In this document: one piece after another, positions 1 through 64,000 of the stretch | How positions within the stretch are numbered: the stretch's first letter is position 1 | How the letters are laid out: each line of letters opens with the position of its first letter | Assembly (NCBI GenBank): GCA_000004985.1 | Contig: GG738868.1 | From: Naegleria gruberi | Taxonomy: Eukaryota | DNA length: 64,000 nt | Direction: 5' to 3' (one strand) | Translations under genes and position numbers: made by a program | Notes under the pieces: generated by a model | Database searches by the model: none | Told to the model about the DNA's origin: nothing | What the model saw: the letters and a program-made list of their open reading frames with translations, nothing else

Positions 1-798
1 GACTCCAAGAGTTATAATGTTAGATGTGGCAATGTTATTTCTACTGTTCAGGAGGCTTATTCTTTATTCCTTCGTTATTCTAATCAATTGAATTCACTGT
101 ACAAATATCCTGAGGATTTACTAAACTCATTTATTGCCTATTCATACCTGAAGAAATTGGGATTTTCAGTTCAAAGACACTCTATAGATCACATTATTAA
201 GGATGAAAAAGAGTCAAAGAAGAGAAAGGTAGAGAACAATACACCTATTGAGACTAAACAAACAAAATCTCAATCTAAAAGAAAAAAGAAGGAGAGAAAG
301 GCATGTGATTTCCCTAATACATATCCATATACCATGACTAATCAAGAATCAATAGATGTATTATCAGACGAATCTAACAAACCTCTTGTATATAATATGA
401 AATTGGAAGACAGTCAAGAATTGAATCTCCAACAATTATTCAACACTCTCAATATTGTTCAACATGAAAAATTCAACTCTAATGTAAATAATGAAACAGA
501 AAGAATAATGTTTGATGTTTGGAAATCTGGAACTACAGATCTCAAAAGTCCTCCAGCCATGGTTGTAATTATTACCTCATTTTCCAGAAGTACAGTTCCA
601 CCGATAGAGGACGTTTTCAGAATGCACAACATGTTTGGAACTATTCCAATATTCTATTGTATGGTTGGTGATAGTGGTTCAATACTTTTTATGAATATTG
701 CTCCATTCGAAATTGAAAATTTAAATATGCCTTCTCAAAATTCTATTGCAAATGACAATAATCAACAAGAGCAAGCATTGAACTCTTTGATTGTATAA
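1..798 (+). CDS. Hypothetical protein, 5'-partial: the reading frame is open from window position 1, and the track 'M' at 88 is a TTG codon. Basic KRKKKERK stretch, Asn/Gln-rich C-terminus.
   Basis: The frame containing the 88..798 ORF has no stop back to position 1 and no in-frame ATG near 88. Composition is coding-like. No family recognised. Confidence 0.35.
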   Translation, partial: DSKSYNVRCGNVISTVQEAYSLFLRYSNQLNSLYKYPEDLLNSFIAYSYLKKLGFSVQRHSIDHIIKDEKESKKRKVENNTPIETKQTKSQSKRKKKERKACDFPNTYPYTMTNQESIDVLSDESNKPLVYNMKLEDSQELNLQQLFNTLNIVQHEKFNSNVNNETERIMFDVWKSGTTDLKSPPAMVVIITSFSRSTVPPIEDVFRMHNMFGTIPIFYCMVGDSGSILFMNIAPFEIENLNMPSQNSIANDNNQQEQALNSLIV

Positions 799-915
799 AA
801 CCTTAAGTAATTAAAAGTTCAACTAAATATTGCCCTTACAATTTCAATGCGCCAATTTTGTTTTTTGAACGTTTTAAATTAAAAATAGATTTAATGTCGT
901 CACTCCAACCAATGA

Positions 916-1806
916 ATGAACAAGGAAAATTCGAAAAAAAAGAAAATGAATGCACGATTTGCACTCTATTTGATATTGTTGATTGCAATGCTCTCCTCCG
1001 TATCACTCGTGCTGTTCGTTAAATACTTTTCATATAGACAACAAATGATAATTCAAACATCATCGGAACAAAAGAGTAGCATTCTACATCCTCCTTCAAA
1101 TTTAAAGAAGGATGGAGAAAAGATTAGCAATAATAATGGACCAAGAATTCATGACACAACTAACAAGGATACACAAACTAATTCATTGTTGCAACAAGCG
1201 GAAAATCAAGAACCACAGTCTTCTGACAGTTTTAATGTACAAAAAATTGAAACAAAGAAAAAGAATCACCAAACTTCAATTATTGATGGATTTTTTGATG
1301 ATAGGATTGATTTTCTAGATACAAAGACCACAATCACTCAAATTGGAGAAAATTTGGACTCTGAAAAAGACAACTCTCTCAAAGTTAAAGTAGAAAATGT
1401 GCAATGTAGAAATACTAAACAAGGAGCTGAATATATTACTGATAGTCTTGGATATGTTTGCTCAATTATGCATGTAGATCCAAAAACTAGATGTTGTAAA
1501 CACATTGATGACGAACAAGCTAGAAAGGATGGTCTTCCACCAATTGAAAGATATTCATGCTCGACATGTCACACTAATCAATGTTGCTCATCTTATGAAC
1601 ATTGTGTCAGTTGCTGTATGGATATTGACAAGAGAGAAGAACTCCAAAGATCATTCCAACAATGGAAGGATGAAAAATTATTTAAGGGCGTAAAAACAGT
1701 TTTTGAACTTTGTTTATTGAGATGTAGAACAACCAGTAAGAGTGTACAAAATGAAACCAGATACAAAGACTCTAGATATAGATATTGTTATGGATCTATT
1801 AATTAA
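916..1806 (+). CDS. Type II membrane protein with N-terminal signal-anchor and C-terminal cysteine-rich domain (about 20 Cys; possibly DUF2054/SPRING-like, unverified)
   Basis: Real ATG at 916. Hydrophobic segment LYLILLIAMLSSVSLVLFV near the N-terminus. C-terminal Cys spacing CRNT..CSIMH..CCKHIDDE..CSTCHTNQCCSSYEHCVSCC. The stop codon overlaps the stop of the convergent gene at 1803. Confidence 0.5.
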   Translation: MNKENSKKKKMNARFALYLILLIAMLSSVSLVLFVKYFSYRQQMIIQTSSEQKSSILHPPSNLKKDGEKISNNNGPRIHDTTNKDTQTNSLLQQAENQEPQSSDSFNVQKIETKKKNHQTSIIDGFFDDRIDFLDTKTTITQIGENLDSEKDNSLKVKVENVQCRNTKQGAEYITDSLGYVCSIMHVDPKTRCCKHIDDEQARKDGLPPIERYSCSTCHTNQCCSSYEHCVSCCMDIDKREELQRSFQQWKDEKLFKGVKTVFELCLLRCRTTSKSVQNETRYKDSRYRYCYGSIN

Positions 1807-3586
1807 TAATGGTTGTATGATACTCTTGGACTTTGCTTAGGAGAGGCCATACTTCTAGCAATTACATTGATGGCGGATGAATTAATTGCATTTGAACCTT
1901 GTCTTGTTAAAACAGGTGATTTTGAGGTAGTTCTAACCTTTTCAATAGGAGCTGTAAATGAGTGCACAGATCCTTTGGTAGGGCTATAGAAACCAAAGCT
2001 ATATTGTTTGTCAATTGGTGCACAACCATTTCCACCGAACGAAGAAATAAAACCTCTAGGCGATATCATCTTTTCCTTATCCTTATCATCTGCTCTCAAT
2101 TTTTGTTGTACAATATTTGGATTTGAACTTTCATATCTTAATCCACTATTAATAAACTGTGGGAGTGATTTGTCTCTTGTGAATTCCTCTCTTCTTGGTG
2201 TTGCTGTTTGGAATCCCTTACTGACAACCCATTTGTTTTTTTGGTCAGGTCTGAAAAAATTATCCTTAGGGTCTTGATATGGTCCAGCAGTTGTAATATA
2301 CAATCCCTCAACATCTGCTACTGAAAATGCAGGAGATTTTTCATTGATTGCAGAGTATAACTGAGATTTTTCATACTGGTCCAAGTTGTCAAGAGGTTCT
2401 TGCGGATATTCAAGTCCAGCAAGGTAGTTTGTTGTATTGTACAAAATTTGAGGTTGAGAGTAAATTTTAAGGAACGGATTACCATCCGAGGCCAATCTTC
2501 CTTTTCCTTTTTGAAGGAAATTCTTCTTTCCAGAAGAGGAGGCAGAATCCGATGAATTACTCAAATCACTCATTGATAATTCTCTAATTTTATCCCCTCT
2601 TGGTCCAACAACTCTTGGACTACCAGATCTAGGTCTCTCCTTAATCAATGACATTGATCTTCTCTTCTTTAGCTTAGCATAATCTTCTTCATTCATTTCA
2701 ATTTCCAAGTGTAAATTTCGAGGAGATAATTGTTGTTCAACTAGTGGTGCGTGTATTACATCTTTTTCTTCTTTCTTTTTTACATAGGATCTTCTTGGAG
2801 AAATCTCTGAAGGAGAGGAATGTCTTGGTTTTTGTACATTCATTAGCTGTTCTTCAATCATTTTTCCAACTCTGGACATTTGATCACTAAAAGAATTATT
2901 ATCTAGATTGTGTGGAAGCTCAATATCTGATGGTGTTGGCTTCTTTTCATTATTATTCCCTTTTTCCCATGAATAAATTGGTTTTACTTTCTTTCCAGAT
3001 TGAGCCTTTGATTTGTTAATGGCTTGTCTCTTTAAACCATCTAGTAATGATTGCTTAGTCGAACCCGAGTTTTCTGGCTTATTTTCTAAAAACGGATTAT
3101 TTTCCTCTGTAATTTCATATTTATCATCAATAGTTGTTGGAGTAGATTGTTTTACAGCAAATAGGGCTGTTTTTAATTCATCAATTTTAGATAATGTTGA
3201 TACATTGTAAGCATTAAGGAGGCTTTCAAACTTGGATTTAATATCTTTCAACTTGTTCGAGAAGTCTACATAAAGTAAAATTGATCAAGCCATACTATTA
3301 CACTATACTACCTACCACTAGAGATATTCAACTTCCTCACTTCATCAATTTCCTGTATACGTTCTTTGATGGCAATAGATAATTTGTTGAGTACTCCCAT
3401 CTTATCAACGTAATTCATTTGTGATTTGGGCTTCTCGGCATCTTTTGGATGTTTTAACAAGTTGTGGATTTCTTGTTGTTTCTCCAGTTTTAGTTGGAGA
3501 AAGAGCACTCGGTAGAGTTCGGCAATTTCAAAGGCTTGCTTTTCCACTTCCTCAGTGCTATTGATTGATAATTGTACCCATTTCAT
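1803..3586 (-). CDS. Ser-rich hypothetical protein, 2 exons: exon 1 3586..3316, 50-nt intron 3315..3266 (GTAGGT...TATGTAG), exon 2 3265..1803
   Basis: ATG at 3586-3584 (MKWVQ...). Track ORF 3308..3586 ends 13 codons before the 1803..3251 ORF, whose 'start' is a TTG. A GT..AG intron joins them in frame (...NISS|DFSNKLKDIKSK...). N-terminal coiled-coil-like region, then long Ser/Pro-rich low-complexity region. Confidence 0.55.
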
Positions 3587-3720
3587 GTCGATGATGCGTG
3601 TTCCTTAGACGTTGGGAGCATATATTTTTTTTAATAAATCTTGAAAAATTTTACAACTGTAAAACTAGACGTTCCTTAAGGAAATGGTCTAAGCCTTGAT
3701 TAAAAATTAACAAAATGAAT

Positions 3721-3791
3721 TGCATTAGCCGGGAGTCGAACCCGGGTCACCAGCTTGGAAGGCTGGTATGATACCGTTACACTACTAATGC
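3721..3791 (-). tRNA. tRNA-Gly (anticodon UCC)
   Basis: Reverse complement is GCATTAGTAGTGTAACGGTATCATACCAGCCTTCCAAGCTGGTGACCCGGGTTCGACTCCCGGCTAATGCA. Perfect 7-bp acceptor stem GCATTAG/CTAATGC. Anticodon stem CCAGC/GCTGG with loop CTTCCAA (anticodon TCC). T-stem CCGGG/CCCGG with TTCGACT loop. Near-identical to canonical eukaryotic tRNA-Gly-TCC. Confidence 0.9.
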
Positions 3792-4125
3792 TTCTCTCTT
3801 TAAAATTAATTGATCAATGTGGGTTGATAAGTATCCCTAACCTGGAAGGTCCTTTTTCCAACAAGATCTGTTTTTCTGTACTATTCGCTATTTACTCTTT
3901 ACTTAATAGTAATTTTTATGATTGATTTAAGGTAAGGAGTCAGTATTCTTAAAGAAGGTAGAGTTCATAATAATTATTCCAATTCAAGTAATTTCATCTT
4001 AATTGTAGTTAAAATTACCCAATAAATCCAAGAGCTTTAGCGAAAATGCATCTTGTTCCTCATCCCCAAACGGACATTGAAGAGTTACTTGAAAAAAAAC
4101 ACCTTTGAAGTGTTAGAATCATCAG

Positions 4126-4875
4126 ATGAACCCAACAACTTCCTCTCATTCAATTTTACTTCAACGAACAACAGCAGAAATTATCACGATGGAAATTGAT
4201 GAAAGCAGTTCTGAAAGTTGTGATACTGTTGTGAATGTTGGCTCTTCTGATATTTCACCTCAACAACTACACAAATTTTCCAGTAAATCTCTGCAACCTT
4301 GCTCACCTTCTTCTTCACAGGCACCGGCAGCAGAAAGCAAATTTGAATTAACCCACGTTTTGTGTATTGAACAGGTGGAATCTGATTTTACCCCCATTCC
4401 TTGGAGGACATCTACACAGAGAGGACAGTTCAGTTGTGAAAAGGATGAAAGGGGGAGATATGTTATAAGACAGCCTCCTGAGTTGGATTACTTGTTTCAA
4501 TTTGTTGTTGGAGTTGCCTCAATGTTTATTGTTCCTTGCATTGGAATTATAATTTTCATCTCAATATTCTTCACAATGGAATTTAACTTGACTGTTAGCA
4601 GTGGTGAATTGACAATTAATACATTTGGAGCCTATTGGAAAAACAAGAGATTGGAAACCAGCATGAGTGTTCCTATACGTAATATTGCTGCATTAAGAGT
4701 GGTCATGAATCAAACACAAAAGAGAGAAGGCTTACCCGATGGAAAGTTGTTTATCATAACAAGAGACAATTTGACCATTGAGGTGCAGAAGGATTATGTT
4801 AATTATTACTCTGTTCTTGCAATGGCTCAAAAGGCAACAGAGGTGATTAATTCCAATTTGAATCTGAGTGCATAA
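4126..4875 (+). CDS. Hypothetical membrane protein (one strong transmembrane segment FVVGVASMFIVPCIGIIIFISIFF)
   Basis: ATG at 4126, 249-aa ORF, Ser-rich N-terminus, central TM helix. No family recognised. Confidence 0.45.
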   Translation: MNPTTSSHSILLQRTTAEIITMEIDESSSESCDTVVNVGSSDISPQQLHKFSSKSLQPCSPSSSQAPAAESKFELTHVLCIEQVESDFTPIPWRTSTQRGQFSCEKDERGRYVIRQPPELDYLFQFVVGVASMFIVPCIGIIIFISIFFTMEFNLTVSSGELTINTFGAYWKNKRLETSMSVPIRNIAALRVVMNQTQKREGLPDGKLFIITRDNLTIEVQKDYVNYYSVLAMAQKATEVINSNLNLSA

Positions 4876-5379
4876 AACATTCTATTTTGGAAACGACTCA
4901 AACACCTTTTTTGAAATTGTTGGTGAGGAAATTGTTCATCATAATGATCGTAAGCTGTTCTTGTATGTGTACAGGGACATTACAGAATAAAACTTCGAAG
5001 TTTCATAAAGTTAAATAAATTGAATAGCTGTAAAAGAGTAACTTTCTAATTGGATGAAAAATTGCTATTGCATCCACTGAGTTGTTAATGAAAAGTAGAG
5101 CTGTACAACAGTTTGCACTGATTTAAAAGCTATTAACCATGTGTAGCAATATGTTAAGATTCAATGGTTCTTTACAAAATATCAAAAAATGCCAACACTA
5201 ATAATATTGCATGATTCATTGTTTTGTGATCATGAAAATGTTATCAAACTGAAACAAAAATTCACTTATCAAAGCAAAGGAAAATGTAAATGGATTCATA
5301 ATAGATTAAATTGTGGTGCCATCTTCCGATCGAGTTTGCGCATGATAAATTTTATATTTGTAAATTTCTGCAAAAACAC

Positions 5380-6226
5380 ATGTTTAGGAATGAATTTAAT
5401 ATTTGTGATGAGTGGTTTGATGAGAAGGTAGATCTTTTTTTCGATAGGATCAAAAAATATGGATTATTGGACTACTCAATTAGAACTCGCAGTGATAGGA
5501 TTTATTGCAATGAAATATTGCAAAACAGTACAGAATTTATTTTTCAAATAATTAAGAATGAGGAAAAGGCAAAGAAATATGCTCCTAAGCGTGCAAATGA
5601 GTGCTATGAAGAGGATGAGATAGTTGAAACTAACACAAATTCAGAAATAGATTTGGAGGACAAAAATTCAATTTTGAATGATCTGAAAAAGAGGTCTGAT
5701 AGTTACATTTTCAAAAATATTTCACCAAGTTTGAAAGGTGATGCAGAATTTATTTTACAAGCACTCAAATATTGTCCTGATGCTTATATTTTGGATTTTG
5801 TTGATTCGACGCTGAAACAGGATAGAGAATTCATTAAACAAGCTGTGAAGGTAAATCCATATTCAATTGCATTTGCAAGCCAATTTTTAAGAAATGATTT
5901 TGAAATTGCTAAAGAAACACTGTTACTGAACGCAGATTGTTTCAGATATCTATCCTATGAGTTAAGGTCAAATGAGGAATTGGCCATGATGGCTTTGAAA
6001 GAGTTACCATTTCTTTGGACTTATCTTAGTGAAGATCTTTTTAACTGTGGAATTTGCATTGAAAGCCATTGAGTATGCCAATGCAGCTGTCATTAAATAC
6101 TTTCCACAAGTCCCAGAACAGATGGAGATAGTTGCAGTGAAAGCAAATGGATACTATCTCAATTTTACAGAACAACTACTTGAGGAACGTATTAATCATG
6201 AATACTTTGGAGCTAAATTGTTCTAA
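5380..6226 (+). CDS. DUF4116-repeat protein; reading frame is interrupted (possible pseudogene or homopolymer sequencing errors); 5' end uncertain
   Basis: DUF4116-type repeats (..DAEFILQALKYCPDAYILDFVDSTLKQDREFIKQAVKVNPYSIAFASQFLRNDFEIAKETLL..) in track ORF 5311..6072. The repeats continue in another frame in ORF 6029..6226 (..EFALKAIEYANAAVIKYFPQVPEQMEIVAVKANGYYLNFTEQLL). The switch occurs at a T5 run (6037-6041); removing one T restores ..SEDLLTVEFALKAIEY. A separate ATG-initiated frame (5189..5431) overlaps the 5' end, and an A3 run at 5308-5310 could be a second indel site. The first in-frame ATG of the DUF4116 frame is 5380. Confidence 0.4.
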
Positions 6227-6232
6227 ACTTGT

Positions 6233-7582
6233 TTATAAGAGTGATTGATTTTCACCATTTTTCTTTTTCAGTTTCTTGAGAATCGAAAAGAGAACACTCA
6301 TTATTAAGACAACAATCAACACTAACAAGATGAACCCTCCCACACTTCCAAAGATAACCCCAATCAGAGTATAGTCCTCCTCCTTAGGATTGTCGCTGCT
6401 ACTGATACTGCTTGAATAATTATTGTAAATAATACTGCTTTCTGTTGTAATCCAATAGTTCAAAATGCAATTTTCATACTTTCCCATTGTATCCAATAAG
6501 AAATGTTGCCATCTTTGATTTAGTCTGTCAAATCTATAGAATGGATAGCCAGAGGAGCAATCAGAATTACCTATGAATATTTCACCATCCATTGTAAAGA
6601 TTTGAGCCATGTATCCTATTGGAGTTCCAAACTCTGTCCATGTCGAAGAGTCTGCATCAAGTGATATGGCAGCTCCTTCCACTCTTGAAGCAAAGTACTT
6701 GGAATTAACAGAATCAAATACTATGGAATTGATTCCAATTGAATTGTTTGATCCAAATAGCTTCAAATCTTCAAGAGTAAACGTAGCAGTATTGAATTGA
6801 ACTCTTGCCGAGTTTTTAATTTGATCAACTGAGAAGGTACCAACAACAATTACTGATATTGAACTTGTGTCCTTTTCAGAGATTAGTAGAAAATCGTTCA
6901 AACTATTCTTGGTAGAAAAAGGGATAGAACATTTTCTTGTTTGTAAATCCACTATAAACAAATTACTCTTAGAGGAAACCACCATAAATCTTCCATCCTT
7001 ATTATTGCAAACTCTAACCTTTGTAAATGCTGCAGATGTAAACTCAACTGGAGCATTGTTAACTTCAAAATTAGTCCACTTTTCCTCTTTAACATTCCAC
7101 ACAACAATCTTGCTGTTAAATTTCTGATTCTCATATGAATATCCAACAATATACACAAGTCCATAATCTTCCTCATAATCAATATCCTTCACAGTTACCG
7201 AACTGTCTAACCCTCCTTTCATATTGTCCCACATCTGCAAATCAGCCTTAAATTGAGCTACCCCTTTAAAACCATTACCTTGGAAACTTCCACCCACAAT
7301 CACCAACCTTTCCCTACTCAAGATTTTCATTGCGAAAACTTCATATCCAAGTGGACGTCCATTCACATCTTTAAATGGAAAAGGAAGAGAGTTTCCGACG
7401 GCATGCCAATCGGATCCATGACCCTCTTGCAAAGATGCCAGAGAATCAATGAATTTACCTGTGACTGGAGATGTGGTTCTGTAATCTCCACCAACAACCA
7501 GTGTGAAATTTGGGTTCAGGCCAGCACAAACCAACTCTAGCACTACTAGGACCAACAAAAGTAAAAGTGTGAGTGGAGACAT
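6233..7582 (-). CDS. Type I membrane protein: cleavable signal peptide, large extracellular domain (beta-propeller-like, many N-glycosylation motifs), single C-terminal TM helix, short basic tail
   Basis: ATG at 7582. N-terminal MSPLTLLLLLVLVVLELVCA signal. C-terminal LIGVIFGSVGGFILLVLIVVLIMSVLFSIL followed by KKLKKK. No specific family recognised. Confidence 0.55.
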   Translation of the reverse strand: MSPLTLLLLLVLVVLELVCAGLNPNFTLVVGGDYRTTSPVTGKFIDSLASLQEGHGSDWHAVGNSLPFPFKDVNGRPLGYEVFAMKILSRERLVIVGGSFQGNGFKGVAQFKADLQMWDNMKGGLDSSVTVKDIDYEEDYGLVYIVGYSYENQKFNSKIVVWNVKEEKWTNFEVNNAPVEFTSAAFTKVRVCNNKDGRFMVVSSKSNLFIVDLQTRKCSIPFSTKNSLNDFLLISEKDTSSISVIVVGTFSVDQIKNSARVQFNTATFTLEDLKLFGSNNSIGINSIVFDSVNSKYFASRVEGAAISLDADSSTWTEFGTPIGYMAQIFTMDGEIFIGNSDCSSGYPFYRFDRLNQRWQHFLLDTMGKYENCILNYWITTESSIIYNNYSSSISSSDNPKEEDYTLIGVIFGSVGGFILLVLIVVLIMSVLFSILKKLKKKNGENQSLL

Positions 7583-7816
7583 TTTTTTAACGATACTCCT
7601 GACATTATAATGAATAAATCAAAATTATTTAAATTTTCTAAAGAATGCAAAGGTTAAATTTCCTGCAAATCTAAAATAAAGGGAATTCTTAAAATGTGTA
7701 AATGTGAAGAAGCAGAAAATGGTCTAGAAGCTTTAAAATTGGTATCAAAAGATTTGAACTATTTTTTGAATAGTTTTATATAACCGCTTGATGTCAATTT
7801 GAAAAATAAATGTGAA

Positions 7817-7877
7817 GGCGACATAGCTCAGTTGGGAGAGCGTAAGACTGAAGATCTTAAGATCCCTGGTGTCGGCA
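7817..7877 (+). pseudogene. tRNA-Phe(GAA)-like sequence with precise deletion of the T-loop and 3' T-stem (truncated tRNA or tRNA pseudogene)
   Basis: GGCGACATAGCTCAGTTGGGAGAGCGTAAGACTGAAGATCTTAAGATCCCTGGTGTCGGCA. Canonical D-arm and anticodon arm (loop CTGAAGA, anticodon GAA). After the 5' T-stem CCTGG the sequence jumps directly to the 3' acceptor strand TGTCGGC+A; about 12 nt (TTCGATCCCGGG-like) are missing relative to canonical eukaryotic tRNA-Phe. The acceptor stem has one G.G mismatch. Confidence 0.6.
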
Positions 7878-7997
7878 TATTTTAAGTTTATACCTGTTTA
7901 TTTGTGTAACAAGCTGTTTAATTTTTGCAACAACATTGTCAGAGAAGATCGAACTATTAAAACGATGACCAATGAACATTTACTAGCCTAAAGCTCA

Positions 7998-8459
7998 TTA
8001 AAATTTAATTTTCATAAGAGGGAATTGTTCTAAGTAGGCCTCCAACGGTACTTTTTGAATATTAGGTGTTGTTTCAAAGAAATGATTTAATTTTGCGTTC
8101 AACTCATCTTCTGTACAAGGAACGGAAGTTTGAAGAGAATAATGGTCGGTGTGTTCATGAATAAGAACCAAGTCATCTGGAATGGCAACTCCTTCAGGAA
8201 TCAGAATTAGCCCAACCTTTTTTTTGTAGTGGGCAAGAATATGCCCAAGAGTATGACCTCCTGGACGCAAGGAAAGACCATTAGGACATTCAAAAACATC
8301 ACCCTCAGCTGGTTGTACCATTCCGTTTCGTAACACAAAATCAAAAGATTTTTTTCCAGCCTTTGTTTGTCTGCGATATTCTCTTAAAGCAATTTTTTTA
8401 AAAGTGTCTATTCTGTAGAGATTGCATGGAAACTTATTGAAGCGAGTTAGTGTGGACAT
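7998..8459 (-). CDS. Hypothetical 153-aa protein (conserved-looking core ..FVLRNGMVQPAEGDVFECPNGLSLRPGGHTLGHILAHY..); function unknown
   Basis: ATG at 8459, single exon. Globular composition with His-rich motif. No confident family assignment. Confidence 0.45.
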   Translation of the reverse strand: MSTLTRFNKFPCNLYRIDTFKKIALREYRRQTKAGKKSFDFVLRNGMVQPAEGDVFECPNGLSLRPGGHTLGHILAHYKKKVGLILIPEGVAIPDDLVLIHEHTDHYSLQTSVPCTEDELNAKLNHFFETTPNIQKVPLEAYLEQFPLMKIKF

Positions 8460-8776
8460 TTTTTTAATATTAAATTATTAGATTTAAAATTGTCTAACGA
8501 AACAAAATACATGTCTAACAAAAACTACTGATGTTATATTATTTTCTGATTATCATATTATCACTACTTCAAGTTGATTATCGGAAGTAAGAATTAACAT
8601 TGACAGAGAAGATTGAAAAATTTGAAAATCCAATAGGATTGGAGTCTCTTACTACGATTTCTGAAACTGTTGAATCATACCCTTTCTCACTTGATTCCTA
8701 CAAAGAATTGTGTTTTAATCTCATGGTCAATTATTGGTTTAACATATGAGTGGATGATAATAAATATGAGAGATTA

Positions 8777-11700
8777 TTAATAATAATGTTTTGCAGTAAG
8801 ACAAACATATAAAGGTCTTTCAGGGTCTGCGTATTGTCTCCAACCGAAATAGACTCTATTTTGATTTCTGTGCAATCTTGAAATTTTGTTTGGATATAAT
8901 GGATGGTTTTCAGTGTAGGTATGAGTCCAATTGTCAAAATTAATCTTTTCTGTTGCTGAAATCCAAAATTCATAACTTTGTCCATAGAAAACACACTTTC
9001 TAAATGCTTGTTCGATCAAATTAGACTGCTCAGGAGCATACTTTTCGAATAATGTCTCTGCATCACGAGTGTTATTGCCGTGGAGTGACAAATCTATTGA
9101 AATGTAGTTTTCCTTAGTTGGGTTTGATGGCATTTCCTGTACTGATTTGAACCATAAAGCTTGATAGGTATGCTCTTTCAGAAGTGGTAAGCGTTCTGGT
9201 GGTACCTTTTGATAGGCGTCTTGATAAAAGTTCAAATCTGTTGGATGAAAACTTCCAATTTGTGTTCCTGGATCCACTTGTAAGAATTCAATTTTTTGTG
9301 GAGCTGTTGATTCTTGAACTGTGTTATTGAGAATAGACTCCATATTATTAAGAGAGTAAATGAAATACGGTTTCCAATTAGCTTCACGACTTGATTTAAT
9401 CTCTATATCGACTTGAGGCAATCTGGAATCTTTCAGTAATTGAGTGTTGTGACGAACATTTTCTCTTATTTTTCTCTCATTGTTATATGATCTTCTCCAT
9501 CTTGACCCTCTGCTGTTAGTCTCTTTATCAACTACAACCTCGGTGGTTGGACCTTTTCTATTGTGTATATTTTCTGTCACTGTTTTAGCTTTGTTTAACA
9601 TGTTAAAAATAGTTGCCGGTGGATATCTATTATTTTTGATAATTCCCAAATCTAAATAATCAGATTTTGGATTAATTTCTCCACCTAAAATCATGGCTTT
9701 TCTTTCTTCTTTTTGTTGAGCTGTTCTAGAAGGGGTGTCATAGTTTGCCAAAATATATTTTGGATTTTTGGCACGACAAGAAAAGTCATAAGCAAGCAAA
9801 CGAGCCAATCCGTGCATTAAATGCTCCATACTGGAAAATAATAATCTTCTTGGGTATTGAAGAAGTTGATTTTTAACCTTTTCTGGATTAAAACCTGGAA
9901 TGGCTACGCTAAATCCCCTTCTACTATATTTGTACAATCTATACTCGTAGGTAGTTGACTGACGATCAACATCTACCAAGTTAACTTGATGAGTGAGTGA
10001 TCTAATACATCTAGGACTAGCCCAAACTTGATTTCCATCATATCCAATACACGCACAATCTATATCAAAACCTAAAATTACTTCAGCTGGTGATTTGTAA
10101 ATACGAAGAACAACTTGAATTGGTCTAATATGATATCCATAAAAAGTTACTGCATATTTTGTTCTTACTACCAAAATATCATTATTAACAATTGTCTTTT
10201 GTTTTTTGAAAACCTTATCAGATACTTCCAGTAGATTAGGTTCCGAATCTTGAAGAATGATTTTGGACATATTTTCCTTGATAACATTATAGATATGAAT
10301 CAACTTCTCTTCAGCTTCAGCTTCTGTCATTCCATAGAGGAAGAGATCAATATCTGACTTTTTGAATGAATAAGGAATGGGTGGTTCAGGTACAGCCCTA
10401 CAATCGGTAGTGTTTGTAATAGTAGACTCAATACCAGGATGAATTCTCTTATTATGCATTCTGGTATCATATCCTCTGCTATAACTATAAGCTATTGAGT
10501 TTCCGACAGACTCAGTTACTTTGTATTCAGAAAGGTCATATAAACCACTGTGATCAAATGTTGGAGTTTCTCTCTTCCAATATCCAAAATCGCTTGGGTC
10601 ATCTTCATCATCCTCATTTTCGATCAATGAAATTTTCTTTTCCATTTCTTTCTTTTCCATGTAAGACGTTGGGTATAATCCAGATACTGGTGTTATTGAA
10701 TCATAGTCTGGTATTTCCTTCAAGCAGCACCCCAATACACCACCACCTGCTGCAAACACGCCTGTCCAGTCCAGTCCCTCCAAAGTTGACTGTGTGAATT
10801 TGTAAAAGTTAGACTTGAAAGTTTCAATTCTATCAACAAGATTAGGAATAGTACACTGTCTAGAGTAGGTAGTTTTGTCAGAGAGATCTAATATTTTAGG
10901 ACAGTCATTAAAATTGATTGGATAGAGAGTTTTTGAATTGATTTGTTGAATACTGTCAAAGAGTGGAGAAAGTAACAAGTATGGATTATCTAACAATGGT
11001 GAATCTCTTTCCTTAGCAAAAAGAACTCTGAGTTTGTCCTCTTTTTCCTTCAGTTCAATATTTTCTTTTCCAAGTAATTCTACAGGATATCTAAGAGGTG
11101 ATATATACTCGCTTATCATAGTATTGATTCCATAGAACTGTGCTTCTTTTTCCAATTGTAATGTTTGCTCATTTGACAATTTTGAAGGAAAATGATTGAA
11201 TTTACCACCGGAAATCAAATATCCATATATAAGAGAAAATAATCTTGGATTTCTATCAATAAAAATAGAGTCATTCTTGTTTTCTCTAAAGCTATTAGAA
11301 TTAATGAACTTGGTAATAATGCAATTTGGATGATTTGCCAAATGTTTAATAGGTAATTCAAATACCTCTCCTCCCACATTAATTCTCACACATAAATTCT
11401 CATCCTTTGTGGAAACAAGACTCTTGTACTTTTCTGTGAGTTCTTTTGATATTTTTGAAATTTCCAACTTAGATTTCGTAATGCTTTCTTCCATTTTCTT
11501 TGTTGTTTGATTAATTTTCTCTGTATTGTATTGGAAAGGAGATACTTTTTTAGTTTCAGCATTATCATATGGTGTTGGAAGTAAATAATTTGAGAATAGA
11601 GATTCATTTCTATGATATTTGTGAATTAAAAACATAATGTACTCTGACAACTTTTCAGTAAGGAAATACTTGGATTCTTCTAAAATTAACTCCAATTGAT

Positions 11701-12259
11701 TAAGTTGTAATTTTTCAATACCAAGAGTTTTCACCTTACCACCCTGTCTCAAGTGTTCCAATATGTATTCAAAGTAATCTGGATTTCTGTCAGGAATCGA
11801 AATTGCTGACTTGTTCTCAACCTTTTCAATACCAAACCCACTTTCAAACATGACTTTGAAAAAGTTATCCTGTGGTTCAACAAACTCCAATAGATAAGGA
11901 ACAGACTCTGGATTTTGTGTCATTGTGGCACGTTCTCCAAGTAATGTCTTTTTAGTTGTGGTAAAGTACTTTCCACCAACCAAAAGTTCCACAACTTCAT
12001 CATCTTGCATTTGATGAAGAATGTTCATATTATTATCCTGATCTGATGAGGTTTTTGATTTTGCACCATCATCATCATGTTCTGCAGCTTCACGAGATAA
12101 CAATTTGGAGAGTAATTGTTCAGTCTGTTGCTGAATGGTGAGGTTATTCATGGCATCCGATAATTGATCAAGATGTTTTCCTGTCATTTCATCGAGAGGT
12201 GTTGATTCATCCTCTTCCTTCCTCTTCTTTGATTGATGTTGTTGATCTTCATCGGTCAT
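8777..12259 (-). CDS. Large (1160 aa) protein with two BTB/POZ-like (K+ channel tetramerisation/KCTD-like) domains and an uncharacterised C-terminal region
   Basis: ATG at 12259. T1/BTB_2-like motifs VVELLVGGKYFTTTKKTLLGE and VRINVGGEVFELPIKHLANHPNCIITKF. Conserved-looking C-terminal block GFDIDCACIGYDGNQVWASPRCIRSLTHQVNLVDVDRQSTTYEYRLYKYSRRGF of unknown family. Confidence 0.55.
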   Translation of the reverse strand: MTDEDQQHQSKKRKEEDESTPLDEMTGKHLDQLSDAMNNLTIQQQTEQLLSKLLSREAAEHDDDGAKSKTSSDQDNNMNILHQMQDDEVVELLVGGKYFTTTKKTLLGERATMTQNPESVPYLLEFVEPQDNFFKVMFESGFGIEKVENKSAISIPDRNPDYFEYILEHLRQGGKVKTLGIEKLQLNQLELILEESKYFLTEKLSEYIMFLIHKYHRNESLFSNYLLPTPYDNAETKKVSPFQYNTEKINQTTKKMEESITKSKLEISKISKELTEKYKSLVSTKDENLCVRINVGGEVFELPIKHLANHPNCIITKFINSNSFRENKNDSIFIDRNPRLFSLIYGYLISGGKFNHFPSKLSNEQTLQLEKEAQFYGINTMISEYISPLRYPVELLGKENIELKEKEDKLRVLFAKERDSPLLDNPYLLLSPLFDSIQQINSKTLYPINFNDCPKILDLSDKTTYSRQCTIPNLVDRIETFKSNFYKFTQSTLEGLDWTGVFAAGGGVLGCCLKEIPDYDSITPVSGLYPTSYMEKKEMEKKISLIENEDDEDDPSDFGYWKRETPTFDHSGLYDLSEYKVTESVGNSIAYSYSRGYDTRMHNKRIHPGIESTITNTTDCRAVPEPPIPYSFKKSDIDLFLYGMTEAEAEEKLIHIYNVIKENMSKIILQDSEPNLLEVSDKVFKKQKTIVNNDILVVRTKYAVTFYGYHIRPIQVVLRIYKSPAEVILGFDIDCACIGYDGNQVWASPRCIRSLTHQVNLVDVDRQSTTYEYRLYKYSRRGFSVAIPGFNPEKVKNQLLQYPRRLLFSSMEHLMHGLARLLAYDFSCRAKNPKYILANYDTPSRTAQQKEERKAMILGGEINPKSDYLDLGIIKNNRYPPATIFNMLNKAKTVTENIHNRKGPTTEVVVDKETNSRGSRWRRSYNNERKIRENVRHNTQLLKDSRLPQVDIEIKSSREANWKPYFIYSLNNMESILNNTVQESTAPQKIEFLQVDPGTQIGSFHPTDLNFYQDAYQKVPPERLPLLKEHTYQALWFKSVQEMPSNPTKENYISIDLSLHGNNTRDAETLFEKYAPEQSNLIEQAFRKCVFYGQSYEFWISATEKINFDNWTHTYTENHPLYPNKISRLHRNQNRVYFGWRQYADPERPLYVCLTAKHYY

Positions 12260-12852
12260 TATTGTGTATTTTTTTAATGTGGTTTATCCACCAAAGAGAA
12301 GAAATTGTTAAACATTGAATATTGTGTTTCAATATTGGGTTGACTTTCACTGTGTAGGAAGCATTATGGGTGAAGGTTGAAGGAGGTGATAATAAATCCA
12401 TTTCAAGTTGAATTGACGCAAGTTTCCAAAAATTCTTCAATAAAATAATTGACTCGTTAGTTTCGTTTAATTCGTTTTCAACAATATTTATTGTCTTCAC
12501 TTTCCCAAGAGTAGAATGTTCAAGAGTCATCATTTCTTTGAATGAGGCTTCCTGTAACATTTGAATAAGTATAGACAATTCTCTAGTTCTTACTAAAGAG
12601 TTTGTCCCAAAGTCCGTTCCATGAAGAGGAACGAGTGAGTGTTTTGTTAGAATCATCAGAGAGTGGAGAGATTGAGCCATTTAAATGATGTGGGTGATAA
12701 AAATGATCTTTACCATAGTTCTTTACAGCGTGAATATCTTTGCAGAGAGAAACCTGAATATAAACCATTACTCTTCCTTCTCGGATTTTGTGTTTTGTGT
12801 TTGAATAGATACTAGTGAGGTAAAGCTCGCTTGTTTTTTTGTTTGGTTTCAT
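12249..12852 (-). CDS. Candidate small 2-exon gene: exon 1 12852..12714, 121-nt intron 12713..12593 (GTAAAG...CTCTTTAG), exon 2 12592..12249; function unknown
   Basis: ATG at 12852. Two ORFs of 89 and 143 codons in different frames are joined in frame by a canonical GT..AG intron. No homolog recognised. Its stop (12249-12251) lies 8 nt inside the downstream same-strand gene (ATG 12259-12257), which is unusual, so the model is tentative. Confidence 0.3.
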
Positions 12853-13743
12853 AACGAATGTCGATCACTTCAACGCAATAAAGCAATCTCGTTTATTTTC
12901 TTTCTGGCTATTTTTCCAAAACCGTACTATCATCACATTTTAATCGAGGGCGTAACTTGGAATTTCTAGGGTTTTGTTAGAGTTTTGTAAAGACGATTTC
13001 AATTTTATTGGTCTGTGACTTGTTGTAGTGGCAAAAACGCGAATTTTTAGTTGGACCACAGGCAAATTGTATTAAGTGGCTAATGAAGCGTCCATTTAAT
13101 GTAGGAACAATGAAAAATATTTGGTTCATTGCCGTTATGTGTAAACATACTATCAAGCGAAAATTCTTGGTAGAACTTGTAGGTACTTGAAGTCCAACCA
13201 GTATTGAAAATAGATTTTCGATAAGGAATAACAATGAAAAAACGTTAAAGAGTTAATAAGAGAAATGAGTATTAATAGGATTTTGAGAATTGGAAGACTT
13301 ATCTATTATTGAAATTGTTCAATGCCTTTCAATGTTATTATTAATAGATATGGTTTTGATTCAAATTGAATCATTTTCTTCTTTTGTGTGCATCTACAGA
13401 AATATTACAAAGTTTGATATTAATTTTGGATTTACAGAAGTTGTAAACACAATGCCAGATCCTTAAAGGAAATTGTTAGACAAAACCTTGATACAGACCC
13501 AACAATGAAGCAAATATCTCGAACAATATTCTTTAAAAACATGTGGTTATTCCAAGTTTTCTAATATCAAATGAAGTCTATGAATTCGGAAATAAAACTT
13601 TATGCGTTACTTTGAAAATCATTAATAAACAAGGATGTAGACTCAATTAACATGGATAATACGCCAATTATTTGCATTGTATGCAGTTCAAACTGAGTTA
13701 ATCAAGAAAGTGCTAATTTACTTTAGAATAATGATTGTTTTAT

Positions 13744-15681
13744 TTAAACCTTATCCTTATAGTACAAACATGGTTGTTTGGAACGAGAGAACCAACCATT
13801 ACCATTTCTACATGATGTATCAGCATGGTTGATATTACCACTGTAGAAGTCAGAGCTTTGAAGAGCAGTGAATGTTCCAGTACAAATGGATGAACAACTA
13901 GAACTTTCCAACAAACCATCATTTGGATTACTGATATCAGTAGTTTCAGCCAAGGCAGTCAAGATAAGTGAATATCTTGAAAGGATACCAATTGGTGAAG
14001 TACCACACATTCTACCAGCTGGTCTATAAGTACGTGAAAGGTTGCTGGTATAGAGTTGAGTAGTTTTAACACCACCCTTTGCATAATTCTTGGAGAGAGA
14101 CAAATAACCTGGATATGGTTTACCAGTAGCTGGATCACAATAACCATATTCAGTGGCCAAATAACCATAGTAATAGTCCTTGCTTAAGAGATTGGTTGGA
14201 TTCTTATAGGCAGAACAATAAGCAGTTAATCTATCAATCATTTCAGCACCTTCAAATGGAGTAGAAATAGAATACCAACTTGAAGTACTATCGAGGGCAC
14301 ATTTCTTATTATTCAAAGCAGCTGACATAACAAGACCACCTTGAGAGTGAGTGAAAATCACAACATTCTTCAAATATGGAACACCTCTAACAGTTTGATT
14401 GACACCAGATTCTTTAACGGCCAAATCACAATAGTACTTTTGGAGAGAAGCATCATCCCAACCAATAGTCTTGGTATTTCTGATAGCAAAAACTCTCTTC
14501 TTACATTGTGGAGTCCAGTTTTCGACATCTCCCCAATATGAAGCATAATGATCATATTTTGGAGCTTGATCATAAGGACCACCTGCACCATGAATAAAGA
14601 TACAAGTCTTGGTTGGTTTAGTTGAACTGGAGCTCAAATAAGAAGCACACTTGGCACCATCAGCCAAATAAGATAAAGTACAACTTTCAGCTCTACTTTC
14701 AAACCAGAAAGTAGGTCTAGAAACACCCTTTTCAAGAGCCTTCTTATTGTCCAAACTATCAGACAATAATTCAGCAAAGTATCTATTACCCAAAGTATCA
14801 GCCAAACGAGCATCGAACTTATCCAAAGCCAAACATCTCTTTGAAACTTGTAAATATTTACCTTTACCCATTGATTTGCCAACTTTGATAACCAAATTTC
14901 TTGTAATGAAAATATTTGGTGAGTTATTTTGTTGTTTAGCTGGTTTCTTAGCACATGAAACAATAGATTCATCACCAATTAAGAAAGCATCAACTCTACT
15001 CACACCATTAGCAGTGGTACATAATGTATTAATGGCAGAATCATACTTGGTGGTACTTGTAGCAAAGTTGTAAACCTTTTGTTCACCAGCCAAGAGAGCA
15101 CTGGCAAATTGAGAAACTTTAGTCAAGAGAGTTGAATTCTTTGGAATGAAATTCAAAGTGAAACAAAATCTATTTTGTCTGACATCAACTCTAAGAGTGG
15201 AAATTGTTGGTGTAGCTCTAAAGTGATAGGAAATTTCATTGCTATTTACATCAATAATCAACCATTGTGGTTTTGGATTGGCATGGATCTGTAAGAGACC
15301 CTTGTATGTCTTCTTTTCACCAGTTCTCTCAGTGAGAGCAAAGGCGAAACCATTAGTATCACCAATGGCTACAGTTGAGGCATTCTTACCTGGGAGATAG
15401 GACCACAAACCAGGGAATAATTGTTTCAAATTTTGAATGGTAGTGGAAGTTGAAATGGATGTAGTAGTTGAGGAAAGTGAGTCATCGGTAGTGGATAATG
15501 TATTAGTTTCGGTTGGTTGATTATTCGAAGCGGTTGTCTTGACAGCCAAAGTTATTGAAGCCATGCAAAATGTGCTACTGAACAATAAAATCATCATGAT
15601 AACGGCCATTGAAGCCATTCCAATATTATTATTTCTTGCAGAGTTCATACTTGAACCTCCACATTTCAAGTTGTTAGCCAT
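13744..15681 (-). CDS. Secreted alpha/beta-hydrolase, lipase-like (signal peptide/anchor; GHSQGG-type nucleophile elbow)
   Basis: ATG at 15681. Hydrophobic N-terminus (MAVIMMILLFSSTFCMASITLA). Thr/Ser-rich linker. Lipase/PGAP1-like core motifs IFIHGAGGP and VIFTHSQGGLV (GxSxG). Many Cys residues (disulfide-rich, extracellular). Confidence 0.6.
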   Translation of the reverse strand: MANNLKCGGSSMNSARNNNIGMASMAVIMMILLFSSTFCMASITLAVKTTASNNQPTETNTLSTTDDSLSSTTTSISTSTTIQNLKQLFPGLWSYLPGKNASTVAIGDTNGFAFALTERTGEKKTYKGLLQIHANPKPQWLIIDVNSNEISYHFRATPTISTLRVDVRQNRFCFTLNFIPKNSTLLTKVSQFASALLAGEQKVYNFATSTTKYDSAINTLCTTANGVSRVDAFLIGDESIVSCAKKPAKQQNNSPNIFITRNLVIKVGKSMGKGKYLQVSKRCLALDKFDARLADTLGNRYFAELLSDSLDNKKALEKGVSRPTFWFESRAESCTLSYLADGAKCASYLSSSSTKPTKTCIFIHGAGGPYDQAPKYDHYASYWGDVENWTPQCKKRVFAIRNTKTIGWDDASLQKYYCDLAVKESGVNQTVRGVPYLKNVVIFTHSQGGLVMSAALNNKKCALDSTSSWYSISTPFEGAEMIDRLTAYCSAYKNPTNLLSKDYYYGYLATEYGYCDPATGKPYPGYLSLSKNYAKGGVKTTQLYTSNLSRTYRPAGRMCGTSPIGILSRYSLILTALAETTDISNPNDGLLESSSCSSICTGTFTALQSSDFYSGNINHADTSCRNGNGWFSRSKQPCLYYKDKV

Positions 15682-16240
15682 TTCTCTATTTAAAAAATTA
15701 GCTAATGGTTATTAATGTACAATGAGTGTTGGTTGTTTTTTTGTTATTGTGATATTTTCTTGCTGAACCACCTGCCGCGACTTTATTGTATTGGTTAGAT
15801 ATTCATATTCATGGTGCGTTACGTTTGTTGAACAGACGTTGACTGGGCTTGGTAATAAAACACTAGGATTGGTTGGGTGGTTACTAATGGAGAAGTCTGC
15901 GTTCAAAAATGGTGAGATACCGGTTTGATTCTTATGTAAAAAGTACCCTACATTTGTAATGTAAATTTGCGAACAAGCCGTAGTCAATTAGCAAAATTGT
16001 ATTACTTTTGAGTTTGTTTGGTAATGTACAGATTCATGTTTGTTTACAATGGCTTCGTCATGTATTAAGTTCGTAAGATTATTTGTAAATATTATATTTA
16101 AATATTCATTAAATGTTGGCTGAAAGCATGCCCTCATATCAACCATGAAGGAACTTTGATAAGCTCCATAACTTTGGGAAGGACAGTAACATATCGGTTT
16201 AGATACTGAATTTAGCATTGTAATGTAAACGAAAAGGATA

Positions 16241-19195
16241 TTAAAGAGAGAGCAGGCAATTAGTAAATTCAACGTCAATAATTTCGTTTTGAAAAGCTTG
16301 AGTAATGGTATTTGTTAAATCTGTTGCCAGAGTTAATCTATCCTTATCAATTACGTCTTCATTACTCGGTTCTTTTACCAATAACTTTCGAATAAATTTG
16401 ATCAATTGTCTAGCAGATATTAAATCCAAATTATCAGCGTATGCTTTCAACATCTGTACAATAATTTCAACAAATAAATTAGCAACTTCAGGATCTGAAT
16501 AAAAATCATCAGAATTTTCCTCGTACCAATCAGTGATAATTTCTTTAACGTAAGTCATGTCTTCTAAATGGATAGAATTAAATAAATACGGGAAGGTGAC
16601 TTCCTCAACAGTGCTGTCAATATCTCCATTATTTTCGCTTTCCTCTTTGTGTTTTTCCTTCTCTTTTTGTTCCTGTTGCTTCTTTTTCCAAGTTAGATCC
16701 TTAATTATATCTCTTTTAATATCCCAAGGCATTTCTTCAATGAACGAAAATGATATTGGTTCGTTTAGACCTCCCTTAGCCAACTTGAGTTGTTTTAGAA
16801 TAAATCAATCATTAAAAAACATACATTTTCCAATTCACAAAATTCATCCAGTCTGAAGGCATGTTTTTCCTTCTTTTTTTGTTGAGCTGATTTCTTTTCT
16901 GTAATAATTGTAGTTTTAGTTGAGGAATGGCTTCGTACTAGCATTGTAGAATCTTCATTGTCAATAATATCCTCATTCTGGCTATTTAAAACTTCTATTT
17001 GTTGCTCTTCTAATTGCTGCGCATCCTTTTTAAGGTATTTGGTCAAGGAGGAATTGTTATTATTGCGAGTAACATTCAATTTTTGAATTTGAATCGCTAT
17101 CCCTCTCAAATCTTCAGCTTCTATCTACGAATATTAACAATTAACAAAGTTGGACTCAACTTACAGATAACTGGTTGTATAAATCTTTCACTTTTCTTGA
17201 AATTAAATCACTGTCATCAGTAAAGTAAGGAACAGTACACGATTTCGAAAAATTATCACAAATACCATGTCCTAAATATTTTTTTGCTTCTGGGGCTTCA
17301 TCTTTGCGCTTCTTGACTTTTAGAACTATTGCTTTACCCTTAACATTTTCATTTTTCAATCTGCTTGTCACTTCTATTGAGAGCTTGTCAATAAATTCAG
17401 ATACTTGAGCCATTTTAGTGAATCTGATTCCGTAATTAACTTCCACGCCAACTGACTTTCTTCCAGTATCATCAAAGAATGGTCTCTTGTCTATTCCTCT
17501 AAGAAAATTGTACAAAGTTTCTCCTTTCTTCTCACCTACTAATTCTTTCAATTCAGTTTTGGAGTAACTCAATAACTGAGAACATTTAGTGATGCTCATC
17601 TGATTAAAAAACTTTTTAGTTTTCCAACCAACTGAGGGTATTTCTTCGATGTTTAAATTTTCTATAAAACTAACAGCCTCTTTGGCATCAAGATAGAATT
17701 GCCCATTTGGTTTTGCCTTTTTAGTTGCAATTCTGGCTAAGAGTTGGTTTGTTGACATTCCAGCAGAAGCTGTACATTTTGTTTCCCTCTCTATTTCATT
17801 TCTAATTTTTGAAACTAACTCATTCAATTCTTCCACAGTATTATTTTTCAACTCATTTGTAATTTCAATGAAGGCTTCATCTATGGAAATAATTTTAACT
17901 CTTTCACAATGACTGTTCAAAATTTCATCAATTTTGGATGCAGCCTCATTATACTTTTCAAATTCGTAAGGAACAACAATGAGATCTGGACACAATTCTC
18001 TGGCCTGTTTCATCCACATTCCTGCTCTCACTCCAAAGTCTCTTGCACAATAGTTTGCTGAAGAAATGTCACCTGTTCCATCAGTTGAATATGATACTGC
18101 AATAGGTTTGTTCTTCAGTGATGGATTATCTCTCATGGCTATTGATGCAAAGAAGCAGTCCATATCAATATGTACAACAAATACCCCTTTCTTATCAGCT
18201 GTTGAACTAGTTGGATTTTTGCTTCTTTGCTTGTTTTTCCAGGTACTAATAAAGTGTAATCTACTACTTTTCATATAATTGCCAATAAAATTGGGATCTG
18301 ATGCAGCACTCTTTGCCATTAAATCTTTTAAAGGTCTAGACTCTTCAACACTCTGATTCTTTTCAGATATCATAAAAGTTGTAGAATTGACTATTGGTGC
18401 TCTTCTTTCTGGAATTATAAATTGTTGTCTATTGAAATTGTTATTCGTCTCTATTGGAAGAGGTGTAATATTATTCTGAATTGTTGGTGGGGTACTGGAT
18501 GTATTTGATTTCTTCTTAATTCTCAATGTTGATTTTCCAACTGGAGTTGACGAGGGAGAAAGAGCAAAATTATAATCTTCTTTGTTTTTAGTTTGATTTG
18601 ATGTTGATGAAGAGCAAGCTTTTGAATTTTCTATTGAATTAGAGGAGTTTGATTCAGATGAAATAAATTTTTGTTGATTATTCCTATTCACAGTTGTGAA
18701 TGAACGCATATCCTTGTGTTGAACAGTATTTCTCGAATTATCCACAATTAAATAATCTTTTACAGAGAGTAAAACTCCTGACTTTACACAATCCATAATC
18801 CACCTCGGATGAACAATATGGGGAGGGTTCCTTCGTTTGACCAATTCCTTTAATTTTGAATGTGCTAATTGACATGCCAACAGATGAGTGACAGTACTAT
18901 CAAAATATTGTCGATATGATCCTCCGTGTTTCGTAATTAATCCAATTAAAATTACAGAAGATGGTTCCGTATGACCATCTATATTCATAATTAACCCTTC
19001 AAAAAACATTGGAATATCGCTCTTCTCTGTTGATGAGCCCTTTTTGTATTGATTTGATGATGCAGCAGATCCTGGTCCTTGCCATTGTTCATCTAACTTT
19101 TTCTTTTTCACTTTGAAATAATGATCCCTATCTGTCCAACCCTCATCTTCTATTATGGAATGTTTCTTATTGTTAGTATTTGATGATTCCGACAT
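16241..19195 (-). CDS. REV1: DNA repair protein REV1 (BRCT + Y-family polymerase + C-terminal four-helix-bundle domain), 3 exons: 19195..17165, 17124..16825, 16783..16241
   Basis: ATG at 19195. N-terminal BRCT (..IMNIDGHTEPSSVILIGLITKHGGSYRQYFDSTVTHLLACQLAHSKLKEL..). Y-family/IMS catalytic core: VFVVHIDMDCFFASIAMRDNPSLKNKPIAVSYS...ISSANYCARDFGVRAGMWMKQARELCPDLIVVPYEFEKYNEAASKIDEILNSHCERVKIISIDEAFIEIT. Track ORF ends at 17156, but a GTAAGT donor sits right after ..YNQLS (intron 17164..17125, 40 nt). A second 41-nt intron (16824..16784; GTATGT..CTCAAG) joins ORFs 16795..17109 and 16241..16783. The final exon resembles the REV1 C-terminal domain (VKEIITDWYEEN..PEVANLFVEIIVQMLKAYADNLDLISARQLIKFIRKLL versus human VKTLLREWITTISDPMEEDILQVVKYCTDLIEEKDLEKLDLVIKYMKRLM). 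Confidence 0.75.
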
Positions 19196-19266
19196 GATGA
19201 TTTGTTAGCTTTTCATCTTGGTATTTTTTTTAAAAGTTCTATCGTTGAGTGGAAGAGTAAAAAGTT

Positions 19267-20868
19267 TTATTGTTGATAGTTTGTGTGGTATGGTTGAGAA
19301 TATTGAGGATTATACTGTTGTGGAGGTTGTTGGTATTGATGTTGATATTGTTGTGGAGGTTGTTGATATTGGTGATTTCTTTCTTCTTCCAATATTTTTC
19401 TTGCTTGGCTATCATAAACACTGATTGGGATTGGAGGTAAATTATAAGCCACACCTTTATCTAAGGTTGGATACAGACCCATACTGTTATCATCTTTGTA
19501 TTCATAGATGTCTGTGGATTCTTGTTCTGGAGGGGCTGATCCTTCCAACATATTCATTTGTTCATTATGTTCTTCGTTAGGTCTGAATTCTTCGAATTGG
19601 GATTGATTTCTTCTGAGTGGTTGTTGTTCTGGCTGAGATTGAGATTGTTGCAGGGATTGTGCGTATGGATGAACATAAGGTTGAGAATAGTTTGGTTGTT
19701 GGAATTGATTTGGAGTTTGTTGAGGAGGTTGTTGGAATTGATTCACAACTGGTTGTTGAGGAGAATTATTTACAAATGGAGAAGCTGCAGTAACAGGTTG
19801 ATTGAGCGGTTGAGTGAATTGTTGAGTTTGTTGAGGTTGCATTTGTTGGAATGGTGCATGTCTAGCTCTATTGGCAACATAAACCAATTGTTCATAATCA
19901 AGATCAGTAGCCATACTTATTTTACCTGTTAATTTCAATAAGTAATTTACATTTACAAGAGTGCCCATCTTTTGATGTGTGAACACACTTTCAACGCAAA
20001 AATCAGGAACCTTAACACCAGTTTGAGGATTAAAAGTGATAACCTTTCTTTCTTTTGATTTTAATTCACCTAAAATAATTTTCTTAATAACATAAACATC
20101 ACTCTTAAGTGGCTCCTTATAACCTTGTCTCATACAATCAACTCTTTGAATAAAGCTCAATTCACAATCTGTAGCAGTTTTCTGAGAATTATTTTCAATT
20201 GTCATTTGTCCAAGAAGAGAGTCTCCAGTTAAGAAAACTCTAGTAGGAAATTGGATTGTTGTTGTAATACCACCACTTGCAAACATAAATGTTTTAACTT
20301 TAGAATCAGTATATGGAACAGTATTATTTCCGAGAAATGATGGTGTCATCAAACTTCCTCCGATTGGAACAGCAGCTGATGAAATCAAGTTGCCAACAGA
20401 CTTATCTGTGTTGAGGCAGGTACATCTTAATTCGTAATCAATAGATGGCAAACCATAATTACTCTTACTACCACTGATAGCATTCATATTAGTCTTATAT
20501 GTTGGAGGTAAGAAATCAGGCAAAGGAATATCAAAATCATATCTATATACACCAGGTTGAAGAATTGTATTAGTTTTCTTTGAAAGTAAGCCAAAGAATT
20601 GTTTTTCTTCAGTCTTGGAAGAACCCTTTCCTTCTAATTTTGTCGTATGTTCATAGAAGATATTAGTAACACGTCTGTTAGAATTTGTCTTTAAAGCTTC
20701 TTGTAAATTTCTTGTATAATATTCTCTTCCGAAAATATCAATCTTTACACCAAGAATACCCATCTGTGCTGGTATCCTCAATTCTGCATATCCAATCACT
20801 CTCTCCCCAGAAAAGAACAATTTGGTTGGGAAGAAAATTAGCAACTCGGCTCTGTGCATCTCGTTCAT
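19267..20868 (-). CDS. Arrestin-domain-containing protein (ARRDC-like) with Gln/Pro-rich C-terminal tail
   Basis: ATG at 20868. Arrestin N/C-domain-like beta-sandwich region (ELRIPAQMGILGVKIDIFGREYY...; ..VYVIKKIILGELKSKERKVITFNPQTGVKVPDFCVESVFTHQKMGTLVNVNYLLKL..). Then a Q/P-rich low-complexity tail with PPxY-like motifs (QPPQQYQHQYQQPPQQYNPQY). Confidence 0.5.
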   Translation of the reverse strand: MNEMHRAELLIFFPTKLFFSGERVIGYAELRIPAQMGILGVKIDIFGREYYTRNLQEALKTNSNRRVTNIFYEHTTKLEGKGSSKTEEKQFFGLLSKKTNTILQPGVYRYDFDIPLPDFLPPTYKTNMNAISGSKSNYGLPSIDYELRCTCLNTDKSVGNLISSAAVPIGGSLMTPSFLGNNTVPYTDSKVKTFMFASGGITTTIQFPTRVFLTGDSLLGQMTIENNSQKTATDCELSFIQRVDCMRQGYKEPLKSDVYVIKKIILGELKSKERKVITFNPQTGVKVPDFCVESVFTHQKMGTLVNVNYLLKLTGKISMATDLDYEQLVYVANRARHAPFQQMQPQQTQQFTQPLNQPVTAASPFVNNSPQQPVVNQFQQPPQQTPNQFQQPNYSQPYVHPYAQSLQQSQSQPEQQPLRRNQSQFEEFRPNEEHNEQMNMLEGSAPPEQESTDIYEYKDDNSMGLYPTLDKGVAYNLPPIPISVYDSQARKILEEERNHQYQQPPQQYQHQYQQPPQQYNPQYSQPYHTNYQQ

Positions 20869-21275
20869 TGTTGTGTGGTGCGATTATTTTTTTTAAATGA
20901 AAATCCAAAAGGCGAAATCAACTCCTTTATGAACACTTCATCTTCGATTCTTCTCTTTTTCCAACGTTGAATTAGAAGCAAGCAAAAGGAATCGGAGACT
21001 CAAGTTTGAAATTCTCCCTTGTTTCAATTGAATAAACAAAGATGAATAGAGATGGTGGGCTACTGCTCCCGTTTCAAGTATTGTGTTCATTAAGTCTTCA
21101 ATAGAGATTGAAGACGTCACAGTGTTAATAAAACAATGTTGCCATAAACTTCTTGTACCTTACGACAATCTAATTGTTTACTTCCCAACTTTGTTTCTTG
21201 CAAATTCAAACAAATAAATCGATGTGAAACAAATTAAAATCGAAAAGAAAATAATTTATTGCAGTACGTGAAAAA

Positions 21276-23661
21276 ATGTCAACACCAGATTTATGTTCCA
21301 TTCAGTTCAACAAGGAGCTGACGGAAAATCTACTCACAATAAATTCGTCTCCAATAAATCTAGAAAATGCTTCCTTGAAAGAATGTTTTGAACCCTATAG
21401 AAATTGTTTGAAATTAGCCCAGTTGTGGATTTTACAAGATTTAAAGAAAAGACAAGAAAACGAAAGGAGAAGAATTAAAGAAATGAAAGATGCCGATCCG
21501 AAAAAGTGGGCAGAATGGACAAAAGATTTGCCTTTCGAAGTCAAATGTGAAATTATTTCGTTTGTTCCAACGTTTAGTCCAACGAGATTTGTTAATGATT
21601 CTCAGTTTTTGAGTGTAGATCAATTAATGCCAGATCCATTTTTTGTTTCGTATTTGAAACATAGATTGGTTTCGAGAAATGTGAAAAGATATTTAGAAAG
21701 TTTGATATTTGAGAAAATGTCTAGAGATTGTGTCGATTTATCCAAATTCTATTGGAATGTTTCTCCTCTCACTAAATTCAATAGAACAAATCTGATTCTT
21801 GCTTTATTGCGAGGAAATGAACAACATATGACAAATGATGGTTCAGTAGAATTAAATTTTCAACCTACAAACTTGGTTAGTTTTGAAGATGATCTTCCAA
21901 TGATGGAAAAGTTATTTCCAAGAGATGAAAAATTGGAGTTTTATGAGGAATCAAATTTAGATTATAGCATGTTGGAGGTATGCAAGTCAATTTCTGGAGA
22001 GGAAGAATTAAAATTAGAGAAGCAAATTGTGGATGAAATGCCAAATGAAAGGAAACAAATGAAAGTTAAATTTCAATCCGAAACTGAAAAAGATTTGAGT
22101 GATTTAAAAATATTAGCAATGCAAAATACCGAGAGAAATGATATTCACACAGCCTTTTCATATGAGGCACCTTTTTTCCGTTACGAGCAACAAGAGAAAC
22201 TGGAGGAGTTCAATAAGGAGGATTCAAATTTCACAAATTATTTTGTGAAAAGAGTACGCTTATCCTTCTTTAGTACACTTGGAATGTTTAACTCTGTCCC
22301 TAGTCTCTTGTTGATTGTTTCCAGATTGAAAAATCTTCAAGAATTAGAAATTGAGGTGGTTTCTTTCATTTCTCTAATTGAATTTATGCGTGGATTGAGT
22401 AAGGATACTTTCTCAGATTTGAAATCGCTCAGAATTTATTGTCATGCTTATCTTTCTGCTTTTGTTAGACATTTTATCAAAACAGAAATAGCAAAGAATG
22501 TGTACTTGACTGCTTTGATAGATAGTCCGAATGATCTGCAACATTTGACTTCCTATTACAATGTATATTTGAACAATGAATTAGTGGATGGACAAATTTA
22601 CGACTCTAATCGTCCCAATTTATTTATTGAACCGTTTACAATGAGTGATGTTAAATCTCTTGATGATCCAATTACAACCAGATTACTGGCCTATATTACA
22701 GCTCCAGAATTTAATCTCTATAACATTCATGAGAAAAAGGAAATGATAGAAATTATAACAAAGCGTTATCCACTCACTAGTAAGTATTTCATCTTTATTC
22801 TTCAATGTTTCATTCCATTAATTAGTGTGTTCTCAATCAATGTTTAGCAATATAACCAATCATTTCCCAATTTCTGTGGCCCTCCTTCAATACATGATCT
22901 ATCTGAGTAATATCCATCATGATGGTATAATTTTCTCATCTCTTCCAAATAATTTCACTGAGGAATGCATCCTATTCATGATACACAGTGGATGGAATAT
23001 GACCAATAATTTTATGCAAGTCGTTGGAAACCTTGGACCTTCTACAACTGAAATTGTTCTCAAACATTTGTCTAAATTAATTGAGGAGAAAGTATTCAAG
23101 ATTGACATTGTTAAAGCTAGAACATTTCTCCTTACTGTAATGAGCGAAAAGTACTGCAGATTATTGAGATTTATTTGTGAACATTGTAATGAGGAAGAAA
23201 AAATCTATCTCTTTAGTTCTGTCAGATATTTCGAAACCTCAATCTCGTATTATGAAACCACTATTTTCAATCATATGATTAACAATTGTAGAGATCTAGT
23301 TATACCATACATTCTGCCACACATTCCTCCATCTTGCTTATTGGAAAAATCAACAAGAAAGACAAAAACCAGTGACAGATACTTCACATCTCTTCATTAT
23401 GCTATTTGCAACTCAAATATTAGTACTCAATCGATTGCGAAAATTGTAGAATGTCAGCCATCCTTAATTGAAATGCCAGATAATGAGGGAATCACTCCTC
23501 TTCATTTGATTGCTATCAATATTAACAGATGGTCTCTTGTTGAAGTTTGGAAGACATATGGAGTTGATTTGAATGTAAAAAGCAGTAGAGGACTAACTCC
23601 ACTAGATTATGCCAAAATGGAATATCCAAAATATGCATTAATATTTGAGGAACAATTATAA
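21276..23661 (+). CDS. Ankyrin-repeat protein, 2 exons: 21276..22779, 46-nt intron 22780..22825 (GTAAGT...TTAATTAG), exon 2 22826..23661
   Basis: ATG at 21276. The two track ORFs overlap in different frames. A GTAAGT donor after ..RYPLT and an AG acceptor restore the frame (..PLT|M|CSQSMF..). C-terminal ankyrin repeats (..SLHYAICNSN..GITPLHLIAIN..GLTPLDYAK..). Confidence 0.6.
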
Positions 23662-23835
23662 GCCTCTCAATATTCCTCTTCCAAATCTTTCACATTTCGT
23701 CCTTTCCAACACTCATCTAATGACTCACAATAATTATTGTAAATTCAATCTCTGCATAATTCAATACATAATACTCCTTGTACTTTTTTCGAAAAAATCG
23801 TTCGGAATAAAAAATTGAAAGGAAAATTAAAAAAA

Positions 23836-24871
23836 ATGCCATCATATAAAACACAGTACAGTGGTTACTCTGTCGAGTTTTCTCCATTCGAAGATGATAA
23901 ATTGGGTGTTGCTACAAGTCAACATTTTGGAATTGCCGGACAAGGTAGACAATATGTTTTACAAAATGATCGTGATTCGCAAACTATGAAAAAATTACAT
24001 ACTTTTGATAGTGCTGATGGATTGTATGATTGTACTTGGAATGAAGAAAATGAAAATCAAATTATTAGTTGTTCGGGAGATGGAAGTATAAAAGTTTTTG
24101 ATACCACAACTGCTTCGGGAGGTGAGGGAGCTCCTGTGATGAATTTTGCTGAACATTCTAAGGAAGTTTACTCTGTAGATTATAATACTGTGAATAAGGA
24201 TTGTTTTGTTAGTGGTTCTTGGGATAATACTATCAAGTTGTGGAATTTGAGTGGTGGTAATGGTAGTTCAATGGAAACTTTTGATGAACATCGTTATTGT
24301 GTATATTCTACAATTTTTTCTCCGATTAATGGTGATCACTTTATGAGTTGCAGTGGTGATATGACCATGAAAATTTGGGATATTCATGATATTTCTAGTT
24401 TACAATCAGCTCAAGTTCACAATTATGAAGTTTTGGCATGTGATTGGAATAAGTTTAATGAACATATTGTTTGTACAGGATCAGTAGATAAAACCATCAA
24501 AGTATGGGATTTGAGAAATTTAAATCAGCATAGATCAGGAGCTATCATGGGTAGTGGATCATCTTCAAATCAAGATTCATCAATTTGTACTTTAACTGGA
24601 CATGGATTTGCTATTAGACGTCTCAAATTCTCACCACACGATGAAAATATAATTGGTAGTGTAAGCTATGACATGTCATTGTGTATTTGGGATACTGAAC
24701 AGGGAAGTGATAATGCACTGTTGGAAAAATACGAACACCACTCTGAATTTGTTGTTGGTATTGATTTTAACTTGGAAATGGAGGATGAAATTGCTAGTTG
24801 CAGTTGGGATGAAACTGTCTATGTTTGGATGAGAGGAGAAGAACCAGTTCCAACACACGAAGAAGATGAAA
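23836..24871 (+). CDS. PEX7: Peroxisomal targeting signal 2 receptor PEX7 (WD40), 3' end truncated by assembly gap
   Basis: ATG at 23836 (MPSYKTQYSGYSVEFSPFEDDKLGVATSQHFGIAGQGRQYVL..), the typical PEX7 N-terminus. Six WD40 blades (..SGSWDNTIKLWNL.., ..CSGDMTMKIWDIH.., ..GSVDKTIKVWDLRNL.., ..SCSWDETVYVW). The ORF runs into N's at 24872. Confidence 0.85.
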
Positions 24872-24921
24872 NNNNNNNNNNNNNNNNNNNNNNNNNNNNN
24901 NNNNNNNNNNNNNNNNNNNNN
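24872..24921. other. Assembly gap (50 N) between convergent genes PEX7 (+) and the 24934..26328 (-) gene
   Basis: A run of 50 'n' characters. Confidence 0.95.
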
Positions 24922-24933
24922 AATCTTTTCTTT

Positions 24934-26328
24934 TTACATGAACTCTTCCATATTCTCCTTATTTTCTTGTTGGAAACTCATATAATAGGGCAACCAATTT
25001 TTCAGAATTGCTATTACTTGTTGGTTTGAGGTATCAAAGATACCACTCGAAACATAATCTATCAAAACTGCAGCTAAGAAAAACCCAGATCCCAACAATT
25101 TTGAACCATCACCCCAATGAAGAAATTTTACCTTCAAATCCCCTTCTTTTGTTAAAAATCCATCCAAATCGTAAATTTTAAGTAACAATTCACCAAACAC
25201 TGATCTAATGTCTCTAATGAGAGAATAATTTCCCTTTTCATCTTGAAATAAATCTCCAACATATGTCAAATCTTTATCTACCAATGCTCTAATATCTGAA
25301 TCGCTTAAATGTAAGCCATACACTAATGCATCATGGACTTTTTTGTTTTTTTTTTGTTGAGTTGTGTTATGTATTGACACTCCTACAGAACTCTTCTTAT
25401 ATGCCCTTTTTTTTCTATCTTTAAATAGAGTTTTCAAATCAAATTGTTTCTCATCTCCATATACAATTGAAACAAAATATCCTCCTTTAGTTGACAACAG
25501 ACATTTCTTGATTTTAGGATCATCAATTTTTTGAGAAACAGAGCGAGCTATTTCAGACTTATTCAATTTTAGAAATTCAGTTTCTCCACTTTCTAATTTT
25601 TCATCAATTGTTTCAACAATTAACTTTTTCAATTCAGTGGTAAAATAATTGGGAACTCGTTTGAATTCAGGTTTTTCGTGTAGTTTTCGTTCCTTGTATT
25701 GCTCTACTGTTTCCAACTCAATACCTTTCCGTAACTTTTCTTGCCCATTTTGAGGAAGATATAATCCTCTATTCCTTTTAGAATAACCTAAAGTTTCATC
25801 TTTTAAATATTGTTGTTGAGATTTTGCACCTTCCATTCTTGAATTATTTAATTGCTTATTCCATTCCTCTACGGATAGAACAACATAATTTTCATCAGAT
25901 TTTAAAATTGAAATCATCTGATCACGAAGTCCTTTTTCCTCAATGAATTTCCAAAGTTTTTCACAAATAGCCAATTTACCATTTACTGAATATTCCGAAA
26001 GCTTTGATGTTCCATTACATAATTTCACATGATTTTTAATTGGCCATCCTTCAATAATATACACAGAATTTTCATTCTTGCTAAAAGTGATGTTGTGATT
26101 GTCATATCTTTCATGTATCATGGTTAAATGATGTGAATTATTTAAATTATTATTGTTCAGTTCCGAAACACACTTTCCGTGTGTGCTGGCAAAATTGGCT
26201 GATGATACATATACATCATGTAAAGAACAATGTCTCAACAAGCTTTTTCCACAGTTACATTTATTTTTACCGATAAGAAACTCACTATGATTAATATCCA
26301 CACTACAACGATATGATGGTCTGTTCAT
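24934..26328 (-). CDS. Hypothetical 464-aa protein (Cys/His-containing N-terminal region; Lys-rich); function unknown
   Basis: ATG at 26328. Stop at 24936-24934, immediately next to the gap. No family recognised. Confidence 0.45.
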   Translation of the reverse strand: MNRPSYRCSVDINHSEFLIGKNKCNCGKSLLRHCSLHDVYVSSANFASTHGKCVSELNNNNLNNSHHLTMIHERYDNHNITFSKNENSVYIIEGWPIKNHVKLCNGTSKLSEYSVNGKLAICEKLWKFIEEKGLRDQMISILKSDENYVVLSVEEWNKQLNNSRMEGAKSQQQYLKDETLGYSKRNRGLYLPQNGQEKLRKGIELETVEQYKERKLHEKPEFKRVPNYFTTELKKLIVETIDEKLESGETEFLKLNKSEIARSVSQKIDDPKIKKCLLSTKGGYFVSIVYGDEKQFDLKTLFKDRKKRAYKKSSVGVSIHNTTQQKKNKKVHDALVYGLHLSDSDIRALVDKDLTYVGDLFQDEKGNYSLIRDIRSVFGELLLKIYDLDGFLTKEGDLKVKFLHWGDGSKLLGSGFFLAAVLIDYVSSGIFDTSNQQVIAILKNWLPYYMSFQQENKENMEEFM

Positions 26329-26673
26329 TTTCCAAAATTTTTTTGAATTATTTTTTTTTATTGAATTTTTTAAAATGGAAGTATGAGTGGTATGAGTGCG
26401 ACTGAGTCAGGTGGAGAAGATAACGTACCCGAGAACTCCTAATAAAAATAAAAAATTCATATTTTTTAAAAACCAAAAGCAAACAAAAAAATTTAAACCA
26501 CAAAATTTGCAGATGTGATTTTAACATCATGTTGAGTAATGATGACAACTTTATAATATGAAATCCAACAATATCTGTTTATACTCCAAAAATTAAAACG
26601 CAATGATAGGCCTGACATTCACCTAAAATTCTTCCACAAGAGAATTTAATCACTTGTATGATAACAATACTTT

Positions 26674-28392
26674 TTATAGGTCAGAATTTCTACTTCCAAA
26701 ATCAGAGTACGATTGAGATCGTTGTCTTCCTTGCACTTGTTTCACTGCATCTTTCTGGAATCTACTAATCATGAAACTTTTAGGTTGACCAGTAGATAAT
26801 ATACTATTTCTAGGTGATGTTGGTTTAGCAGATGTTGGTGAGCTTGGTGACGAACTTCTCCTTAATAAATTTTCAATAATTTCATCTTCGTCAATTGTTT
26901 TGGGTTGTTGTAAATCTTTCACTATCTGAAGGAAGCTATCAAATTCAGTTTCTAATACTTGTCTTCTCTCCTCTGTTTTATATACAATGCCATCGTAGGC
27001 AACTCTGAAAATTTCTAATTGTTTATCCTTCTCCCTTAATAGTCGATTATATTGTTTCTCTTGTTCATTGTAAAATGAATCAAACTCTTCCTCCTCACTA
27101 TCATATTTGGTTAATCTTTGATATTCCATTCTCAAATGTTCTTTTTCAAAATCTCTCTTCATGGATTTTCTGAGTTCAATCTTGGTTGTTGTTTCATCTT
27201 CCAGCTTGTGCACTAGTTTTTTGGAACAGTCAACCAATTCTTTCATGTTTGAAATTTGTTCAAAATATAAATCTTTCAAAGTATCCAAATTTGGCTGTAA
27301 TGCCTCCATTCTTTTCCTAAGAATTTGAACTTCCTTCTCTAACTCCTTCTCTCTGAAATTTACTGGTGTTTCTTTCATTGATTCAACAGACGTCTTGTCA
27401 AATGAATTTCCACTTATTGAATTTCTATAAAAGTGAATATCTAATTCTCTAGATAAAACCTTCTTTTGTGTTGCAAGTTTTTGCTTTTCCAACTTGAAAA
27501 CTTCTTCATTCTTTTTTCCTCGTTTGTTTTCCTCAATCATGTCTCTATATTCCAATTGTTGAATGGTAATGTCACCCTTCAACCGCTGAATTTCTTTCTG
27601 CCTTTCTATTTCTTGATGTTTAAGAGCTACATTTCGTTCTCGAAATATTTTCACTTCGTGCTTTAGTTTTTCATTTTCTTCAAGTAAATCAGAAAATGAC
27701 AGCGCATCCTCTTCAATCTGCCTTTTCATAACCACAATCTGACCTTTCAGAGTTTCATTCTCAGTTTCTGCCGATTCTCTTAGTGAAATTTCCATATCTA
27801 TTTCTATTTGTTGTGAAGTAATAATTTCTTGAAGTTCTGAAAAGGCTTCTTGAACTCCTTCCTGAATTGATTGAGTAGCTTCTGTTATTCTAGTTTCTAT
27901 TGATTCTTCCATAAGTCTTAGTGATTTTTCATGCTTTTCTTTGAGAGTTTGTAATTGATCGTGAGTTGAATTACAGTTTTCAATCAAGGTTTGCATTGGC
28001 GTTATTTCATGATGATGACTTTCTTCCCTATCATTTTCCTCATCATTGCCTAGTTTTTGTTGATTATCATCTTTAACATCTTCACATGAAACTCTCAATT
28101 CCAGCATTGCCTCATCTGCATCTTGTTGATCTATTGGATTATTTTGTTTTGTTTCTGAAAATTCAGGATCAGAATAGTAATCATCATCATAATTATCCTC
28201 TATCTGAAAGGTCATTGGTGAAACAATCAAACATTCACCTTCTGGTTCTCCATCCACTCCATTTCCAAAATATTCAATTGTATATTCAACTTTATCATCA
28301 TCACTTGAAAGCCATCCATTATCCTCCACATCATACACCTCCTCTTCAGAAACAGAGTGGGGTACTAGATAAACCCCATGATCACCATTCAT
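26674..28392 (-). CDS. Coiled-coil protein (acidic N-terminus, long heptad-rich central region, Ser/Pro-rich C-terminus)
   Basis: ATG at 28392. 572 aa with strong Glu/Lys/Leu periodicity (..LQTLKEKHEKSLRLMEESIETRITEATQSIQEGVQEAFSELQEIITSQQIEIDMEISLRESAETENETLKGQIVVMKRQIEE..). Confidence 0.5.
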   Translation of the reverse strand: MNGDHGVYLVPHSVSEEEVYDVEDNGWLSSDDDKVEYTIEYFGNGVDGEPEGECLIVSPMTFQIEDNYDDDYYSDPEFSETKQNNPIDQQDADEAMLELRVSCEDVKDDNQQKLGNDEENDREESHHHEITPMQTLIENCNSTHDQLQTLKEKHEKSLRLMEESIETRITEATQSIQEGVQEAFSELQEIITSQQIEIDMEISLRESAETENETLKGQIVVMKRQIEEDALSFSDLLEENEKLKHEVKIFRERNVALKHQEIERQKEIQRLKGDITIQQLEYRDMIEENKRGKKNEEVFKLEKQKLATQKKVLSRELDIHFYRNSISGNSFDKTSVESMKETPVNFREKELEKEVQILRKRMEALQPNLDTLKDLYFEQISNMKELVDCSKKLVHKLEDETTTKIELRKSMKRDFEKEHLRMEYQRLTKYDSEEEEFDSFYNEQEKQYNRLLREKDKQLEIFRVAYDGIVYKTEERRQVLETEFDSFLQIVKDLQQPKTIDEDEIIENLLRRSSSPSSPTSAKPTSPRNSILSTGQPKSFMISRFQKDAVKQVQGRQRSQSYSDFGSRNSDL

Positions 28393-28721
28393 TCTTATGT
28401 TATTTCCTTAATACTTCTATTATATTATCTTCAAGATAACTCCCTTAACAAAAATTCCCGATTCAACACCACAACAATCTAAATGATAATGTAACGACAC
28501 TGGTGTGATCTCAGAGTGGTATATTGTGCATTCAACAATGACGCAACTTTTTTTTAATTACCACACTCAAGATCAGCTCCATAAACAGTGGATTACAGTA
28601 TGTTTGGGATCAAAGTGCTAATAATGGCTTGTTGAAACATTTGTCTCACGTATACGATATTGGGAATAGTTCTTTCAATGGCGATTGTTGTGGGTAGGTG
28701 GTTTATTGATGATGGATGGGA

Positions 28722-29648
28722 TTAGAGTTTCCATCTGGCAATAATTTCATTATTAACTCTTGCTGGATGGCTCAAATTGGCTGGAACTGGATATTTTTCA
28801 ATAAGGGTGAAACCTTGTTGTGTGAGGAGTTTTTCAACAAGTTCGAAATTTAATAGGTAAGGTGGACCAACAGTTGGATCAGTTTCAAGTTGACCATTCT
28901 TGTTATATTTGAAGAGTGGGAAAATGAGGGTAACCAGTTCAGATTGAGGATTTTCCTTACTATTCAAAAGATTTTTCATTTGTTTAGCCCAGGATTCTCT
29001 AAGAGAAAGTGGAAGAGCACACAGGAAAGTATCTTTGTTTAATTTAGTAAATTCAAATTCTCACCAACTTACAATCAAATATAATATCAAACTTTTTATC
29101 CACATTGAAAAAGTCTCCACAAACAAAGCTCACTTTTGAAACTTGTCCATATGAAAATGATTCCTTTTTCTTTAATATTCCAATATAATGTCAAATAATT
29201 TCAATTATTATTAAAATAAATCCACAAATTCGCTACATACTCCATTAGCACTTTCAACAGCAGTCTCAGAAATATCCAAACCGGTCACTGTTTCAATAGA
29301 TTTGATTCCAGACATTAAATCAGCATCATATCCATTTCCACATCCAGGAATCAACCCATGTTTCAAATCCGATCTATTATTATAAACATTCTCCACTAAA
29401 TGTCTTAAAATTGGACAGCCTTGTTTAGTGTCCCAAGGTGTTTGATTATTTTGCCACAATTCATCCCAATTCTTTCCCATCATTCCTCCATACTTTTTAA
29501 TTGTTGTTTCTTGTTCAGAGGAAGAGGCTTTAATTGTTGATGAGAATTTTCTACTATTAAAAGAATTAATATTCATCACAATGGATGATCGGATATGAAT
29601 GTCACTTCTACCACTGATCAATTTGTTTAATCTTTGCATTTTTTTCAA
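28722..29648 (-). CDS. Thiol/halide S-methyltransferase of the TPMT superfamily (HOL-like), 3 exons: 29648..29241, 29169..29073, 29032..28722; N-terminal presequence-like extension
   Basis: Exon 1: ..WDELWQNNQTPWDTKQGCPILRHLVEN..GLIPGCGNGYDADLMSGIKSIETVTGLDISETAVESANG, then GTATGT (intron 29240..29170, 71 nt). Exon 2: KKESFSYGQVSKVSFVCGDFFNVDKKFDIIFD, ending in GTAAGT (intron 29072..29033, 40 nt). Exon 3: (Y)TFLCALPLSLRESWAKQMKNLLNSKENPQSELVTLIFPL..GPPYLLNFELVEKLLTQQGF... Aligns collinearly with Arabidopsis HOL1 (..[60 protein letters not shown]..). The first ~50 aa are Ser/Arg/Lys-rich and acid-poor (possible mitochondrial targeting). Confidence 0.8.
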
Positions 29649-29718
29649 GAATATTTAATTTGTTAATAATTTTAATAAACAATTAAAATATACTACTATT
29701 GCTTAATTCCATCTCAAA

Positions 29719-32700
29719 TTATTGTTTATTGAGTTTTACTTGTAGTTCAAGTTCTTTAATTCTTTGTAAAAGTTGATAATTTTCCTCAATTATTTGACTC
29801 TTTTCATTCATTGTTTGAGTGTTTTCTTCTAGTATTTGATTGTAGCTCTTCAAAGGTGCAACTGTTCTATATTCTTTCATACTTGTTTCAATATCTTTGA
29901 TAGTTATGTTTTTACCTTGTAAATGTTGAACAATATCAGAAAGAATTGTTTTGTGAGTCCAACAATTCAATCTTTTAGAGGAATCTCTTTGAATCATTGT
30001 AATTATGAATCTAATTAATAGAGTATTGACATTAAAACTTGAATCAATAGTTCTATTGATCAATTTGTCAATAGCATAATGTAATTTAGTTTCTCCTTCA
30101 ACAGTTGTTACAACTGAAAAGAAATGTTTACCATATCCAGTAAAATACTGATAGTTCTCATCATATTTCTTAATTTCAGAATCGCTAATAAATTGTTGAT
30201 CCAATTGTAAAGAGCAATTTGTTAATATTTTCAATAGAATACATCCTAATGAAAACAAATCGCACTGAACTGTAATTTTACCAACATTTTGAGCTAGTTT
30301 TTCGTCATCATTTTGTTTTAACAATTCATCACTATAATTATCATATGAAACTTCAGGTGGCATGTATGAGGCCTTGCCTCGTGCAATAGTGATTGAATGA
30401 CCTGTCTTGATTACTTTAGCAGTGTCAAAATCAATGATTTTGTACTTGTCTTTCACCTTAACTATATTCTTTGGATCTAAATCTCTATGAGAAATGTTAT
30501 GGTCATGAATTGATTTTACAGAATCTAAAATTTTGATAAATATACTAAGGAATTCAATAAGTTTTTCTCTTGTTATATTTGCAGAATTTTGGTAGAGTGT
30601 TACATTTCTATTAATATAATCTAATAGGGTTTCTTCTCCTAATTCCATTACTGAGTACATGTAATTATCAATTAGTTCACATTCGTAACATATAATTTTC
30701 CCCTCAATATCATTTCTTTTAATAAATTGAACTCTTTCAAGAGATGATTTCTGATCGAATTCTTTATCAAATTTAACTTTAACAGCAACCAATTCTTTTC
30801 TAATTCTATCAAACCCTTTGAATGCAACTCCTTCTCCTCCATATCCTAAAACTGATAATAAATGAAATTTCTTATTGAAAAACGAGTAGTACTGATCTAT
30901 AATTTTGATTATTTTTGAAGAATCTCCAAATAGTTCATTATATTTTGTTAATGTTTTCTTGTAGTTGTCAAATGAAGAGCTGTTTTCAGTCCAACGAGAG
31001 AAAAAGTACAATATCATTTCTACATCTTTTGCTGAATAATATGATGTCTCGAATATGGATGAAATACTATCAACTTGCTTTCTCAGATTTGAAATAGGGG
31101 TTGGAATAATCTCACTTTCATTTTCTTCCAAAAATCTAGTTAATAATAAGCAAAACAGATGATAGTCAACTGATTCAAAAGTAGAAGCTTTGGTAAATGG
31201 ATGTTTTGATACTATATTTTTCACAATTTGCAAAATAATTAACTTGGTTATGAAATCAGCAGAGTATTTGGCACTAAATAACTTGAGAATTGGTTTTGGA
31301 AAAGTTTCATGTAAATCCAAGCAATAAAATAAATAACTTTCATCACAATACTTGTTTGAATACATTCCAACAATGTCCTTAGAAAGCTTTGTAGTCATTG
31401 GATCATTAGATTTTTCAATAAAATTAAATAACAAAGAGTTGATTTGATTAGCTCTTGTGGGATTAGTTTTTGTAAGTAAGTGGAAGAATGTTGTATCTGA
31501 AAGTAAGTGTGTATCTATGAAATCAATTGCAGTTGGGGTTTGTTTAACAGCTTCTAAAATTATATCCCTATCTTGAAGTAATGACTCGTCAATAAATAAA
31601 TACAGTTCACCATCTTGTTTCAAAGCTTCCAATACTATTTCTCTGTCTTTTGTTAATGTTTCGTCTGCATAGTAGAATGCTGTGCTATTTTGTTTTACAG
31701 CTTCCAACACGATTTTTCTATCCTTCCTCAATGAATCATCGGCATATCTAAGTACTTCTCCATTTTGTTTAACAGCTTCCATTACAATTTGCTTATCCCT
31801 TCTCAATGATTCATCAACTTGCTCAAGAGTATTTCCATTTTGTTTAACAGCCGCCAACGCAATTTGCTTATCTTTTTTAAAGGACTCATCTGTTGAAATT
31901 ACATCGCCATTCAATTTAACAGCTTCTAACACAAATTTTCTATCCTTCCTCAATGAATCATCTGCATATCTAAGTGCGTAGCCATTTTGTTTAATAGCTT
32001 CCAATACTAATTCTCTATCCCTTTTGAATGATTCATTGGCATAGTCAAGTGCGTAGCCATTTTGTTTAACTGCCTTCAAGACAATATCTCTGGTTTGTTC
32101 AAAGTTTGAAAAGGCGAAGTTTGTAAATAGCCTTAAAGCTTCTCCATTAGATTCAATTGCTTCCAAAATAAAGTCTGTGTTATATTTAAGCGAATCATCA
32201 ATAAAATCAAGAGCTTTTACATTTTTCTTTGTGGCCTCCAACACAATTTCTCTATTTTTAAAAAGTGAATGGTTTGTGTTTTTGAAAGGTAATCCATTTC
32301 GAATAGCTTGGATAACAATTTCTCTATCAATATTCATGGAAATATCAGATAGTTTAACACCATCTTGCTTGATAGCATTCAATTCAATTTCCTTTTTCAA
32401 TTTTTCAGCAATGGTAATATAGGCCAGGCCGTTTTGTTTAACAGCTTCCAATATAAACTGTCTATCACTTCTAAATGAACTATCTGCAAGTCTAAGTGCA
32501 CAGCCATTTTGTTTAATAGCTTCCCTAACAATTTCAATGTCTTGTTTGAATGATGCATCTATATACGGCAATGCTTCACCATTTAATTTCACAGCTTCCA
32601 ATACGAATGCTCTGTCTTTCTTAAATGACGAATCAGCATGACTGAATGCACTTCCCTTTTGTTTAATTGCCATCAGTACTATATTTCTATCGTTTTTAAA

Positions 32701-33048
32701 TGAATTGTCAGCAAACTGTAATGCAGTGCCATCCTGCTTAATGGCTGCCAACACAATTCTTCTGTCTCTTTTAAGAGTTTCGTCTGCAATCTCTAGTATT
32801 TGGCCATAGTTTTGTTTGATGGCTTCCAAAACTAAACCTCTATCTTTCCACAGTGATGGATCGGCATAAGATAATGTGTGACCATGTTTTTTAACTGACG
32901 CCATCACAATTTCTCGATTCGCCTTTAATGAAGAATGTGCATATAAAAGTGAGAGCGAACAATCTTGTTTAATACCTTGTAAAATGTATTTTTTATCTTT
33001 TTGCAACTTTTCATCGTTCATAAGTGATGAAACATCATACTCTTTCAT
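29719..33048 (-). CDS. Giant DUF4116-repeat protein (about 25 tandem ~36-aa repeats) fused to a C-terminal Ser/Thr protein kinase domain
   Basis: ATG at 33048. Repeats of the form ..DR.IVLEAVKQNG.AL.YADDSLRKDR.. across residues ~20-520. Kinase domain with LGYGGEGVAF (Gly loop), VAVKVK (VAIK), HRDLDPKNIV (catalytic loop), IIDFDTAKV (DFG variant), SYMPPE (APE-like). C-terminal coiled coil. Confidence 0.75.
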   Translation of the reverse strand: MKEYDVSSLMNDEKLQKDKKYILQGIKQDCSLSLLYAHSSLKANREIVMASVKKHGHTLSYADPSLWKDRGLVLEAIKQNYGQILEIADETLKRDRRIVLAAIKQDGTALQFADNSFKNDRNIVLMAIKQKGSAFSHADSSFKKDRAFVLEAVKLNGEALPYIDASFKQDIEIVREAIKQNGCALRLADSSFRSDRQFILEAVKQNGLAYITIAEKLKKEIELNAIKQDGVKLSDISMNIDREIVIQAIRNGLPFKNTNHSLFKNREIVLEATKKNVKALDFIDDSLKYNTDFILEAIESNGEALRLFTNFAFSNFEQTRDIVLKAVKQNGYALDYANESFKRDRELVLEAIKQNGYALRYADDSLRKDRKFVLEAVKLNGDVISTDESFKKDKQIALAAVKQNGNTLEQVDESLRRDKQIVMEAVKQNGEVLRYADDSLRKDRKIVLEAVKQNSTAFYYADETLTKDREIVLEALKQDGELYLFIDESLLQDRDIILEAVKQTPTAIDFIDTHLLSDTTFFHLLTKTNPTRANQINSLLFNFIEKSNDPMTTKLSKDIVGMYSNKYCDESYLFYCLDLHETFPKPILKLFSAKYSADFITKLIILQIVKNIVSKHPFTKASTFESVDYHLFCLLLTRFLEENESEIIPTPISNLRKQVDSISSIFETSYYSAKDVEMILYFFSRWTENSSSFDNYKKTLTKYNELFGDSSKIIKIIDQYYSFFNKKFHLLSVLGYGGEGVAFKGFDRIRKELVAVKVKFDKEFDQKSSLERVQFIKRNDIEGKIICYECELIDNYMYSVMELGEETLLDYINRNVTLYQNSANITREKLIEFLSIFIKILDSVKSIHDHNISHRDLDPKNIVKVKDKYKIIDFDTAKVIKTGHSITIARGKASYMPPEVSYDNYSDELLKQNDDEKLAQNVGKITVQCDLFSLGCILLKILTNCSLQLDQQFISDSEIKKYDENYQYFTGYGKHFFSVVTTVEGETKLHYAIDKLINRTIDSSFNVNTLLIRFIITMIQRDSSKRLNCWTHKTILSDIVQHLQGKNITIKDIETSMKEYRTVAPLKSYNQILEENTQTMNEKSQIIEENYQLLQRIKELELQVKLNKQ
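31490..32990 (-). repeat. Tandem array of ~108-nt coding repeats (DUF4116 units) inside the 29719..33048 gene
   Basis: The reverse-strand ORF 31682..31981 shows a periodic shadow translation (..FCLTASNT.FLSFLNESS..). The protein shows ~36-aa periodicity over ~500 residues. Confidence 0.6.
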
Positions 33049-33147
33049 TCTTCTTATTTTTTGATTTTAATCATCACGTTTGACACAATAATTTTCATTC
33101 GAACGAGAAAACAGATTTCTTTGGAGAATTAAACAAAACAATAAAAA

Positions 33148-33912
33148 ATGGGACAAAATCAAGGCTCACCATCATCTGGACAATTAATAAATATTCCATC
33201 GTTATCAAAAGATTTATTAGATAAATTGGCTCATCAGACACATTATGATAAGAAGGAAATTAAACAATTACATACTCAATTCTATTCCGAAGTACCTAAT
33301 GGGGCTATACCTAAAGAGGTTGGTTTTTTAGATCATCAATTTTTAATTTTATTGTGATAGGATTTTTGTCAATTAACGGAATTGATGGGAATTAAAGATC
33401 CATTCATAACTTCATTGGTATTTAATGCTTTTGATAGAAATTGTGATTCGAGTATTTCATTTGATGAGTTTTTGATATCGATGAGTATAATGACAAGGTA
33501 GGTTTGATTAGTTTCGAATAATTGATTAAAATTATTCGAAAAGAGGAAATGCTGATGAAAAATTGGAATTTGCTTTCAAGTTATATGATCTCAATCATGA
33601 TGGATATATTTTGAAAAGTGAAATGACAAGAATTGTAACAGCTCTTTATCAAATGTTGGGTGATTTACTGACATTGCAAGGTGATTTTGGTGGGTTTTAT
33701 TGGAATTTATTTGATTAATTTTATTATGATTTCAGATAAACCTTCAAAACTTGTAGATAAAATCTTTGAGGAAATGGACACAAATAGAGATGGAAAATTG
33801 GTATGTATTTTGGAATACGAATGTTAACTAATTTACAAAATAGACTTTTGAGGAATATAAAATTGGAGCAAAGAAATGCCCAGAAATTGTAAATGGACTA
33901 GCACTTTTCTAA
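33148..33912 (+). CDS. N-myristoylated EF-hand calcium sensor of the NCS/recoverin/frequenin family, 5 exons: 33148..33318, 33361..33497, 33544..33680, 33736..33800, 33844..33912
   Basis: MGQNQGS.. (G2 and small residue at position 6, myristoylation consensus). The spliced product aligns with NCS-1 throughout: ..KKEIKQLHTQFYSEVPNGAIPKE|DFCQLTELMGIKDPFITSLVFNAFDRNCDSSISFDEFLISMSIMTR|GNADEKLEFAFKLYDLNHDGYILKSEMTRIVTALYQMLGDLLTLQ|DKPSKLVDKIFEEMDTNRDGKL|TFEEYKIGAKKCPEIVNGLALF. Introns are 42, 46, 55 and 43 nt, all GT..AG (donors GTTGGT, GTAGGT, GTGATT, GTATGT). Confidence 0.85.
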
Positions 33913-33939
33913 ATAAATTATTGTAAATTATTCTTGTAA

Positions 33940-35319
33940 TCATTCTCTGGATAATTGAAAGAGTGAAAACAAAGAAATTGGATAAATTTCATCACCATCC
34001 ACGATTAAATTACCTGAATCATGAAGAGCTCCGAGTTGTTGCTTAAAGTTAGATGGAATTGGCTCTTCCTGCAGGGCTATCCACAACTTCATGGCTTCAG
34101 AATACTTCAATGGAGTGAAAGATTCCAAATTGGCCTTTCTCACCTTATTCATATCGAGTTCAATATTTTCCTTAGAAAGTGAGAAATCAAATAATCTTGC
34201 CAATATTCCTCTATTATCTGAACAAAGTGATTCAAAAAATTCAGTATTGATTTCCAACATTTTCTTTGTAATTTCTAAAAGGAATTGATTTGAATCATCA
34301 CCAAGCTTGTGAGAATCAGAGATGGAGTAGGAAATATCCAACTCTTCCATCACTAACAATTTGCTTATTTCCCTCATGTTTCCTCCTGTGAGGAAGGTTA
34401 TCTCATTGGCTCTTCCTGATTTACATTTCAGGAACTCTTCAATATTCTTTGAGTTGGTTGGTTTCACAGAAGGGAGTCTAATTTCCAAGAACTTGCTTGG
34501 GGAGAATGCACGTTCTGATTTGAATGGAATGTTGACTTCAGATGAAGGAATGAAATTGGAACAGCTTAGAGTTACGGGAATTCTTCCACTGGAATCCCCT
34601 GCAAGAGTGGACAACCAGGCAATATGAGCATGTGCTTTTGGAAAGTCTTTGGTGTTCAATTCATAAACTTTCTCAACATTGTCAATTATTAACATTAAAT
34701 ACTTGTCGCTTGATTCGAGAAGGGTTGACAATTCATGAAGCTTATCACTATAACCTGACTTTTTTCTCTTCAACGAATGTTCCCTTTCCAATTCACTGAA
34801 AATCAAATCAATTGGTACAGTTTTCTTAAAGCTCTCATTTCCACAAATATGTTCGTATGTTAAATAAATTGGAATAACCTTAGGGTGGAAAACTTGGCAT
34901 GATTGAACAAAGTTTTTGTAGGTCATACTCTTTCCAATTCCTGAATTACCAACAAGAATGATATTGCTCACTCCAGTCTTTCGTACGAAATAACCACTTT
35001 CCAATAAGAAAGCTCGATGGGAAAGTTGCTTAAAGATAGAAGCATGAACAGGAGTATTCGCAATCTCGCTAACAGTAGAAGGATACTTCTCCTTACATGA
35101 TTTAAACATCCTTCTCCATTCCTCAAAAGTTACTGTCTGACTGTTGTAAAATTGTTTAAGTTTCAAAGTCAATGGATTATTCCTATTGGCACTCATTAGA
35201 AAAGAAGACCATTTCGATCCAATAGATGATTCTGATTTGCTGTACATTCTTACCATTACCTTGGGCTTAATCATCCTCAACAGATGATTGGAAGTACAAA
35301 GTTTGTGAGTTTTGAACAT
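33940..35319 (-). CDS. P-loop NTPase-domain protein (Walker A GNSGIGKS, Walker B-like LMLIIDNVE); STAND/AAA-like, function unknown
   Basis: ATG at 35319. ILVGNSGIGKSMTY and YLMLIIDNVEKVYE motifs. Basic N-terminus. Convergent with the NCS gene; only 27 nt separate the two stops. Confidence 0.5.
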   Translation of the reverse strand: MFKTHKLCTSNHLLRMIKPKVMVRMYSKSESSIGSKWSSFLMSANRNNPLTLKLKQFYNSQTVTFEEWRRMFKSCKEKYPSTVSEIANTPVHASIFKQLSHRAFLLESGYFVRKTGVSNIILVGNSGIGKSMTYKNFVQSCQVFHPKVIPIYLTYEHICGNESFKKTVPIDLIFSELEREHSLKRKKSGYSDKLHELSTLLESSDKYLMLIIDNVEKVYELNTKDFPKAHAHIAWLSTLAGDSSGRIPVTLSCSNFIPSSEVNIPFKSERAFSPSKFLEIRLPSVKPTNSKNIEEFLKCKSGRANEITFLTGGNMREISKLLVMEELDISYSISDSHKLGDDSNQFLLEITKKMLEINTEFFESLCSDNRGILARLFDFSLSKENIELDMNKVRKANLESFTPLKYSEAMKLWIALQEEPIPSNFKQQLGALHDSGNLIVDGDEIYPISLFSLFQLSRE

Positions 35320-35665
35320 TTTTTTGTTAATACTTGAGGAAAATCTTAATATGTGAATTTCCTTATAAATAATGAAAGATGCTTAACTGGACACATCAAA
35401 GCTAGTTCCTCAATTAATTGAATCAATAGTCCCAACTAAACTTTGCTAAATGCTTTCACCTGGCTTTATTAATAATTACTTTTGACTTGAGTAAGCTTGG
35501 ATAAACTTGTTGATCTAAAAAAAGATTCAAATTTCCAACAAGAAAAAATACATCAACCTGGTGTTTGGTGGATCCTATTAATAATACATTTTTAAAAAAA
35601 CACTTGTACATCAATCTTATTTCCTTGTGATCAACAAGATTTAAATAATATAATACAACATCATC

Positions 35666-37104
35666 ATGGGTAACGCACCGAGTGGAGGACAACAACCTTT
35701 CCAACTTCCTGGCGCTGGAAAAAAGCAGAATAAGGACGATAAGAAAAAGAAGAAGGAAAAGAAAAAGTTTGAACAACCAGTACCAACCCGTATTGGCAGA
35801 AAAAAGAGGAAAAAGGGTCCACAAATTGCTGAAAAGCTTCCAGAAGTTACACCAGTCTCAAAATGTAAACTTAGAATACTACGATTGGAAAGAGTTAAAG
35901 ACTATCTTACAATGGAAAAAGAATTTGTTACTAATCAAACAAAACTTTTGACTGCCCAAGAAAAGAGCAAGGATATGGAAGAGGAACGTAACATGGTCGA
36001 TGAATTAAGAGGATCACCAATGGCTGTAGGAACTCTTGAAGAAATTATTGATGATAACCATGCTATTGTTTCTAGCAGTGTTGGTCCTGAATTCTATGTT
36101 TCAATCCTTTCAATTGTTGATAAGGATCAATTGGAACCTGGTTGTAGTATTTTAATGCACAATAGATATTTGGCTGTTGTTGGTATTCTTCAAGATGAAG
36201 CCGATCCAATGGTCTCTGTCATGAAAGTCGATAAGGCTCCTCTCGAATCATATTCACAAATTGGTGGTTTGGAAGATCAAATCCAAGAAATCAAGGAAGC
36301 TGTCGAATTCCCATTAACACATCCAGAACTTTATGAAGATATTGGTATTAAACCACCAAAAGGTGTTATACTTTATGGTGAACCAGGTACAGGAAAGGTA
36401 TGTAGTAATTATTTATACAACAATGTATTAATCATCATCATTATACTTATATTATTGAATATGTATAATCATATTAGACACTTCTTGCCAAAGCTGTAGC
36501 CCATCACACCAGTGCTACTTTCTTGCGTGTTGTTGGTTCCGAACTCATTCAAAAGTATCTTGGTGAAGGTCCAAAACTTGTTCGTGAATTGTTTAGAGTT
36601 GCTGAAGAATTGGCTCCAAGTATTGTATTTATAGACGAAATTGATGCTATTGGTACAAAGAGATTTGATTCAACATCAGGAGGTGAACGTGAAATTCAAA
36701 GAACTATGCTTGAATTGCTTAACCAATTGGACGGTTTCGATTCCAGGGGTGACGTTAAGGTTATCATGGCCACTAACAGAATTGATTCTCTTGATACTGC
36801 TTTGATTAGACCTGGTAGAATTGATCGTAAGATTAAATTCCCATTCCCAGATGTTAAGACAAAGAGAAAGATCTTTGAAATTCACACTCGTAAGATGAGT
36901 AAGGCTACTGATGTAAATTTGGATGAATTTATTTCCTCAAAGGATGAATTGTCTGGTGCTGACATTAAAGCTATTTGTACAGAAGCAGGTTTGTTGGCTC
37001 TCAGAGAACGTAGACTCCAAGTTACTCAAACAGACTTTACAAAGGCCAAGGAAAAGGTTTTGTACAAAAAGCAACAAGGTATTCCAGAAGGTCTTTACAT
37101 TTAA
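35666..37104 (+). CDS. RPT2: 26S proteasome regulatory subunit Rpt2 (PSMC1 ortholog), 2 exons: 35666..36397 and 36478..37104 (80-nt intron, GTATGT...CATATTAG)
   Basis: [49 protein letters not shown].. (myristoylated Rpt2 N-terminus). AAA+ core [12 protein letters not shown]|[62 protein letters not shown].. split by one intron after GTGK. Near-identical to human PSMC1 over the ATPase domain. Confidence 0.93.
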
Positions 37105-37451
37105 ATCTACTACCTGCACCTAAAGTGTATAATAAAATTTATTGTATTGAATGTAATATTAACAAATTTCAATGACCTTGAACATTTAGTTAATGATTCA
37201 ATTTTGTTGTTATGTAATGCTATTAGAAAGATGAGGTGAATCATTTTCTTAGAACCAAATAGACGAATAATCGTAAGCGAGCAGATATCAACAAATTGAG
37301 AATGTGAAACTATTGTTACTAGCTCAACAACATCCAAGTCAACCTTTAAAGTTCTCCAACATGACCTAACAGCGATACAAAAGTTAATATTGAAATCCTT
37401 TACAATGAGTTTGTATTTCTTTAAAATCTTCCGCCCAAAAACTACAAAAAA

Positions 37452-37756
37452 ATGAGTCATCCTTCCACACCACAAAACGGCACCTCAAGACAACGCTTAT
37501 TTCTGGGTACTCTTGATCCGATTGAATATTTGGATCAGACACTTGTGACAGCACATTTGAAGAATGCTCTCACTCAAGGTATGTTGTTTAGAGTTGATCT
37601 TATGATTGAACTTATTTCTAATAGTGTTGGAGGTGAAACCTGATGATCCTTTGGAATTTCTTGCAGAATAGTAAGTGTTGAAGTGTATGGATGTATTTGT
37701 TTATTCATTAAATTAGCTTTTCGGAAGTGAACATCGAAAAGAAAACTCATCCTTGA
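37452..37756 (+). CDS. DPY-30-domain protein (69 aa), 3 exons: 37452..37578, 37625..37670, 37717..37756; both introns exactly 46 nt
   Basis: The spliced product MSHPSTPQNGTSRQRLFLGTLDPIEYLDQTLVTAHLKNALTQ|VLEVKPDDPLEFLAE|YFSEVNIEKKTHP matches the DPY-30 dimerisation motif (..[38 protein letters not shown]). Donors GTATGT and GTAAGT. Acceptors CTAATAG and AAATTAG. Confidence 0.65.
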
Positions 37757-37895
37757 AGACACTCGCTCCATTGGTTTTCATCAACAGAAAATAGATGAAA
37801 ACCAGAAATTGGAACGATCTAAAAATTTGCTTACCGTTACAATTTCCATCAACTCTAATTTTCCAAAAAATAGAGGAAATAAATTATTAAAAAAA

Positions 37896-38963
37896 ATGTG
37901 TGGAAGAAGTAACCTCTCTTTACCTCCTCAACGCTTGAGAAATGCCGCAGCACCACATATCGGAGCAAATTTAAACACTACCCTGTGGGTCAATCAAGCT
38001 CTCTACCAACCAAATTTTAATTTAACCACTGGAGCTCACTTGCCACTTTTCTTTGTTGACAAGAATTTAAACGATCAAGAAAAGGACATAAAAAAGGAGG
38101 TTCCTGACAGTTGTGATAAGAAGAAATTAATTAAATTGGAGGCACAAGTTAAAATAGAAGAGCCAACATTGGCTACTAAAATCAAGGACGAATTTGTTGA
38201 AGTGAAGAAAGAAGATAACCAATCGAATATTATTCTAAAATCGGAAGAAATTGTAAAGAAGGAAGAATTGGAAACTATTGAAGGACTATGTATAAGAACA
38301 ATGAATTGGGGAATGTACTCACAAAAGGCCAAGGCGTTTTCAATGAATATTAGATCAGAATCAGTTGCTGAAAAGTTTGGATCCATTTTGAGAAGAAATA
38401 GAGCTATTTTATTTGTTGAAGGATTTTATGAATGGAAGAGTTCTACAAGTGGAGGAAAGGGTCAACCTTATTATATTCATCCAAAACAAAAGGGCAGTCT
38501 GATATGTTTGGCATGTTTATTTGATAAGAAGAAAGGAGAGTCAGGAGATGATTATCAATTTTCAGTATTGACTGTTGATGCTGACAAGACATTCTCACAA
38601 ATACATCACAGAATGCCAGCCATTCTTACAAACATTGAGGATGTAAGAAAATGGTTAGGTATCTCACCAATCAAGGAAGAAAATCAACTACAGTCTCTTC
38701 TCTCCCTCTTGAAACCTTATGAATTTTCACAACACCTTGAAATGTACAAGGTTTCAGATTTTGTAAATAGCACTGCCAACAATACCTCCAAATGTATCAA
38801 ACCACTCTCTGAAATTCAACAAGGAAAAGGAAGCTTACATTCCTTCTTTAAACCTCTATCAAAGAAAGCCCCAGCAGAAAAACGTGTCAAAGACGAAACT
38901 GAAGATTCCTCTTCACATCCATCCTCAAAGAAAATCAAATCAGAACCAATAGAAATTGATTAA
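37896..38963 (+). CDS. HMCES: SRAP-domain protein (HMCES/YedK family abasic-site sensor) with a ~70-aa Lys/Glu-rich insertion
   Basis: Begins MCGRSNL.. (catalytic Cys2 after Met removal, hallmark of SRAP). Conserved blocks ..[12 protein letters not shown].., ..[25 protein letters not shown].. and ..[22 protein letters not shown].. align with human HMCES (..APMRWGLVPSW.., ..RRCVVLADGFYEWQ..QPYFIY.., ..[22 protein letters not shown]). Track ORF start 37809 is a TTG. Confidence 0.85.
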   Translation: [355 protein letters not shown]

Positions 38964-39141
38964 CTCAATAAACCATGCATTTTATCAATCGCAAGAAATA
39001 CAAAAATCAGACGGTCAACCCCTCTTTATTGTAAACCAAGACATTCAAAGCTGAGATTGAAAGTTTGAAACTCTGCACATTTAATAATAGAAAAAAATAT
39101 CTGGATATCGAAACTAGGCCACACACTTTTAATTTTTAAAA

Positions 39142-39864
39142 ATGAACTTTCAAGCTATTCATCAATCATCCTCTTCCTCTACCTCATCAGGATCATCATC
39201 GGAAAAGAAAAGAGGTGGTAGAAGAGAAATGGGAGAAACAGAAAAAGTTTCCCGAGCACTTTCTAAATTATTGAGACATAAAGCCGATAAAACTAAAGGA
39301 ATTAATTTGAGAGCTGATGGATATGTTCTCATTCGTGAAATTCTTGCATTGAAGGATTTTAAAGGAGTCACTCAACAAATGATTGAAGAATGTGTAAAGA
39401 ATAATGATAAACAAAGATTTAACATGACACAAGATGCCACCACAGGAGAATATATTATTAGAGCTAATCAAGGACATACCATTGCTGTTGAAGTGGAAAT
39501 GGAAGAAATTGATTCACCATCTAAATTGGGAGAATATGCCAATACAGTCATGCATGGAACTTATCATGATGCCTATGATAAAATTGTGCAATCTGGTGGC
39601 CTATCAAGAATGTCAAGACAACACATTCACTTTGCAATTGGAGAACCAGAGGAAGGTCACGTTATTTCTGGTATGAGAAAGAGTGCAGAAGTTTGTTTCT
39701 TTTTAGATGTACAAAAGACCATTGATGAAGGTATTAAATTACTCAAATCATCCAATGGAGTTATCCTCTCACCAGGTAATGATAAGGGACTCATTCCAAT
39801 GCATTGTTTCTCTCAAATTATCGATAGAAAGACAAGAAAAGTACTCTACACTAACAAACCATAA
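39142..39864 (+). CDS. TPT1: tRNA 2'-phosphotransferase Tpt1/KptA
   Basis: ATG at 39142. ..VSRALSKLLRHKADKTKGINLRADGYVLIREILALKDF.., ..NNDKQRFNMTQD..YIIRANQGHTIAVEV.., ..HGTYHDAYDKIVQSGGLSRMSRQHIHFAIGE..HVISGMRKSAEVCFFLDVQKTIDEGIKLLKSSNGVILSPG... Matches the Tpt1 family signature (HxR, RANQGHS, R.HIH). Confidence 0.85.
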   Translation: MNFQAIHQSSSSSTSSGSSSEKKRGGRREMGETEKVSRALSKLLRHKADKTKGINLRADGYVLIREILALKDFKGVTQQMIEECVKNNDKQRFNMTQDATTGEYIIRANQGHTIAVEVEMEEIDSPSKLGEYANTVMHGTYHDAYDKIVQSGGLSRMSRQHIHFAIGEPEEGHVISGMRKSAEVCFFLDVQKTIDEGIKLLKSSNGVILSPGNDKGLIPMHCFSQIIDRKTRKVLYTNKP

Positions 39865-40023
39865 ATAAATGTTCCATTTGGTCAACCAATTCAATTGAAT
39901 CATTGTAATCATTCGCAGTTAGCAAATAAATGGACTAATTAACATTGCAACCAATCAACTGTGCATGTAACCCATATTGATAATATCATTACGGTAAACA
40001 CTTCATATTGGTTATAAAAAAAA

Positions 40024-41248
40024 ATGAACGACACATACGAAGAACAAGTGGATGAAGTTGGTATCAGTGGTGGTGGAGGAGGTGTTGGTGGATCATCAGC
40101 CTCCAATCAACATCGTTATTATAGTGCAGGAGATTTAATGGATGAAAAATCAAAGAAACGAGTTTCTAGAGGTTTTATTGCCATTGCTGCTTTTGTTATT
40201 TTGGTAATTGCTTTGGGATTGTTAGCCTTGTTGATTTTGTCGATTGCTTTATATTGGACACGAGCAAACAAACACTTATATCCGAATCCCGAATATTCAC
40301 AGAGTACAGATTATATGCATTTTGTAGTTGTAGGCGACCAGGGAAGAGGAAATGATGCACAAAAAACTGTTGCTGCCTCTATGGGAAAATATTGTGAATC
40401 AAGTGCAAGTATTGGCAAAGCATGTCAATTCGTTATTGGTGTTGGAGATAATATTTATGATAATGGTGTCACTGATATGTATGATCAACAATTTAAGACC
40501 AAGTTTGAAGATATTTATGGAACTATTGATGGTTTGAAGGATTTGAAATGGTACATGATGCTTGGTAATCATGGTATGTAACTTGTTAATTAATGAGATA
40601 TTAACTGAGTTTTTAGATTATAGATTGAATCCTGAAGCTCAAATTCAATATTCTCAAATTAATCCACGTTGGATTATGCCAGATTATTTCTATTCATTTG
40701 AAAAGATATCAACTCAAGGAGGATTCAATGTTTCATTTGTTGTGACTGACACTAATCCATTCGTTAAGAGTTATTTCTCTAAATCAGTAATGAATCAAAC
40801 TGCTTTAAATAATAGAAAGGTCAATAATACCGATCAATTAACCATGATTGAAAGTATCATGGAAAAGAATTACAAGAATCCAAACAAATGGACTTTAGTT
40901 TTCGGTCATCATCCTGTATACTCAACTGGTGTTCACTATGATACTCCTGAACTTTTGGCAAGTTATGAACCAATTTTTGATAGATATAAATTACCACTTT
41001 ACATGAGTGGTCATGACCATTTATTGAACTGGCTCTCCAATCCAAAACTTCCATACACTCAATATGTAATTTCTGGTGGAGGTGCTGGTAATACCAAACC
41101 AATTTTGTACAATGCAAATTCCTTGAACGAGTGGAATGATTCTGGATTTTTCTCAATTGAAATTCAATATTCTTTCATATTCGCCAGAGCTTTTGATAAG
41201 AATGGAAAGGAATTGTGGAAATTTAGAATTGACAAACCAACTTATTAA
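40024..41248 (+). CDS. Tartrate-resistant/purple acid phosphatase (ACP5-like metallophosphoesterase) with N-terminal membrane anchor, 2 exons: 40024..40573 and 40617..41248 (43-nt intron GTATGT...TTTTTAG)
   Basis: ..HFVVVGDQGRGND..CQFVIGVGDNIYDNGVTDMYDQQFKTKFEDIYG..LKWYMMLGNH|DYRLNPEAQIQYSQINPRWIMPDYFYSF..VSFVVTDTNPF..WTLVFGHHPVYSTGVHYDTPEL..LPLYMSGHDHLLNW.. aligns with human ACP5 metal-ligand motifs (GDWG, GDNFY, GNHD, GHxP, GHDH). The N-terminus has a TM helix (FIAIAAFVILVIALGLLALLILSIALYW). Confidence 0.8.
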
Positions 41249-41359
41249 ATATTTTATTGATAATTTAAATGAACTATCATGTGAATAGTATTATCTTCAC
41301 AATTTCAAATCTTAAAATATGTTTTTCTAAATTTTTGTTGAATTTCAAGCAACAAAAAA

Positions 41360-41856
41360 ATGGCCAGAAAGAACAATAAGAAAATAAAGAAGAGGTAAGA
41401 AAAATATTTGAACTTTTGCGATGCTGAGACAAAAATCAATTTCCGTTCGGTTTTTATTATTAATTTACCATCATGATTATTGATTGTGTAAAATCTTGTG
41501 GAACAAAACTTCGGATTGGATGTGATTAAAATTGTCATCAATTATTATTCAACAACAACAATAGATATAACGATTATTTACTCGAGGAAGAAAAGAGAGA
41601 CGAGGAAAAGAAAAAAGCCAAAGAAGAAGTTAGAAAACAAAAGAGAGAAAATGAAGAAATGTTGGATGAAGTTAAGAACAATCCTCTTGTAAAGGAAGCA
41701 AACAAACAAGCTAAAATAGCCGAAAAGAAGGAAGCCAAAAAGAAAAAGGATGAAGCTGCAATGCAAGATGTTCAATCAGAAGACAAAATGACAGACGAAA
41801 GTCAAGACGTTGAAAAACGACCAAGACGTCACAAGCAAAGAAATAAACCATACTAA
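41360..41856 (+). CDS. Small Lys/Glu-rich protein (about 108 aa), candidate 2-exon gene: 41360..41394, 170-nt intron 41395..41564 (GTAAGA...CAATAG), exon 2 41565..41856
   Basis: MARKNNKKIKK|R|YNDYLLEEEKRDEEKKKAKEEVRKQKRENEEMLDEVKNNPLVKEANKQAKIAEKKEAKKKKDEAAMQDVQSEDKMTDESQDVEKRPRRHKQRNKPY. The intron is longer than others in the window. No family assigned (ribosome/nucleolar-associated-like composition). Confidence 0.35.
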
Positions 41857-41857
41857 T

Positions 41858-43879
41858 TTATTCCACTTTTTCTTTTTGTTTGAAAAGAGAAATTATTGAG
41901 GTTCCAACCAAGACAGTCCAAGTTGGAATCATGACAACACAGAAACTGATATAGAATAGGTTTTGAGGTAGGTCAGTAATTGTGAAAAACCATTCGAGTT
42001 GACTTGAAATAGCTTCTCCAAAATAGTGTTGTCTTACAAGAATATTTACAATAATCAAATTGAATGGACAAGCTGCAAGTAAGGATACAAGCTGAACAAG
42101 CTTGGCAATAATGTTAGTTGGAAAAACTGTTGTCAAAATGCACAAAATTGATAAATAAGAGGAAAGGAAAATACACAAGGCACTCGAATAAATCATGATT
42201 GCTCCTACCATAATTCCAGAAAAAGCAATAGAAAGAGATTTGGCATATCTCCAATGGATTGGATTTGGTTTAGCTTTGAATAAATACTCGTAAATTCTAT
42301 TAACAACTGGGTAGAACAAAGTGAGAGAAGAAAGTACCAAAATTACAACTATTGAGATCCAATAAGTGGCAAATTGTTGCGAATCAAGAGCCAAATGACG
42401 AAGAGTATCCTTCAATATAATTGGTGTCAAATAAATTAAAACTCCATTAGCAAAATTAGAAATAACAAAAATGACTGCATGAGCAAGTTCTTTTTCGGAT
42501 GCAGTACTGGCATAGTAGTTTCCAATAAATTGAATAGCCAAACAACCAAGGAACATTAATAAGTTTGGTAAATAATGTTCAAATCCATAATAATGTTGTG
42601 AATCAGTAACATAGTACAAAAAGAACGATTGATGCAACTCTTCAATAAGGTTGTTCAAGCTTCTTATACTAATTTCCATAATTCTTCCCATCATGTAATA
42701 GGTATGCATGACACCAATTTTTGTAGTGTGCTGAGTAACAGAGTTAGTCAAAGTAATTGCATGAGTTAATTGTTGTCTGAACCAGGCATGTGGGCCAGTT
42801 GGGATGGAAATCAATTGATTATACCAATGGTTCAATACAATAACACTTCGTTCCATAAAAGAGTTTGGCAAATCAATTCCAAATGATCTAATCATTTCCA
42901 AAAATGCATGATGTAAATAGATAAATGCTGGTACATGATCCTTATAGTTTGGATACTGTTGCATGGTGGCATCAACATTTGGTGTTGCAGTCAGGTCAGC
43001 TTTAAAGAAAGTAGGAAGACCACCACGACCCATATTATAATGACTTTCACTCAATAAACCAGTCACAACATTGACCATGTCAAGATTTGGAAGTTCTCCA
43101 TTGACACCTTCAGTAAGAACAGCAACTTGTTGAAAATCAAATGATTCCAAATCCAAAGTAATGGCCTCTCTCATTCTACCAGTAGGAATAGCAGCAGATT
43201 TGATAAAAGCTTCTTCACCAGCCCAATTATGTTCATATCCATCACTAATAACCAAAATAATATCATGATTAAGCCATTTAACTCTTGAAATATATTTCAA
43301 CAATGCCAACGAGAAGGCCAAACTTTCAGATTTAAAATATGGAACTGTCAATATAATAGATTCCTTTCCATTACCTCTTCCTGGTCTAATAGCAATATAT
43401 AAATTTTCACCTCTCACATTTTCAATCCTATTAATATATCTTCTTTCAACACTATACTCATGTCTCTTCATTTCACTATAAAAAGGAATACTCTCAGAAT
43501 TTAAATAACTTTCAACAGCACTATAAGTTTGATTTCTAAAATCCAACTTGGCTGATCTACTATCCAATGTTTTTAATTGATTCAAAATTGAAACTCCATA
43601 ATCAGCATCTTGTTGATTAAATTCTGGTGTATGAAAAAACACAGAGAGAGCATTCTCCGAATAATAAATGTTTTTCGTAACGAAGGGCCAACATAAAAAC
43701 CATCCAATGGCTCCGATAAATAATAAATAGGAAACAATATTAAAGTATTTAAATAGGTGAAGAATAACTCTTCTCATCATGGGAACTTGTGTTGTATTGT
43801 TATTATTTTCATCAACATTAGGATCTCTTTCATGATCACCACGAGCGATCACTTCCTTCTCTTCGTCTATTTGTTCCAT
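41858..43879 (-). CDS. GPAA1: GPI transamidase component GAA1 (GPAA1)
   Basis: ATG at 43879. Conserved blocks YYSENALSVFF.. (human YMSENAMGS), GENLYIAIRPGRGNGKESIILTVPY ([25 protein letters not shown]), NGELPNLDMVNVV (NGQLPNLDLLNLF), LIEELHQSFFLYYV (LLERLHQSFFLYLL). N-terminal TM helix plus multi-TM C-terminal region. Confidence 0.88.
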   Translation of the reverse strand: MEQIDEEKEVIARGDHERDPNVDENNNNTTQVPMMRRVILHLFKYFNIVSYLLFIGAIGWFLCWPFVTKNIYYSENALSVFFHTPEFNQQDADYGVSILNQLKTLDSRSAKLDFRNQTYSAVESYLNSESIPFYSEMKRHEYSVERRYINRIENVRGENLYIAIRPGRGNGKESIILTVPYFKSESLAFSLALLKYISRVKWLNHDIILVISDGYEHNWAGEEAFIKSAAIPTGRMREAITLDLESFDFQQVAVLTEGVNGELPNLDMVNVVTGLLSESHYNMGRGGLPTFFKADLTATPNVDATMQQYPNYKDHVPAFIYLHHAFLEMIRSFGIDLPNSFMERSVIVLNHWYNQLISIPTGPHAWFRQQLTHAITLTNSVTQHTTKIGVMHTYYMMGRIMEISIRSLNNLIEELHQSFFLYYVTDSQHYYGFEHYLPNLLMFLGCLAIQFIGNYYASTASEKELAHAVIFVISNFANGVLIYLTPIILKDTLRHLALDSQQFATYWISIVVILVLSSLTLFYPVVNRIYEYLFKAKPNPIHWRYAKSLSIAFSGIMVGAIMIYSSALCIFLSSYLSILCILTTVFPTNIIAKLVQLVSLLAACPFNLIIVNILVRQHYFGEAISSQLEWFFTITDLPQNLFYISFCVVMIPTWTVLVGTSIISLFKQKEKVE

Positions 43880-44014
43880 TTTTTATTTATATTTTAATTC
43901 AAGTATTTATTATTAATTAAATTTACTATTTAAACTTTATATTTTGAATTAATAAAACAAGAGAAAGCCTTTGAATCAAGATGTTGATATGCTTTCAATT
44001 CCCATCTTTAAAAA

Positions 44015-44960
44015 ATGGAATTGGCAACACCACTTGCTAACAATACCCTCTCTGATGATCATCATGGTAAGTAGATGATGATCGGAACAAATATTGAACA
44101 ATTAGGAATTAATTAGATTATTCATTTCCTGATGATATTTGCTTTGAAATTTTGTCATTTCTTGATCCGTGGTCGATTTTGAAAAGTTGTTTATTAATTT
44201 CCAAGCAATGGATGACAATTATTGAACAACGTGTTCAGCTTTCGTTAGAGTTTACGGAAAGGATGAATTTAAGATCGAGCCAATTGTTTTTAAAGAGCCA
44301 ATTTTTAGGAAATATTATCAATCTACAATTATCAGATAAGCAGATGAGTCTTGAGGTTTGGGAAAATGTTGTGAATGCTCTATTGTCTATGGGGAAATTA
44401 AGAATATTGATGGTTGAGAATAATGTGGATATTGAGGGAGCTAAAGTTATTGGAAATATCAAAAGTTTAACCAAGCTCAATATTAATACCATGTCAGTTG
44501 ATTTTTATAGTAGATCTTTTTGCAGACAGGTAAAGAAGGAGCTGAATATTTAAGCGAATTAATCAATTTGAAAGATCTTGATATTTATGATGATAGTATT
44601 GGTGATGAAGGAGCTTTGTCAATTTTTAACTTGAGCAACCTTACCCACCTTGATATTTCAGCAAACGAAATTAGTGATGAAGCTGCGAAATCAATTGGTA
44701 ATTTAAAAAATTTGACTGTTCTTATAATTGGAGCTAATTTAATAAGTGATGAAGGTGTTAAACCAATCACTAATATGAGCCAACTGACTCATCTTGATAT
44801 CAGCAGCAACCTAATCAAATCCACTGGAGCAAAATCTATTAGTGAAATGAAGAATTTAACACATCTAGATGTTTTTGAAAATAATATTGGTGAAGAGGTA
44901 CTGAGTGGAATGAAAAATTTGAAAGAATTCAGAGAAAATTATTGGGACTTTATGAATTAA
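44015..44960 (+). CDS. F-box/LRR-repeat protein; exon 1 44015..44066, 50-nt intron 44067..44116 (GTAAGT...AATTAG); frame switch near 44497-44525 (29-nt GT..AG micro-intron or T5 homopolymer indel)
   Basis: ATG at 44015 (MELATPLANNTLSDDHH|D|YSFPDDICFEILSFLDPWSILKSCLLISKQW = F-box). RNI-like 24-aa LRRs (..LTHLDISANEISDEAAKSIGNLKN / LTVLIIGANLISDEGVKPITNMSQ / LTHLDISSNLIKSTGAKSISEMKN). The track ORFs 44152..44553 and 44520..44960 are in different frames. Removing GTTGATTTTTATAGTAGATCTTTTTGCAG gives LTKLNINTMS|TGKEGAEYLSELIN, a perfect 24-aa LRR. Confidence 0.6.
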
Positions 44961-44985
44961 ACAATTATTTGAAGACGTTATATAT

Positions 44986-46527
44986 TTAAGGTAATTTCAT
45001 AAGTCTGACAGTGTGGGCCATATGATTGACAGTTTCAGCACCAATTACTAAGACTACCAGATCGCCAGGTTGGGCAAATGACTTTTCAACCAAATATTTA
45101 CAACAAAGCTCTTCGACACTGTGAGGACCTGTGATGTAATCCGTGTTATGGATTAGTACAGGAGTAATTCCCCAACCTAATGTGAGACGATTGAATGTAA
45201 ATTCTTGATCTGTCAATGCAATGATTGGAACATTAGGTCTGTATTGAGAAATACTGACAGCTGTTTTCCCTGAATTAGTGATACAACAAATTAATTTAAC
45301 ACCAGAGTGCTTATTTGCAATAGTAGAAGCAGCCATGCAGCTAGCATTTTCAATAGAGTCAGTGGCATTACTGTTGAAATCATTCTCATGAGAGTCCAAT
45401 CTACCAAACTTGTGAGAATTGATGTCAGCTGTTCTCACAATTAAGTGCATAGTTTTGACAGAAAGAACTGGATATTTTCCCATAGCTGATTCATTACTCA
45501 ACATGACTACATCTGTTCCATCAAAACATGCATTGGAAACATCTGTAACTTCAGCTCTGGTTGGAATTTTACTTTCAACCATAGATTGCAGCATTTGGGT
45601 GGCTGTAATATCAATTTTACCTGCTTTGGAGGATTTTTCAATTAATTCCTTTTGGAAAATTGGTAATTCATGGAAATTAGTCTCAATCATCAAATCACCT
45701 CTATGTGAAATAATTATCAGAAAAAAAATCATTCTACAAACTTACCTTGCAACCATCAATCCATCAGCTTCCTTAAGAATGGCATCAATATTTCTAATAG
45801 CTTCAATTCTCTCAATTTTTGCAATAATTGGAATAGTTTTACCAGCAAATTTCATCATTAGATTCTTGGCATCAATAATATCTTGAGCAAATCTGACAAA
45901 ACTCAAACAAACATAATTAATTTCACCACATTTCATACCAAATTCCAAATCAGCAATATCTTTTTCTGTCAATGCAGGGGCTGAAATAGTTGCCCCTTCA
46001 TCAACCATATTAATTCCCTTTCTTTGAGATAACATTCCTCCTGTTACAACTTTACAAACCATTTCAGTTTCTTCTTGATTTTTAGAAACAACGTGCACTT
46101 CCAAATAACCATCATCAATCATTAATTTAGAGCCAGGTCTACAATCCCTAACCAAATTTGGATAAGAAGTAGAAACTTTTCTAGGTCTAGTTTCATTATC
46201 TTCACCACTCGCAATAACACTCTTATCTGTAGTGATCACAATTTCCTCTCCCTCAACAATCATGAAAGATTTACCCAATTTACCAATTCTAATCTTTGGA
46301 CCTTGAAGATCTTGAACAATTGCAAATGGAATTCCACCCAATTCCTTCTGTGCCTCTCTAATCTTTTGAATCGTCTCCAAATGAACGTTGTGTTCTCCAT
46401 GACTAAAGTTTAATCTAGCTGCGTTCATTCCTTCCATCATCATTTGCATTATTATAGATTTATCGGAAGAGCTTGGGCCGATCGTGCACAATATTTTGGT
46501 TCTTCTATCAGATGCTGTTCCGTTCAT
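44986..46527 (-). CDS. PYK: Pyruvate kinase, 2 exons: 46527..45746 and 45700..44986 (45-nt intron GTAAGT...TTTCACATAG)
   Basis: ATG at 46527. ..RRTKILCTIGPSS..MQMMMEGMNAARLNFSHGEH..LQGPKIRIG..MVDEGATISAPALTEKDIADLEFGMKCGEINYVCLSFVR..IIAKIERIEAIRNIDAILKEADGLMVA|R|GDLMIETNFHELPIFQKELIEKSSKAGKIDITATQMLQSMVESKIPTRAEVTDVSNA.. The intron splits the invariant MVARGDLGIE motif (phase 2). Confidence 0.92.
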
Positions 46528-46781
46528 GTTGTTGTGTTACTGTTTTGGTGAGTGATCAAAAAATTGATTAGATCAAGCTTGATGGAACAGATTAATGTGG
46601 AGATATTTTTTTGCTTGCTTGTAATTTGACAAGTTCATTGTAAGGGAAAGGTTTGAAAGAGCATTCTGGTTGTGATGATGAGATGTTCACAATGAATTGT
46701 CTAATGGCCAAATAATTCATTGGACAAAGATGTAGAATTTACATTTATGGAAATCATTTTTAAATTGAAATTTAGAAAAAA

Positions 46782-48476
46782 ATGAAGGAAGATATTACCA
46801 GAACGCATCTTGTAACGAATTATGGTAATAGAGATTTCTCGCATAAGCATCGATCCAATATTTACAAGCAATATCGTCAGAGTTTTAAAAATTCACCTCA
46901 GACAAATGAACAATCTGGCCATGATGACTCATTCGTCCAGAGTCGATTAGCAACACTGCTACAACAATATTTGTTTAAAACTAATCTCAGTTATCAGGTA
47001 GAAACAATTAGTGGAGAAGAAATGAGACTCTTAGAACAGTACAATGAATTGGCTTCGTATAAGAGACAATTCGATCCAGAAGGTTCACCTCCAGAACTTC
47101 CTGAATTCTTAAATGAACCATTCTATTACATTATTGATTTGAGAAATCTCATGTCAAGACCCAATTTTAAAACTCTCTTTCCAGAGTTTGCAAGAACCGC
47201 CTTAACTGAAGAATTTCGACAGGATTTGGAAATATTTTGGAGGGCGTGTTGTAAAGTATTGAATAGAAACTTTGCATTCATAACCCATTTAGATTTGGGA
47301 GAGAATGATTTGGAAAATCTAAAGCCATTCAGAGAATTATCTCAACTCAAACGTTTGACATGTCTTTCATTAAGAAATAACAAGATTTTATTCATTCAAG
47401 AATTGAGATACTTCTCTGGATTGGTTATTAATGAATTGGATATGTCTGGTAACCCATTCATTAACACTGGTGGTTATGTGAGGGAAGATGTCATTTACAT
47501 GTTGTCATTGTTCCCATTTTTAGAAATAGTGGATCAAAATTTCATTCCAGACGATGTCAAAGAAGAGATTGTTATTCACTCATCTTCCAATGTGTCTTTG
47601 TTACCAGATATTAATATTCAAAGTACATTTGAAAGTCAAGAAGAAAGGGCCTGGATTGAATGGTTTCTCAATAATTACTTTACAACATTCGATACTAACA
47701 GAGCTGAAGTAATGTCATGTTATCAACATAATGCAATCTTCTCGTTTTCATACGATATCAATGCCTATGCTGATTTACCTGAGACATTCGAATCTAAATT
47801 AAGTTTAAGATATCTGAAGCCATTCTCCAGAAATTTACTTTACATTCTCAGAGATTCTACTGCAAGAGAAACTCTTCTGAACGAATCTCTCACTCTTCGA
47901 ATTGGAAAAGAAGCAATTTATGAACTTCTTATTGCTATGCCAAACACAATTCACAATTTAACAACTAATTTAATTGATGTATCGTCATATGACGTTATCA
48001 AAATAGTAGATGAACTCAATCCATATCAATCCCCAATTACTAAACATATTATGGTCAATTATCATGGACAATGCCAACAAATGGACGAAAAAGGTATTAA
48101 ATATCCAAGGTCAATTGATTGTCAATTGATTCTCACACCTAATTTGAATCCACTTACTCAACAAACTCTTCGTTACCTCATCCAAAATCAACAATATCAA
48201 ATTAGACCATATGTTTCACTCAGTTTGACCAAGATCTTCAAAGGACATGAAATAGAAAGACCTTCAACTCCTTATTCTTTCGTTGATACTGGATCAAGAA
48301 CTGAATTAACAGCGCTACACGAAAGCATAATAGTTCAATTCACATCAATTACTGGATTAAGAAGAGAATATGCACTTCCATGTTTGGAATATTCAAATTG
48401 GAATATTAGTAACGCAATTAACACTTTTAACACGGAAAAGATGAATGGAAATATTCCACTCTATTGTTTTCAATAA
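46782..48476 (+). CDS. Nuclear mRNA export factor NXF1/TAP/Mex67-like (LRR + NTF2-like + TAP-C/UBA-like)
   Basis: ATG at 46782. LRR region (..ITHLDLGENDLENLKPFRELSQLKRLTCLSLRNNKI..LDMSGNPF..). NTF2-like domain (..WIEWFLNNYFTTFDTNRAEVMSCYQHNAIFSFS..). C-terminal UBA-like (..LTALHESIIVQFTSITGLRREYALPCLEYSNWNISNAINTF). Confidence 0.72.
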   Translation: MKEDITRTHLVTNYGNRDFSHKHRSNIYKQYRQSFKNSPQTNEQSGHDDSFVQSRLATLLQQYLFKTNLSYQVETISGEEMRLLEQYNELASYKRQFDPEGSPPELPEFLNEPFYYIIDLRNLMSRPNFKTLFPEFARTALTEEFRQDLEIFWRACCKVLNRNFAFITHLDLGENDLENLKPFRELSQLKRLTCLSLRNNKILFIQELRYFSGLVINELDMSGNPFINTGGYVREDVIYMLSLFPFLEIVDQNFIPDDVKEEIVIHSSSNVSLLPDINIQSTFESQEERAWIEWFLNNYFTTFDTNRAEVMSCYQHNAIFSFSYDINAYADLPETFESKLSLRYLKPFSRNLLYILRDSTARETLLNESLTLRIGKEAIYELLIAMPNTIHNLTTNLIDVSSYDVIKIVDELNPYQSPITKHIMVNYHGQCQQMDEKGIKYPRSIDCQLILTPNLNPLTQQTLRYLIQNQQYQIRPYVSLSLTKIFKGHEIERPSTPYSFVDTGSRTELTALHESIIVQFTSITGLRREYALPCLEYSNWNISNAINTFNTEKMNGNIPLYCFQ

Positions 48477-48539
48477 ATTGTGATTTAAATTATTGTAAAT
48501 TATTTGAAAAATCATTATGAAAATTTCAAATAACCAAAT

Positions 48540-49628
48540 ATGAACCTTCAAAATTGGTTAACAAACTTGGATTTGCAGCATTTCATTAATTTTAAATCAA
48601 ATTTTAAAAAAATGAGAAAACAATTAATAAGCAAACTCTCACAAATTGTCTCCCGTGATTTGGGTAATCGTGGCATTGGAAAATTAATAGAAAAATACAC
48701 AAATAACTCTTCCGATTCTACTATCAAACAATCTGAACTGTATTGTGGCAATGAACATTCTATCGGAAAGATTGTTGATGAATTTATAATGCCAAAGGTT
48801 GATTGCCAAAAAGATGTTATTTCTAACAAGTACATTTCGATAATTACTGGATTTTCTGTGCCACCAAATGGATTTTCGGAGAATGATGGACCTTTGGGTG
48901 CAATTTGGATTGGATTGGGAATTGTGAAATATTCCAATTTGAATGTTTTATATTTTGTGGATGAGAATCAATACAATGCAATTTCCAAGTTTGCCAATAT
49001 GGTTTTTGAATCAATGAAAGATAGAATTAAAATTGTTAAAATTACAAAGAGTGATTTGGATAATGTAAAACAATCATCAAGTATTTCTGAATGTATTGAA
49101 AATATTGATTCAATGATTTCTATTGAAAGAGTTGGAAAAACCAAAGATTCTAATTATTATAGTATGAGAGGAATTGATATTTCAAGTTACAATTTGTCAA
49201 TGGATAGATTAATTGATCATGTCAGAGAAATCAAACCAGAAACTCAACTAATTTCTATTGGGGATGGAGGTAATGAAATAGGAATGGGAAATGTAATTGA
49301 TGGAGTTGCACAATTCATCCCAAACGGTGATAAAATAGCATGTGCTGTCAAATGCAATCAGTTATTAATTTGTGGCGTCAGTAATTGGGGTGGTTACTTA
49401 CTCTACCTATTATTTGAACATTGTAATTCATCGCTCACTCTTCAAACAATGCAAGGTATTAATATTGAACTCGATAGAAGCTATCTAGAATATATGAATA
49501 ATGAATGTAAAATGGTAGATGGTGTTAGAAATCAGCCAACTATGAGTGTTGATGGTCTTGAGTATGATCTAGTTCATGCCAACATTCTAAAGGAATTAAA
49601 TGAATGTTTCCAATCATCTAACCAATAA
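48540..49628 (+). CDS. Conserved protein with GDGGNEIGMG motif; possibly DUF4392/D-glutamate-cyclase-related (tentative)
   Basis: ATG at 48540, 362 aa. Motifs ..LISIGDGGNEIGMGNV.. and ..CNQLLICGVSNWGGY... Family assignment is from memory and unverified. Confidence 0.4.
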   Translation: MNLQNWLTNLDLQHFINFKSNFKKMRKQLISKLSQIVSRDLGNRGIGKLIEKYTNNSSDSTIKQSELYCGNEHSIGKIVDEFIMPKVDCQKDVISNKYISIITGFSVPPNGFSENDGPLGAIWIGLGIVKYSNLNVLYFVDENQYNAISKFANMVFESMKDRIKIVKITKSDLDNVKQSSSISECIENIDSMISIERVGKTKDSNYYSMRGIDISSYNLSMDRLIDHVREIKPETQLISIGDGGNEIGMGNVIDGVAQFIPNGDKIACAVKCNQLLICGVSNWGGYLLYLLFEHCNSSLTLQTMQGINIELDRSYLEYMNNECKMVDGVRNQPTMSVDGLEYDLVHANILKELNECFQSSNQ

Positions 49629-50389
49629 AAATTGGTGTACCCATTCCATAATTATTAATTTCAAAGATTATATTCAAAATCAACCTTGGAATTAAGGATG
49701 AAAATGAAAACTCTGAAAACGATAGACATCTGAATAGATTCTTTCTCTAAATTCTAAAAATCTCAATATTTTGACAATAAATATATCAAATCTAATCAAA
49801 TCATCATAACGATTTGAAAAACTCATTCAACAGATTGAACGACTACAATCCATTTCCTCAAAAGCTCACTCGTCAAAACTTGTATACAACCACATTTAGG
49901 ACACCACCTAAATTGGTGCCAACTGAGAGACAGTACCCACTAACTCCAACCATTCAAAACAACAACAAATTATCGATATTATTAGACTATTTGATTGCAA
50001 TATTAAATACTTACAAAACACATGTTTGGTTGGTATAATTAAAATGTTCCCGATTATTTTTACTTGCTTCCTTCTTAGGTGGTGAGAGAGGACACATCAT
50101 CAACAAAAGCCGCGCAAAAGAATGCCTGGTAGTAGCTATTATTAATTTTTTGCAACTCAAAAAAAAACCTTGCGCTTCTTTCCGCAATTACAAACACAAA
50201 AGAATCTTCGGGTGCTTAGCCTGCAAAGCGAATCACAACGACGACAACAACTTTTTTGATTGTTTTTATTTCCCTTGTTATAACAACAACCTGACATCTT
50301 TTTGGAACTTTTTGTTCGCAAAAGCAAATTATCATCCATAGTATTTTTTAATACGTAGTAGTAGTACAATAATTGAAATCACTTTGAAA

Positions 50390-51089
50390 ATGCAATTGTT
50401 TAGAGATTTTAGTTTTTTGAATTCTCCGCATACAAATAATAAGAAATCTACTCAGGTTTCTTGTTACACTAAAGACACTTGTGGTGTTAAGGAGAACTTG
50501 TACTTCTTCAGTCATGATGACGGTAGAGGGCCTATTCGCTATTTTTGATGTGGCTCTTTTTACCTTGAAGGAAATGGATTTCCACTATCGTCCTCTTGCT
50601 ATGGACGACTCTAACCTCGACTCTCTCCAATATTCTCTCACTCAACAACTCGACCAATCTATGAATTTCCTTTCCAATACTACATTCAAAAATACCCAAA
50701 AACTTTCACCAAAATCTGTAATGTTTGTTTATACTATTGGTGATGAATTACCAGATTATGACGATGCTTCATCAGAATCATCATTGGAATCTGACTCAAG
50801 TGATGCTAATATTAGAACTGGATTTACTGGTATTATCGACTTTGAAAAGAACGAAATGACAATTTATCCACCTTCTAATTCTTCATGCATGAATAAGGAT
50901 TCTGTTATTAATCTTATGGACATGGCTGATTGCCTCGGTATTTCAACTTTGTACATGTGTATTGAAAAGAACCATCAAGAAATTAGAGAGTTTTCTCGTG
51001 GTTTCATTTATGCTGGTTTCGAATTGATACAACCAAAGATTAAGCAATTGTCTTCAACTGAATGGGTTGTTTTTGGTGCTGAATTGTAA
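50390..51089 (+). CDS. OAZ: Ornithine decarboxylase antizyme homolog, predicted to require a +1 programmed ribosomal frameshift: ORF1 50390..50548 (52 codons, ends UUU-UGA), ORF2 continues in +1 frame from 50547 to 51089
   Basis: C-terminal half of ORF2 (..MTIYPPSNSSCMNKDSVINLMDMADCLGISTLYMCIEKNHQEIREFSRGFIYAGFELIQPKI..) matches the antizyme ODC-binding domain (..LYVEIPDG..VFICFHKNREDRAALLRTFSFLGFEIVRPGHPL..). Upstream ORF1 starts at ATG 50390 (aaaATGc) and ends ..CGC-UAU-UUU-UGA-UGU; skipping the U of UGA reads GAU-GUG-GCU.. (ORF2). The track ORF 50481..51089 starts at a GTG. Confidence 0.6.
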
Positions 51090-51502
51090 AAAGATTTTTT
51101 CGGAATTGGAAAGATTTTTGTAAATATTTAATTGGTCAGAGAGAAGGAAACGAATTCAATCTACACGATATCTTATAGAACTTGCAAACCAAAACTTTGG
51201 ATGACGGATTGAGCATTGTAAACTTGAATAACGTCGGTTGTTTGGGTTTTGTTCTTTGTTCACATAATCTTGATAGTGGAGTTGTTGGAATGCAATCTTT
51301 CTATTTTAGAGGATGACTGAAGATTGTCTTTGAACCCTTTTCTCATTTTAATAAAGAGAGAGTTCGAATAATACTTTTACTGTTTCTTTAATTTGAGTCT
51401 ATGACAAACAGAGAAGGTAGATCTGAAGATGTTTTCAAGGTTGTAATTTGAAATCAATAATTTTATTCCAAAAAGATTCACATAATGAGAACAGGCGATA
51501 GT

Positions 51503-54500
51503 CTAATCAGAGTCTGTACTTGCATCTCCATAATCATCTTCCTCTTCAACCTTCATAGTTTCTTCTTCCTCAGGATCACTATCACCATTGTCATCAATAT
51601 TGTCTTCCTCCTCTTCTTCATTCTCCTCATCACTGTCAAAATCAACTCTTTTTTTAGCCTTATAATTAATCAGAGAAGGATTCATTGAAGAGGTATATCC
51701 AAAACAGAATACTTGAAAACCACCAACTCCATTCAACAACATTTGAGTTTTTTCACAAATTTCCAATTCACACCATCCTCTTTCAGCTGCCTCCTTCTTT
51801 GTTGGAGTTGGATTTTTCTTTCCTGGATTGGCACTAACTGTGAGTAAGGTTTCCTTTCTCAATTGATTTTCTGGTTCTTCCCAAAAGTCATCTGAGCTAA
51901 TTGGTAAAATACCTTCCATAGAAGGTAAGAAATAAGTATTCACAGCAGAAGTCAAATAGGAAATAGTATGGGTTGGTCTCTTGAGATTATGAATCTTGTT
52001 TTTCAAACTATCATTCACTTGATAGTTCCACATAGCTACTCTTCCAATATGTTTCTTATTGTCAAATATGGATTCCAACTGTTCAACCAAAAATCTTGCA
52101 ATTTGAATGTCAGGATTGTTGAGTTGAATTTCTTTCAATAATTCAATAAATTGTTGAGGATTGTGAATTATTAATTTAAGAGTTGATTCTGAGGATACTT
52201 CATTAGTAATTTCTGTTATTCTACTATTATACTTTTTTCTTGATGGACCTTTGATCGATTTGATATATTCATCCAAAATGTCCAACAAGTGAAATCGTCC
52301 ATTTCCCAATTCTTCAATGATTTGATCAGTCAAATTGTATTTTAACTTGAGTATTTTCAAGCAATTAGCTGCAAACTCCGGTTCCAGTAGAATTTCTTTC
52401 AACTTTGCAAATCTAACCCTAGAAACGTTTGGATTAAATAGCTCAGTATGTAAAACTTTTTCCATAAATTGTAAACTTCTGAGCATTGATGTTTCATGTG
52501 AAACAAACAATTTTTGTTGTCTACTATATTCATAAAATTCTAAAATGTCATCTTGAATAATATGAATGCATTCAAGTTTAAGAAATTGACCAATTGCCAA
52601 AATTGAGGAATGAACAATGCCAGGTCCAAGAGGCATATTAGATTCCAAAACAATAAAATTGTAGTCATCCACTCTATTTCCATTAGATATAATCCATTTC
52701 TTATATCTATTGATATATTTTGATTCTGTTACAATGGTTACACAATTTGGAATTGAATCTGAATGCAGCTTCTTCACGAAATTAGAATAGAGATAAGGTT
52801 TCCAAAATTTTCCTCTTGGTCTTGATTTGATAAATAGAGGTTTCAATCCATCACTAGTGAGCGTTGAAATCTGTTTCAGTTTAGTCAAAAAGCTTTCTTC
52901 ATTATAGGAAATTTCTAGAATTTCATCATCTCTATTAAACTTGACCAATATTTCGTTATCATTCGAATAGTTTCTATCCATTACTTTAACAGGAATTGTG
53001 TATCTATCTCTCTTCTCGAATTTGAATTTCAACAAGGCATCGTTATGTGAGCAAAATGATTTTTGTTTTTCTTGCTTTTTTGCTTTCTTCTTTTCCTTCT
53101 TCTTCTTTTCCTTCTTTTCAGGGACAGGAGGTCTTAAATCAGTTACACTTTCAGATTCTTTATCTGGAAGATCTAATTTACATTCTTCCAATCTTTGTGG
53201 GAATGGATATTTGTCTTCAATGATTACCTCACCAATTGATGATTTCTTATTTTGGTACTTTGTCAATAGTTGTTTAACATTTTTGTGTAAACCAAAACTC
53301 AATTCTTCCCATGATTGGACAGTTTCCTCAAATTGAACACTAAAATCATGTTCAAAATCTTCCACTGCTTGCACAATATCTAGAATTATCTTTTCCTTTG
53401 ATTTGTCCTTTTCCTCAAAATTTGGATTCAAAGAATAGCACAAAGACTGGACCCACTCTAATGGAATGATAGTATCACTTCTCAGGTATGATTCTTGCAA
53501 AATAGATGTTAATTTGGCTTGGAATCTTTTAGTAAGAGTGTTGAAACAACTTAAAAAGCTCTCTAATTTTAAAAAAAACCCACTGTTAAAATACCCAAAG
53601 CATTGCTTCCACCTCTTGATTCTCTGTGGTACTTTCAATTGGTTTAGTTTCTTTTGTTTTGTTTTTTTCAATTCAGGTACAATTTCTTTCCTTTGAAAAC
53701 CTAATACAATAGGATTGGTGTAATAGGATGAAAACTTCTTTACGAAAGAATCTATTGTCTTTTCTTTTAAGGCATCCACATCAGGTATATTTTCTTTCAA
53801 TCCATCAATAACACTTTGCAATTTCTTCTGAATTTTCTGGATACATGACTTCAATTCTTTCACGAACTTTAATGGAAACTTTTGTACTTTCTTAATAGTT
53901 GTATTAGACAGTACAACAATAGCCATGTCTCTTAATTGACTAATATTGTTTGATATAATCTTTTTTCTATTGTTTTCAATAATTGATTGTAAATTGGAAA
54001 CAAAGTGATCTCTCATTTCAACGTTGTTAGGTGGTGGAAAACAAACTAAATCAAAATTATCATATAATCCCTTTACAAAATCATACTTGTTTTCCATATC
54101 AATTTCATTGGTATTGATATTATTGGCTTCTAATTCCAAGTCGAAAGGGACATCATCTAGCTCACAATCGAAATGAAAAGCAAGTTGCTTTCCATATGAT
54201 TCTTTCATGGGTTTGAAAACGTTTTTTGTCATAACCTCATTCTTGTAGCTCTCCTCATTCATTACCTTATTATTAGCTAAGATTGCAATGTAAGGTTGAT
54301 GGGTTTGTTGTGGTTGATGGATACCATAATCCCACACCTTTTGTACAATACCATCATCAAGAATGATCCTTTCATTTTCAATACCACACAATAACAAGCA
54401 GGTGTCATATAAACTTTCTCTTATCAAATGCTTGTAGGATACATTTTCATGGACATTTACTGGATCAGTAGTTTGCTTTTCATCATATCCAGGCATATCT

Positions 54501-55243
54501 CTGAGAATTATTTTGCTCCTTTGAAGGAACTTGGAAGGGATTTTCAAGATTAACTTCTTAATATGGACTTTCTTAAAGTTGGTGTCAGCATCAAACTCTA
54601 AAATCTTGTTACGTGCTTTAGTGGCCAGAAATTCATAAAGTTCCTCTTCAGAATTTCCATTGTCAATAATATAATTTGATTGATTGTCAATTTCACAATC
54701 TTTCAAAGTATCAGTAGCAAGTTGTTCAACTTTCCTTGCACACAACTCTTGTTGTGAACAATACTGAACAGTCAAACTGTAAGTTGGTGAATACTCAACA
54801 TCAACAACTGTACGTGTCAAACCCTTTCCAAACTGAACAGCAGAAGGAAGAGGAGCATTAGTCATTTTGAAATCAGACAACAATTGATCAATGATGAAGG
54901 ATTTACCATATCCTGGCTTACAAAACAGGGTAACCACAACTTTGCCCCGAAAATCCTTGATGATTCCCTCCATAGACTCTAAATGTTCAGAACACATTGT
55001 CCTAATGGATCCCTTCTTATTGGAACCGTTTAAATGTTCCTTGTAGAATGTTTTAACCTTATCAAAATCCTCAGTTTCTGTCTTCATTTGTTTATCCTCC
55101 TGCTGTTCATTGCCATTCTCTGGTGATGGGTCCATTTTGATTTTCTTGGGTGCTTGTTCTGTAGATGATGAAGCAGTTGCAGCAGCAGCAGCAGTAGCAG
55201 TAGTAGCACTCGGAGAGTGAGTAATCTTTCTCTTTCGAAGCAT
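51503..55243 (-). CDS. Large (1246 aa) P-loop NTPase-domain protein, possibly dynamin/IRG-like GTPase; acidic C-terminus, Lys-rich internal stretch
   Basis: ATG at 55243. P-loop VVVTLFCKPGYGKSFIIDQLL; about 130 aa downstream KIILRDMPGYDEKQ (DxPG, resembling the dynamin-superfamily G3 DLPG). K-rich [20 protein letters not shown]-terminal EEEEEDNIDDNGDSDPEEEE. Shares the P-loop...DMPG arrangement with the adjacent 55848..57146 gene. Confidence 0.5.
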   Translation of the reverse strand: MLRKRKITHSPSATTATAAAAATASSSTEQAPKKIKMDPSPENGNEQQEDKQMKTETEDFDKVKTFYKEHLNGSNKKGSIRTMCSEHLESMEGIIKDFRGKVVVTLFCKPGYGKSFIIDQLLSDFKMTNAPLPSAVQFGKGLTRTVVDVEYSPTYSLTVQYCSQQELCARKVEQLATDTLKDCEIDNQSNYIIDNGNSEEELYEFLATKARNKILEFDADTNFKKVHIKKLILKIPSKFLQRSKIILRDMPGYDEKQTTDPVNVHENVSYKHLIRESLYDTCLLLCGIENERIILDDGIVQKVWDYGIHQPQQTHQPYIAILANNKVMNEESYKNEVMTKNVFKPMKESYGKQLAFHFDCELDDVPFDLELEANNINTNEIDMENKYDFVKGLYDNFDLVCFPPPNNVEMRDHFVSNLQSIIENNRKKIISNNISQLRDMAIVVLSNTTIKKVQKFPLKFVKELKSCIQKIQKKLQSVIDGLKENIPDVDALKEKTIDSFVKKFSSYYTNPIVLGFQRKEIVPELKKTKQKKLNQLKVPQRIKRWKQCFGYFNSGFFLKLESFLSCFNTLTKRFQAKLTSILQESYLRSDTIIPLEWVQSLCYSLNPNFEEKDKSKEKIILDIVQAVEDFEHDFSVQFEETVQSWEELSFGLHKNVKQLLTKYQNKKSSIGEVIIEDKYPFPQRLEECKLDLPDKESESVTDLRPPVPEKKEKKKKEKKKAKKQEKQKSFCSHNDALLKFKFEKRDRYTIPVKVMDRNYSNDNEILVKFNRDDEILEISYNEESFLTKLKQISTLTSDGLKPLFIKSRPRGKFWKPYLYSNFVKKLHSDSIPNCVTIVTESKYINRYKKWIISNGNRVDDYNFIVLESNMPLGPGIVHSSILAIGQFLKLECIHIIQDDILEFYEYSRQQKLFVSHETSMLRSLQFMEKVLHTELFNPNVSRVRFAKLKEILLEPEFAANCLKILKLKYNLTDQIIEELGNGRFHLLDILDEYIKSIKGPSRKKYNSRITEITNEVSSESTLKLIIHNPQQFIELLKEIQLNNPDIQIARFLVEQLESIFDNKKHIGRVAMWNYQVNDSLKNKIHNLKRPTHTISYLTSAVNTYFLPSMEGILPISSDDFWEEPENQLRKETLLTVSANPGKKNPTPTKKEAAERGWCELEICEKTQMLLNGVGGFQVFCFGYTSSMNPSLINYKAKKRVDFDSDEENEEEEEDNIDDNGDSDPEEEETMKVEEEDDYGDASTDSD

Positions 55244-55847
55244 TTTTTTTGTGGTTATTTTAAACTATGACGAAGAGTCCCAGCAAGAAATAGAAATTCG
55301 GAAATTAGAAATTTTGTCCGGAAAACAAATACAGAACAAACCTTTTTGTTTGCATGCAAATAGTGATTGAAACATTACAATTAAAGTTGAAGTTCCGACT
55401 GTAAATTGTTCTGAGAACAAGAATTCTAGTATGTAATTTAAATATTCATGAAAAAGCAATTCGTTGAAATTTGTAAAAGCTGGTTAATTTTGCACAAAAC
55501 ATTATTAAAATTGGAATAATATTATTCGTCAGCACACAACTTGATTAGTTTTGTATCTGTGATACGCTAGTAAATGTCATCGCGAACACAAGCTATAATT
55601 TTTACTAGTTCTGATTTTTTGAAAGGTATTTTGTTTATTTACAATTTCTCAGTTAGTTACCATGACGATTTACAATTTCTGATTTCAGTTACCATTTATT
55701 CTTTTACAAAGTTGATTCAAAAAGCTTGTCTTGCAACTTTTTTTCCAGATATTCAAGTTCTTATAAATCTCAGCAAGAGGTGCTGCTGCTTCTAAATCAA
55801 AAAAAGTAGAGTTGGAATAAAGAGTTGTTTATTTTGGAATTGTTCAA

Positions 55848-57146
55848 TTAATCATGAGACTTTTCATAATTATTATTTTTCTTAATAATTTGAATGGTAC
55901 TAGTTTGGGCCGAGGAAATTTTAGCATGTGCTACCTCAACCAACTTCAAAAGTAATTTCAAATGCATGTATTCGAAAATCTTGACAATTTCCTCATTTTT
56001 ACATTGGAATTTGGAAATGAATGGAATTGGATAGTCAGCAGAAACGATATTCTCAAAGTTTCCATCGCCCGTCTCTAAAATATCCCATTCATAGAACAAT
56101 TTCAATACATTGGCTTTGGTGATTTCAATTGGAACTTCATCTTGAGTTCTCATATCAAGTATTGGAACACTCTTCTCAATGTAATCTCTGAAAATGGAAT
56201 GGCCATCAATTTTAGAGTAGCAATAAATGCACGAGGTGGAGAATTCAGAGGAAATATAGGATGGAATCGATGTATAATAGTCAAGCATGGTTTCCTTAGT
56301 TTTAGATTCTGTTGAGAACATGGTTGGATTGTTAATAGGAATTGGAACAAACACAGCATGAGGAGCATCAAATTCTTGTGCAACTTGTTCAAAAACTGTC
56401 TTGAATAAATATTCAGAAAATTCAAACTTCTCAATGAGTTGCTTTTCGTTATCGAATTTGAAAAATCCTGGCATATCTTGAAGATAGATCTTTTCAAATT
56501 TTTCGACATCATCAATTGGGATCTTGGATACATCCTTAGTGAATGAATTGAGATAGTCTTTGGACGGATTTTTAGCATCAGAGAGGATCTTGTAGGCCAT
56601 TTCCATGAAACTTGCACTACCTTCCTTAAATGGAACTCGTTTTGATTTGAGTGTTTTAAGAATTCTATTCAAGATGGTTGATTTTCCACCAGATGCAATG
56701 GAGACACCAGCCAAAGTGATTTGATTATCACCAATCATCTCCAATTGAGTAATAATCTGTTCCTTCAGCATTTCACAATTAAAATCAATGTGTAACAGTT
56801 CTGTTGTTTCCTTTTTGAGAGATTGTACCATTACATTTTCAACTGAGTGAACTACTATTCCATCCAAAGTTTCAATTCTTGCATTGAACAGAATATTTTC
56901 TGGAACAATAATAGAACATCTAGCTTCCTTGGTTTCTTGATCATAACCATCTCCTGCCACAAAGAGCTTTTTTACAATTTTCTTATCGAGATAGCTTACA
57001 ACTACTTTGAAAGCTGTGTGGGCAGTTTCATTCACGATAGTGTTAAACTTGAATTGAAATATAACCTTGGCTAATCTGGTAATATGATGTGAAGGGTTGA
57101 ATCTTGGTGGTGTAACTTTGGTTTCGGCTGAGTATTGGTTTCCCAT
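55848..57146 (-). CDS. N-myristoylated P-loop NTPase, possibly IRG/dynamin-like GTPase (432 aa); paralogous to the N-terminal domain of the 51503..55243 protein
   Basis: MGNQYSAE.. (G2/S6 myristoylation consensus). P-loop ITLAGVSIASGGKSTILNRIL; ~80 aa later KIYLQDMPGFFKFDNEKQ. The promoter contains two AAACGTG motifs (57191-57195, 57228-57232). Confidence 0.5.
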   Translation of the reverse strand: MGNQYSAETKVTPPRFNPSHHITRLAKVIFQFKFNTIVNETAHTAFKVVVSYLDKKIVKKLFVAGDGYDQETKEARCSIIVPENILFNARIETLDGIVVHSVENVMVQSLKKETTELLHIDFNCEMLKEQIITQLEMIGDNQITLAGVSIASGGKSTILNRILKTLKSKRVPFKEGSASFMEMAYKILSDAKNPSKDYLNSFTKDVSKIPIDDVEKFEKIYLQDMPGFFKFDNEKQLIEKFEFSEYLFKTVFEQVAQEFDAPHAVFVPIPINNPTMFSTESKTKETMLDYYTSIPSYISSEFSTSCIYCYSKIDGHSIFRDYIEKSVPILDMRTQDEVPIEITKANVLKLFYEWDILETGDGNFENIVSADYPIPFISKFQCKNEEIVKIFEYMHLKLLLKLVEVAHAKISSAQTSTIQIIKKNNNYEKSHD

Positions 57147-57368
57147 CTTGTATTTTTTTAATGTTTTGAGTTTTGTTTTTGAATGTCAAAACGTGTTGCT
57201 ATTTAAATGAAAATCATGATATTCGAAACGTGAAGTGCTTCTGATTGGATGGTGGTTGTAAACTTCAATACGAAATGGATTCCTTCTTATTCAATGCAAA
57301 TTTAAAAATACTTTCACGTTTGATTAAATTTGAAAATATATTAAGGGAAAAACTGTAGATATATCAGC

Positions 57369-57500
57369 TTACTAAGCAGAACAAGCTTGGCATTAATGTT
57401 AGTTGGAAAAACTTTTGTCAATTTGCTCAAAATTGATAAATAAGAGGAAAGGAAAATACACAAAGCACTCGAATAAATCATGATTGCTCCTACCATAATT
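57369..57500. repeat. ~130-nt duplicated fragment of the GPAA1 coding sequence (copy of 42085..42216) in intergenic DNA; about 95% identical
   Basis: 57379-57497 agcagaacaagcttggcattaatgttagttggaaaaacttttgtcaatttgctcaaaattgataaataagaggaaaggaaaatacacaaagcactcgaataaatcatgattgctcctaccataatt versus 42091-42218 agctgaacaagcttggcaataatgttagttggaaaaactgttgtcaaaatgcacaaaattgataaataagaggaaaggaaaatacacaaggcactcgaataaatcatgattgctcctaccataatt. Same orientation; about 6 substitutions. Confidence 0.8.
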
Positions 57501-57526
57501 TTATTGATATTAAATAGTTAATTTTT

Positions 57527-58261
57527 TTATTGAGATGATTGCCTTAATATTTCATTTGCCTTATTTGAAATTTCATAATCTCCAAATCCTTTAATTGCTA
57601 TATATGGAAAATCAGAAGAAATACCATATTTAACTAGCAATATATCAGCTCCATTTGCATGTTCGCTATTTAGTTTTTTCGCACTTCTTGTTGGTTCAAA
57701 AGCAATTTGTCTCATTTTGACCTTTTTTTTAAGTTCACTTATCTTGAAAATCGTTTGAATTTTCTCATCCAATTTGGAATGATTGCAATTATATCCCAAA
57801 TAATACAAATTCTTAATTACTATTGATTCAGTTTCCCTCATAGCTTCGTTTACAGGTGTTTCTTGCGTTTTCTCTACATTCTTCTGATTTTCTTCATCAT
57901 CAGTTTCCTTTCCATGTGTTTCACCATTTTTCTTGACATTCTTCAATTTAGATTCGTCCACATATTCCTGAATTGGTACAATAGCAGCAGAACTTGTCGA
58001 ATGATCAACGCTCATCGTATTATAGTTGGTATTTTGATTTTCCTTATTGAATTCTTTTGATTCTTCATCCACTTGACTAGGATTTCTACACAATTTACCA
58101 ACTACAAGTGCAGGTTGATTGAAAACCAACAATGCCATCAACATCATTTGTAAATAAACAATATATGGAAGTAAGCCAACCAATAAGAAACCCAAAAAGA
58201 AGGCAACAAGTACATTTCGTTGATCCAAACATGTCTGAAAAAGATAGAGTGGTAGAAACAT
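57527..58261 (-). CDS. Membrane-anchored protein with conserved C-terminal domain (paralog A of an inverted pair); function unknown
   Basis: ATG at 58261. N-terminal TM helices (VLVAFFLGFLLVGLLPYIVYL..). C-terminal ~100 aa (..IVIKNLYYLGYNCNHSKLDEKIQTIFKISELKKKVKMRQIAFEPTRSAKKLNSEHANGADILLVKYG..PYIAIKGFGDYEISNKANEILRQS) about 75% identical to the 58650..59339 product. Confidence 0.5.
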   Translation of the reverse strand: MFLPLYLFQTCLDQRNVLVAFFLGFLLVGLLPYIVYLQMMLMALLVFNQPALVVGKLCRNPSQVDEESKEFNKENQNTNYNTMSVDHSTSSAAIVPIQEYVDESKLKNVKKNGETHGKETDDEENQKNVEKTQETPVNEAMRETESIVIKNLYYLGYNCNHSKLDEKIQTIFKISELKKKVKMRQIAFEPTRSAKKLNSEHANGADILLVKYGISSDFPYIAIKGFGDYEISNKANEILRQSSQ

Positions 58262-58522
58262 GATCTATTGTAAGTTAAAGAGAAATAATGAACTGGCCTT
58301 CTCATTGAGAAGAATTTGCTTGAATAATTTCCATTTTCCAGTTTCTGATGTTTCGTCGGCCATAGAATCGGCCCTTTTCACAAAACACAACATGATTGGG
58401 AAGAGATTGGCCAATAAACAAAGTAGGAAATGTGAGAAACCATATTGTTGAGTGGTTCTGAAGGAAAGTGTCTCAAGTTTCGTATAGGTCATCATACGAG
58501 AATATAACTTTAATTTTTTTCA

Positions 58523-58640
58523 ATACCTCTCTTCCAAACGTGATTCAAATATTTTGATTTATTTTCATACCTTTCTTCCAAACGTGATTTTGAAAAACGT
58601 GTAAGTTTACAATCCACCAGTATTCGAAACGTGATTCACT
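58523..58640. promoter_or_regulatory. Shared bidirectional promoter region of the inverted paralog pair containing four AAACGTG(A/T) motifs and a 23-nt direct repeat
   Basis: ACGTG cores at 58538-42, 58582-86, 58597-601 and 58629-33. Direct repeat atacctctcttccaaacgtgatt / atacctttcttccaaacgtgatt (58523-45 and 58568-90). attcgaaacgtga also occurs at 57221-57233 upstream of the 55848..57146 gene. Confidence 0.3.
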
Positions 58641-58649
58641 TTAAAAAAA

Positions 58650-59339
58650 ATGCTCAAATTTATTAGTGGAGTTGTTTGTGGAAGTGGAATTACAACACTA
58701 GCCCAGTTCTATGTATCGTCAACCAAATTAGAGAGTCCACCAGGCAGTGAAATTTCACAAGTTGAACCTTTACATGTTGTGATGAATGATTCAACTCCAT
58801 CACCCAGTCATTCATTGGCAATTCCAAGTACGGATTCATCTCTAAATGTTATAGGATTGACTTTGGGAGGAAATTTTGTTTTGATTTGGGTGGTGTTGTG
58901 GGAAGTGGGTAAAATCTTATTTGGTAAGAAGAACGAGAAAAGGGAAATGAGAAAGGAAGAAGCTCAACAAGACGAAACAACAAAACTGAATAATTCTGAA
59001 GGAAAAATTGAAACTGAATCAAGTATCATTAAGAATTTGTATTATTTGGGATATAATTGCAATCATTCCAAATTGGATGAGAAAATTCAACAGATTCTCA
59101 ATACTAATCAACTTGAAAAAAAGGTCAAAATGAGACAAATTGCTTTTGAATCAACGAGAAGTTTGAAAAAGCCAACAAGTGAACATGCGAATGGAGCTGA
59201 TATATTGCTAATTCCTTCTGGAGATTGTCTTTTTATGGATATTCCATATATAGCAATGAAAGGATTTGGAGAATATGAAATTTCAAATAAGGCTATTGAA
59301 TTATTGAAACAATCTGTACAAATAAATTCAAATTATTGA
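58650..59339 (+). CDS. Membrane-anchored protein with conserved C-terminal domain (paralog B, divergently transcribed from paralog A)
   Basis: ATG at 58650. N-terminal hydrophobic segments. C-terminal ..IIKNLYYLGYNCNHSKLDEKIQQILNTNQLEKKVKMRQIAFESTRSLKKPTSEHANGADILLIPSG..PYIAMKGFGEYEISNKAIELLKQS. Confidence 0.5.
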   Translation: MLKFISGVVCGSGITTLAQFYVSSTKLESPPGSEISQVEPLHVVMNDSTPSPSHSLAIPSTDSSLNVIGLTLGGNFVLIWVVLWEVGKILFGKKNEKREMRKEEAQQDETTKLNNSEGKIETESSIIKNLYYLGYNCNHSKLDEKIQQILNTNQLEKKVKMRQIAFESTRSLKKPTSEHANGADILLIPSGDCLFMDIPYIAMKGFGEYEISNKAIELLKQSVQINSNY

Positions 59340-60184
59340 AGATTATTCTGGGATGAACACAAAAAACGAGTAAAGCATGTTAATGGTGGAAGATTGATGA
59401 TGGAAATGGCTTTATATAATAAGGATGAGGTATTAAGCCATTTTTTGATATTGTTCAACAGTAATAGTTTTCTCTCGTTTATCGGAGCCGGACAGATATT
59501 AATGTCATTGAATTTTATTAAGGATTCCCACATGAAAACACTAACTCATGTTAATTGCTGACTGCTGACGAATATATCAGCAGGTTCCATCATCACATGG
59601 ACATTCACATAAGAACATGTCGTATTAATTGATGATACAACCAGTGAAGTGTTATGGTTGTTAGACGTAAAAAAGATTAACATAGAAAATTCATCTTCTT
59701 TATCTTCTAATTGAATTCATTCTTTGAATATTATTCATATTGGTTTGTTGTATTCTTTGCATGGTCTGATTATGTGTACGAATATTATTCATATGAGTTC
59801 TATGATTACTTTCATTGGTTCTTCTGATGGTTTCATTGGTTCTCCTGATAGTTTCTTGGGTTATTTAATTACTTTGAGAGAACAGCCAAGTCACAAAGCA
59901 TGGACACAACAAACCAGGTGCTTTTGGAACTTGTGACACTATTCATCAAACTTTAATTTGAGTGAGTTACTAAACTTTATCTTCACATTTATCGGAAACA
60001 GTGCAACCAACCAAACAATTGGATTTGTGCAAGTATTGTAAAGTGCGTATCCAAAACCAAGTTGACCAATAGAAGGACAACCAGGTTCTTCCGATGTTAC
60101 AATCACTAGTTTTGAAGATTACATTTCGCGACTCATAAATCGCCTTCAAAGCTGAATAAGGGAAAATTGTTTCTTTCAAAAAAA

Positions 60185-62077
60185 ATGTCTTCACTGCATA
60201 CTACTAAGAAGGAAACCAAACCAACAAGAAGACCTCTATCTTCAGCAGCTAAGAGATTACTTGAAGATTTGAAACAATTAAATCGTCAAAGTGAGCTCAA
60301 ATACATATCTGCTCAACCACTGTCTAATAATTTATTTGAATGGCATTGTAATCTGTATGGAAATGAAGAATCCATGTATAAGGAGTGTTGTTATCATTTC
60401 ATTATCAAGTTTCCAAAAGATTATCCTCACAATCCACCACAAATTGAAGCATGTTCTGATTTGTTACATCCACAAGTTTACAATAGAAAAGTATGCTTGG
60501 AATTGACTCAACAGAAGGAAGGCACCGAAGAGAATGCAGATGGATGGAGTTGTTCATATACTGTATTTTCAATTCTAATGCAATTGCAATCTTTCTTATT
60601 CGATTCCAAGGTCTCTAATAGACCAATGATTAAAATTGAGCAAAAAGATGCATACAATGTAAAATGCAGCAAATGTGGGCATGTACCAAGAGATGGTAAC
60701 ATATTTCCATATCATGAAATGAATTCCATTTGTTTCTCAGAGTTAAAAAAGGAATTGAGGAATTCTAGACCATCTAAATCAAGTAATAGGAAAAAGGAGA
60801 GAAGTAATATTGTAATTATTGAAAATGAAGAAGATATTGAAAAGATGTACTCAAATCAATCAGGACAATCCACTAGTTCTGTTCCAATCAAGAATGGAAA
60901 TACAATTTCCAAACAAGTACTTTTTCACATTTTCAAATTCTTGGAAAAATCAGAATTGGATTCGACCATGTTTAAAGTTTGCAAGGAATGGAAGGAAATT
61001 TCTCAACATCCTCTCTTTGGTAATAGAGAAAGAATTTGTTACTTTACAAAACAACCATGCAGAGATGAAGAAACCATTTTAGGATATGGTGTCGAACCAA
61101 AGTTTACAAAAACTGGAAGATTGATTAATATTGATTCACCTTATGAATATCTATCTTTTCATTCGTTTAGAAATTTGAACGTGAGAACTAGTGTTTGGAA
61201 TATTTCCTTCCAAAATTGGATTCCAATTCCAGTATTTACAATTCAAATTGGAAATGAATTGAAAAATGTGGAAGAATATTTGTTTAACCTATTTAAGGAT
61301 TGTGTATCAGAAATATATTACTTTCTTCAAAGTGATTCAACAGTTGAATTTCAATCTCTTGATTTGTTAGGTAAAATGATGAACTCTATAATTATTAACA
61401 TTCTCAGAAATCAAAGTCATGCATCTGTCAAAGCACTTGATGCCTACATCAATTTACACAGATGGTTAATTATGTTATGTGAAAAGTATCCAAATGTACT
61501 TTTACTCATTGATGAGAAAATTGAAAAATTCATCCAAGATGAAGAATTTAGAAGTAAGGAACATGTCCCTGCCCTTGGAGAATTCCTCTGCTTACTCTCA
61601 GTTTCAGAAAAGTTCACTTGGGATGAGATGGCACCTGCTATTATTAAGGAATCTCTTGATAGAGGAAGTTTGTGGGGTGTCTTTTCAAATGAAAAATTGA
61701 AAGATGTGATTGAATATCATTTGGAGGAAGATAAGGAAAGAGAACGAATGATTAATACATTCGAGGCAACAAAATCTAATCTGCATAATTTAGCTTTCCA
61801 TAGTTTCCTAATTAGATATTTCAGAATGAAAACTAGAGTTGAAACTGCTGAATATTATGATAGAAATTACTTGACTCCATATATTGTAAATTCAAATGAG
61901 AAGGATCAAGAGAGATTGAGAAGTGCTCTTGTGGAAATTCAATCCAAGATTATTAACTATTATGAATTCTTCAAATATGTTCAAAATGTTGAATTGGATG
62001 AGATTTCAATCATGTTAAAATTAAGAGTTGCCATGAAGAATATGAAAAGAAGAGGATATTATGAAGAAAATAAATAG
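60185..62077 (+). CDS. Ubiquitin-conjugating enzyme (UBC/E2 catalytic domain) fused to an F-box-like motif and a long C-terminal extension
   Basis: First ATG 60185 (MSSLHTTKKE..); the track start 60167 is a TTG. UBC fold: ..AAKRLLEDLKQLNRQSELKYISAQPLSNNLFEWHCNLYGNEESMYKECCYHFIIKFPKDYPHNPPQIEACSDLLHPQVYNRKVCLELTQ..WSCSYTVFSILMQLQSFL (HPN-like motif plus active-site Cys). Downstream F-box-like ..ISKQVLFHIFKFLEKSELDSTMFKVCKEWKEI... Confidence 0.7.
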   Translation: MSSLHTTKKETKPTRRPLSSAAKRLLEDLKQLNRQSELKYISAQPLSNNLFEWHCNLYGNEESMYKECCYHFIIKFPKDYPHNPPQIEACSDLLHPQVYNRKVCLELTQQKEGTEENADGWSCSYTVFSILMQLQSFLFDSKVSNRPMIKIEQKDAYNVKCSKCGHVPRDGNIFPYHEMNSICFSELKKELRNSRPSKSSNRKKERSNIVIIENEEDIEKMYSNQSGQSTSSVPIKNGNTISKQVLFHIFKFLEKSELDSTMFKVCKEWKEISQHPLFGNRERICYFTKQPCRDEETILGYGVEPKFTKTGRLINIDSPYEYLSFHSFRNLNVRTSVWNISFQNWIPIPVFTIQIGNELKNVEEYLFNLFKDCVSEIYYFLQSDSTVEFQSLDLLGKMMNSIIINILRNQSHASVKALDAYINLHRWLIMLCEKYPNVLLLIDEKIEKFIQDEEFRSKEHVPALGEFLCLLSVSEKFTWDEMAPAIIKESLDRGSLWGVFSNEKLKDVIEYHLEEDKERERMINTFEATKSNLHNLAFHSFLIRYFRMKTRVETAEYYDRNYLTPYIVNSNEKDQERLRSALVEIQSKIINYYEFFKYVQNVELDEISIMLKLRVAMKNMKRRGYYEENK

Positions 62078-62117
62078 TTGCCTAGTCAACCATACGGTTT
62101 ATTGACATTTGAGGCTC

Positions 62118-63392
62118 CTAATCTACTAATCCTTCAAATTCTCTCTTATCTTTCACTTTAAAGTATGAATAGAGATAGGTTCCAACTACTGTAAATGCAG
62201 AAGACAATAATCCATAAGTAGAAACATGAGTATTGTGAACTGCAAATGATAAAAATGATTCCACAACAGATTTCATTGAAATAGTGACAGAAGTAGTCAA
62301 TGGAGAGGTATAACTAATTAACATGAAATTAGAAATATTGACAACGTATGCTATTAGGGCTGTTGTTGTGAGAATTGCTAAAAACTTTGGTTCAAATAAA
62401 TAATTAACAGAAATTGCCTTTTCAAATTCTCCTGTAAAATAGCAAACAGGGAATAAAAACAAAATGGCACAAACAACGTTATAAATTAGAATAATCCAAT
62501 GATTTCTGTGTGAGGAGGACATTAATTTCTTTAAATAAATTGAATAAAGTGCCATAAAGCAACTGGACATCAATCCAAAAGCAAATCCAATCGACTGCAT
62601 TTTAGAAAGTTGTAATTCTTCAAATCCAGTCATGAAATATCCAATAGCAATCATTAAACATGCTCCAATAATTCTCTTCTGAACTTTTTCTCCCAATAAA
62701 ACTGATGTGAAAATCACCGTGAAACAAATACTAATACTTCTTGCAGTGTGATAGGTGTGAATATCTGCATAATCCAAACACAAATTATTAAAAGTAACCA
62801 TTCCAACATAACACAATGATACAGGAGCTATTTGTACTGCTGTATCAAATTTAAATTCAAAATCTGGTAAGAAACTAAAACAAGTTCTAATTAAATGATT
62901 AGTTTTTTTCAATTTGAATAAATCAATTACCAACCTATTTAAATTATAAGTACAAATAATACACAACAATGAGACAATCAAATGAAACCAAGCCATAGTT
63001 AATGGAAAATGAAATGAATATTCACCCATATCCATCAAGTATTTTGTCAAAAAGACAGATAGAATTGAAGTTACTGAAAAGAAAGAAATGGCCATTCCAA
63101 TTTGTCTTTTTTAAAACATGGGATTAATACCATTTCAACAAATGATGACTTACAAATTTGATGCTTCTTTCCGCAGCAAATGTTGGTGATGAGTGTTTAA
63201 TCTTGCAGAAGTAGGTGATATTGGTTTAAATTCTGTGTTATCCTCCGAATGTGGTGAGTGTTGTCTGTTATTGATTCCTAGTGTTGGTGGCGAGTGGATG
63301 GGTACTTGTTCCTCATCGTCGTCTTGTCTAAGTTTTGTTCTCACCACAAGATTTGGTCCCGAGAGAGAATTGTCATGATGAAGTGAAGACAT
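62118..63392 (-). CDS. TPT-family transporter (SLC35-like nucleotide-sugar/triose-phosphate translocator fold), 2 exons: 63392..63154 and 63105..62118 (48-nt intron GTAAGT...TTTAAAAAAG)
   Basis: ATG at 63392. Exon 1 (MSSLHHDNSLSGPNLVVRTKLRQDDDEE..HLLRKEASN) ends TT|GTAAGT. The acceptor restores ..L|QIGMAISFFSVTSILSV.. Exon 2 encodes ~10 TM helices typical of TPT/SLC35 (..MAWFHLIVSLLCIICTY.., ..IGYFMTGFEEL.., ..LFLFPVCYFTGEFE..). Confidence 0.6.
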
Positions 63393-63484
63393 TTTTTAGT
63401 TGATTTGTTGGTATTCATGTCATAATAACATGAAATATTATTTGCTGATGAGATTCTTTTATTTAGACACTAAGTATTCACATT

Positions 63485-64000
63485 TTAATTACGATGTTGT
63501 GGTGCTGTAGTATGGAAGAGACTGGATTGTTGTTGCTGTTGTTGGTAGGAAGGTCCAATTGTCAAATCAGAGGAAAAAAGTGAGCTATTGGAATTACTGA
63601 AAGGTGTTTGAACAAAATCACGTCTCATCGGTTGTGGAGGAGTAACTGGATTTTGGTGAGCATAAGTTTGTTGGTTTGGCCATTGTTGATACTGTTGAGG
63701 ATACATTGGTTGTTGCATCATAAATCCATTATTAGTATTCATTCTTGGTTGAGGTGAGAAACTATTCATATTGTTCATTCCATTAATACCACCCATATTA
63801 TTCATGTTATTCATGTTGTTCATGGTATTCATATTATTCATACCACCACCAATATTATTATTCATCCAATTCCATTGATTAGATTGTCCAAATAAGTTAA
63901 AATGTGAATTGACGTTTTGGTTATTTGAAAATCCAATACCATGACCACCAGCAAAATAATTACTGTGAGGTTGAGAAATGTGTTGAGGTTGTTGAGCCAT
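63485..64000 (-). CDS. Asn/Met/Gln-rich low-complexity (prion-like) protein; ATG at the very edge of the window, so 5' completeness is uncertain
   Basis: MAQQPQHISQPH.. Then NMN/NNM repeats (MNNMNTMNNMNNMNNMGGINGMNNMN) and a Q-rich tail. Encoded by 9-nt tandem repeats at 63799..63843. Confidence 0.45.
   Translation of the reverse strand: MAQQPQHISQPHSNYFAGGHGIGFSNNQNVNSHFNLFGQSNQWNWMNNNIGGGMNNMNTMNNMNNMNNMGGINGMNNMNSFSPQPRMNTNNGFMMQQPMYPQQYQQWPNQQTYAHQNPVTPPQPMRRDFVQTPFSNSNSSLFSSDLTIGPSYQQQQQQSSLFHTTAPQHRN

Follow-up and report, generated by a model that had tools for sequence, protein, structure and literature searches.

How should we interpret a tRNA gene from which a single arm is missing: as a gene that has recently died, as an RNA that has taken on a different role, or as a fault in the assembled sequence? 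The question is raised by an element on the plus strand of the Naegleria gruberi genome, at positions 7817-7877 of the 64,000-nucleotide stretch of DNA analysed here, which we call the window. The element resembles a tRNA-Phe(GAA) gene of the eukaryotic type, and yet it is 61 nt long rather than 73. An initial annotation of the window described it as a tRNA-Phe that lacks its T-loop and 3' T-stem, and left three explanations standing: a pseudogene, a tRNA-derived regulatory element, or an assembly collapse. Below we argue, with a probability that we put at roughly 85%, that the element is a recently inactivated nuclear tRNA-Phe(GAA) copy in N. gruberi NEG-M, and hence a very young pseudogene.

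The full sequence of the element is GGCGACATAGCTCAGTTGGGAGAGCGTAAGACTGAAGATCTTAAGATCCCTGGTGTCGGCA, which divides into the segments GGCGACA TA GCTC AGTTGGGA GAGC G TAAGA CTGAAGA TCTTA AG ATC CCTGG TGTCGGC A. When the 64-kb window is scanned with Rfam, the tRNA family (RF00005) matches at exactly these 61 positions, with a score of 39.4 bits over model positions 1-71. The gathering threshold for this family is 29 bits, and the E-value of 8e-5 refers to the 64-kb window searched against all 4227 Rfam families; the match is well beyond chance. A covariance-model score was the check that the initial annotation had named for its own call, and a score of 39.4 bits exceeds 29, so the element is tRNA-related and belongs to the family.

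The same alignment locates the defect. It is normal in the acceptor stem, the D-arm, the anticodon arm (loop CUGAAGA, anticodon GAA) and the discriminator A; the T-arm alone has collapsed, with two positions in place of 13 model positions. The complete four-arm cloverleaf, with its T-stem and 7-nt T-loop, is absent, and the description of the element as tRNA-Phe-like with a defective T-arm is borne out. Its other parts had also been called canonical. This is true of the D-arm, of the discriminator A, and of the anticodon arm, whose loop CTGAAGA is canonical for Phe, but it is not true of the whole acceptor stem: six of the seven pairs form, and both the covariance-model alignment and the ARAGORN drawing place G2 opposite G71, a non-standard 2:71 pair. 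Run on the window, ARAGORN makes no call at the element and reports the tRNA-Gly alone; when 12 nt are re-inserted into the element, the program calls a 73-nt tRNA-Phe(GAA). The features of the locus are collected in Table 1.

Table 1. Coordinates, strands and sources for the truncated tRNA-Phe copy, its parts and its neighbours (positions are those of the window).
Feature	Position	Strand	Basis or remark
Truncated tRNA-Phe(GAA) copy	7817-7877	+	RF00005, sequence reading
Acceptor 5' strand	7817-7823	+	
A box TAGCTCAGTTGG, tRNA positions 8-19, intact	7824-7835	+	Sequence reading; assigned by the established eukaryotic consensus
D-arm	7826-7841	+	
Anticodon arm	7843-7859	+	Anticodon GAA at 7850-7852
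A44-G45	7860-7861	+	
Deletion junction	7861/7862	+	MAFFT and blastn against L001
T-loop remnant ATC	7862-7864	+	
Single T-stem strand CCTGG	7865-7869	+	
Acceptor 3' strand	7870-7876	+	
Discriminator A	7877	+	
TTTT, Pol III terminator-like	7880-7883	+	3 nt past the discriminator; a terminator of at least four T
NAEGRDRAFT_79782	6233-7582	-	
NAEGRDRAFT_79783	7998-8459	-	Tse2-like; corresponds to XP_002677237
Intact tRNA-Gly(TCC)	3721-3791	-	RF00005 69.3 bits, ARAGORN

The element sits in a spacer of 415 bp between the protein-coding genes NAEGRDRAFT_79782 and NAEGRDRAFT_79783. By exact look-up, six open reading frames of the window are N. gruberi RefSeq proteins residue for residue (XP_002677125, XP_002677236, XP_002677238, XP_002677239, XP_002677241 and XP_002677242), and all six are placed on one scaffold of 427,589 bp. 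The window has a GC content of about 33% and is dense in long open reading frames, and its gene content is eukaryotic and intron-poor: the products include a Rev1-type polymerase with a BRCT domain, NXF1/TAP, the GPI transamidase subunit Gaa1, an arrestin and SPRING1, together with a proteasomal AAA ATPase, Tpt1, an ornithine decarboxylase (ODC) antizyme, and BTB and DUF4116 repeat proteins. The GC content and the density of long frames had at first suggested a phage, a bacterium or a giant virus as the source of the window; such a source is rejected both by these genes and by the exact RefSeq matches.

Several of these neighbours deserve a remark of their own. The product of NAEGRDRAFT_79783 contains a domain of the Tse2 ADP-ribosyltransferase toxins (PF18648, E = 7e-25); this family is known from type VI secretion toxins of bacteria, and here occurs in a eukaryote. 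The gene has orthologues in Willaertia magna (66%) and other relatives (75%), and its RefSeq model of 107 aa looks truncated against the roughly 150 aa found in the open frame and in all relatives. The pyruvate kinase at 44986-46527 (-) is split into two open reading frames just 9 nt apart, possibly by a short intron or a frameshift. Its matches comprise near-identical metagenome sequences, two sequences at 78%, and a remainder at or below 48% in which the named ones are bacterial (Bacteroidota, Planctomycetota), a pattern that may point to an enzyme of bacterial type or to an old horizontal transfer. The proteasomal AAA ATPase at 35666-37104 (+) likewise comprises two open reading frames, 35666-36499 and 36523-37104, separated by a gap of about 23 nt that is presumably a short intron. 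The open reading frame at 50481-51089 (+) belongs by its domain (PF02100) to the ornithine decarboxylase antizymes, whose genes normally require a programmed +1 ribosomal frameshift.

Only two Rfam tRNA matches in the 64-kb window rise above threshold, namely the element and the intact tRNA-Gly(TCC), which the initial annotation had correctly reported at a distance of 4 kb. Two tRNA loci in 64 kb are consistent with the 924 tDNAs reported for N. gruberi (PMC2888827). A similar motif precedes both of these genes and ends 17-18 nt upstream of their position 1; it reads TTGATGTCAATT for the tRNA-Phe, at 7788-7799 (+), and TTGATCAATT for the tRNA-Gly, at 3808-3817 (-). The motif could be a Naegleria Pol III promoter element; with n=2, a chance resemblance in AT-rich DNA is possible as well.

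In order to interpret the missing segment, we require a second sequence of the same locus. Such a sequence is provided by a metagenome contig, L001 (ENA ERZ929261 k127_100885), which was found through the identical product of a 153-aa open reading frame. By blastn, L001 aligns with window positions 13230-7823 at 98.8% identity over 5445 aligned positions, in an alignment that contains 22 mismatches and 10 gap openings. Because the identity is so high over so many positions, L001 derives from another strain of the same species. A search of the literature for PRJEB11402 found nothing.

At the orthologous position, L001 reads ...ATAGCTCAGTTGGGAGAGCGTAAGACTGAAGATCTTAAGGTCCCTGGTTCGATCCCTGGTGTCGGCAtattttaag: it carries a tRNA-Phe gene with a complete T-arm, ...AAGGTCCCTGGTTCGATCCCTGGTGTCGGCA, whose 3' region reads ...CTTAAGGTCCCTGGTTCGATCCCTGGTGTCGGCAtatttta and whose T-loop is the canonical TTCGATC. 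This gene scores 50.9 bits, even though the end of the contig cuts it at tRNA position 7 and the first six bases are absent. Nor does the neighbouring contig, L122, supply the 5' acceptor strand that is cut off in L001: it ends about 145 nt away from the gene. The two strands of the T-stem in L001 read CCTGG and CCTGG, which leaves a T51.T63 mismatch.

A pseudogene is recognised by a disabling lesion relative to an intact orthologue, and this is what the comparison reveals: the same locus is intact in a contig of 98.8% identity, restoration of the 12 nt yields a tRNA-Phe call, and the bases lost include the GGTTCG of the B box. Of the three explanations left standing at the outset, it is the pseudogene that this evidence favours. 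The truncation arose within the last 1.2% or so of sequence divergence. NEG-M (ATCC 30224) is the sole N. gruberi genome in the list of a pangenome study of 2023 (PMC9928731), and the window, with its exact matches to N. gruberi proteins, is accordingly the NEG-M nuclear reference. Naegleria is described there as a heterozygous diploid; an intact allele could persist on the second NEG-M haplotype.

Conservation at greater depth was sought through the orthologues of the Tse2-like gene. Contigs L124 and L125 (75% identity) and the W. magna contig L123 (66%) have different neighbours at this gene and no tRNA-Phe, synteny being kept in none of the three; look-ups of other open reading frames of the window in the contig index gave no matches. 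The W. magna contig does contain a tRNA-Gly(TCC) gene, at 13310-13393 of L123 (JBEGDK010000064.1), that is near-identical to the one at window 3721-3791 (-). The W. magna gene has a 13-nt insertion just past the anticodon, which is the canonical intron position, and the N. gruberi copy is without it.

We now consider the extent of the deletion. In a MAFFT global alignment of the window with L001, one 12-nt gap explains all differences within the gene; what had been estimated as about 12 missing nucleotides is exactly 12. The missing segment is GTCCCTGGTTCG, such that L001 reads CTTAAG/GTCCCTGGTTCG/ATCCCTGGTGTCGGCA where the window reads CTTAAG/ATCCCTGGTGTCGGCA. Across the junction the sequence of the window is TCTTAAG/ATCCCTGG, and the junction can slide by 1 nt, with a G on both flanks. 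The bases lost are tRNA positions 46-57, that is, G46-T47-C48, the 5' T-stem CCTGG, and T54-T55-C56-G57; under this one-event alignment, A58-T59-C60 and the 3' T-stem are the survivors.

The register of the deletion requires some care. The surviving CCTGG can be assigned to either strand, because both T-stem strands read CCTGG in the intact allele, and from the sequence of the window alone the register is not decidable. The initial annotation had assumed that the 5' T-stem was kept and that the loop and 3' T-stem were lost. A deletion in that register has the same length but has to be accompanied by a G46A substitution, and every one of the 112 complete metagenomic homologues described below has G46. 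The earlier register is probably wrong, and by this comparison the 3' half of the T-arm was probably kept and the 5' half lost.

The sequence of the intact allele also suggests how the deletion may have arisen. It contains an 8-nt direct repeat, TCCCTGGT, which occurs twice, 12 nt apart, in the arrangement (G)TCCCTGGT-TCG-(A)TCCCTGGT. The repeat is perfect because position 63 is a T; in animal tRNA-Phe this position is G63, paired with T51. The loss of exactly one repeat period is a classic product of replication slippage, and the geometry of the repeat suggests slippage here. Starting from a normal 73-nt tRNA-Phe gene of the eukaryotic type, still present in another N. gruberi strain, slippage would have removed one 12-nt unit by way of a terminal G.T wobble: the nascent strand would have been copied through A58 and then realigned onto G46, a route that fits the A kept at the junction. 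Alternatively, a plain slip from repeat to repeat may have been followed by an independent change of G to A.

It is important to ask whether NEG-M truly has the 73-nt gene, one 12-nt repeat unit having been dropped from the consensus by an assembly or sequencing error. The missing segment is indeed exactly one period of the TCCCTGGT...TCCCTGGT repeat, and the sole other available sequence of the locus, L001, carries the full gene. However, an 8-nt repeat at a spacing of 12 nt is far below the size of a read, and too short to collapse in an assembly by read overlap. The NEG-M reference was reportedly built from multi-fold Sanger shotgun data, in which a consistent loss of 12 nt would be improbable. 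The six open reading frames that were checked are all intact and equal to their RefSeq models, and the remaining indels that separate the window from L001 resemble natural polymorphisms: two are 3-nt, in-frame changes in an open reading frame of 1160 aa, and others, of 1, 2, 7 and 14 nt, fall in spacers, among scattered substitutions. We consider the collapse that the initial annotation had entertained to be unlikely, and continue to read the deletion as a property of the NEG-M genome.

For comparison with tRNA-Phe genes in general, we scanned JGI metagenome contigs with the 28-nt core of the D-arm and anticodon arm, and recovered tRNA-Phe genes of other organisms, more than 120 in number; not one of these core-matching genes has the acceptor stem of the element or a T-arm deletion. 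A T-loop motif is present in each of the 112 complete homologues, with none truncated, and 102 of them are exactly 73 nt long with a closed acceptor stem. The 7-bp acceptor stem is perfect in 104/112. Twelve intact homologues score 61.6-70.2 bits, compared with 39.4 for the element. In viral contigs, neither the truncated form nor the intact 3' half was matched by an exact-pattern scan.

Two of the metagenomic sequences are unusual in a different manner. The tRNA-Phe(GAA) homologues at L008 1156-1241 and L047 311-396 (Ga0114962_10109996 and Ga0114962_10086435) are 86 nt long, with an insertion of 13 nt within the T-loop, shown here in parentheses: GGTTCGAT(ATCAGCTCGAAAC)CCCGGT, from which L047 differs by 2 bases. 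Their acceptor stem is perfect only when the insertion is spliced out, and Rfam and ARAGORN both parse them wrongly (39.0 and 37.8 bits); a non-canonical T-loop intron or a family of pseudogenes could be the explanation.

The homologues bear upon the timing of the inactivation. Conceivably the deletion struck a copy that had already become a pseudogene through the point lesions G2.G71 and T51.T63; such a history would alter the order of events in the main reading, and not its outcome. It would account for the T.T mismatch at 51:63 in the T-stem of L001 and for the G.G mismatch at 2:71 in the acceptor stem of the window, a stem that closes perfectly in the great majority of homologues. It would also agree with the divergence between the window and L001, which is similar within the gene (1 event in 73 nt) and in the spacer beside it (4 events in about 120 nt). 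Nevertheless, the L001 gene retains its score of 50.9 bits despite being cut at the end of the contig, ARAGORN accepts the 73-nt reconstruction, and a mismatch in the acceptor stem is also found in 8/112 homologues that are otherwise normal. An earlier death is a possible timing, although we would hold it only tentatively. If G2.G71 and T51.T63 are private to this locus, then decay preceded the deletion; if they are a general trait of N. gruberi tRNA-Phe, then they carry no meaning.

Whenever it began, the inactivation of a tRNA gene can be read in its promoter. Pol III transcription of tRNA genes depends on TFIIIC, which binds an internal A box and an internal B box. By the established eukaryotic consensus, TRGCNNAGTGG, the A box of the element is intact; it is identical in L001, and the metagenomic tRNA-Phe homologues have it in near-identical form, with 1-2 base changes in the D-loop in several of them. 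The B box has the consensus GGTTCGANNCC and occupies tRNA positions 52-62. From the B box of the element GGTTCG has been deleted, with ATCC alone left, and the internal promoter of A box plus B box is incomplete. Downstream, the trailer TATTTTAAG, with its run of four T, is common to the window and L001, and T-runs also follow most of the metagenomic tRNA-Phe genes.

As judged from Pol III biology, the loss of GGTTCG, including the critical C56, would leave the gene silent or weakly transcribed. The T-arm, moreover, helps to build the acceptor/T minihelix that is recognised by RNase P, RNase Z, the CCA-adding enzyme, exportin-t and eEF1A, and from tRNA biology we would expect any transcript without a T-arm to be unable to serve as a tRNA. 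Most probably the copy is dead. Its loss would be effectively neutral, and the copy would now be decaying; one tRNA-Phe copy may be lost without cost because 924 tDNAs have been reported.

Some transcription could nonetheless proceed from an upstream element; we know of no characterisation of Pol III promoter requirements in Naegleria. In principle we should also weigh a functional RNA, either a T-armless tRNA that still decodes or a tRNA-like RNA that serves as a tRNA-derived regulator or decoy. Much of what such an RNA would require has been kept: six of the seven acceptor pairs, the D-arm, the GAA anticodon arm, the discriminator A, the A box and the downstream TTTT. T-armless mitochondrial tRNAs are known from nematodes, mites and other metazoans, and like the element they have acceptor, D and anticodon arms, no T-arm, and a length of about 60 nt. 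Those tRNAs, however, are organellar, are conserved across species, and have co-evolved with EF-Tu and processing enzymes, whereas the element is nuclear, lying between two nuclear protein genes, is specific to a strain, has an intact sister allele, and has lost a promoter element. The truncated form is not conserved: its nearest relative, L001, has a complete gene, and 0/112 homologues are truncated.

Nor does the predicted structure of the 61-mer speak for a functional RNA. Its minimum free energy (MFE) of -16.3 kcal/mol is no better than that of shuffled sequences (z = -0.47), and the best fold gives up the D-arm. In the cytosol, eEF1A, RNase P, RNase Z and the CCA-adding enzyme need the T-arm, and the GGTTCG of the B box is gone. 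We regard a functional T-armless RNA at this locus as very improbable, and the regulatory element that had been put forward as one explanation, absent as it is from the nearest relative and unremarkable in its fold, finds no support. Just as remote is the more specific scenario in which the A box and an upstream element (for example TTGAT..CAATT, held in common with the tRNA-Gly gene) might still drive a stable RNA without a T-arm, with a non-decoding role as a regulatory RNA or as a decoy for PheRS or tRNA-modifying enzymes. If it were true, the locus would be a natural example in which an armless tRNA-like RNA of the cytosol is just being born.

Finally, a tRNA-like sequence in a spacer may be what is left of a tRNA-derived SINE, or may be a tRNA copy inserted by retroposition. 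Such an origin is worth raising, for tRNA-derived repeats are common in eukaryotes. The tDNA count of N. gruberi is also high (PMC2888827). Yet the 415-bp spacer around the element has no second copy within the 64-kb window, and its flanks, unique within that window, offer nothing like the multi-copy, tRNA-unrelated body or tail common to the members of a SINE family. The 3' end bears neither an A-rich tail nor CCA, and is followed instead by a gene-type TTTT trailer that is also present in L001. Furthermore, the intact allele has the full length of a 73-nt gene and carries no appended sequence. We give this origin hardly any credence, and return to the element as a young nuclear pseudogene.

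As such, the element may be compared with known systems. Like the eukaryotic nuclear tRNA pseudogenes that tRNAscan-SE labels 'pseudo' and that feature in work on tDNA turnover (PMC2888827), it combines homology to a functional gene with a disabling lesion and a lowered covariance-model score, and the tDNA family of its genome is likewise very large. It differs from them in being unusually young, in that it is identical to the intact allele except for the 12-nt deletion and one or two stem mismatches, and in that its intact allele still segregates in the species. A second comparison is with engineered B-box deletions and point mutants, in which, as here, the A box and terminator are kept and the 5' half of the B box is removed. 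B-box mutants of such a design lose TFIIIC binding and transcription. In contrast to those constructs, the element is a natural allele in a heterolobosean amoeba, and its loss of promoter function is a predicted one.

The practical consequence for the N. gruberi NEG-M reference is that the locus is best labelled as a tRNA-Phe pseudogene, or left uncalled, which has little import beyond annotation. The locus could help to tell strains apart, and could offer studies of Pol III transcription in Naegleria a natural B-box knock-out. It also presents, as a matter of minor value, a cleanly dated death of a tRNA gene, with intact and deleted alleles within one species, in which a point change that perfected a direct repeat in the T-stem may have primed the very slippage that destroyed the gene.

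Follow-up and report, generated by a model that had tools for sequence, protein, structure and literature searches.

Introns of about 25 nt are found in Paramecium. Introns of 15-16 nt have been described in Stentor (PMC9505925) and introns of 18-21 bp in the nucleomorph of Bigelowiella natans (PMC6009652). In these ciliate and nucleomorph genomes most introns are tiny and vary little in length, and the spliceosome is adapted to them. Since spliceosomes elsewhere remove introns of 15-21 nt, a length of 29 nt is no physical obstacle to excision. For the genus Naegleria, the literature consulted on intron lengths and splice-site logos gives summary numbers only; in particular, a study of N. fowleri adopted a minimum intron of 30 bp for read mapping, a value set from the predicted genes of that species (PMC8296547).

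The segment described here is a 29-nt stretch, bounded by GT and AG, in a gene of Naegleria gruberi NEG-M (assembly GCA_000004985.1, contig GG738868.1). The whole stretch of DNA that was analysed, hereafter the window, comprises 64,000 nt, and all positions refer to it. With the tiny introns of ciliates and nucleomorphs the segment has in common a length below 30 nt, an AU-rich composition and GT-AG ends and, as in Stentor, the putative branch adenosine lies about 10 nt from the 5′ end; unlike those introns, the candidate would be a lone outlier in a genome where introns start at about 40 nt. An earlier note on this DNA had placed a 29-nt intron near the lower limit for eukaryotes, which is wrong in view of the Stentor and Bigelowiella lengths: such an intron would be at most a species-level outlier, extreme for Naegleria only. 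On the sequence evidence, the 29 nt are best explained as an intron-type interruption of an otherwise intact, lineage-specific F-box/LRR gene. The segment would work, or would once have worked, like an ordinary U2-type intron, while failing the donor consensus and the length of the introns of this genome. The reading that we tentatively adopt, with slightly less than even confidence, is that of a genuine, highly atypical, spliced U2-type micro-intron.

An unannotated F-box/LRR gene at 44015-44960

The host gene (Table 1) has no model in GenBank or UniProt. Its left neighbour, a 673-aa ORF at 41858-43879 (-), is exactly XP_002677246 / D2VFN6, a GAA1 homologue, and its right neighbour, pyruvate kinase, is D2VFN7. 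As the UniProt accessions of the two flanking genes are consecutive and no close protein is present in the collections, the F-box/LRR gene in between is unannotated. It represents a firm by-product of the analysis and, whether or not the 29 nt are spliced, the gene model can join the N. gruberi annotation with a flag.

Table 1. Features of the F-box/LRR gene and of the 29-nt segment (positions in the window)
Feature	Position	Strand	Remarks
Exon 1	44015-44066	+	ATG at 44015; 17 codons plus 1 nt; model matched back to the window by tblastn
Intron 1	44067-44116	+	canonical, 50 nt, GTAAGT...TTAATTAG
Exon 2	44117-44496	+	F-box, linker and first LRR units; C-terminal end ...LNINTMS
Candidate micro-intron, crippled intron or insertion	44497-44525	+	GT at 44497-44498, AG at 44524-44525
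TAG TAG	44508-44513	+	two stops in the frame of exon 3 (three-frame translation)
T5 run	44517-44521	+	would serve the candidate acceptor as its pyrimidine tract, or else mark where the alternative +1-base error lies
Exon 3	44526-44960	+	144 codons, five to six LRR units, then TAA stop
TAA if the 29 nt are retained	44551-44553	+	162-aa truncated product: 144 aa plus VDFYSRSFCRQVKKELNI

The donor of intron 1 is used by the sole in-frame model and scores 13.5 bits (leave-one-out), and its 3′ end corresponds to the sole acceptor that gives an open frame. When both intron 1 and the 29 nt are removed, the model encodes a 288-aa protein, with an F-box followed by leucine-rich repeats. Specifically, Pfam assigns to this model an F-box-like domain (PF12937) just over its cut-off (24.6 versus 24.3 bits), an F-box (PF00646) with 22.3 bits versus a cut-off of 20.5, and the repeats LRR_14, LRR_8, LRR_4 and LRR_6, every one of them with a score that exceeds its cut-off. 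An N-terminal F-box followed by about seven LRR units of 24 residues is also the architecture of the FBXL-type F-box/LRR substrate receptors of SCF complexes; unlike these receptors generally, the host gene belongs to a lineage-specific heterolobosean family, with an SCF-type role that is predicted. According to the three-frame translation, the 864 nt of coding sequence contain no further stop or frameshift, and the 144 downstream codons stay open despite the AT-richness of the genome (GC content of the window, 33%).

By exact look-up, homology search and inspection of the protein collections, the 288-aa model finds no exact match, the nearest protein being about 40% identical. Likewise, nothing closer than about 40% was returned when the read-through ORF was used in a full HMMER scan, or when two plausible prokaryote-style ORF calls were looked up exactly, and the JGI metagenomes gave no hit either in a protein-guided scan or with a DNA pattern that allowed a gap of 0-30 nt at the junction. 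In the same collections, pyruvate kinase is represented by its GenBank entry and by genomic ORF fragments only. N. gruberi transcript assemblies are apparently absent from the collections, and the missing F-box/LRR product is consequently uninformative about splicing of the 29-mer.

Reading frames and repeat register around the 29-nt segment

The segment has the letters GTTGATTTTTATAGTAGATCTTTTTGCAG and lies exactly at the position assigned to it by the earlier note; the T run reported within it does read TTTTT, with C and G on its sides. From 44113 onwards the upstream frame has no stop before the TAA at 44551-44553; the downstream frame is open from 44514, past the TAG TAG, to the TAA at 44958-44960; the overlap of the two frames amounts to 40 nt (44514-44553). 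Because of the two stops of the TAG TAG, the frame switch must fall at or after 44514. Excision of the 29 nt joins both frames (...ATG TCA / ACA GGT AAA..., that is, M S / T G K), as had been claimed, and generates the unit LTKLNINTMSTGKEGAEYLSELIN (LTKLNINTMS followed by TGKEGAEYLSELIN), whose length of 24 aa is also the period of the next four units.

The register of the repeats can be compared across a whole family, as the full HMMER scan retrieves 36 relatives with a common F-box / SKQW / SQFL-NI linker architecture, 14 of which were taken into the alignment of the junction. The nearest ones, about 40% identical, are P0002, whose coding sequence is intronless on a 1.4-kb Logan contig, and P0003, an N. 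gruberi paralogue; the spliced junction aligns to both without gaps. In the entire set, the spliced junction region (L..L.I..N.IG.EGA..IS) is ungapped in 13 of the 14 members, the sole gap, in P0033, being a deletion, and extra residues at the junction occur in none (0/14). Excision of the segment gives a continuous and conserved reading frame.

How often such ends would be met by chance can be estimated. A 29-nt excision could be placed at about 16 positions without conflict with the stop codons or with the conserved GKEGA motif, and the probability of finding GT...AG at one given placement, from base composition, is about 0.003; the presence of GT...AG at register-restoring boundaries has a chance of roughly 5% overall, which is suggestive, not overwhelming. 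Moreover, the segment is T-rich as local introns are, unlike coding DNA: its T content of 15/29 (52%) is reached by 2% of the coding 29-mers and by 18% of the intron 29-mers of the window. An origin as a duplicate of the adjoining repeat was considered and discarded, as the similarity to the LDIYDDS codons of the next unit is matched by 71% of shuffles; the 29-mer is no copy of its flanks, hence there is no sign of slippage duplication.

No other GT-AG pair at the site yields a sensible protein. In particular, pairs of 17, 20 and 26 nt are too short or alter the repeat period, excision of 44510-44538 would lose the conserved GKEG, and excision of 44493-44554 (62 nt, donor GTCAGT) removes the conserved GKEGAEYLS half-repeat, while excisions of 65-74 nt destroy the LRR register. 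A donor GTAAAG at 44530 has, by reading of the sequence, no in-frame acceptor at a plausible distance, and a U12-type intron was rejected as no [AG]TATCCTT donor is seen by eye.

The two frames could also be connected with no splicing at all. According to a first possibility, one base is missing from the assembly between 44514 and 44528, most simply in a T6 run recorded as T5, and a single added base restores one continuous frame; the outcome is a 298-aa read-through protein with an island of ten residues, VDFYSRSFLQ, inside one LRR, exactly the insertion foreseen by the earlier note. Homopolymers are the usual site of missing-base errors, and the ten extra codons are all common AT-rich codons. 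However, the island has no counterpart in any of the 14 family members and would break the 24-aa period, the T content would place the segment among the rare coding 29-mers mentioned above, and the GT...AG ends in exact register would be pure coincidence. Furthermore, the reference was assembled from Sanger reads at multi-fold coverage, and T5 runs are seldom wrong in assemblies of this kind. A T5 frameshift is possible and yet the least economical option, as it needs the island, the T-richness and the GT...AG coincidences all together, and we deem an assembly error improbable. The second possibility is a -1 ribosomal frameshift on the U-run (UCU UUU UGC), with both frames translated from the unspliced mRNA. 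The 40-nt overlap does contain the U5 run, but a slippery heptamer of the type X XXY YYZ is missing from its zero frame, as judged by reading the codons. Local RNA folding is no stronger than expected by chance (z = -1.09), and the product would keep the same register-breaking 10-aa island, so that this mechanism appears hardly credible.

Splice signals and the fate of the segment

As a local reference, 11 introns of the window were defined from frame joins that homology requires; six of them sit in five spliced models identical to GenBank proteins, namely pyruvate kinase, a proteasome ATPase, a methyltransferase and two predicted proteins. The earlier remark that other introns here are very short holds for this set, with lengths of 40, 40, 41, 43, 45, 46, 48, 50, 50, 71 and 80 nt, and the candidate falls short of the shortest of them by 11 nt. 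All 11 local donors conform to GTA[A/T/G]GT. The candidate donor, TCA/GTTGAT, departs from this consensus at +3, +4 and +5, and so lacks two bases present in every local donor, A at +3 and G at +5; its PWM score is -3.1 bits, versus +4.7 to +13.5 for the 11 local donors (leave-one-out). As many as 54% of the GT dinucleotides of the window score at least as high, that is, the candidate is comparable to the median random GT.

Local acceptors are TAG (7/11) or AAG (4/11), and the CAG of the candidate carries a C at -3 that is found in none of the 11; with 3.9 bits, the candidate acceptor nonetheless scores as real acceptors do and belongs to the best 15% of all AGs, and the T5 tract adjoins the AG. 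A branch adenosine might be supplied at 44507 by a TTTAT motif, 10 nt from the 5′ end of the segment and 18 nt from its 3′ end, where a yTnAy motif about 9-18 nt upstream of the acceptor is expected; such a motif is degenerate in AT-rich sequence and hence non-discriminating. The distance from 5′ site to branch site would be about 10 nt, versus at least about 23 nt in the shortest local introns.

Annotated introns measure 47-187 nt at the loci compared in N. fowleri and N. lovaniensis, and their donors all have a purine at +3. These loci include an orthologous 109-aa gene, at 8082-8598 (-) of L003 in N. fowleri and at 8096-8515 (-) of L005 in N. lovaniensis, with an intron at a common site, of 187 and 90 nt, respectively. 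Its donor is GTAACG in either species, outside the consensus, and indicates that donors of the genus can vary to some extent at +5/+6, though not at +3.

Taken as a U2-type intron, the segment has the GT/AG ends and lies outside both the donor consensus and the length range of the species, as defined by a small sample. With ordinary N. gruberi introns it shares the GT...AG ends, the AT/T-rich interior and a possible yTnAy-like motif before the acceptor; like them it breaks a coding frame whose neighbouring frame contains stops, and a conserved protein is regained on its removal. It differs from them in being shorter by 11 nt, in the GTTGAT donor, in the CAG acceptor and in the branch distance of about 10 nt. 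The micro-intron interpretation of the earlier note is thus sustained in part, by the coding register, the ungapped family alignment and the T content, whereas donor, length and CAG acceptor are atypical. An intron or a former intron would explain the GT...AG ends, the register, the composition and the acceptor. Given the poor splice signals, sequence alone does not separate a tiny working intron from a crippled one.

If the intron is a working one, the spliceosome would cut at the GT past TCA (44496) and join the ACA (44526) past TTTTTGCAG, with the branch adenosine probably in TTTAT. The spliced product would be a 288-aa substrate receptor of SCF type, with an unbroken run of 24-residue LRR units; conversely, were the segment retained, translation would meet the TAA 26 nt further on. 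Splicing would probably be inefficient, since the donor lacks the GTAxGT consensus and the 5′ site is only about 10 nt from the branch site. The sequence, the two frames, the regained register, the intron-like composition and the weak donor are observations; the removal of the 29 nt from the RNA is an inference. How the spliceosome of Naegleria might achieve it, despite a non-GTAxGT donor and some 10 nt to the branch, is a further question, and we hold with clear reserve the proposal that 3′ signals and length would be used for this purpose. If so, a spliceosome tuned to introns of at least 40 nt would define a sub-minimal intron mainly by these two features, and the intron, possibly caught soon after a deletion had shortened it or after it had been gained, might vary among strains.

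The opposite fate of the segment is that of a real frameshift in a disabled allele, where a crippled intron or a 29-nt insertion is no longer removed. In its crippled version, a normal intron of about 40-45 nt would have lost its GTAAGT-type donor by a small deletion, for example between two GT microhomologies. Translation would then stop at the TAA at 44551, with a 162-aa F-box stub as its product, and the LRR frame farther downstream would be a relic of very recent date. A donor resembling a random GT and a length well under the local range speak for such a lesion, and a crippled intron accounts no less well than a live one for the GT...AG ends, the exact register, the T-rich composition and the decent acceptor; a plain insertion, on the contrary, also needs the GT...AG coincidence of about 5% together with an intron-like composition. 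In addition, a polyploid, long-cultured laboratory strain could carry an allele of this kind, and the gene has neither an annotated model nor a product detected in the databases.

Data from a second strain bear on the same question. A metagenome contig (ENA ERZ929261, reads ERR1078381, L002) is 98.7% identical to 44798-47548 and belongs to a second N. gruberi-like strain; it covers the last 163 nt of the F-box/LRR gene (44798-44960) and ends 273 nt short of the 29-mer, and exact ORF look-ups and an HMMER scan of the collections did not find the adjoining contig. In the comparable 163 nt there are no substitutions with respect to NEG-M, and the only indel in this ORF is an in-frame insertion of 9 nt at 44897 (GFQ), which completes the last 24-aa repeat. 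By this comparison, NEG-M carries a derived, in-frame 9-nt deletion that removes a conserved Gly in the last LRR. The loss of conserved residues could hint at relaxed constraint and is in keeping with a disabled allele; on the other hand, the one indel by which the strains differ in the downstream ORF leaves its frame intact. Moreover, homology searches detected no orthologue in N. fowleri or N. lovaniensis, whose GAA1 neighbourhoods contain no F-box/LRR gene, and no such gene is present on a further Naegleria-like ENA contig (L006). A gene with no syntenic or detectable orthologue in those two species may be dispensable.

Against a disabled allele, the lack of a second lesion in the coding sequence implies that the event must be very recent, and a nearest relative only about 40% identical indicates a gene long maintained, for which a single-hit state is unlikely a priori. 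By rough prior reasoning, single-hit pseudogenes that owe their origin to the insertion of a 29-nt GT...AG segment, or to a deletion internal to an intron, would be rare. The locus resembles a young pseudogene or null allele in having a single frame disruption in an otherwise intact gene with neither annotation nor detectable product; it differs in showing no second lesion and in that the disrupting segment is intron-like in ends and composition and sits at a register-restoring position. All considered, a disabled allele deserves to be taken seriously, although on balance we doubt it. The intact remainder of the gene, the canonical intron 1 and the in-frame nature of the sole strain indel would support a live intron.

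The two fates have different implications. If spliced, the 29-nt intron would, as an outlier, show how short an intron and how deviant a donor a heterolobosean spliceosome accepts in practice; it would also explain why annotation missed an intact gene, and the Naegleria intron minima set in aligners and gene finders would need to be lowered. If unspliced, the locus would be an ordinary case, in which a dispensable F-box gene, specific to the lineage, has very recently acquired a null allele.

Neighbouring loci and other observations in the window

Across 41858-49628, gene order differs among Naegleria species: GAA1 and an NXF-like export factor are separated by the F-box/LRR gene and pyruvate kinase in N. 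gruberi, and by an epimerase/3-beta-HSD gene in N. fowleri and N. lovaniensis (L003 and L005). The F-box/LRR and pyruvate kinase genes are convergent, with just 25 nt between their stop codons (44961-44985); as a consequence, unless they overlap, the 3′ UTRs of the two genes can only be extremely short. Compared to NEG-M, the second strain has 11 additional nt in this spacer (at 44971), 3 additional nt in the pyruvate kinase intron (at 45729) and 2 nt fewer upstream of the pyruvate kinase ATG (46533-46534).

Elsewhere in the window, three spliced models have no exact match in the protein collection, and public annotation consequently differs from the simplest models at these loci. They encode a 779-aa protein (21276-23661, +), a 957-aa REV1-like polymerase with two introns of 40-41 nt (16241-19195, -) and a 408-aa membrane protein with a 48-nt intron (62118-63392, -). 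A GTAAGT...TAG segment at 58601-58666 spans an ATG at 58650 and is either a 5′-UTR intron or spurious. Before and around the same ATG, at 58536-58636 (+), the decamer AAACGTGATT occurs in three copies about 45 nt apart, versus 0.17 expected.

What the first reader, a model, noticed from the sequence alone, without database searches (positions are those of the whole stretch)
50390..50560. Antizyme gene with the two-ORF arrangement of programmed +1 ribosomal frameshifting (UUU-UGA-U shift site)
The downstream frame (to 51089) encodes an unmistakable ornithine decarboxylase antizyme C-terminal domain. An upstream ATG-initiated ORF1 (50390; 52 sense codons) is open for its whole length and terminates at UGA (50546-50548) exactly where the +1 frame continues: ..CGC UAU UUU UGA UGU.. 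becomes ..R Y F | D V A L F T L K E... This is the arrangement used by antizymes from fungi to mammals, where polyamine levels control a +1 shift at the ORF1 stop codon. The last sense codon here is UUU rather than the common UCC. The stop codon UGA and the following U are retained. A 52-codon open frame by chance has roughly 2% probability at this AT content, which supports ORF1 being coding. This would extend polyamine-sensing recoding to this protist lineage.
Basis: partly seen in the sequence, partly recalled or inferred. Interest (0 to 1): 0.85.

Follow-up and report, generated by a model that had tools for sequence, protein, structure and literature searches.

The report
Naegleria antizyme gene needing +1 frameshift
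This is the ornithine decarboxylase antizyme gene of the amoeba Naegleria gruberi, and, as in fungi and animals, the full protein can be made only if the ribosome slips forward one base at a UUU-UGA site; the feature is real and is missing from the public annotation, but it is an expected new example of a well-known regulatory system.

Summary
ORF1 runs from ATG 50390 for 52 sense codons to UGA 50546-50548. The +1 frame continues from 50547 to 51089 and encodes an antizyme domain (Pfam ODC_AZ 32.3 bits against a cutoff of 24.2; the top four Foldseek PDB hits are human antizyme 1). The window is Naegleria gruberi. GenBank annotates only a 191-aa 'predicted protein' starting at ATG 50514.

The same two-ORF layout occurs in all 13 distinct sequences examined (Naegleria species, Willaertia, four more distant unnamed relatives). 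ORF1 always ends at UUU-UGA, UUU-UAG or AUU-UGA, exactly where ORF2 homology begins. Selection switches frame at that point. Upstream, pN/pS is 0.06 in the ORF1 frame and 4.9 in the ORF2 frame. Downstream it is 0.27 in the ORF2 frame and 2.3 in the ORF1 frame. The ORF2-frame ATG is a by-product of an ORF1 His codon (CAU followed by G) and is missing in 4 of the 13 sequences. The 5' cassette resembles the human one (GGGCCUCGG..UGC.UUUUGAUG, 18 of 20 bases).

No conserved 3' RNA structure was found near the site. About 28 C-terminal residues of ORF1 are conserved as peptide. Polyamine dependence and ODC binding are inferred, not shown.

The parts
50125..50389 (+). AUG-free 5' leader of the antizyme mRNA (extent approximate)
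   Evidence: The nearest upstream ATG is at 50122. P(no ATG in 266 nt) is about 0.007 from base composition. None of the six orthologous loci with enough upstream sequence has an ATG within 200 nt upstream of the ORF1 ATG. Contigs L007 and L008 begin at window-equivalent positions ~50157 and 50182. The ORF1 start context uugaaaAUGCA is conserved.
50390..50548 (+). ORF1: 52 sense codons plus UGA
   Evidence: Orthologous ORF1s of 38-65 codons (up to 173 in L012) differ by in-frame indels only. Over ungapped blocks, pN/pS is 0.25 in this frame against 1.84 and 1.34 in the other two frames.
50459..50545 (+). Conserved C-terminal peptide of ORF1 (SCYTKDTCGVKENLYFFSHDDGRGPIRYF); candidate nascent-peptide stimulator, or a functional N-terminal segment of antizyme
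   Evidence: The motif (S/G)CYT(K/R)..G(R)E(N/Q)(L/I)(Y/C)FF.H...G(P/W)(R/Y)(F/I)* is shared by all 13 sequences. In the 8 Naegleria sequences, ENLYFFSHDDG (50492-50524) has no amino-acid change, while 11 of 17 third positions vary across the three conserved blocks compared (ENLYFFSH, DDG-x-GP and R-x-F); pN/pS is 0.06. In the four distant loci pN/pS is 0.26.
50514..50519 (+). ATG-ATG in the ORF2 frame, used as start in the GenBank model EFC44392.1; probably incidental
   Evidence: It arises from ORF1 codons CAU GAU GAC (H D D). The synonymous CAC/GAC in L009 removes it. It is also absent in Willaertia, L015 and L017.
50525..50542 (+). 5' nucleotide cassette next to the shift site (AGA GGG CCU AUU CGC UAU), resembling antizyme modules A/B
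   Evidence: GGGCCU and CG(C/G)U are invariant in all 8 Naegleria sequences despite degenerate codons. After a 3-nt gap, L011 GGGCCUCGGUGCUUUUGAUG matches the human AZ1 cassette GGGCCUCGGUGGUGCUCCUGAUG (sequence from PMC1616946) at 18 of 20 positions. GGGCCT occurs only twice on the + strand of the 64-kb window.
50543..50549 (+). +1 shift site UUU-UGA-U
   Evidence: TTTTGATGT is identical in all 9 Naegleria/Willaertia sequences. The variants are UUU-UGA-C, AUU-UGA-C and UUU-UAG-C in distant relatives. The coding frame switches here.
50547..51089 (+). ORF2 as read after the shift (180 codons plus stop); the fused product is 232 aa
   Evidence: For the first 16 codons, pN/pS is 0.27 in the ORF2 frame against 2.31 in the ORF1 frame. 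The DFxYRP motif at 50577-50594 is invariant in 9 sequences.
50868..51086 (+). Antizyme (ODC_AZ, PF02100) C-terminal domain
   Evidence: Pfam match of 32.3 bits, residues 160-232 of the fused protein. PDB profile hits are 4zgz_B, 4zgy_B, 1zo0_A and 5bwa_B. In the AlphaFold model this domain has pLDDT about 70-80 and the best Foldseek hit is 4zgy_B, E 3e-5, rmsd 2.9 A.
51190..51355 (+). Conserved structured 3' UTR element followed by AAUAAA (function unknown; belongs to the same transcript)
   Evidence: The region is 70-73% identical between N. gruberi and N. fowleri, N. lovaniensis and L005, although synteny breaks just beyond it. In the hairpin 51220-51249, 5 of 11 pairs changed on both sides. 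No Rfam match. Contigs L005, L006 and L008 end 3-11 nt after the AATAAA at 51350-51355.

Best explanation
This is the single-copy ornithine decarboxylase antizyme gene of Naegleria gruberi (locus NAEGRDRAFT_79790), expressed by programmed +1 ribosomal frameshifting.

Proposed mechanism:
1. Ribosomes scan an AUG-free leader and start at AUG 50390.
2. They translate the 52 codons of ORF1 and arrive with peptidyl-tRNA-Phe on UUU (50543-50545) in the P site and UGA in the A site.
3. Termination at UGA-U is slow. A fraction of ribosomes slip one base forward: the tRNA re-pairs with the overlapping UUU formed by bases 50544-50546.
4. These ribosomes read GAU (Asp) next and continue to 51089. The product is a 232-aa antizyme with the junction ...GPIRYF-DVALFTLK.... 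Ribosomes that do not slip release the 52-aa ORF1 peptide.
5. By homology with antizymes from yeast to mammals, polyamines raise the slip frequency. The product then binds ODC monomers and sends them for degradation, closing a negative feedback loop.

The likely stimulators lie 5' of the site. One is a module A/B-like nucleotide cassette (GGGCCU..CGCU). The other is a peptide-level conserved ORF1 tail that would sit in the exit tunnel at the moment of the shift. No 3' pseudoknot or stem-loop is evident.

Shown here: the ORF layout, its conservation, the frame switch of selection, family membership of ORF2, and cassette similarity to human AZ1.
Inferred: the frameshift event itself, its efficiency, polyamine dependence, and ODC targeting.
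For: - **Layout and coordinates:**
- **Species and annotation:** the window protein is 100% identical to N. gruberi EFC44392.1, annotated from ATG 50514.
- **Layout in relatives:** all 9 Naegleria/Willaertia sequences have an ATG-initiated ORF1 in the -1 frame ending at TTT-TGA-T. Four more distant relatives found by profile search have the same layout, with UUU-UGA-U/C, AUU-UGA-C or UUU-UAG-C.
- **Frame-specific selection:** over ORF1, pN/pS is 0.25 in the ORF1 frame against 1.84 and 1.34. Over the last conserved ORF1 codons it is 0.06 against 4.93. Over the first 16 ORF2 codons it is 0.27 in the ORF2 frame against 2.31 in the ORF1 frame. In the distant loci it is 0.26 against 1.38 and 1.58.
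- **ORF2-frame AUG:** it is missing in 4 of 13 sequences and toggles with synonymous His codons of ORF1. In L009, which lacks it, the codons DVTLFAL between the shift site and the first downstream AUG are still conserved.
- **AUG-free leaders**.
- **Antizyme identity:** Pfam above its gathering score, PDB profile hits that are all antizyme 1 at the significant level, and a matching fold.
- **Cassette similarity to human AZ1:** 18 of 20 bases for L011, 21 identical positions for N. fowleri (human sequence from PMC1616946; GPGPRWCS from PMC5009743).
- **Precedent:** UUU-UGA is an established antizyme shift site in Agaricomycetes, C. elegans-type nematodes and four protozoans (PMC1874602).
Against: - There is no direct evidence of the fused protein, of frameshift efficiency or of polyamine response in Naegleria.
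- In N. gruberi itself, no AUG lies between the ORF1 AUG and the ORF2-frame AUGs at 50514/50517. Leaky scanning could therefore make some N-terminally truncated antizyme without frameshifting.
- No conserved 3' stimulatory structure was found. RNAalifold gave -6.5 kcal/mol with no covariation. Single-sequence z-scores were -1.66 and -0.14.
- Whether Naegleria has an ODC was not tested here.
- That contigs L005, L006 and L008 are transcripts is inferred only from their shared 3' ends.
Confidence: 0.87

Rival explanations
1. ORF1 is a free-standing regulatory upstream ORF. It would be a conserved-peptide uORF, like the MAGDIS uORF of AdoMetDC mRNA. Antizyme would be translated separately from an ORF2-frame AUG by leaky scanning or by termination-reinitiation, with no frameshift. 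Candidate AUGs are 50514/50517 or a nearby downstream one.
For: ORF1 encodes a peptide conserved as peptide, as regulatory uORFs do. In N. gruberi, no AUG intervenes between 50390 and 50514. Nine of 13 sequences have an ORF2-frame AUG 27-33 nt upstream of the ORF1 stop. All have one within 10 codons downstream.
Against: The upstream ORF2-frame AUG is absent in L009, Willaertia, L015 and L017. It is explained as a by-product of CAU+G in ORF1. The position of the first downstream AUG varies (codon 4, 8 or 10), and the codons before it are conserved in the ORF2 frame. N. fowleri and N. lovaniensis have three extra in-frame ORF1 AUGs that would capture leaky-scanning ribosomes. The stop lies exactly where homology and selection switch frame in 13 of 13 sequences. 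The site is always a known shift-prone codon plus a stop, with the human-like 5' cassette. Experimentally studied antizymes with this layout frameshift (PMC1874602, PMC4505036).
Confidence: 0.06
2. The frameshift happens but is constitutive, or is tuned by something other than polyamines. The site would then be a fixed-ratio recoding device or a relic, not a polyamine sensor.
For: Nothing in the sequence demonstrates polyamine dependence. No 3' structure was found. The 2007 survey notes at least one protist antizyme (Tetrahymena) with no frameshift at all, so the regulatory logic is not universal.
Against: The 5' cassette, which in fungi and mammals sensitises the site to polyamines, is conserved (PMC4505036). 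Retention of the costly two-ORF design across at least 13 divergent sequences argues for a regulatory role. Every antizyme frameshift tested so far responds to polyamines (established knowledge; PMC1874602).
Confidence: 0.05
3. The frame break is corrected at the nucleic-acid level or is not real. Options are a small intron, transcriptional slippage on the T5 run, an assembly error or a pseudogene.
For: Thirty-eight formal GT..AG pairs of length 3n+1 could join ORF1 to ORF2. A run of five T precedes GA.
Against: The same break is present in independent assemblies of at least 13 sequences, so it is not an error or a pseudogene. Every candidate intron would remove sequence under codon-level selection on both sides of the UGA. 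The donor of the shortest (GTTAAG at 50486) is AGAAGG in N. fowleri. T5 is far shorter than known slippage-prone runs (established knowledge). Contigs L005, L006 and L008 look like transcripts and are colinear through the site.
Confidence: 0.02

Closest known systems
Mammalian antizyme 1 (OAZ1) +1 programmed frameshift
   Same: Two partly overlapping ORFs. A +1 shift at the last sense codon before a UGA followed by U. The first post-shift codon is GAU (Asp). The 5' cassette is GGG CCU CGG (UGG) UGC U.. UGA UG and the ORF1 ending is G-P-R-(W)-C-x-stop (PMC1616946; PMC5009743). The C-terminal domain has the same fold.
   Different: The P-site codon is UUU, which allows exact re-pairing in the +1 frame, whereas mammals use UCC. 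No 3' pseudoknot was detected. ORF2 shares only 19% identity with the human domain over the aligned fold.
Agaricomycotina (Coprinopsis cinerea) antizyme: UUU-UGA with a nascent-peptide stimulator plus module A (PMC4505036)
   Same: A UUU-UGA shift site. A block about 11 aa long lies just 5' of the module A position and is conserved as peptide with synonymous third-position changes. It sits at codons -17 to -7 here and -15 to -5 in C. cinerea.
   Different: There is no obvious sequence similarity between the two peptides. C. cinerea also has a conserved 3' double stem-loop starting 19 nt downstream of the site, and none is seen here. The stimulatory role of the Naegleria peptide is untested.
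Jakobid antizymes (Seculamonas ecuadoriensis, Jakoba libera) in Ivanov & Atkins 2007 (PMC1874602)
   Same: These are the phylogenetically nearest described cases (Discoba). They frameshift, and a short peptide motif is conserved just 3' of the site: VIP(D/E)LGFR from codon 6. Here D-F-x-Y-R-P at codons 11-16 is invariant in 9 sequences. Relatives L013 and P0023 have (L/I)GF at codons 10-12.
   Different: The jakobid sequences themselves were not available to me, so the correspondence of motifs is a lead, not a test.
Bacterial release factor 2 (prfB) +1 frameshift at CUU-UGA
   Same: An autoregulatory +1 slip of P-site tRNA onto an overlapping cognate codon while a poorly decoded UGA occupies the A site.
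   Different: An unrelated protein. The stimulator is a Shine-Dalgarno-like interaction with rRNA. The sensor is RF2 itself, not polyamines.
Tetrahymena thermophila antizyme (no ORF1, no frameshift; PMC1874602)
   Same: A protist antizyme homologue.
   Different: It shows that frameshifting is not obligatory for protist antizymes. Naegleria clearly keeps the two-ORF design.

Membership tests
ODC antizyme (Pfam PF02100) expressed by +1 programmed ribosomal frameshifting | C-terminal antizyme domain by sequence | tested here: met
   PF02100 at 32.3-33 bits against a gathering score of 24.2. Eight of 9 orthologues hit it. The four best profile hits in the PDB are all antizyme 1 chains, E about 0.02.
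ODC antizyme (Pfam PF02100) expressed by +1 programmed ribosomal frameshifting | Antizyme fold of the C-terminal domain | tested here: met
   In the AlphaFold model the domain has pLDDT about 70-80. The Foldseek top four are 4zgy_B, 4zgz_D, 4zgz_B and 5bwa_B, with E 3e-5 to 9e-4, target-normalised TM-score 0.60-0.68 and rmsd 2.6-2.9 A. GNAT folds follow, as expected for this fold class. Overall model confidence is only 57.
ODC antizyme (Pfam PF02100) expressed by +1 programmed ribosomal frameshifting | Short ATG-initiated ORF1 overlapping ORF2, with ORF2 in the +1 frame | tested here: met
   ORF1 is 50390-50548 and ORF2 continues from 50547. The layout is conserved in 13 of 13 sequences.
ODC antizyme (Pfam PF02100) expressed by +1 programmed ribosomal frameshifting | [quoted passage not shown] | tested here: met
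   UUU-UGA-U here and in 9 sequences. UUU-UGA-C, AUU-UGA-C and UUU-UAG-C occur in distant relatives. The list of known sites comes from PMC1874602.
ODC antizyme (Pfam PF02100) expressed by +1 programmed ribosomal frameshifting | Both ORFs translated as one protein: coding selection switches frame at the site | tested here: met
   pN/pS is 0.06 (ORF1 frame) against 4.93 (ORF2 frame) just upstream, and 0.27 (ORF2 frame) against 2.31 (ORF1 frame) just downstream.
ODC antizyme (Pfam PF02100) expressed by +1 programmed ribosomal frameshifting | Conserved 5' element (module A) next to the shift site | tested here: met
   The block GGGCCU..CG(C/G)U(A/G)(U/C) is invariant or nearly so in Naegleria. 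L011 matches the human cassette at 18 of 20 positions. The exact published module A consensus is in a figure that I could not read.
ODC antizyme (Pfam PF02100) expressed by +1 programmed ribosomal frameshifting | ORF2 has no initiation codon of its own that could give the full protein | tested here: inconclusive
   N. gruberi has ATG-ATG 33 nt upstream of the site in the ORF2 frame. That ATG is absent in 4 of 13 sequences and is a by-product of an ORF1 His codon. Minor use in N. gruberi cannot be excluded.
ODC antizyme (Pfam PF02100) expressed by +1 programmed ribosomal frameshifting | 3' RNA stimulator (pseudoknot or stem-loop); lineage-specific, not universal | tested here: not met
   RNAalifold on 98 nt from 7 sequences gave -6.5 kcal/mol with no compensatory support and with pairs involving the shift site itself. 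Single-sequence z-scores were -1.66 and -0.14. Many accepted antizymes also lack one (PMC1874602).
ODC antizyme (Pfam PF02100) expressed by +1 programmed ribosomal frameshifting | Frameshift efficiency rises with polyamine concentration | not testable with these tools
   Needs reporter assays or ribosome profiling with and without spermidine or an ODC inhibitor.
ODC antizyme (Pfam PF02100) expressed by +1 programmed ribosomal frameshifting | Product binds ODC and promotes its degradation; ODC present in the organism | not tested
   No ODC gene lies in the window. Literature searches gave nothing on Naegleria ODC.

The most novel reading that the evidence does not exclude
The ~28-residue C-terminal tail of ORF1 may be a nascent-peptide polyamine sensor acting inside the exit tunnel. 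Its consensus is (S/G)CYT(K/R)..GRE(N/Q)(L/I)(Y/C)FF.H...G(P/W)(R/Y)F-stop. It is conserved as peptide across Naegleria, Willaertia and four much more distant unnamed protist antizymes. If it is such a sensor, it would be a second origin, independent of and far more widespread than the Agaricomycete case. The conserved structured 3' UTR element (51190-51345) may be an additional, previously undescribed regulator of this mRNA.
Probability: 0.3. Interest if true: 0.55.

Novelty: new member of a known kind. Interest (0 to 1): 0.35.

Why it matters
1. It corrects public annotation. The antizyme models for N. gruberi (EFC44392.1), N. fowleri (KAF0981592.1), N. lovaniensis (KAG2387743.1) and Willaertia magna (KAL9644210.1) are N-terminally truncated and carry no recoding flag.

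2. It documents the polyamine feedback device in Heterolobosea, including the brain-eating amoeba N. fowleri. I found no paper on Naegleria antizyme, so polyamine control in this pathogen looks unexplored and could be a drug-target area.

3. The shift cassette is close to the human one, and there is a peptide-level conserved ORF1 tail. Together they add a deep-branching data point to two open questions: how polyamines are sensed during antizyme frameshifting, and whether the cassette dates back to early eukaryotes. Jakobid examples in the 2007 survey had already pointed to that conclusion.

Tried and rejected
- **3' stimulatory RNA structure:** RNAalifold and single-sequence folds of the 98 nt from the shift site gave nothing convincing.
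- **5' RNA structure within ORF1:** no covariation; the sequences are too similar.
- **Rfam scan of 49600-51600 at E <= 10:** only chance-level bacterial sRNA and snoRNA matches. No SECIS, so Sec read-through of the UGA is not supported. The ORF1 frame beyond the UGA is also unconstrained.
- **Metagenome scan for more loci:** 358 pattern matches, none confirmed.
- **Third word-indexed homologue search with the enlarged alignment:** no new members.
- **Literature searches:** no paper found on Naegleria antizyme, Naegleria frameshifting or Naegleria ODC. The supplement of the 2007 survey that lists its protist species is not held, so I cannot exclude that N. gruberi was among its ~10 protists.
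- **Box C/D snoRNA reading of the 3' UTR element:** considered and set aside. The motif is GGAUGA rather than UGAUGA, CUGA is not kept in N. fowleri, and there is no Rfam hit.
- **Taxonomic identity of the four distant loci:** could not be established.
Full report
**1. What is in the sequence**

- ATG at 50390 opens a 52-codon ORF1 (MQLFRDFSFLNSPHTNNKKSTQVSCYTKDTCGVKENLYFFSHDDGRGPIRYF).
- ORF1 stops at UGA 50546-50548, in the context CGC UAU UUU UGA UGU.
- The +1 frame is open from 50481 and runs to the stop at 51087-51089. Read from the shift, it gives D-V-A-L-F-T-L-K-E...
- Two ATGs lie in the ORF2 frame at 50514-50519.

However, 19% of all ATGs in this gene-dense window are followed by at least 52 sense codons. 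Openness by itself therefore proves little.

**2. Identity**

The fused 232-aa protein hits Pfam ODC_AZ (PF02100) at 32.3 bits against a cutoff of 24.2, over residues 160-232. The ORF2-frame product is 100% identical to N. gruberi EFC44392.1 / XP_002677136.1 (NAEGRDRAFT_79790). That entry is annotated as a 191-aa 'predicted protein' starting at ATG 50514. The window is therefore N. gruberi.

Further support for the antizyme assignment:
- Eight of nine orthologues hit PF02100.
- A profile of them finds antizyme 1 chains as its only PDB matches near significance (E about 0.02).
- An AlphaFold model has overall pLDDT 57 and about 70-80 in the C-terminal domain. Its four best Foldseek matches are human antizyme 1, with E 3e-5 to 9e-4 and rmsd 2.6-2.9 A.

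**3. Comparative test of the two-ORF design**

I fetched the DNA of the following orthologues:
- N. fowleri (L001-L003)
- N. lovaniensis (L004)
- Willaertia magna (L010)
- five unnamed Naegleria-like assemblies (L005/L006, L007, L008, L009, L011)

An exhaustive profile search then led to four much more distant relatives of unknown taxon: L012, L013, L015 and L017. Their ORF2 is 26-35% identical to the window's.

Findings:
- In all 13 distinct sequences, an ATG-initiated ORF1 lies in the -1 frame relative to ORF2. It ends exactly where ORF2 homology starts.
- The sites are UUU-UGA-U in ten sequences, UUU-UGA-C in L015, AUU-UGA-C in L012 and UUU-UAG-C in L017.
- ORF1 length varies from 38 to 65 codons, and is up to 173 in L012. 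The differences are in-frame indels only.

**4. Which frame is translated where**

| Region and sequence set | ORF1 frame pN/pS | ORF2 frame pN/pS | Third frame pN/pS |
|---|---|---|---|
| Ungapped blocks of ORF1, seven Naegleria | 0.25 | 1.84 | 1.34 |
| Last conserved ORF1 codons (ENLYFFSH, DDGxGP, RxF), eight Naegleria | 0.06 | 4.93 | 1.13 |
| First 16 codons after the site, eight Naegleria | 2.31 | 0.27 | 0.78 |
| Last 28 ORF1 codons, four distant loci | 0.26 | 1.38 | 1.58 |

In the last conserved ORF1 codons, 11 of 17 third positions vary, but only 2 first and 2 second positions do. The frame under purifying selection therefore changes at the UUU-UGA boundary. That is the signature of a trans-frame protein.

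**5. The competing start codon**

These ATGs are formed by ORF1 codons CAU GAU GAC (His-Asp-Asp).
- In L009 the synonymous CAC GAC GAC removes both.
- L015 and L017 have CAC and no ATG.
- Willaertia has no His there and no ATG.
- In L012 and L013 an ATG again arises from CAU followed by G.

The ORF2-frame ATG is therefore a by-product of a conserved ORF1 histidine, present in 9 of 13 sequences. In L009, the seven ORF2 codons between the shift site and the first downstream ATG (DVTLFAL) are still conserved. N. fowleri and N. lovaniensis carry three extra in-frame ORF1 ATGs that would trap leaky-scanning ribosomes.

One caveat applies to N. gruberi itself. No ATG intervenes between 50390 and 50514, so a minor unshifted short isoform cannot be excluded there.

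**6. Other ways round the stop**

- *Introns.* Thirty-eight GT..AG pairs could formally restore the frame. All of them delete sequence that is under codon-level selection, and the donor of the shortest is not conserved in N. fowleri.
- *Assembly error or pseudogene.* The break is present in independent assemblies of 13 sequences.
- *Transcript evidence.* Contigs L005, L006 and L008 come from different sequencing runs. They end within 8 nt of each other, 3-11 nt after an AATAAA at 51350-51355. This suggests they are transcript assemblies. They are colinear with the genome through the site. This is an inference, because I could not see the run metadata.
- *Leader.* The 5' leader has no ATG for 266 nt (P about 0.007). 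Orthologues have none within 200 nt. This is consistent with ORF1's AUG being the first on the mRNA.
- *Selenocysteine.* There is no SECIS or other Rfam match, and the ORF1 frame beyond the UGA is unconstrained.

**7. Stimulatory signals**

*3' side.* No conserved structure emerged. The RNAalifold consensus is -6.5 kcal/mol, has no covariation and includes the shift site itself. Fold z-scores are -1.66 for N. gruberi and -0.14 for N. fowleri.

*5' side.* There are two layers.
- Next to the site, GGGCCU and CG(C/G)U are invariant in Naegleria despite degenerate codons. The cassette resembles the human AZ1 one. The human sequence is GGG CCU CGG UGG UGC UCC UGA UGC (from PMC1616946), which encodes GPRWCS-stop (PMC5009743). 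L011 reads GGG CCU CGG UGC UUU UGA UGU and N. fowleri reads GGG CCU CGC UGU UUU UGA UGU. That is 18 of 20 identities for L011 after a one-codon gap. The distant loci end GGG UGG UAU UUU UGA. This fits the published statement that most protozoan antizymes keep module A (PMC1874602).
- Further 5', ENLYFFSHDDG (codons -17 to -7) is conserved strictly as peptide. So is a wider ~28-residue tail shared by all 13 sequences. Its position matches the 11-aa nascent-peptide stimulator of Coprinopsis cinerea (codons -15 to -5, PMC4505036). A stimulatory role in Naegleria is a hypothesis. The conservation could equally reflect a function of this segment in the mature protein.

**8. Mechanism**

The best-supported model has these steps:
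- Initiation at 50390.
- Translation of ORF1.
- A pause with tRNA-Phe on UUU and UGA-U in the A site.
- A +1 slip onto the overlapping UUU.
- Decoding of GAU and continuation to 51089.

Polyamine stimulation and ODC targeting follow from homology and were not tested here.

**9. Novelty**

[quoted passage not shown] That survey covered about 10 protist genes, including jakobids, and found UUU-UGA in four protozoans. Naegleria is not mentioned in its main text, and its supplement is not held. No paper in the library combines Naegleria with antizyme or with frameshifting in a relevant way. GenBank models in four species lack the recoding.

I therefore class this as a new member of a known kind. 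It is a sound annotation correction and a useful deep-branching data point, but not a surprise to specialists.

**10. Side observation**

About 270 nt downstream of the stop codon are unusually conserved and carry a hairpin supported by covariation. See 'noticed in passing'.

Noticed in passing
window 51190-51355 (+), 3' UTR of the antizyme gene: The non-coding stretch after the stop codon is unusually conserved. It is 70-73% identical between N. gruberi and N. fowleri, N. lovaniensis and L005, although gene order changes immediately beyond it. It contains two copies of GGAUGAC (51199-51205 and 51311-51317; GGAAUGAC twice in Willaertia). It has a hairpin at 51220-51249 in which 5 of 11 pairs changed on both sides; Willaertia has a hairpin of different sequence at the same place. 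About 40 nearly invariant bases follow, then AAUAAA. One-base indels rule out coding. No Rfam match at E <= 10. Function unknown.
   Followed up: partly
L012:6-527, L013:36-152, L015:298-471, L017:147-341: Four distant antizyme relatives of unknown taxon (Logan and JGI contigs) share the ORF1 tail CYT(K/R).H(N/D)T..G(R/Q)EQ(I/V)CFF.HGRK.G(W/C)(Y/R)(F/I). Three of them use shift sites other than UUU-UGA-U: AUU-UGA-C (L012), UUU-UAG-C (L017) and UUU-UGA-C (L015). In the 2007 survey, AUU was listed only for flatworms, and UAG as the ORF1 stop was reported only in yeasts related to S. cerevisiae (GCG-UAG).
   Followed up: partly
L009:~640-690: In this ENA metagenome contig the antizyme ORF2 loses homology after ...EKNHVELR and ends 11 codons later. 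There is no GT donor at the breakpoint. This is probably a chimeric assembly or a truncated copy.
   Followed up: partly
window 48540-49628 (+) versus L001:1357-2241 (-): The upstream neighbour is a D-glutamate cyclase-like gene (Pfam GLUCM-like_C, E 1e-77). Relative to the antizyme gene it is inverted between N. gruberi and N. fowleri/N. lovaniensis. The downstream TPT transporter gene of N. fowleri maps about 11 kb away in the window (62380-63083). An uncharacterised 1246-aa ORF (51503-55243, minus strand, no Pfam hit) lies between them.
   Followed up: no
window 50577-50594: The motif D-F-x-Y-R-P, 11-16 codons after the shift site, is invariant in all nine Naegleria/Willaertia proteins while its codons vary synonymously. 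Distant relatives have (L/I)GF.WRP or LD(F/Y)VWRP at the same place. It may correspond to the jakobid VIP(D/E)LGFR motif described in 2007.
   Followed up: partly

What the first reader, a model, noticed from the sequence alone, without database searches (positions are those of the whole stretch)
57150..58650. Inverted head-to-head pair of paralogous genes sharing a promoter with repeated AAACGTGA motifs; the same motif also lies upstream of the adjacent myristoylated NTPase
Genes 57527..58261 (-) and 58650..59339 (+) encode membrane-anchored proteins whose C-terminal ~100 aa are ~75% identical. This is a local inverted duplication with divergent N-termini. The 388-nt shared upstream region holds four ACGTG cores, each in an AAACGTG(A/T) context, two of them inside a 23-nt direct repeat. 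A 13-nt match (attcgaaacgtga) and a second AAACGTG lie within 90 nt upstream of the ATG of the neighbouring gene 55848..57146. Together this suggests a small co-regulated cluster under a shared ACGTG-type (G-box/HRE-like) cis element. The conserved C-terminal domain has no family I can name.
Basis: seen in the sequence. Interest (0 to 1): 0.55.

Follow-up and report, generated by a model that had tools for sequence, protein, structure and literature searches.

The report
Orphan gene trio sharing AAACGTGA promoter motif
Three neighbouring genes found only in the amoeba Naegleria gruberi carry a non-random cluster of one short DNA motif (AAACGTGA) in their promoters, so they are probably switched on together, but neither the regulation nor the proteins' function could be tested here.

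Summary
The window is Naegleria gruberi NEG-M nuclear DNA. The sequence observations hold. Genes A (57527..58261, -) and B (58650..59339, +) share a C-terminal domain that is 75% identical. Seven of the window's ten AAACGTG copies lie in the two intergenic regions flanking gene A (P about 5e-7).

Three corrections:
- The duplication is only a sharply bounded 300-nt inverted block (85% nt identity). The whole genes are not duplicated.
- Gene A's ORF runs 231 nt further upstream. It is broken in NEG-M by one in-frame TAG that reads TCG in a roughly 98% identical strain. The divergent promoter is therefore 154 nt, not 388.
- That promoter is built of three ~45-nt modules, each ending in AAACGTGATT.

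Only 4 of 37 ORF-genes in the window have AACGTG within 200 nt of the ATG: the P-loop gene, A, B and one DUF4116-kinase.

A, B and the P-loop gene have no detectable homologues outside N. gruberi. AlphaFold models were unusable.

The best reading is a homotypic cluster of ACGT-core transcription-factor sites that co-regulates a young, lineage-specific gene trio. This is plausible but untested: no genome-wide or expression data were reachable. Interest is modest.

The parts
55848..57146 (-). Orphan P-loop gene NAEGRDRAFT_58069 (432 aa). It has an MGNQYS N-terminus (myristoylation-type pattern), GGKST at residues 152-156 and DMPG at 223-226.
   Evidence: ORF. Identity. No homologue in 5.8 billion proteins. 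No Pfam at E<=0.01. MMR_HSR1 GTPase matches only at 15 bits against a cut-off of 21.9. AlphaFold pLDDT 31.
57189..57195 (+). AAACGTG copy (GTCAAAACGTGT), 43-49 nt upstream of the P-loop gene ATG, antisense to that gene.
57220..57233 (+). TATTCGAAACGTGA, an exact 14-mer also present at 58621-58634. It lies 74-87 nt upstream of the P-loop gene ATG.
57314..57321 (-). AAACGTGA copy in the sense orientation of the P-loop gene, about 170 nt upstream of its ATG. It forms a 9-nt inverted pair with the copy at 57226.
   Evidence: sequence
57374..57500 (.). 127-nt copy, 94.5% identical, of an internal piece of the Gaa1 gene (42089-42215). It sits just 3' of gene A's stop codon and marks the region as a patchwork of short duplications.
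57527..58261 (-). Gene A, NAEGRDRAFT_49159. This is the part of the ORF downstream of the in-frame TAG (244 aa). The JGI model starts later and gives 205 aa.
58262..58264 (-). In-frame TAG in NEG-M. The same codon is TCG (Ser) in sister-strain contig L001.
58265..58495 (-). 76-codon N-terminal extension of gene A. It contains a TM segment and is continuous with A in strain L001.
   Evidence: Hydropathy. Its codon score is the best of six frames and exceeds 97% of intergenic frames.
57537..57835 (-). Left arm of the 300-nt inverted duplicated block (C-terminal module of A).
   Evidence: blastn 85% identity, E 6e-97, with sharp boundaries. dS 0.28, omega 0.54.
59010..59314 (+). Right arm of the inverted duplicated block (C-terminal module of B).
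58496..58649 (.). 154-nt divergent promoter between A (ATG at 58495) and B (ATG at 58650).
58509..58636 (+). Three ~45-nt tandem modules (58509-58545, 58553-58589, 58600-58636). The second and third are 86% and 65% identical to the first, and each ends in AAACGTGATT. Start-to-start spacing is 44 and 47 nt.
58595..58601 (+). Fourth AAACGTG (GAAAAACGTGT), lying between modules. It reads AAATGTG in strain L001.
58650..59339 (+). Gene B, NAEGRDRAFT_67696 (229 aa), with one TM segment at residues 64-86. Its ATG is the first in-frame ATG after a TGA 18 nt upstream.
   Evidence: sequence
33074..33081 (-). The only other promoter-proximal AAACGTGA in the window. It lies 25-32 nt upstream of the ATG of the DUF4116-repeat protein kinase 29719..33048.

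Best explanation
Shown: this is a young gene neighbourhood specific to Naegleria gruberi. Two membrane-anchored orphan genes sit head to head, 154 nt apart. They share only a recently duplicated (or gene-converted) 300-nt inverted block that encodes a ~100-aa C-terminal domain of unknown fold. The 154-nt spacer and the promoter of the adjacent orphan P-loop gene together hold seven copies of TC-N(0-1)-AAACGTG(A). Every one of the three genes has a copy within 50 nt of its ATG.

Inferred: the motif is the binding site of an ACGT-core-recognising transcription factor, of bZIP or bHLH type. The sites act in either orientation, because they are sense to B and antisense to A and to the P-loop gene. 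Their number was raised by tandem duplication of a ~45-nt promoter module. The homotypic cluster makes the three genes a co-regulated, probably inducible unit transcribed divergently from a compact bidirectional promoter.

The proteins' function is unknown. The domain follows a TM segment and a basic stretch (GKKNEKREMRK in B), so it most likely faces the cytosol. The myristoylation-type, GTPase-like neighbour would be at the same membranes.
For: - Organism and gene identities.
- Motif cluster: 7 of 10 AAACGTG fall within 1,445 nt, and all are intergenic. P is 5e-7, or 1.5e-6 without the tandem copy.
- In 40 Markov-simulated windows, only one double-counted palindromic 7-mer reached the same score.
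- AACGTG lies within 200 nt of the ATG in only 4 of 37 ORF-genes, with 3, 4 and 4 copies at the three adjacent genes.
- The genome is CpG-depleted (o/e 0.42), so a CpG-bearing motif is unlikely to accumulate passively.
- Outside the one clear tandem duplicate, copies share only the motif and 2-6 flanking bases. This includes an exact 14-mer in two promoters whose flanks are otherwise unrelated. That pattern fits selection on the site better than simple descent.
- The three AAACGTGATT copies are intact in the sister strain, while 5 other positions of the 154-nt spacer differ.
- The motif occurs in both orientations relative to the downstream genes, which argues for a DNA-level rather than an RNA-level element.
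- No ncRNA or tRNA is hidden in the spacers.
- Both gene copies keep 100-codon ORFs in AT-rich DNA, with omega 0.4-0.6.
Against: - There is no expression, TSS or binding evidence of any kind.
- Genome-wide motif enrichment could not be computed, because only 64 kb of a 41-Mb genome was available.
- Strain comparison is uninformative: divergence is about 2-3%, and the chance that 5 differences miss 30 motif bases is about 0.34.
- One of the four spacer motifs is lost in the sister strain.
- Two motif copies owe their existence to a tandem duplication, and the region demonstrably accumulates short duplications.
- The proximal copy at B ends 15 nt from the ATG, an unusual place for an upstream activator site.
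- Purifying selection on the shared domain is weak (omega 0.54), and gene A carries a nonsense codon in the reference strain. The genes may therefore be marginal or decaying.
Confidence: 0.5

Rival explanations
1. The motif copies are neutral by-products of local micro-duplication. The region is a patchwork assembled from short copied segments, and the AAACGTG-bearing pieces were simply copied along, with no regulatory role.
For: - There is a 44-nt tandem duplication at 86% identity, plus a weaker third module.
- There is a 300-nt inverted block.
- A 127-nt Gaa1 gene fragment is inserted next to gene A.
- The B-UBC spacer shows an indel of about 500 nt between strains.
- The exact 14-mer shared by two promoters could be a copied fragment.
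Against: - Apart from modules 1 and 2, similarity between copies stops at the motif edges.
- The seven copies occur in both orientations and in two separate spacers, and none lies in the 969 nt of coding DNA between them.
- A CpG motif in a CpG-depleted genome (o/e 0.42) should decay, as one copy has done in L001.
Confidence: 0.25
2. The motif is a gene-class-specific core-promoter or 5'-leader element. It would act near the transcription start, in the way alternative initiator motifs do in other protists, rather than as an upstream activator site.
For: The nearest copy lies within 50 nt of the ATG at each motif-bearing gene: -22 at B, -32 at the DUF4116-kinase, -47 at A and -49 at the P-loop gene. 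Upstream regions are otherwise A-rich, with TTTAAA next to the ATG.
Against: - The proximal copy is sense at B and the kinase but antisense at A and the P-loop gene. Core and leader elements are normally strand-specific.
- Multiple copies are spread over 115 nt, which fits enhancer-like sites better.
- 33 of 37 genes lack the motif.
Confidence: 0.12
3. The structure is a mobile or foreign element. One form would be a foldback or TIR transposon whose 300-nt arms are the 'paralogous domains'. The other would be a giant-virus insertion whose genes carry a viral promoter motif.
For: - 300-nt inverted arms are separated by 1.17 kb.
- Four consecutive intronless orphan ORFs occupy 51.5-59.3 kb.
- A conserved octamer sits close to each ATG, as in giant-virus promoters.
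Against: - The arms are in-frame coding sequence and keep open frames in both copies and in both strains.
- I saw no target-site duplication at the arm ends when reading the sequence, and there is no transposase between the arms.
- There is no further copy in the window.
- There are no relatives in IMG/VR viral contigs or in any protein database.
- GC content is the same as in the flanks.
Confidence: 0.03
4. The clustering of a short AT-rich-flanked motif is pure chance.
For: Short motifs do recur by chance. One of 100 shuffles reached 10 total copies in the window.
Against: The clustering, not the total count, is what is extreme. P is 5e-7, about 4e-3 after correction for all 7-mers. In addition all copies are restricted to promoter DNA.
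Confidence: 0.02

Closest known systems
T/G-box and G-box ACGT-core cis-elements (AACGTG / CACGTG) bound by bHLH and bZIP factors, for example plant MYC2 T/G-box and ABRE ACGTG
   Same: The hexamer AACGTG is identical to the T/G-box. It has an ACGT core, occurs as multiple clustered copies close to the start codon, and appears to act in either orientation. The comparison rests on my general knowledge of these elements.
   Different: No palindromic CACGTG occurs anywhere in the window. The conserved flanks TC-N-AA...GA(TT) are specific to this locus. No binding factor is known in Naegleria. The organism is a heterolobosean, far from plants and animals.
Hypoxia-response element (RCGTG, bound by HIF bHLH-PAS heterodimers)
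   Same: The core ACGTG fits RCGTG.
   Different: The match is at pattern level only. Every copy has AAACGTG rather than the preferred TACGTG. Whether N. gruberi has bHLH-PAS factors was not tested, and no hypoxia data were reachable.
Bidirectional promoters of head-to-head gene pairs
   Same: Two divergently oriented genes have start codons 154 nt apart (388 nt by the reference ORF) and share repeated sites in the spacer.
   Different: The two genes are partial paralogues that share only a 3' module. All spacer motifs point the same way. Co-expression is unproven.
TRAFAC-class P-loop GTPases (Pfam MMR_HSR1; dynamin-like G1 and G3 motifs)
   Same: The neighbouring gene has GGKST, then DMPG about 70 residues later, and an SKID that could be a G4 variant. 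The best, sub-threshold, Pfam hit is MMR_HSR1 over exactly this stretch.
   Different: The score is 15 bits against a cut-off of 21.9. There is no homologue in any database, no usable structure model, and the Walker A motif lacks the first G/A of [AG]xxxxGK[ST].

Membership tests
G-box (CACGTG) element | Palindromic CACGTG hexamer | tested here: not met
   There are 0 CACGTG in 64 kb. All copies read AACGTG.
T/G-box / ACGT-core element | AACGTG hexamer with an ACGT core in promoter DNA | tested here: met
   Seven copies lie within 175 nt of three ATGs. This is a match of sequence pattern only.
T/G-box / ACGT-core element | Bound by a bHLH or bZIP factor, with motif-dependent transcription | not testable with these tools
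   No binding or expression data were reachable.
Hypoxia-response element | RCGTG core | tested here: met
   ACGTG is present in all copies. The pattern is only 5 nt long, so it has low specificity: 25 copies occur in the window.
Hypoxia-response element | HIF-type bHLH-PAS factor in the organism, and induction by hypoxia | not tested
   The N. gruberi proteome could not be queried for bHLH-PAS, and no hypoxia data were available.
Bidirectional promoter | Head-to-head genes with start sites less than 1 kb apart | tested here: met
   The ATGs are at 58495(-) (58261 in the NEG-M ORF) and 58650(+).
Bidirectional promoter | Correlated expression of the two genes | not testable with these tools
   No expression tables were held.
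Regulon / co-regulated cluster defined by a shared motif | Motif enriched in member promoters relative to other promoters | tested here: met
   Within the window, 3 of 3 cluster genes carry the motif against 1 of 34 others. Genome-wide enrichment was not testable.
P-loop GTPase (Pfam MMR_HSR1 / TRAFAC) | Score above the Pfam gathering threshold | tested here: not met
   15.0 bits against a cut-off of 21.9, E 0.027.
P-loop GTPase (Pfam MMR_HSR1 / TRAFAC) | G1 GxxxxGK[ST], G3 DxxG and G4 [NT]KxD motifs in order | tested here: inconclusive
   The sequence has SIASGGKST (the first position is S, not G/A), DMPG, and only an SKID variant. This comes from reading the translation.
N-myristoylated protein | MG at the N-terminus with a small or hydroxyl residue at position 6 | tested here: met
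   The N-terminus is MGNQYS. This is a pattern match only, and the modification itself was not tested.
TIR / foldback DNA transposon | Terminal inverted repeats flanked by target-site duplications, with multiple genomic copies or a transposase | tested here: not met
   The arms are coding. I saw no TSD when reading the sequence. No further copies exist in the window, and no transposase ORF lies between the arms.
Giant-virus-derived insertion | Relatives of the genes in viral genomes | tested here: not met
   No tblastn-confirmed relatives were found in IMG/VR for the A/B domain or the 1246-aa orphan. The P-loop gene has no homologue at all.
PADLOC candidate defence protein PDC-S05 | Significant match of the shared domain to the family models | tested here: inconclusive
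   Only gene A's copy matches (E 5e-4 and 0.024 for two models, 15 bits). Neither gene B nor its strain variant matches.

The most novel reading that the evidence does not exclude
TCNAAACGTGA is the recognition element of a Naegleria-specific inducible regulon. Its members are lineage-restricted membrane proteins carrying a novel ~100-aa cytosolic domain, together with a myristoylated GTPase-like protein. Such a set could be a protist-specific stress or anti-microbial response module, born recently by shuffling of short DNA segments. The weak PDC-S05 hit of gene A's domain and the motif at a DUF4116-kinase promoter would be the first hints of its wider membership.
Probability: 0.08. Interest if true: 0.6.

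Novelty: new member of a known kind. Interest (0 to 1): 0.3.

Why it matters
Almost nothing is known about cis-regulatory DNA in Naegleria or in any heterolobosean. My literature searches found no described promoter motif for this organism. If the motif is confirmed, this locus would give a compact 154-bp natural promoter with a defined repeated element. That would be useful as a tool and as an entry point to a transcription factor-target pair in a deep-branching eukaryote.

The locus is also a clean small example of how orphan genes are assembled. One 300-nt coding module is joined to two unrelated membrane anchors. A gene fragment has been copied nearby, a promoter module has been tandemly amplified, and a nonsense polymorphism separates strains. 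None of this overturns current understanding.

Tried and rejected
- Homology for the shared domain. The word-indexed search found only B, a 96% strain variant and A. Exhaustive HMMER over 1.84 billion representatives found only the same two clusters. Pfam and PDB sequences gave nothing.
- Homology for the P-loop gene. It hit only itself, and PDB gave nothing.
- Structure route. AlphaFold2 gave pLDDT 39 for the domain (3-sequence alignment) and 31 for the P-loop gene. Both are too poor for fold searches, so none were run.
- Orthologous loci for phylogenetic footprinting. The UBC/F-box neighbour gave no Naegleria orthologue. IMG/VR and JGI metagenome scans with the domain found nothing.
- A metagenome scan for paired AAACGTGATT gave more than 120 unrelated contigs, and none resembled the window.
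- Fetching more N. gruberi DNA failed, because the genome is not in the gene-position collection.
- Expression evidence. Locus tags appear in no searchable paper. The key microarray and RNA-seq papers are not held or have no held supplements. Three other supplement sets do not list these genes.
- Intron rescue of the TAG in gene A was considered and rejected. The sister strain has a sense codon and a continuous ORF, and the candidate GT..AG spans I examined by eye are out of frame or have poor donor sites.
- Hidden ncRNA in the spacers was rejected.
- The giant-virus and transposon readings were rejected (see the rival explanations).
Full report
**Source and gene identities.** The window is nuclear DNA of Naegleria gruberi NEG-M, from a 427,589-bp scaffold. 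It is 32% GC and CpG-depleted (o/e 0.42).
- Gene B (58650..59339, +) is NAEGRDRAFT_67696.
- Gene A (57527..58261, -) is NAEGRDRAFT_49159. Its database model starts at an internal Met and gives 205 aa.
- The 'NTPase' (55848..57146, -) is NAEGRDRAFT_58069.

- The C-terminal domains of A and B are 75% identical over about 105 aa. BLASTP gives 62% over 133 aa, E 3e-51.
- The domain is not low-complexity.
- B has one clear TM segment, and A has two to three.
- AAACGTG occurs 10 times in 64 kb, against 3.9 +/- 1.95 expected.
- Seven copies lie between 57189 and 58633, and all are in intergenic DNA.
- Seven of ten random sites falling within 1,445 nt has P = 5e-7, or 1.5e-6 if the obvious tandem duplicate is counted once. 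That is roughly 4e-3 after correction for all 7-mers.
- The only 7-mers more clustered in the window come from a 75-nt coding tandem repeat in a DUF4116-kinase gene.
- In 40 Markov-simulated windows, the one equal score came from a double-counted palindromic overlap.
- The 23-nt direct repeat matches 22/23.
- The match to the neighbouring promoter is an exact 14-mer, TATTCGAAACGTGA.
- A third copy upstream of the P-loop gene, at 57314-57321 on the minus strand, had been missed.

**Three corrections to the anatomy.**

1. The 'inverted duplication' is not a duplication of genes. DNA similarity is one block of about 300 nt, 57537-57835 against 59010-59314, at 85% identity. It begins abruptly at the codons for ETES and ends near the stop codons, and nothing outside it is alignable. 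A single 3' coding module is therefore joined to two unrelated membrane anchors, either by partial duplication or by a gene-conversion tract. Within the block dS is 0.28 and omega 0.54. Between strains omega is 0.4-0.6. This indicates weak constraint, typical of young genes.

2. A 3,219-bp contig from an ENA metagenome (L001) carries the same locus from a strain about 98% identical in DNA. In that contig gene A's ORF runs on for 77 more codons, to an ATG equivalent to window 58495. In NEG-M the same frame is open too, apart from one TAG at 58262-58264 that is TCG in L001. The extension encodes a further TM segment. Its codon usage is the best of six frames and beats 97% of intergenic frames. 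By my estimate a 77-codon open frame in this base composition has a chance of about 0.002. The real A-B spacer is thus 154 nt. The reference strain carries a nonsense allele, a truncated start, or a sequencing error.

3. The 154-nt spacer is made of three ~45-nt modules (58509-58545, 58553-58589, 58600-58636). The second and third are 86% and 65% identical to the first, and each ends in AAACGTGATT. An extra AAACGTGT lies between modules.

**How specific the motif is.** I took 37 long ORFs as gene proxies. AACGTG occurs within 200 nt upstream of the ATG at only four of them:
- the P-loop gene, at -49, -86 and -174;
- A, at -47, -91, -106 and -138;
- B, at -22, -54, -69 and -113;
- a DUF4116-repeat protein kinase (29719..33048), at -32.

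The aligned sites give TC-N(0-1)-AAACGTG-A. Relative to the downstream gene, the copies are sense at B and the kinase. They are antisense at A, and mostly antisense at the P-loop gene. This argues for a DNA-level, orientation-independent element rather than an RNA signal. No Rfam family or tRNA lies in 55-60.5 kb.

Comparison with L001 is not informative. Five differences fall in the 154-nt spacer and none hits the three AAACGTGATT copies, but chance alone gives that outcome with P of about 0.34. The fourth copy is lost in L001 by a C-to-T change.

**What the proteins are.** All three are orphans.
- The shared domain finds only A, B and the strain variant in the 5.8-billion-protein search. It finds only the same two clusters in an exhaustive HMMER pass over 1.84 billion representatives.
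- Pfam and PDB sequences give nothing.
- The P-loop gene finds only itself. Its best Pfam hit is a sub-threshold MMR_HSR1 GTPase match over the GGKST-to-DMPG stretch, at 15 bits against a cut-off of 21.9.
- The N-terminus MGNQYS fits the myristoylation pattern.
- AlphaFold2 models were unusable (pLDDT 39 and 31), so no fold search was run.
- A weak PADLOC hit (PDC-S05, E 5e-4) is seen for A's domain only, not B's. I treat it as an unconfirmed lead.
- No viral relatives were found.

**Interpretation.** The best-supported reading (confidence about 0.5) is a homotypic cluster of ACGT-core transcription-factor sites. The cluster was partly amplified by tandem duplication of a promoter module. It would co-regulate a compact divergent gene pair and the adjacent gene. 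By sequence the hexamer AACGTG equals the T/G-box and fits RCGTG, but no CACGTG G-box exists in the window. The factor is unknown, and co-expression could not be examined.

The main rival (about 0.25) is that the copies are passive products of the micro-duplications this region clearly undergoes. A 127-nt, 94.5% identical piece of the Gaa1 gene sits right after gene A's stop. The B-UBC spacer also differs by about 500 nt between strains. Against that rival:
- similarity between most copies stops at the motif edges;
- the copies occur in both orientations and only in promoter DNA;
- the motif carries a CpG in a CpG-poor genome.

A core-promoter or leader role (about 0.12), a mobile or viral origin (about 0.03) and chance (about 0.02) are less likely.

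**Limits.** The N. gruberi genome is not in the retrievable collections. The relevant expression papers or supplements are not held. Scans for orthologous or similar loci found nothing useful.

**Verdict.** The sequence feature is real and statistically solid, and the locus anatomy is now better defined. The regulatory interpretation is sensible but unproven. This is a new example of known kinds of thing: a bidirectional promoter with clustered ACGT-core sites, and orphan genes built from shuffled segments. Interest is modest (0.3).

Noticed in passing
window 57374-57500 and 42089-42215: A 127-nt segment from inside the Gaa1 (GPI transamidase) ORF 41858..43879(-) is copied at 94.5% identity into the spacer just 3' of gene A, on the same strand. 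It is a short dispersed duplication.
   Followed up: yes
window 58262-58264 (-) and L001 594-596: An in-frame TAG in NEG-M gene A corresponds to TCG (Ser) in a roughly 98% identical strain. It may be a nonsense polymorphism, a pseudogenising mutation or an assembly error in the reference.
   Followed up: partly
window 59340-60184 and L001 1673-2007: The spacer between gene B and the UBC/F-box gene is 845 nt in NEG-M but 335 nt in the sister strain. The extra DNA includes a 21-nt tandem repeat at 59797-59859.
   Followed up: partly
window 21112, 41805, 41824, 44973, 15834, 3607, 3667 (intergenic): (A)AGACGT(T/C) recurs in several intergenic regions, twice within 20 nt at 41805 and 41824 downstream of the Gaa1 stop. 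It may be a second ACGT-core promoter element of N. gruberi.
   Followed up: no
window 29719..33048 (-), repeats at 31687-32085: This is a 1109-aa protein with 11 DUF4116 repeats (a 75-nt coding tandem array) and a protein kinase domain. It is the only other gene in the window with AAACGTGA close to its ATG.
   Followed up: partly
window 51503..55243 (-): This is a 1246-aa orphan with GYGKS and DMPG motifs and an acidic tail, sitting next to the P-loop gene. It has no Pfam domain, no viral relatives and no AACGTG upstream. Its similarity to the P-loop gene is limited to the DMPG stretch (E 0.18).
   Followed up: partly
window 44986..45732 and 45742..46527 (-): Pyruvate kinase is split over two adjacent ORFs (barrel N-part, then barrel C-part plus the alpha/beta domain). 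This suggests a short intron or a frameshift.
   Followed up: no
window 24872-24921: A run of 50 N (an assembly gap) lies inside overlapping ORF calls 23815..25029 and 24934..26328.
   Followed up: no
window 33940..35319 (-): A 459-aa protein has weak AAA_22 and NACHT-type P-loop matches, making it a STAND-like NTPase. It lies immediately upstream of the motif-bearing kinase gene.
   Followed up: no
window 57527..58261 residues 150-216: Gene A's copy of the shared domain gives a borderline hit to PADLOC candidate defence family PDC-S05 (E 5e-4 and 0.024 for two models). Gene B's copy does not.
   Followed up: partly
window 3721-3791 (-): tRNA-Gly(TCC) gene.
   Followed up: no

Follow-up and report, generated by a model that had tools for sequence, protein, structure and literature searches.

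A short fragment of GPAA1 in an intergenic spacer of Naegleria gruberi, a candidate patch copied in cis during break repair

Introduction

How does a piece of coding sequence from a conserved gene come to lie, alone, in the spacer between two genes of other families? The question is raised by 64,000 nt of contig GG738868.1 from the genome of Naegleria gruberi strain NEG-M (assembly GCA_000004985.1), a stretch referred to here as the window. A sequence-only reading of the window had noticed that 125-130 nt in intergenic DNA repeat part of the GPAA1 gene some 15 kb away, and had listed segmental duplication, retro-insertion, repair-mediated insertion and gene conversion as possible origins. From this list the insertion of a DNA patch during repair proves the best fit, whereas segmental duplication, gene conversion and LINE-type retro-insertion agree poorly with what is found. 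Break repair is the route by which the fragment most likely reached its present site. The evidence for the duplication, its direction and its age is set out below, followed by the marks that a templating process may have left and by the other explanations that have to be weighed.

Identity and limits of the duplicated segment

BLASTN aligns 57374-57500 with 42089-42215 in plus/plus orientation and with 0 gaps, 120 of the 127 positions being identical (94.5%). A repeat search of the window returns the same pair as a two-copy direct family (42089-42215 / 57374-57500, 127 nt, 94%). The match has E = 6e-53 when the spacer is the query and E = 1e-50 in the whole-window self-comparison. The 380-bp spacer, 57147-57526, has no second significant match in the window (BLASTN, word size 7), everything else lying at E >= 0.02. 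A tblastn search of the window with the GPAA1 protein gives, beyond the gene itself, a sole extra match, that of residues 556-601 at 57499-57362. These three methods confirm the original observation of a GPAA1 fragment duplicated ~15 kb off, in the same orientation and at ~95% identity.

The limits first given for it, 57369 or 57374 to 57500 for the copy and 42085-42218 for the source, described a genuine repeat but were a few bases too wide. The self-comparison that had been proposed as a check places them at 57374-57500 and 42089-42215, and finds a single copy besides the source in the window. The edges are abrupt, since past 57374 and 57500 the copy and source loci are unrelated both in the alignment and by BLASTN. 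Source and copy are 15.3 kb apart on the same chromosome and in the same orientation. As had been stated, the remainder of GPAA1 is missing at the copy site (tblastn, tblastx). The sole N-run of the window, at 24872-24921, is far from both copies.

The seven differences lie at 57378, 57393, 57414, 57422, 57423, 57427 and 57464, and in every case the base of the source is replaced in the copy by A or T. The change from A to T at 57393 makes a perfect 8-nt palindrome, CATTAATG (57390-57397), that is absent from GPAA1.

The source gene and the direction of copying

The donor gene, GPAA1 or Gaa1, encodes a subunit of the GPI-anchor transamidase. It is a single-exon ORF of 673 aa on the minus strand at 41858..43879, matching Pfam PF04114 over its whole length with E = 4.5e-48, and the N. 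gruberi predicted protein P0001 is 100% identical to it from end to end. The derivation of the fragment from GPAA1 coding sequence thus holds good. Adjacent ORFs in the window are exact N. gruberi proteins as well (D2VFP1, D2VFP2 and D2VFP4). The source segment IMVGAIMIYSSALCIFLSSYLSILCILTTVFPTNIIAKLVQL (42089..42215, minus strand), delimited by BLASTN and the repeat search, comprises GPAA1 codons ~556-598 and belongs to the C-terminal transmembrane region. Because GPAA1 is one continuous ORF, the ends of the fragment match no exon borders.

As read from the sequences, the direction of copying is from GPAA1 to the spacer. An alignment shows the segment to be colinear in the Gaa1 proteins of five heteroloboseans, namely N. 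fowleri, N. lovaniensis, an environmental Naegleria, Willaertia and Acrasis. Since it is an integral and colinear part of Gaa1 in these organisms, the copying went from GPAA1, as donor, into the spacer. The substitutions point the same way. One position is occupied by Gln in all four of the orthologues that cover the site, these being the full-length ones, and by Leu in the copy. Where polarity is readable, at this Gln site and at hydrophobic positions of the helix, GPAA1 carries the ancestral state and the copy the derived one.

Setting of the copy

The copy (57374..57500, 127 nt, minus strand) lies inside the spacer 57147-57526. It was correctly described as intergenic and as flanked by two genes unrelated to GPAA1, both of which share their strand with GPAA1. 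The upstream neighbour is a 244-aa ORF (57527..58261, minus strand) without a Pfam domain, whose annotated form, the 205-aa protein P0124, begins at an internal Met. The copy follows the stop codon of this ORF at a distance of 26 nt and therefore sits in, or just past, the 3' UTR of the gene. The downstream neighbour is an orphan gene for a 432-aa protein, D2VFP2 (55848..57146, minus strand), also with no Pfam domain; the distance from the copy to its ATG is 228 nt.

The orphan protein has itself as the sole match in a homology search of 5.8 billion proteins. Its start, MGNQYS, resembles an N-myristoylation signal, and a P-loop-like motif, SGGKST, is found inside it. The gene beside it on the far side, encoding 1246 aa (51503..55243), is likewise without Pfam domains, and comparison of the 432-aa and 1246-aa proteins reveals no significant similarity.

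Splicing of the copy to either neighbour was considered and rejected. Were a GTAAGC donor at 57372 spliced to the AG that precedes the ATG of the 432-aa gene, the product would be out of frame, and that gene has its own MGNQYS start; in the 244-aa gene there is no donor ahead of the stop codon.

A patch of DNA copied in cis

The reading to which we lean, with moderate confidence, is that break repair or replicative template switching produced the fragment as a DNA patch, with GPAA1 as the template in cis. The trigger would have been a double-strand break or a collapsed fork in the spacer between the 244-aa and 432-aa genes. The broken 3' end would then have invaded, or annealed at, GPAA1, and ~127 nt of the gene would have been copied as DNA in a short burst of templated synthesis. 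On dissociation, the copied end would have been rejoined to the other end of the break, leaving the insert in the same orientation as its source. The pathway may have been of the MMBIR type, SDSA with a template switch, or an end joining of the polymerase-theta kind.

Several features of the site are consistent with such a course. The inserted block is discrete and its flanks show zero similarity to those of the source, the junctions being those of the filled site in this assembly. The hallmarks of mobile elements are absent. No direct repeat that could be a target-site duplication is present at the borders of the copy, whether the flanks are read by eye or 57000-57900 is searched for repeats. 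Neither an A-run or poly(A) at either end nor a LINE endonuclease target is seen in the flanks. Read in the sense direction, the copy ends in ...GTTCTGCTT, which passes directly into AGTAAGCTGATAT with no A-run and no duplicated flank.

The distance between source and copy carries weight too. The N. gruberi genome is ~41 Mb in size, and on this figure a fragment captured at random would have its source in the same 64-kb window in ~0.16% of cases. Proximity in cis therefore favours a process that is DNA-templated and proximity-dependent, with an ascertainment bias in that the search was confined to this window. At 127 bp the insert falls inside the 73-414 bp range of experimental templated sequence insertions (PMC5110952). 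N. gruberi is listed in a phylogeny of DNA-PKcs (PMC8021618), a slight indication that machinery for end joining is present in this organism.

A contig from a related Naegleria (L001 of an ENA assembly, 96-98% identical) covers 57675-59391 and 60027-61396 and so ends 175 bp short of the copy. JGI metagenomes gave 0 matches with a pattern for the conserved flank and 0 with a codon-degenerate pattern for the fragment.

The template might instead have been RNA, with GPAA1 mRNA or cDNA filling a break, as in class-2 insertions, or with a LINE-type reverse transcriptase making the insertion. What was copied is solely coding, and hence transcribed, sequence, and its size fits the templated sequence insertions, which are reported to be RNA-derived (PMC5110952). 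As GPAA1 is intronless, the loss of introns cannot separate an RNA or cDNA template from a DNA one. The fragment is, however, internal to the mRNA, and a source 15 kb away in cis is not predicted for a diffusible RNA. The LINE version has in addition to do without poly(A), a target-site duplication or a target of the TTTT/A type. An RNA template is accordingly an unlikely alternative to DNA copied in cis, if the first to be considered.

Possible scars of template switching

Two local features of the copy may be traces of the synthesis proposed above. The first is a palindrome at the left junction, TCAGCTTA-C-TAAGC(A)GA (57364..57380), centred on 57372. The junction now reads TCAGCTTA-C-TAAGCAGA and matches at 7/8 positions. 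Restoring the T of the source at 57378, the state at insertion, gives an 8/8 palindrome centred on the border. Palindromes of 8/8 are found at 6 of 63,960 positions in the window, and a 7/8 palindrome within 4 nt of an arbitrary position has P = 0.024. The 8/8 form is what would be expected if the copied 3' end had snapped back by 7-8 nt before it was rejoined. The palindrome, which was noticed post hoc, is thus a possible scar of snap-back (fold-back) synthesis, and TCAGCTTAC at the insertion site may be either target DNA or a product of that synthesis.

The same border is abutted by one half of an exact 11-nt direct repeat, ATATATCAGCT, at 57359-57369, the other half lying in the coding sequence of the 244-aa gene at 57640-57650. 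This repeat was judged to be at chance level (rough post hoc P ~0.1), though it could be a second short templated patch.

The second feature is a near-perfect hairpin, found by repeat search and folding, that exists in the copy only (57414..57440, with arms at 57414-57424 and 57430-57440 and a 5-nt loop at 57425-57429). Ten of its 11 pairs are Watson-Crick and the other is G.T, as against 7/11 in the source. A stretch of 14 nt contains four of the seven substitutions, and those at 57414, 57422 and 57423 each add one pair to the hairpin. In simulations, seven random substitutions placed on the source reach such a hairpin with P = 0.002-0.003, and a comparable hairpin is present in 4 of 501 window segments.

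The correction of quasi-palindromes through template switching is a known mutational process (PMC5453318, PMC8794818) whose frequency rises strongly in break-repair synthesis (bioRxiv 10.1101/2023.08.09.552703). The synthesis that accompanies break repair is highly mutagenic and prone to template switches at quasi-palindromes and microhomologies (bioRxiv 10.1101/2023.08.09.552703; PMC5453318, PMC8794818). The clustering of substitutions that perfect the hairpin, again a post hoc observation, hints at errors of this kind, made either during the copying synthesis or later. A single template switch cannot explain the whole cluster, because the mismatch at 57417 in the middle of an arm was left uncorrected; nor is the loop of the hairpin inverted. 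Such a switch gives a clean account of the AA>TT double change at most.

The adjacent inverted repeat

The GPAA1 copy had been called the only obvious dispersed repeat in the window, which proved wrong. Directly adjoining it is an inverted repeat of 305 nt and 85% identity (57537-57835, with its partner at 59010-59314), detected both by the repeat search and in the BLASTN self-comparison. It is the only other non-tandem repeat in that comparison, in which tandem repeats at 31.5-32.9 kb also appear.

The two arms encode a C-terminal domain of ~100 aa that is shared by the 244-aa gene and a 229-aa gene (58650..59339, plus strand). The domain has no Pfam match and is carried by three entries in 5.8 billion proteins, all of them N. 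gruberi-like. Within the shared block dS is 0.28 and dN 0.15, and the N-terminal halves of the two proteins are unrelated or saturated. By the evidence of its sequence, the inverted repeat is the partial duplication of a gene fragment that created a new gene. Homology between the arms dwindles near the stop codon, which leaves 25-35 nt to the GPAA1 copy.

A single event that made both the GPAA1 copy and the inverted duplication was considered and is disfavoured by dS values of 0.28 and ~0.055, respectively, although the counts are small. Since the arms of the inverted repeat are several-fold more diverged, the GPAA1 insertion is probably the later of the two.

A locus with such a history of partial duplication, in which the inverted repeat stops so close to the copy, is one where the fragment might be what trimming has left of a larger segmental duplication around GPAA1, or the result of gene conversion acting on a related sequence already in place. 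That the copies share orientation and chromosome would suit a remnant. A block of 94.5% identity beside flanks of zero similarity demands, however, that deletions fell exactly at both edges. Moreover, BLASTN, tblastn and tblastx detect no other trace of 38-47 kb within 55.2-60.2 kb, and the adjacent repeat belongs to an older event. Gene conversion, for its part, has to start from homology that is already present, of which the flanks show none. We therefore doubt both versions, and a cis-templated patch accounts better for edges that are sharp on both sides.

The related strain differs from N. gruberi farther along. In L001 (ENA ERZ929261) an unrelated 91 nt (L001:1751-1841) stand in place of the 635 nt that follow the 229-aa gene at 59392-60026, the sequence on either side being 96-98% identical. 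With this the locus has a second indel of the replacement type in a 3' flank.

State of the copy

It had been said that the copy has no flanking ORF. The copy in fact retains the GPAA1 frame as an ORF of 51 aa (57341..57496, minus strand), which starts at the internal Met557 of GPAA1 and shares its frame with the 244-aa ORF upstream, two TAA stops lying between them. The ORF is unannotated, and its exact sequence does not occur in a collection of 15 billion proteins. A search of a representative protein library gave one match, to an unrelated repetitive protein. The ORF is not considered a gene.

The substitutions have the character of neutral decay. By the method of Nei and Gojobori dN is 0.059 and dS 0.053, with 5.5 non-synonymous and 1.5 synonymous changes and a dN/dS of ~1.1, seven changes giving low power. 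Six of the seven differences alter an amino acid, among them two in a membrane helix that introduce Lys, in place of Ile and of Thr, as well as the Gln to Leu noted above. With dN/dS at ~1, neutral drift is indicated. The copy shows neither the purifying selection of a functional coding paralogue nor, as an exon would, membership in a gene model, again within the low power of seven substitutions. As a structured non-coding RNA it is equally unremarkable: Rfam finds nothing in the region of the copy, and fold energies compared with those of shuffled controls give z-scores of +0.27 to +1.64 over both strands, none of them significant. Judged by its sequence, the copy looks like a neutral, decaying and non-coding relic.

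The suggestion that the copy is a functional element has been weighed in several forms: a micro-gene or latent C-terminal membrane tail of the 244-aa gene, an element of a 3' UTR or promoter, or a source of small RNAs directed at GPAA1. The 51-aa ORF is intact, begins with ATG and keeps the frame of the ORF upstream; the hairpin was perfected by three substitutions, and its retained G.T pair would be G.U in RNA from the plus strand; and an AATAAA follows the upstream stop codon at ~30 nt or less from the copy. Set against these points are the dN/dS of ~1 and the lysines put into a helix, the two stops that separate the ORF from the upstream gene, its absence from annotation and protein collection, and fold z-scores without significance. 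Read-through from the flanking genes would, moreover, yield RNA that is sense, not antisense, to GPAA1. A present function is for these reasons improbable.

It is a still more speculative and very improbable proposition that the GPAA1 piece serves as raw material for exaptation, or that the hairpin is a newly selected RNA element or small-RNA source which ties the locus to GPAA1 expression. The piece encodes ~1.5 membrane helices and lies in frame 10 codons past the stop of the lineage-specific 244-aa gene. If exaptation were true, the loss of two TAA codons would give the 244-aa protein a C-terminal membrane anchor.

Transposons of the Pack-MULE, Helitron or MITE-like kind might have captured and carried the fragment, such capture being a known route by which gene fragments move, and an imperfect 12-nt inverted repeat (57338-57349 / 57539-57550) does bracket the copy. 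This repeat is at chance level, 19 such pairs being found per 900 nt, and its right arm lies inside conserved coding sequence common to the paralogue. As the copy lacks a target-site duplication, has no transposase near it and is the only one in the window besides its source, transport by a transposon is highly improbable. Least credible of all is an artefact of assembly by a chimeric read or mis-join, for although the draft has gaps (N 24872-24921) and L001, ending at 57675, provides no independent contig over the copy, there are no Ns and no discontinuity near it, and an artefact would be identical or differ at the allelic level where the copy has seven differences (5.5%) with a decay-like spectrum.

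Other features of the window

The tandem repeats seen in the self-comparison belong to a diverged array at 31534-32915 with a period of 75 nt (25 codons), contained in an ORF of 1109 aa (29719..33048, minus strand). A tRNA-Gly(TCC), found by both Rfam and ARAGORN, is listed together with a weaker tRNA at 3721-3791 (minus strand) and 7817-7877 (plus strand). The second tRNA match (39 bits in Rfam) has no counterpart among the ARAGORN calls and could be degenerate or unusual. The ORFs at 40024..40581 and 40562..41248 (plus strand) look like two exons of one metallophosphatase-like gene (40024-41248), with a GNH motif at their junction and a short intron or frameshift between them. The gap of 50 Ns at 24872-24921 falls where the ORFs 23815..25029 (plus strand) and 24934..26328 (minus strand) overlap, so that gene models at this place are unreliable.

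Significance

The GPAA1 fragment is an ordinary event of a kind already known, and a single insertion into a compact protist genome, small and apparently neutral, matters little alone. Its interest lies in being what appears to be a clean and datable short patch of cis-templated DNA in a heterolobosean, carrying two possible scars of template switching. As such it suggests that break repair by templated synthesis shapes the intergenic DNA of Naegleria as it does that of animals, plants and yeast. Genetic tools for Naegleria are limited, and a genome-wide census of such fragments, recording the distance from source to copy and the presence of junction palindromes, would be a cheap readout of its repair pathways. 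For annotators, the message is that neither the 51-aa ORF nor the GPAA1-like match at the copy is a gene.

Comparison with known systems

The copy resembles the products of Pack-MULE and Helitron capture in that a gene fragment has been relocated, but the structures that define these transposons, and MITEs as well, are absent here: the inverted repeats are at chance level and the window holds a single copy. LINE-mediated class-1 insertions and retrocopies carry a target-site duplication and a 3' poly(A) past a polyadenylation signal, and the copy has neither. Nor do its flanks contain the diverged homology to the source that a segmental duplication would leave, the similarity being restricted to the 127-nt block.

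In plants and yeast, filler DNA, NUMTs and Ty cDNA are captured at end-joining junctions. The yeast cases are summarised in PMC5110952. The likeness is that unrelated cellular DNA plugs a break; the difference is that the coding DNA used as filler at this locus is nuclear and single-copy and comes from the same chromosome.

Class-2 templated sequence insertions are patches of 73-414 bp at breaks, with neither target-site duplication nor poly(A) (Onozawa & Aplan, PMC5110952), and among described categories they come nearest to the copy. The copy is like them in being a short, non-repetitive sequence, templated elsewhere and placed at an unrelated site, and it agrees with them in size and in its freedom from LINE marks. 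It is unlike them in other respects. The sources in human and experimental cases are distant, apparently random and proposed to act via RNA, whereas this source lies in cis at a distance of 15 kb. The host, too, differs, being a heterolobosean amoeboflagellate.

The cluster of changes that improves the inverted repeat 57414-57424 / 57430-57440 recalls the short template-switch mutations of quasi-palindromes. It departs from them in the uncorrected 57417 and in the loop, which is not inverted, so that a single switch explains part of it.

FoSTeS/MMBIR and snap-back synthesis by polymerase theta are associated with copying from nearby sequence in cis, short palindromic additions at junctions and clustered errors. 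MMBIR usually operates on a scale of kilobases to megabases, and theta-mediated inserts are usually shorter than 30-50 nt. The 127 nt of the GPAA1 copy fall between these usual sizes, and any enzyme involved is a putative one. The cis source is shared with these processes, and the palindrome at the junction and the clustered substitutions may be further points of likeness. In this one feature, a source nearby in cis, the copy comes closer to FoSTeS/MMBIR than to the class-2 cases.
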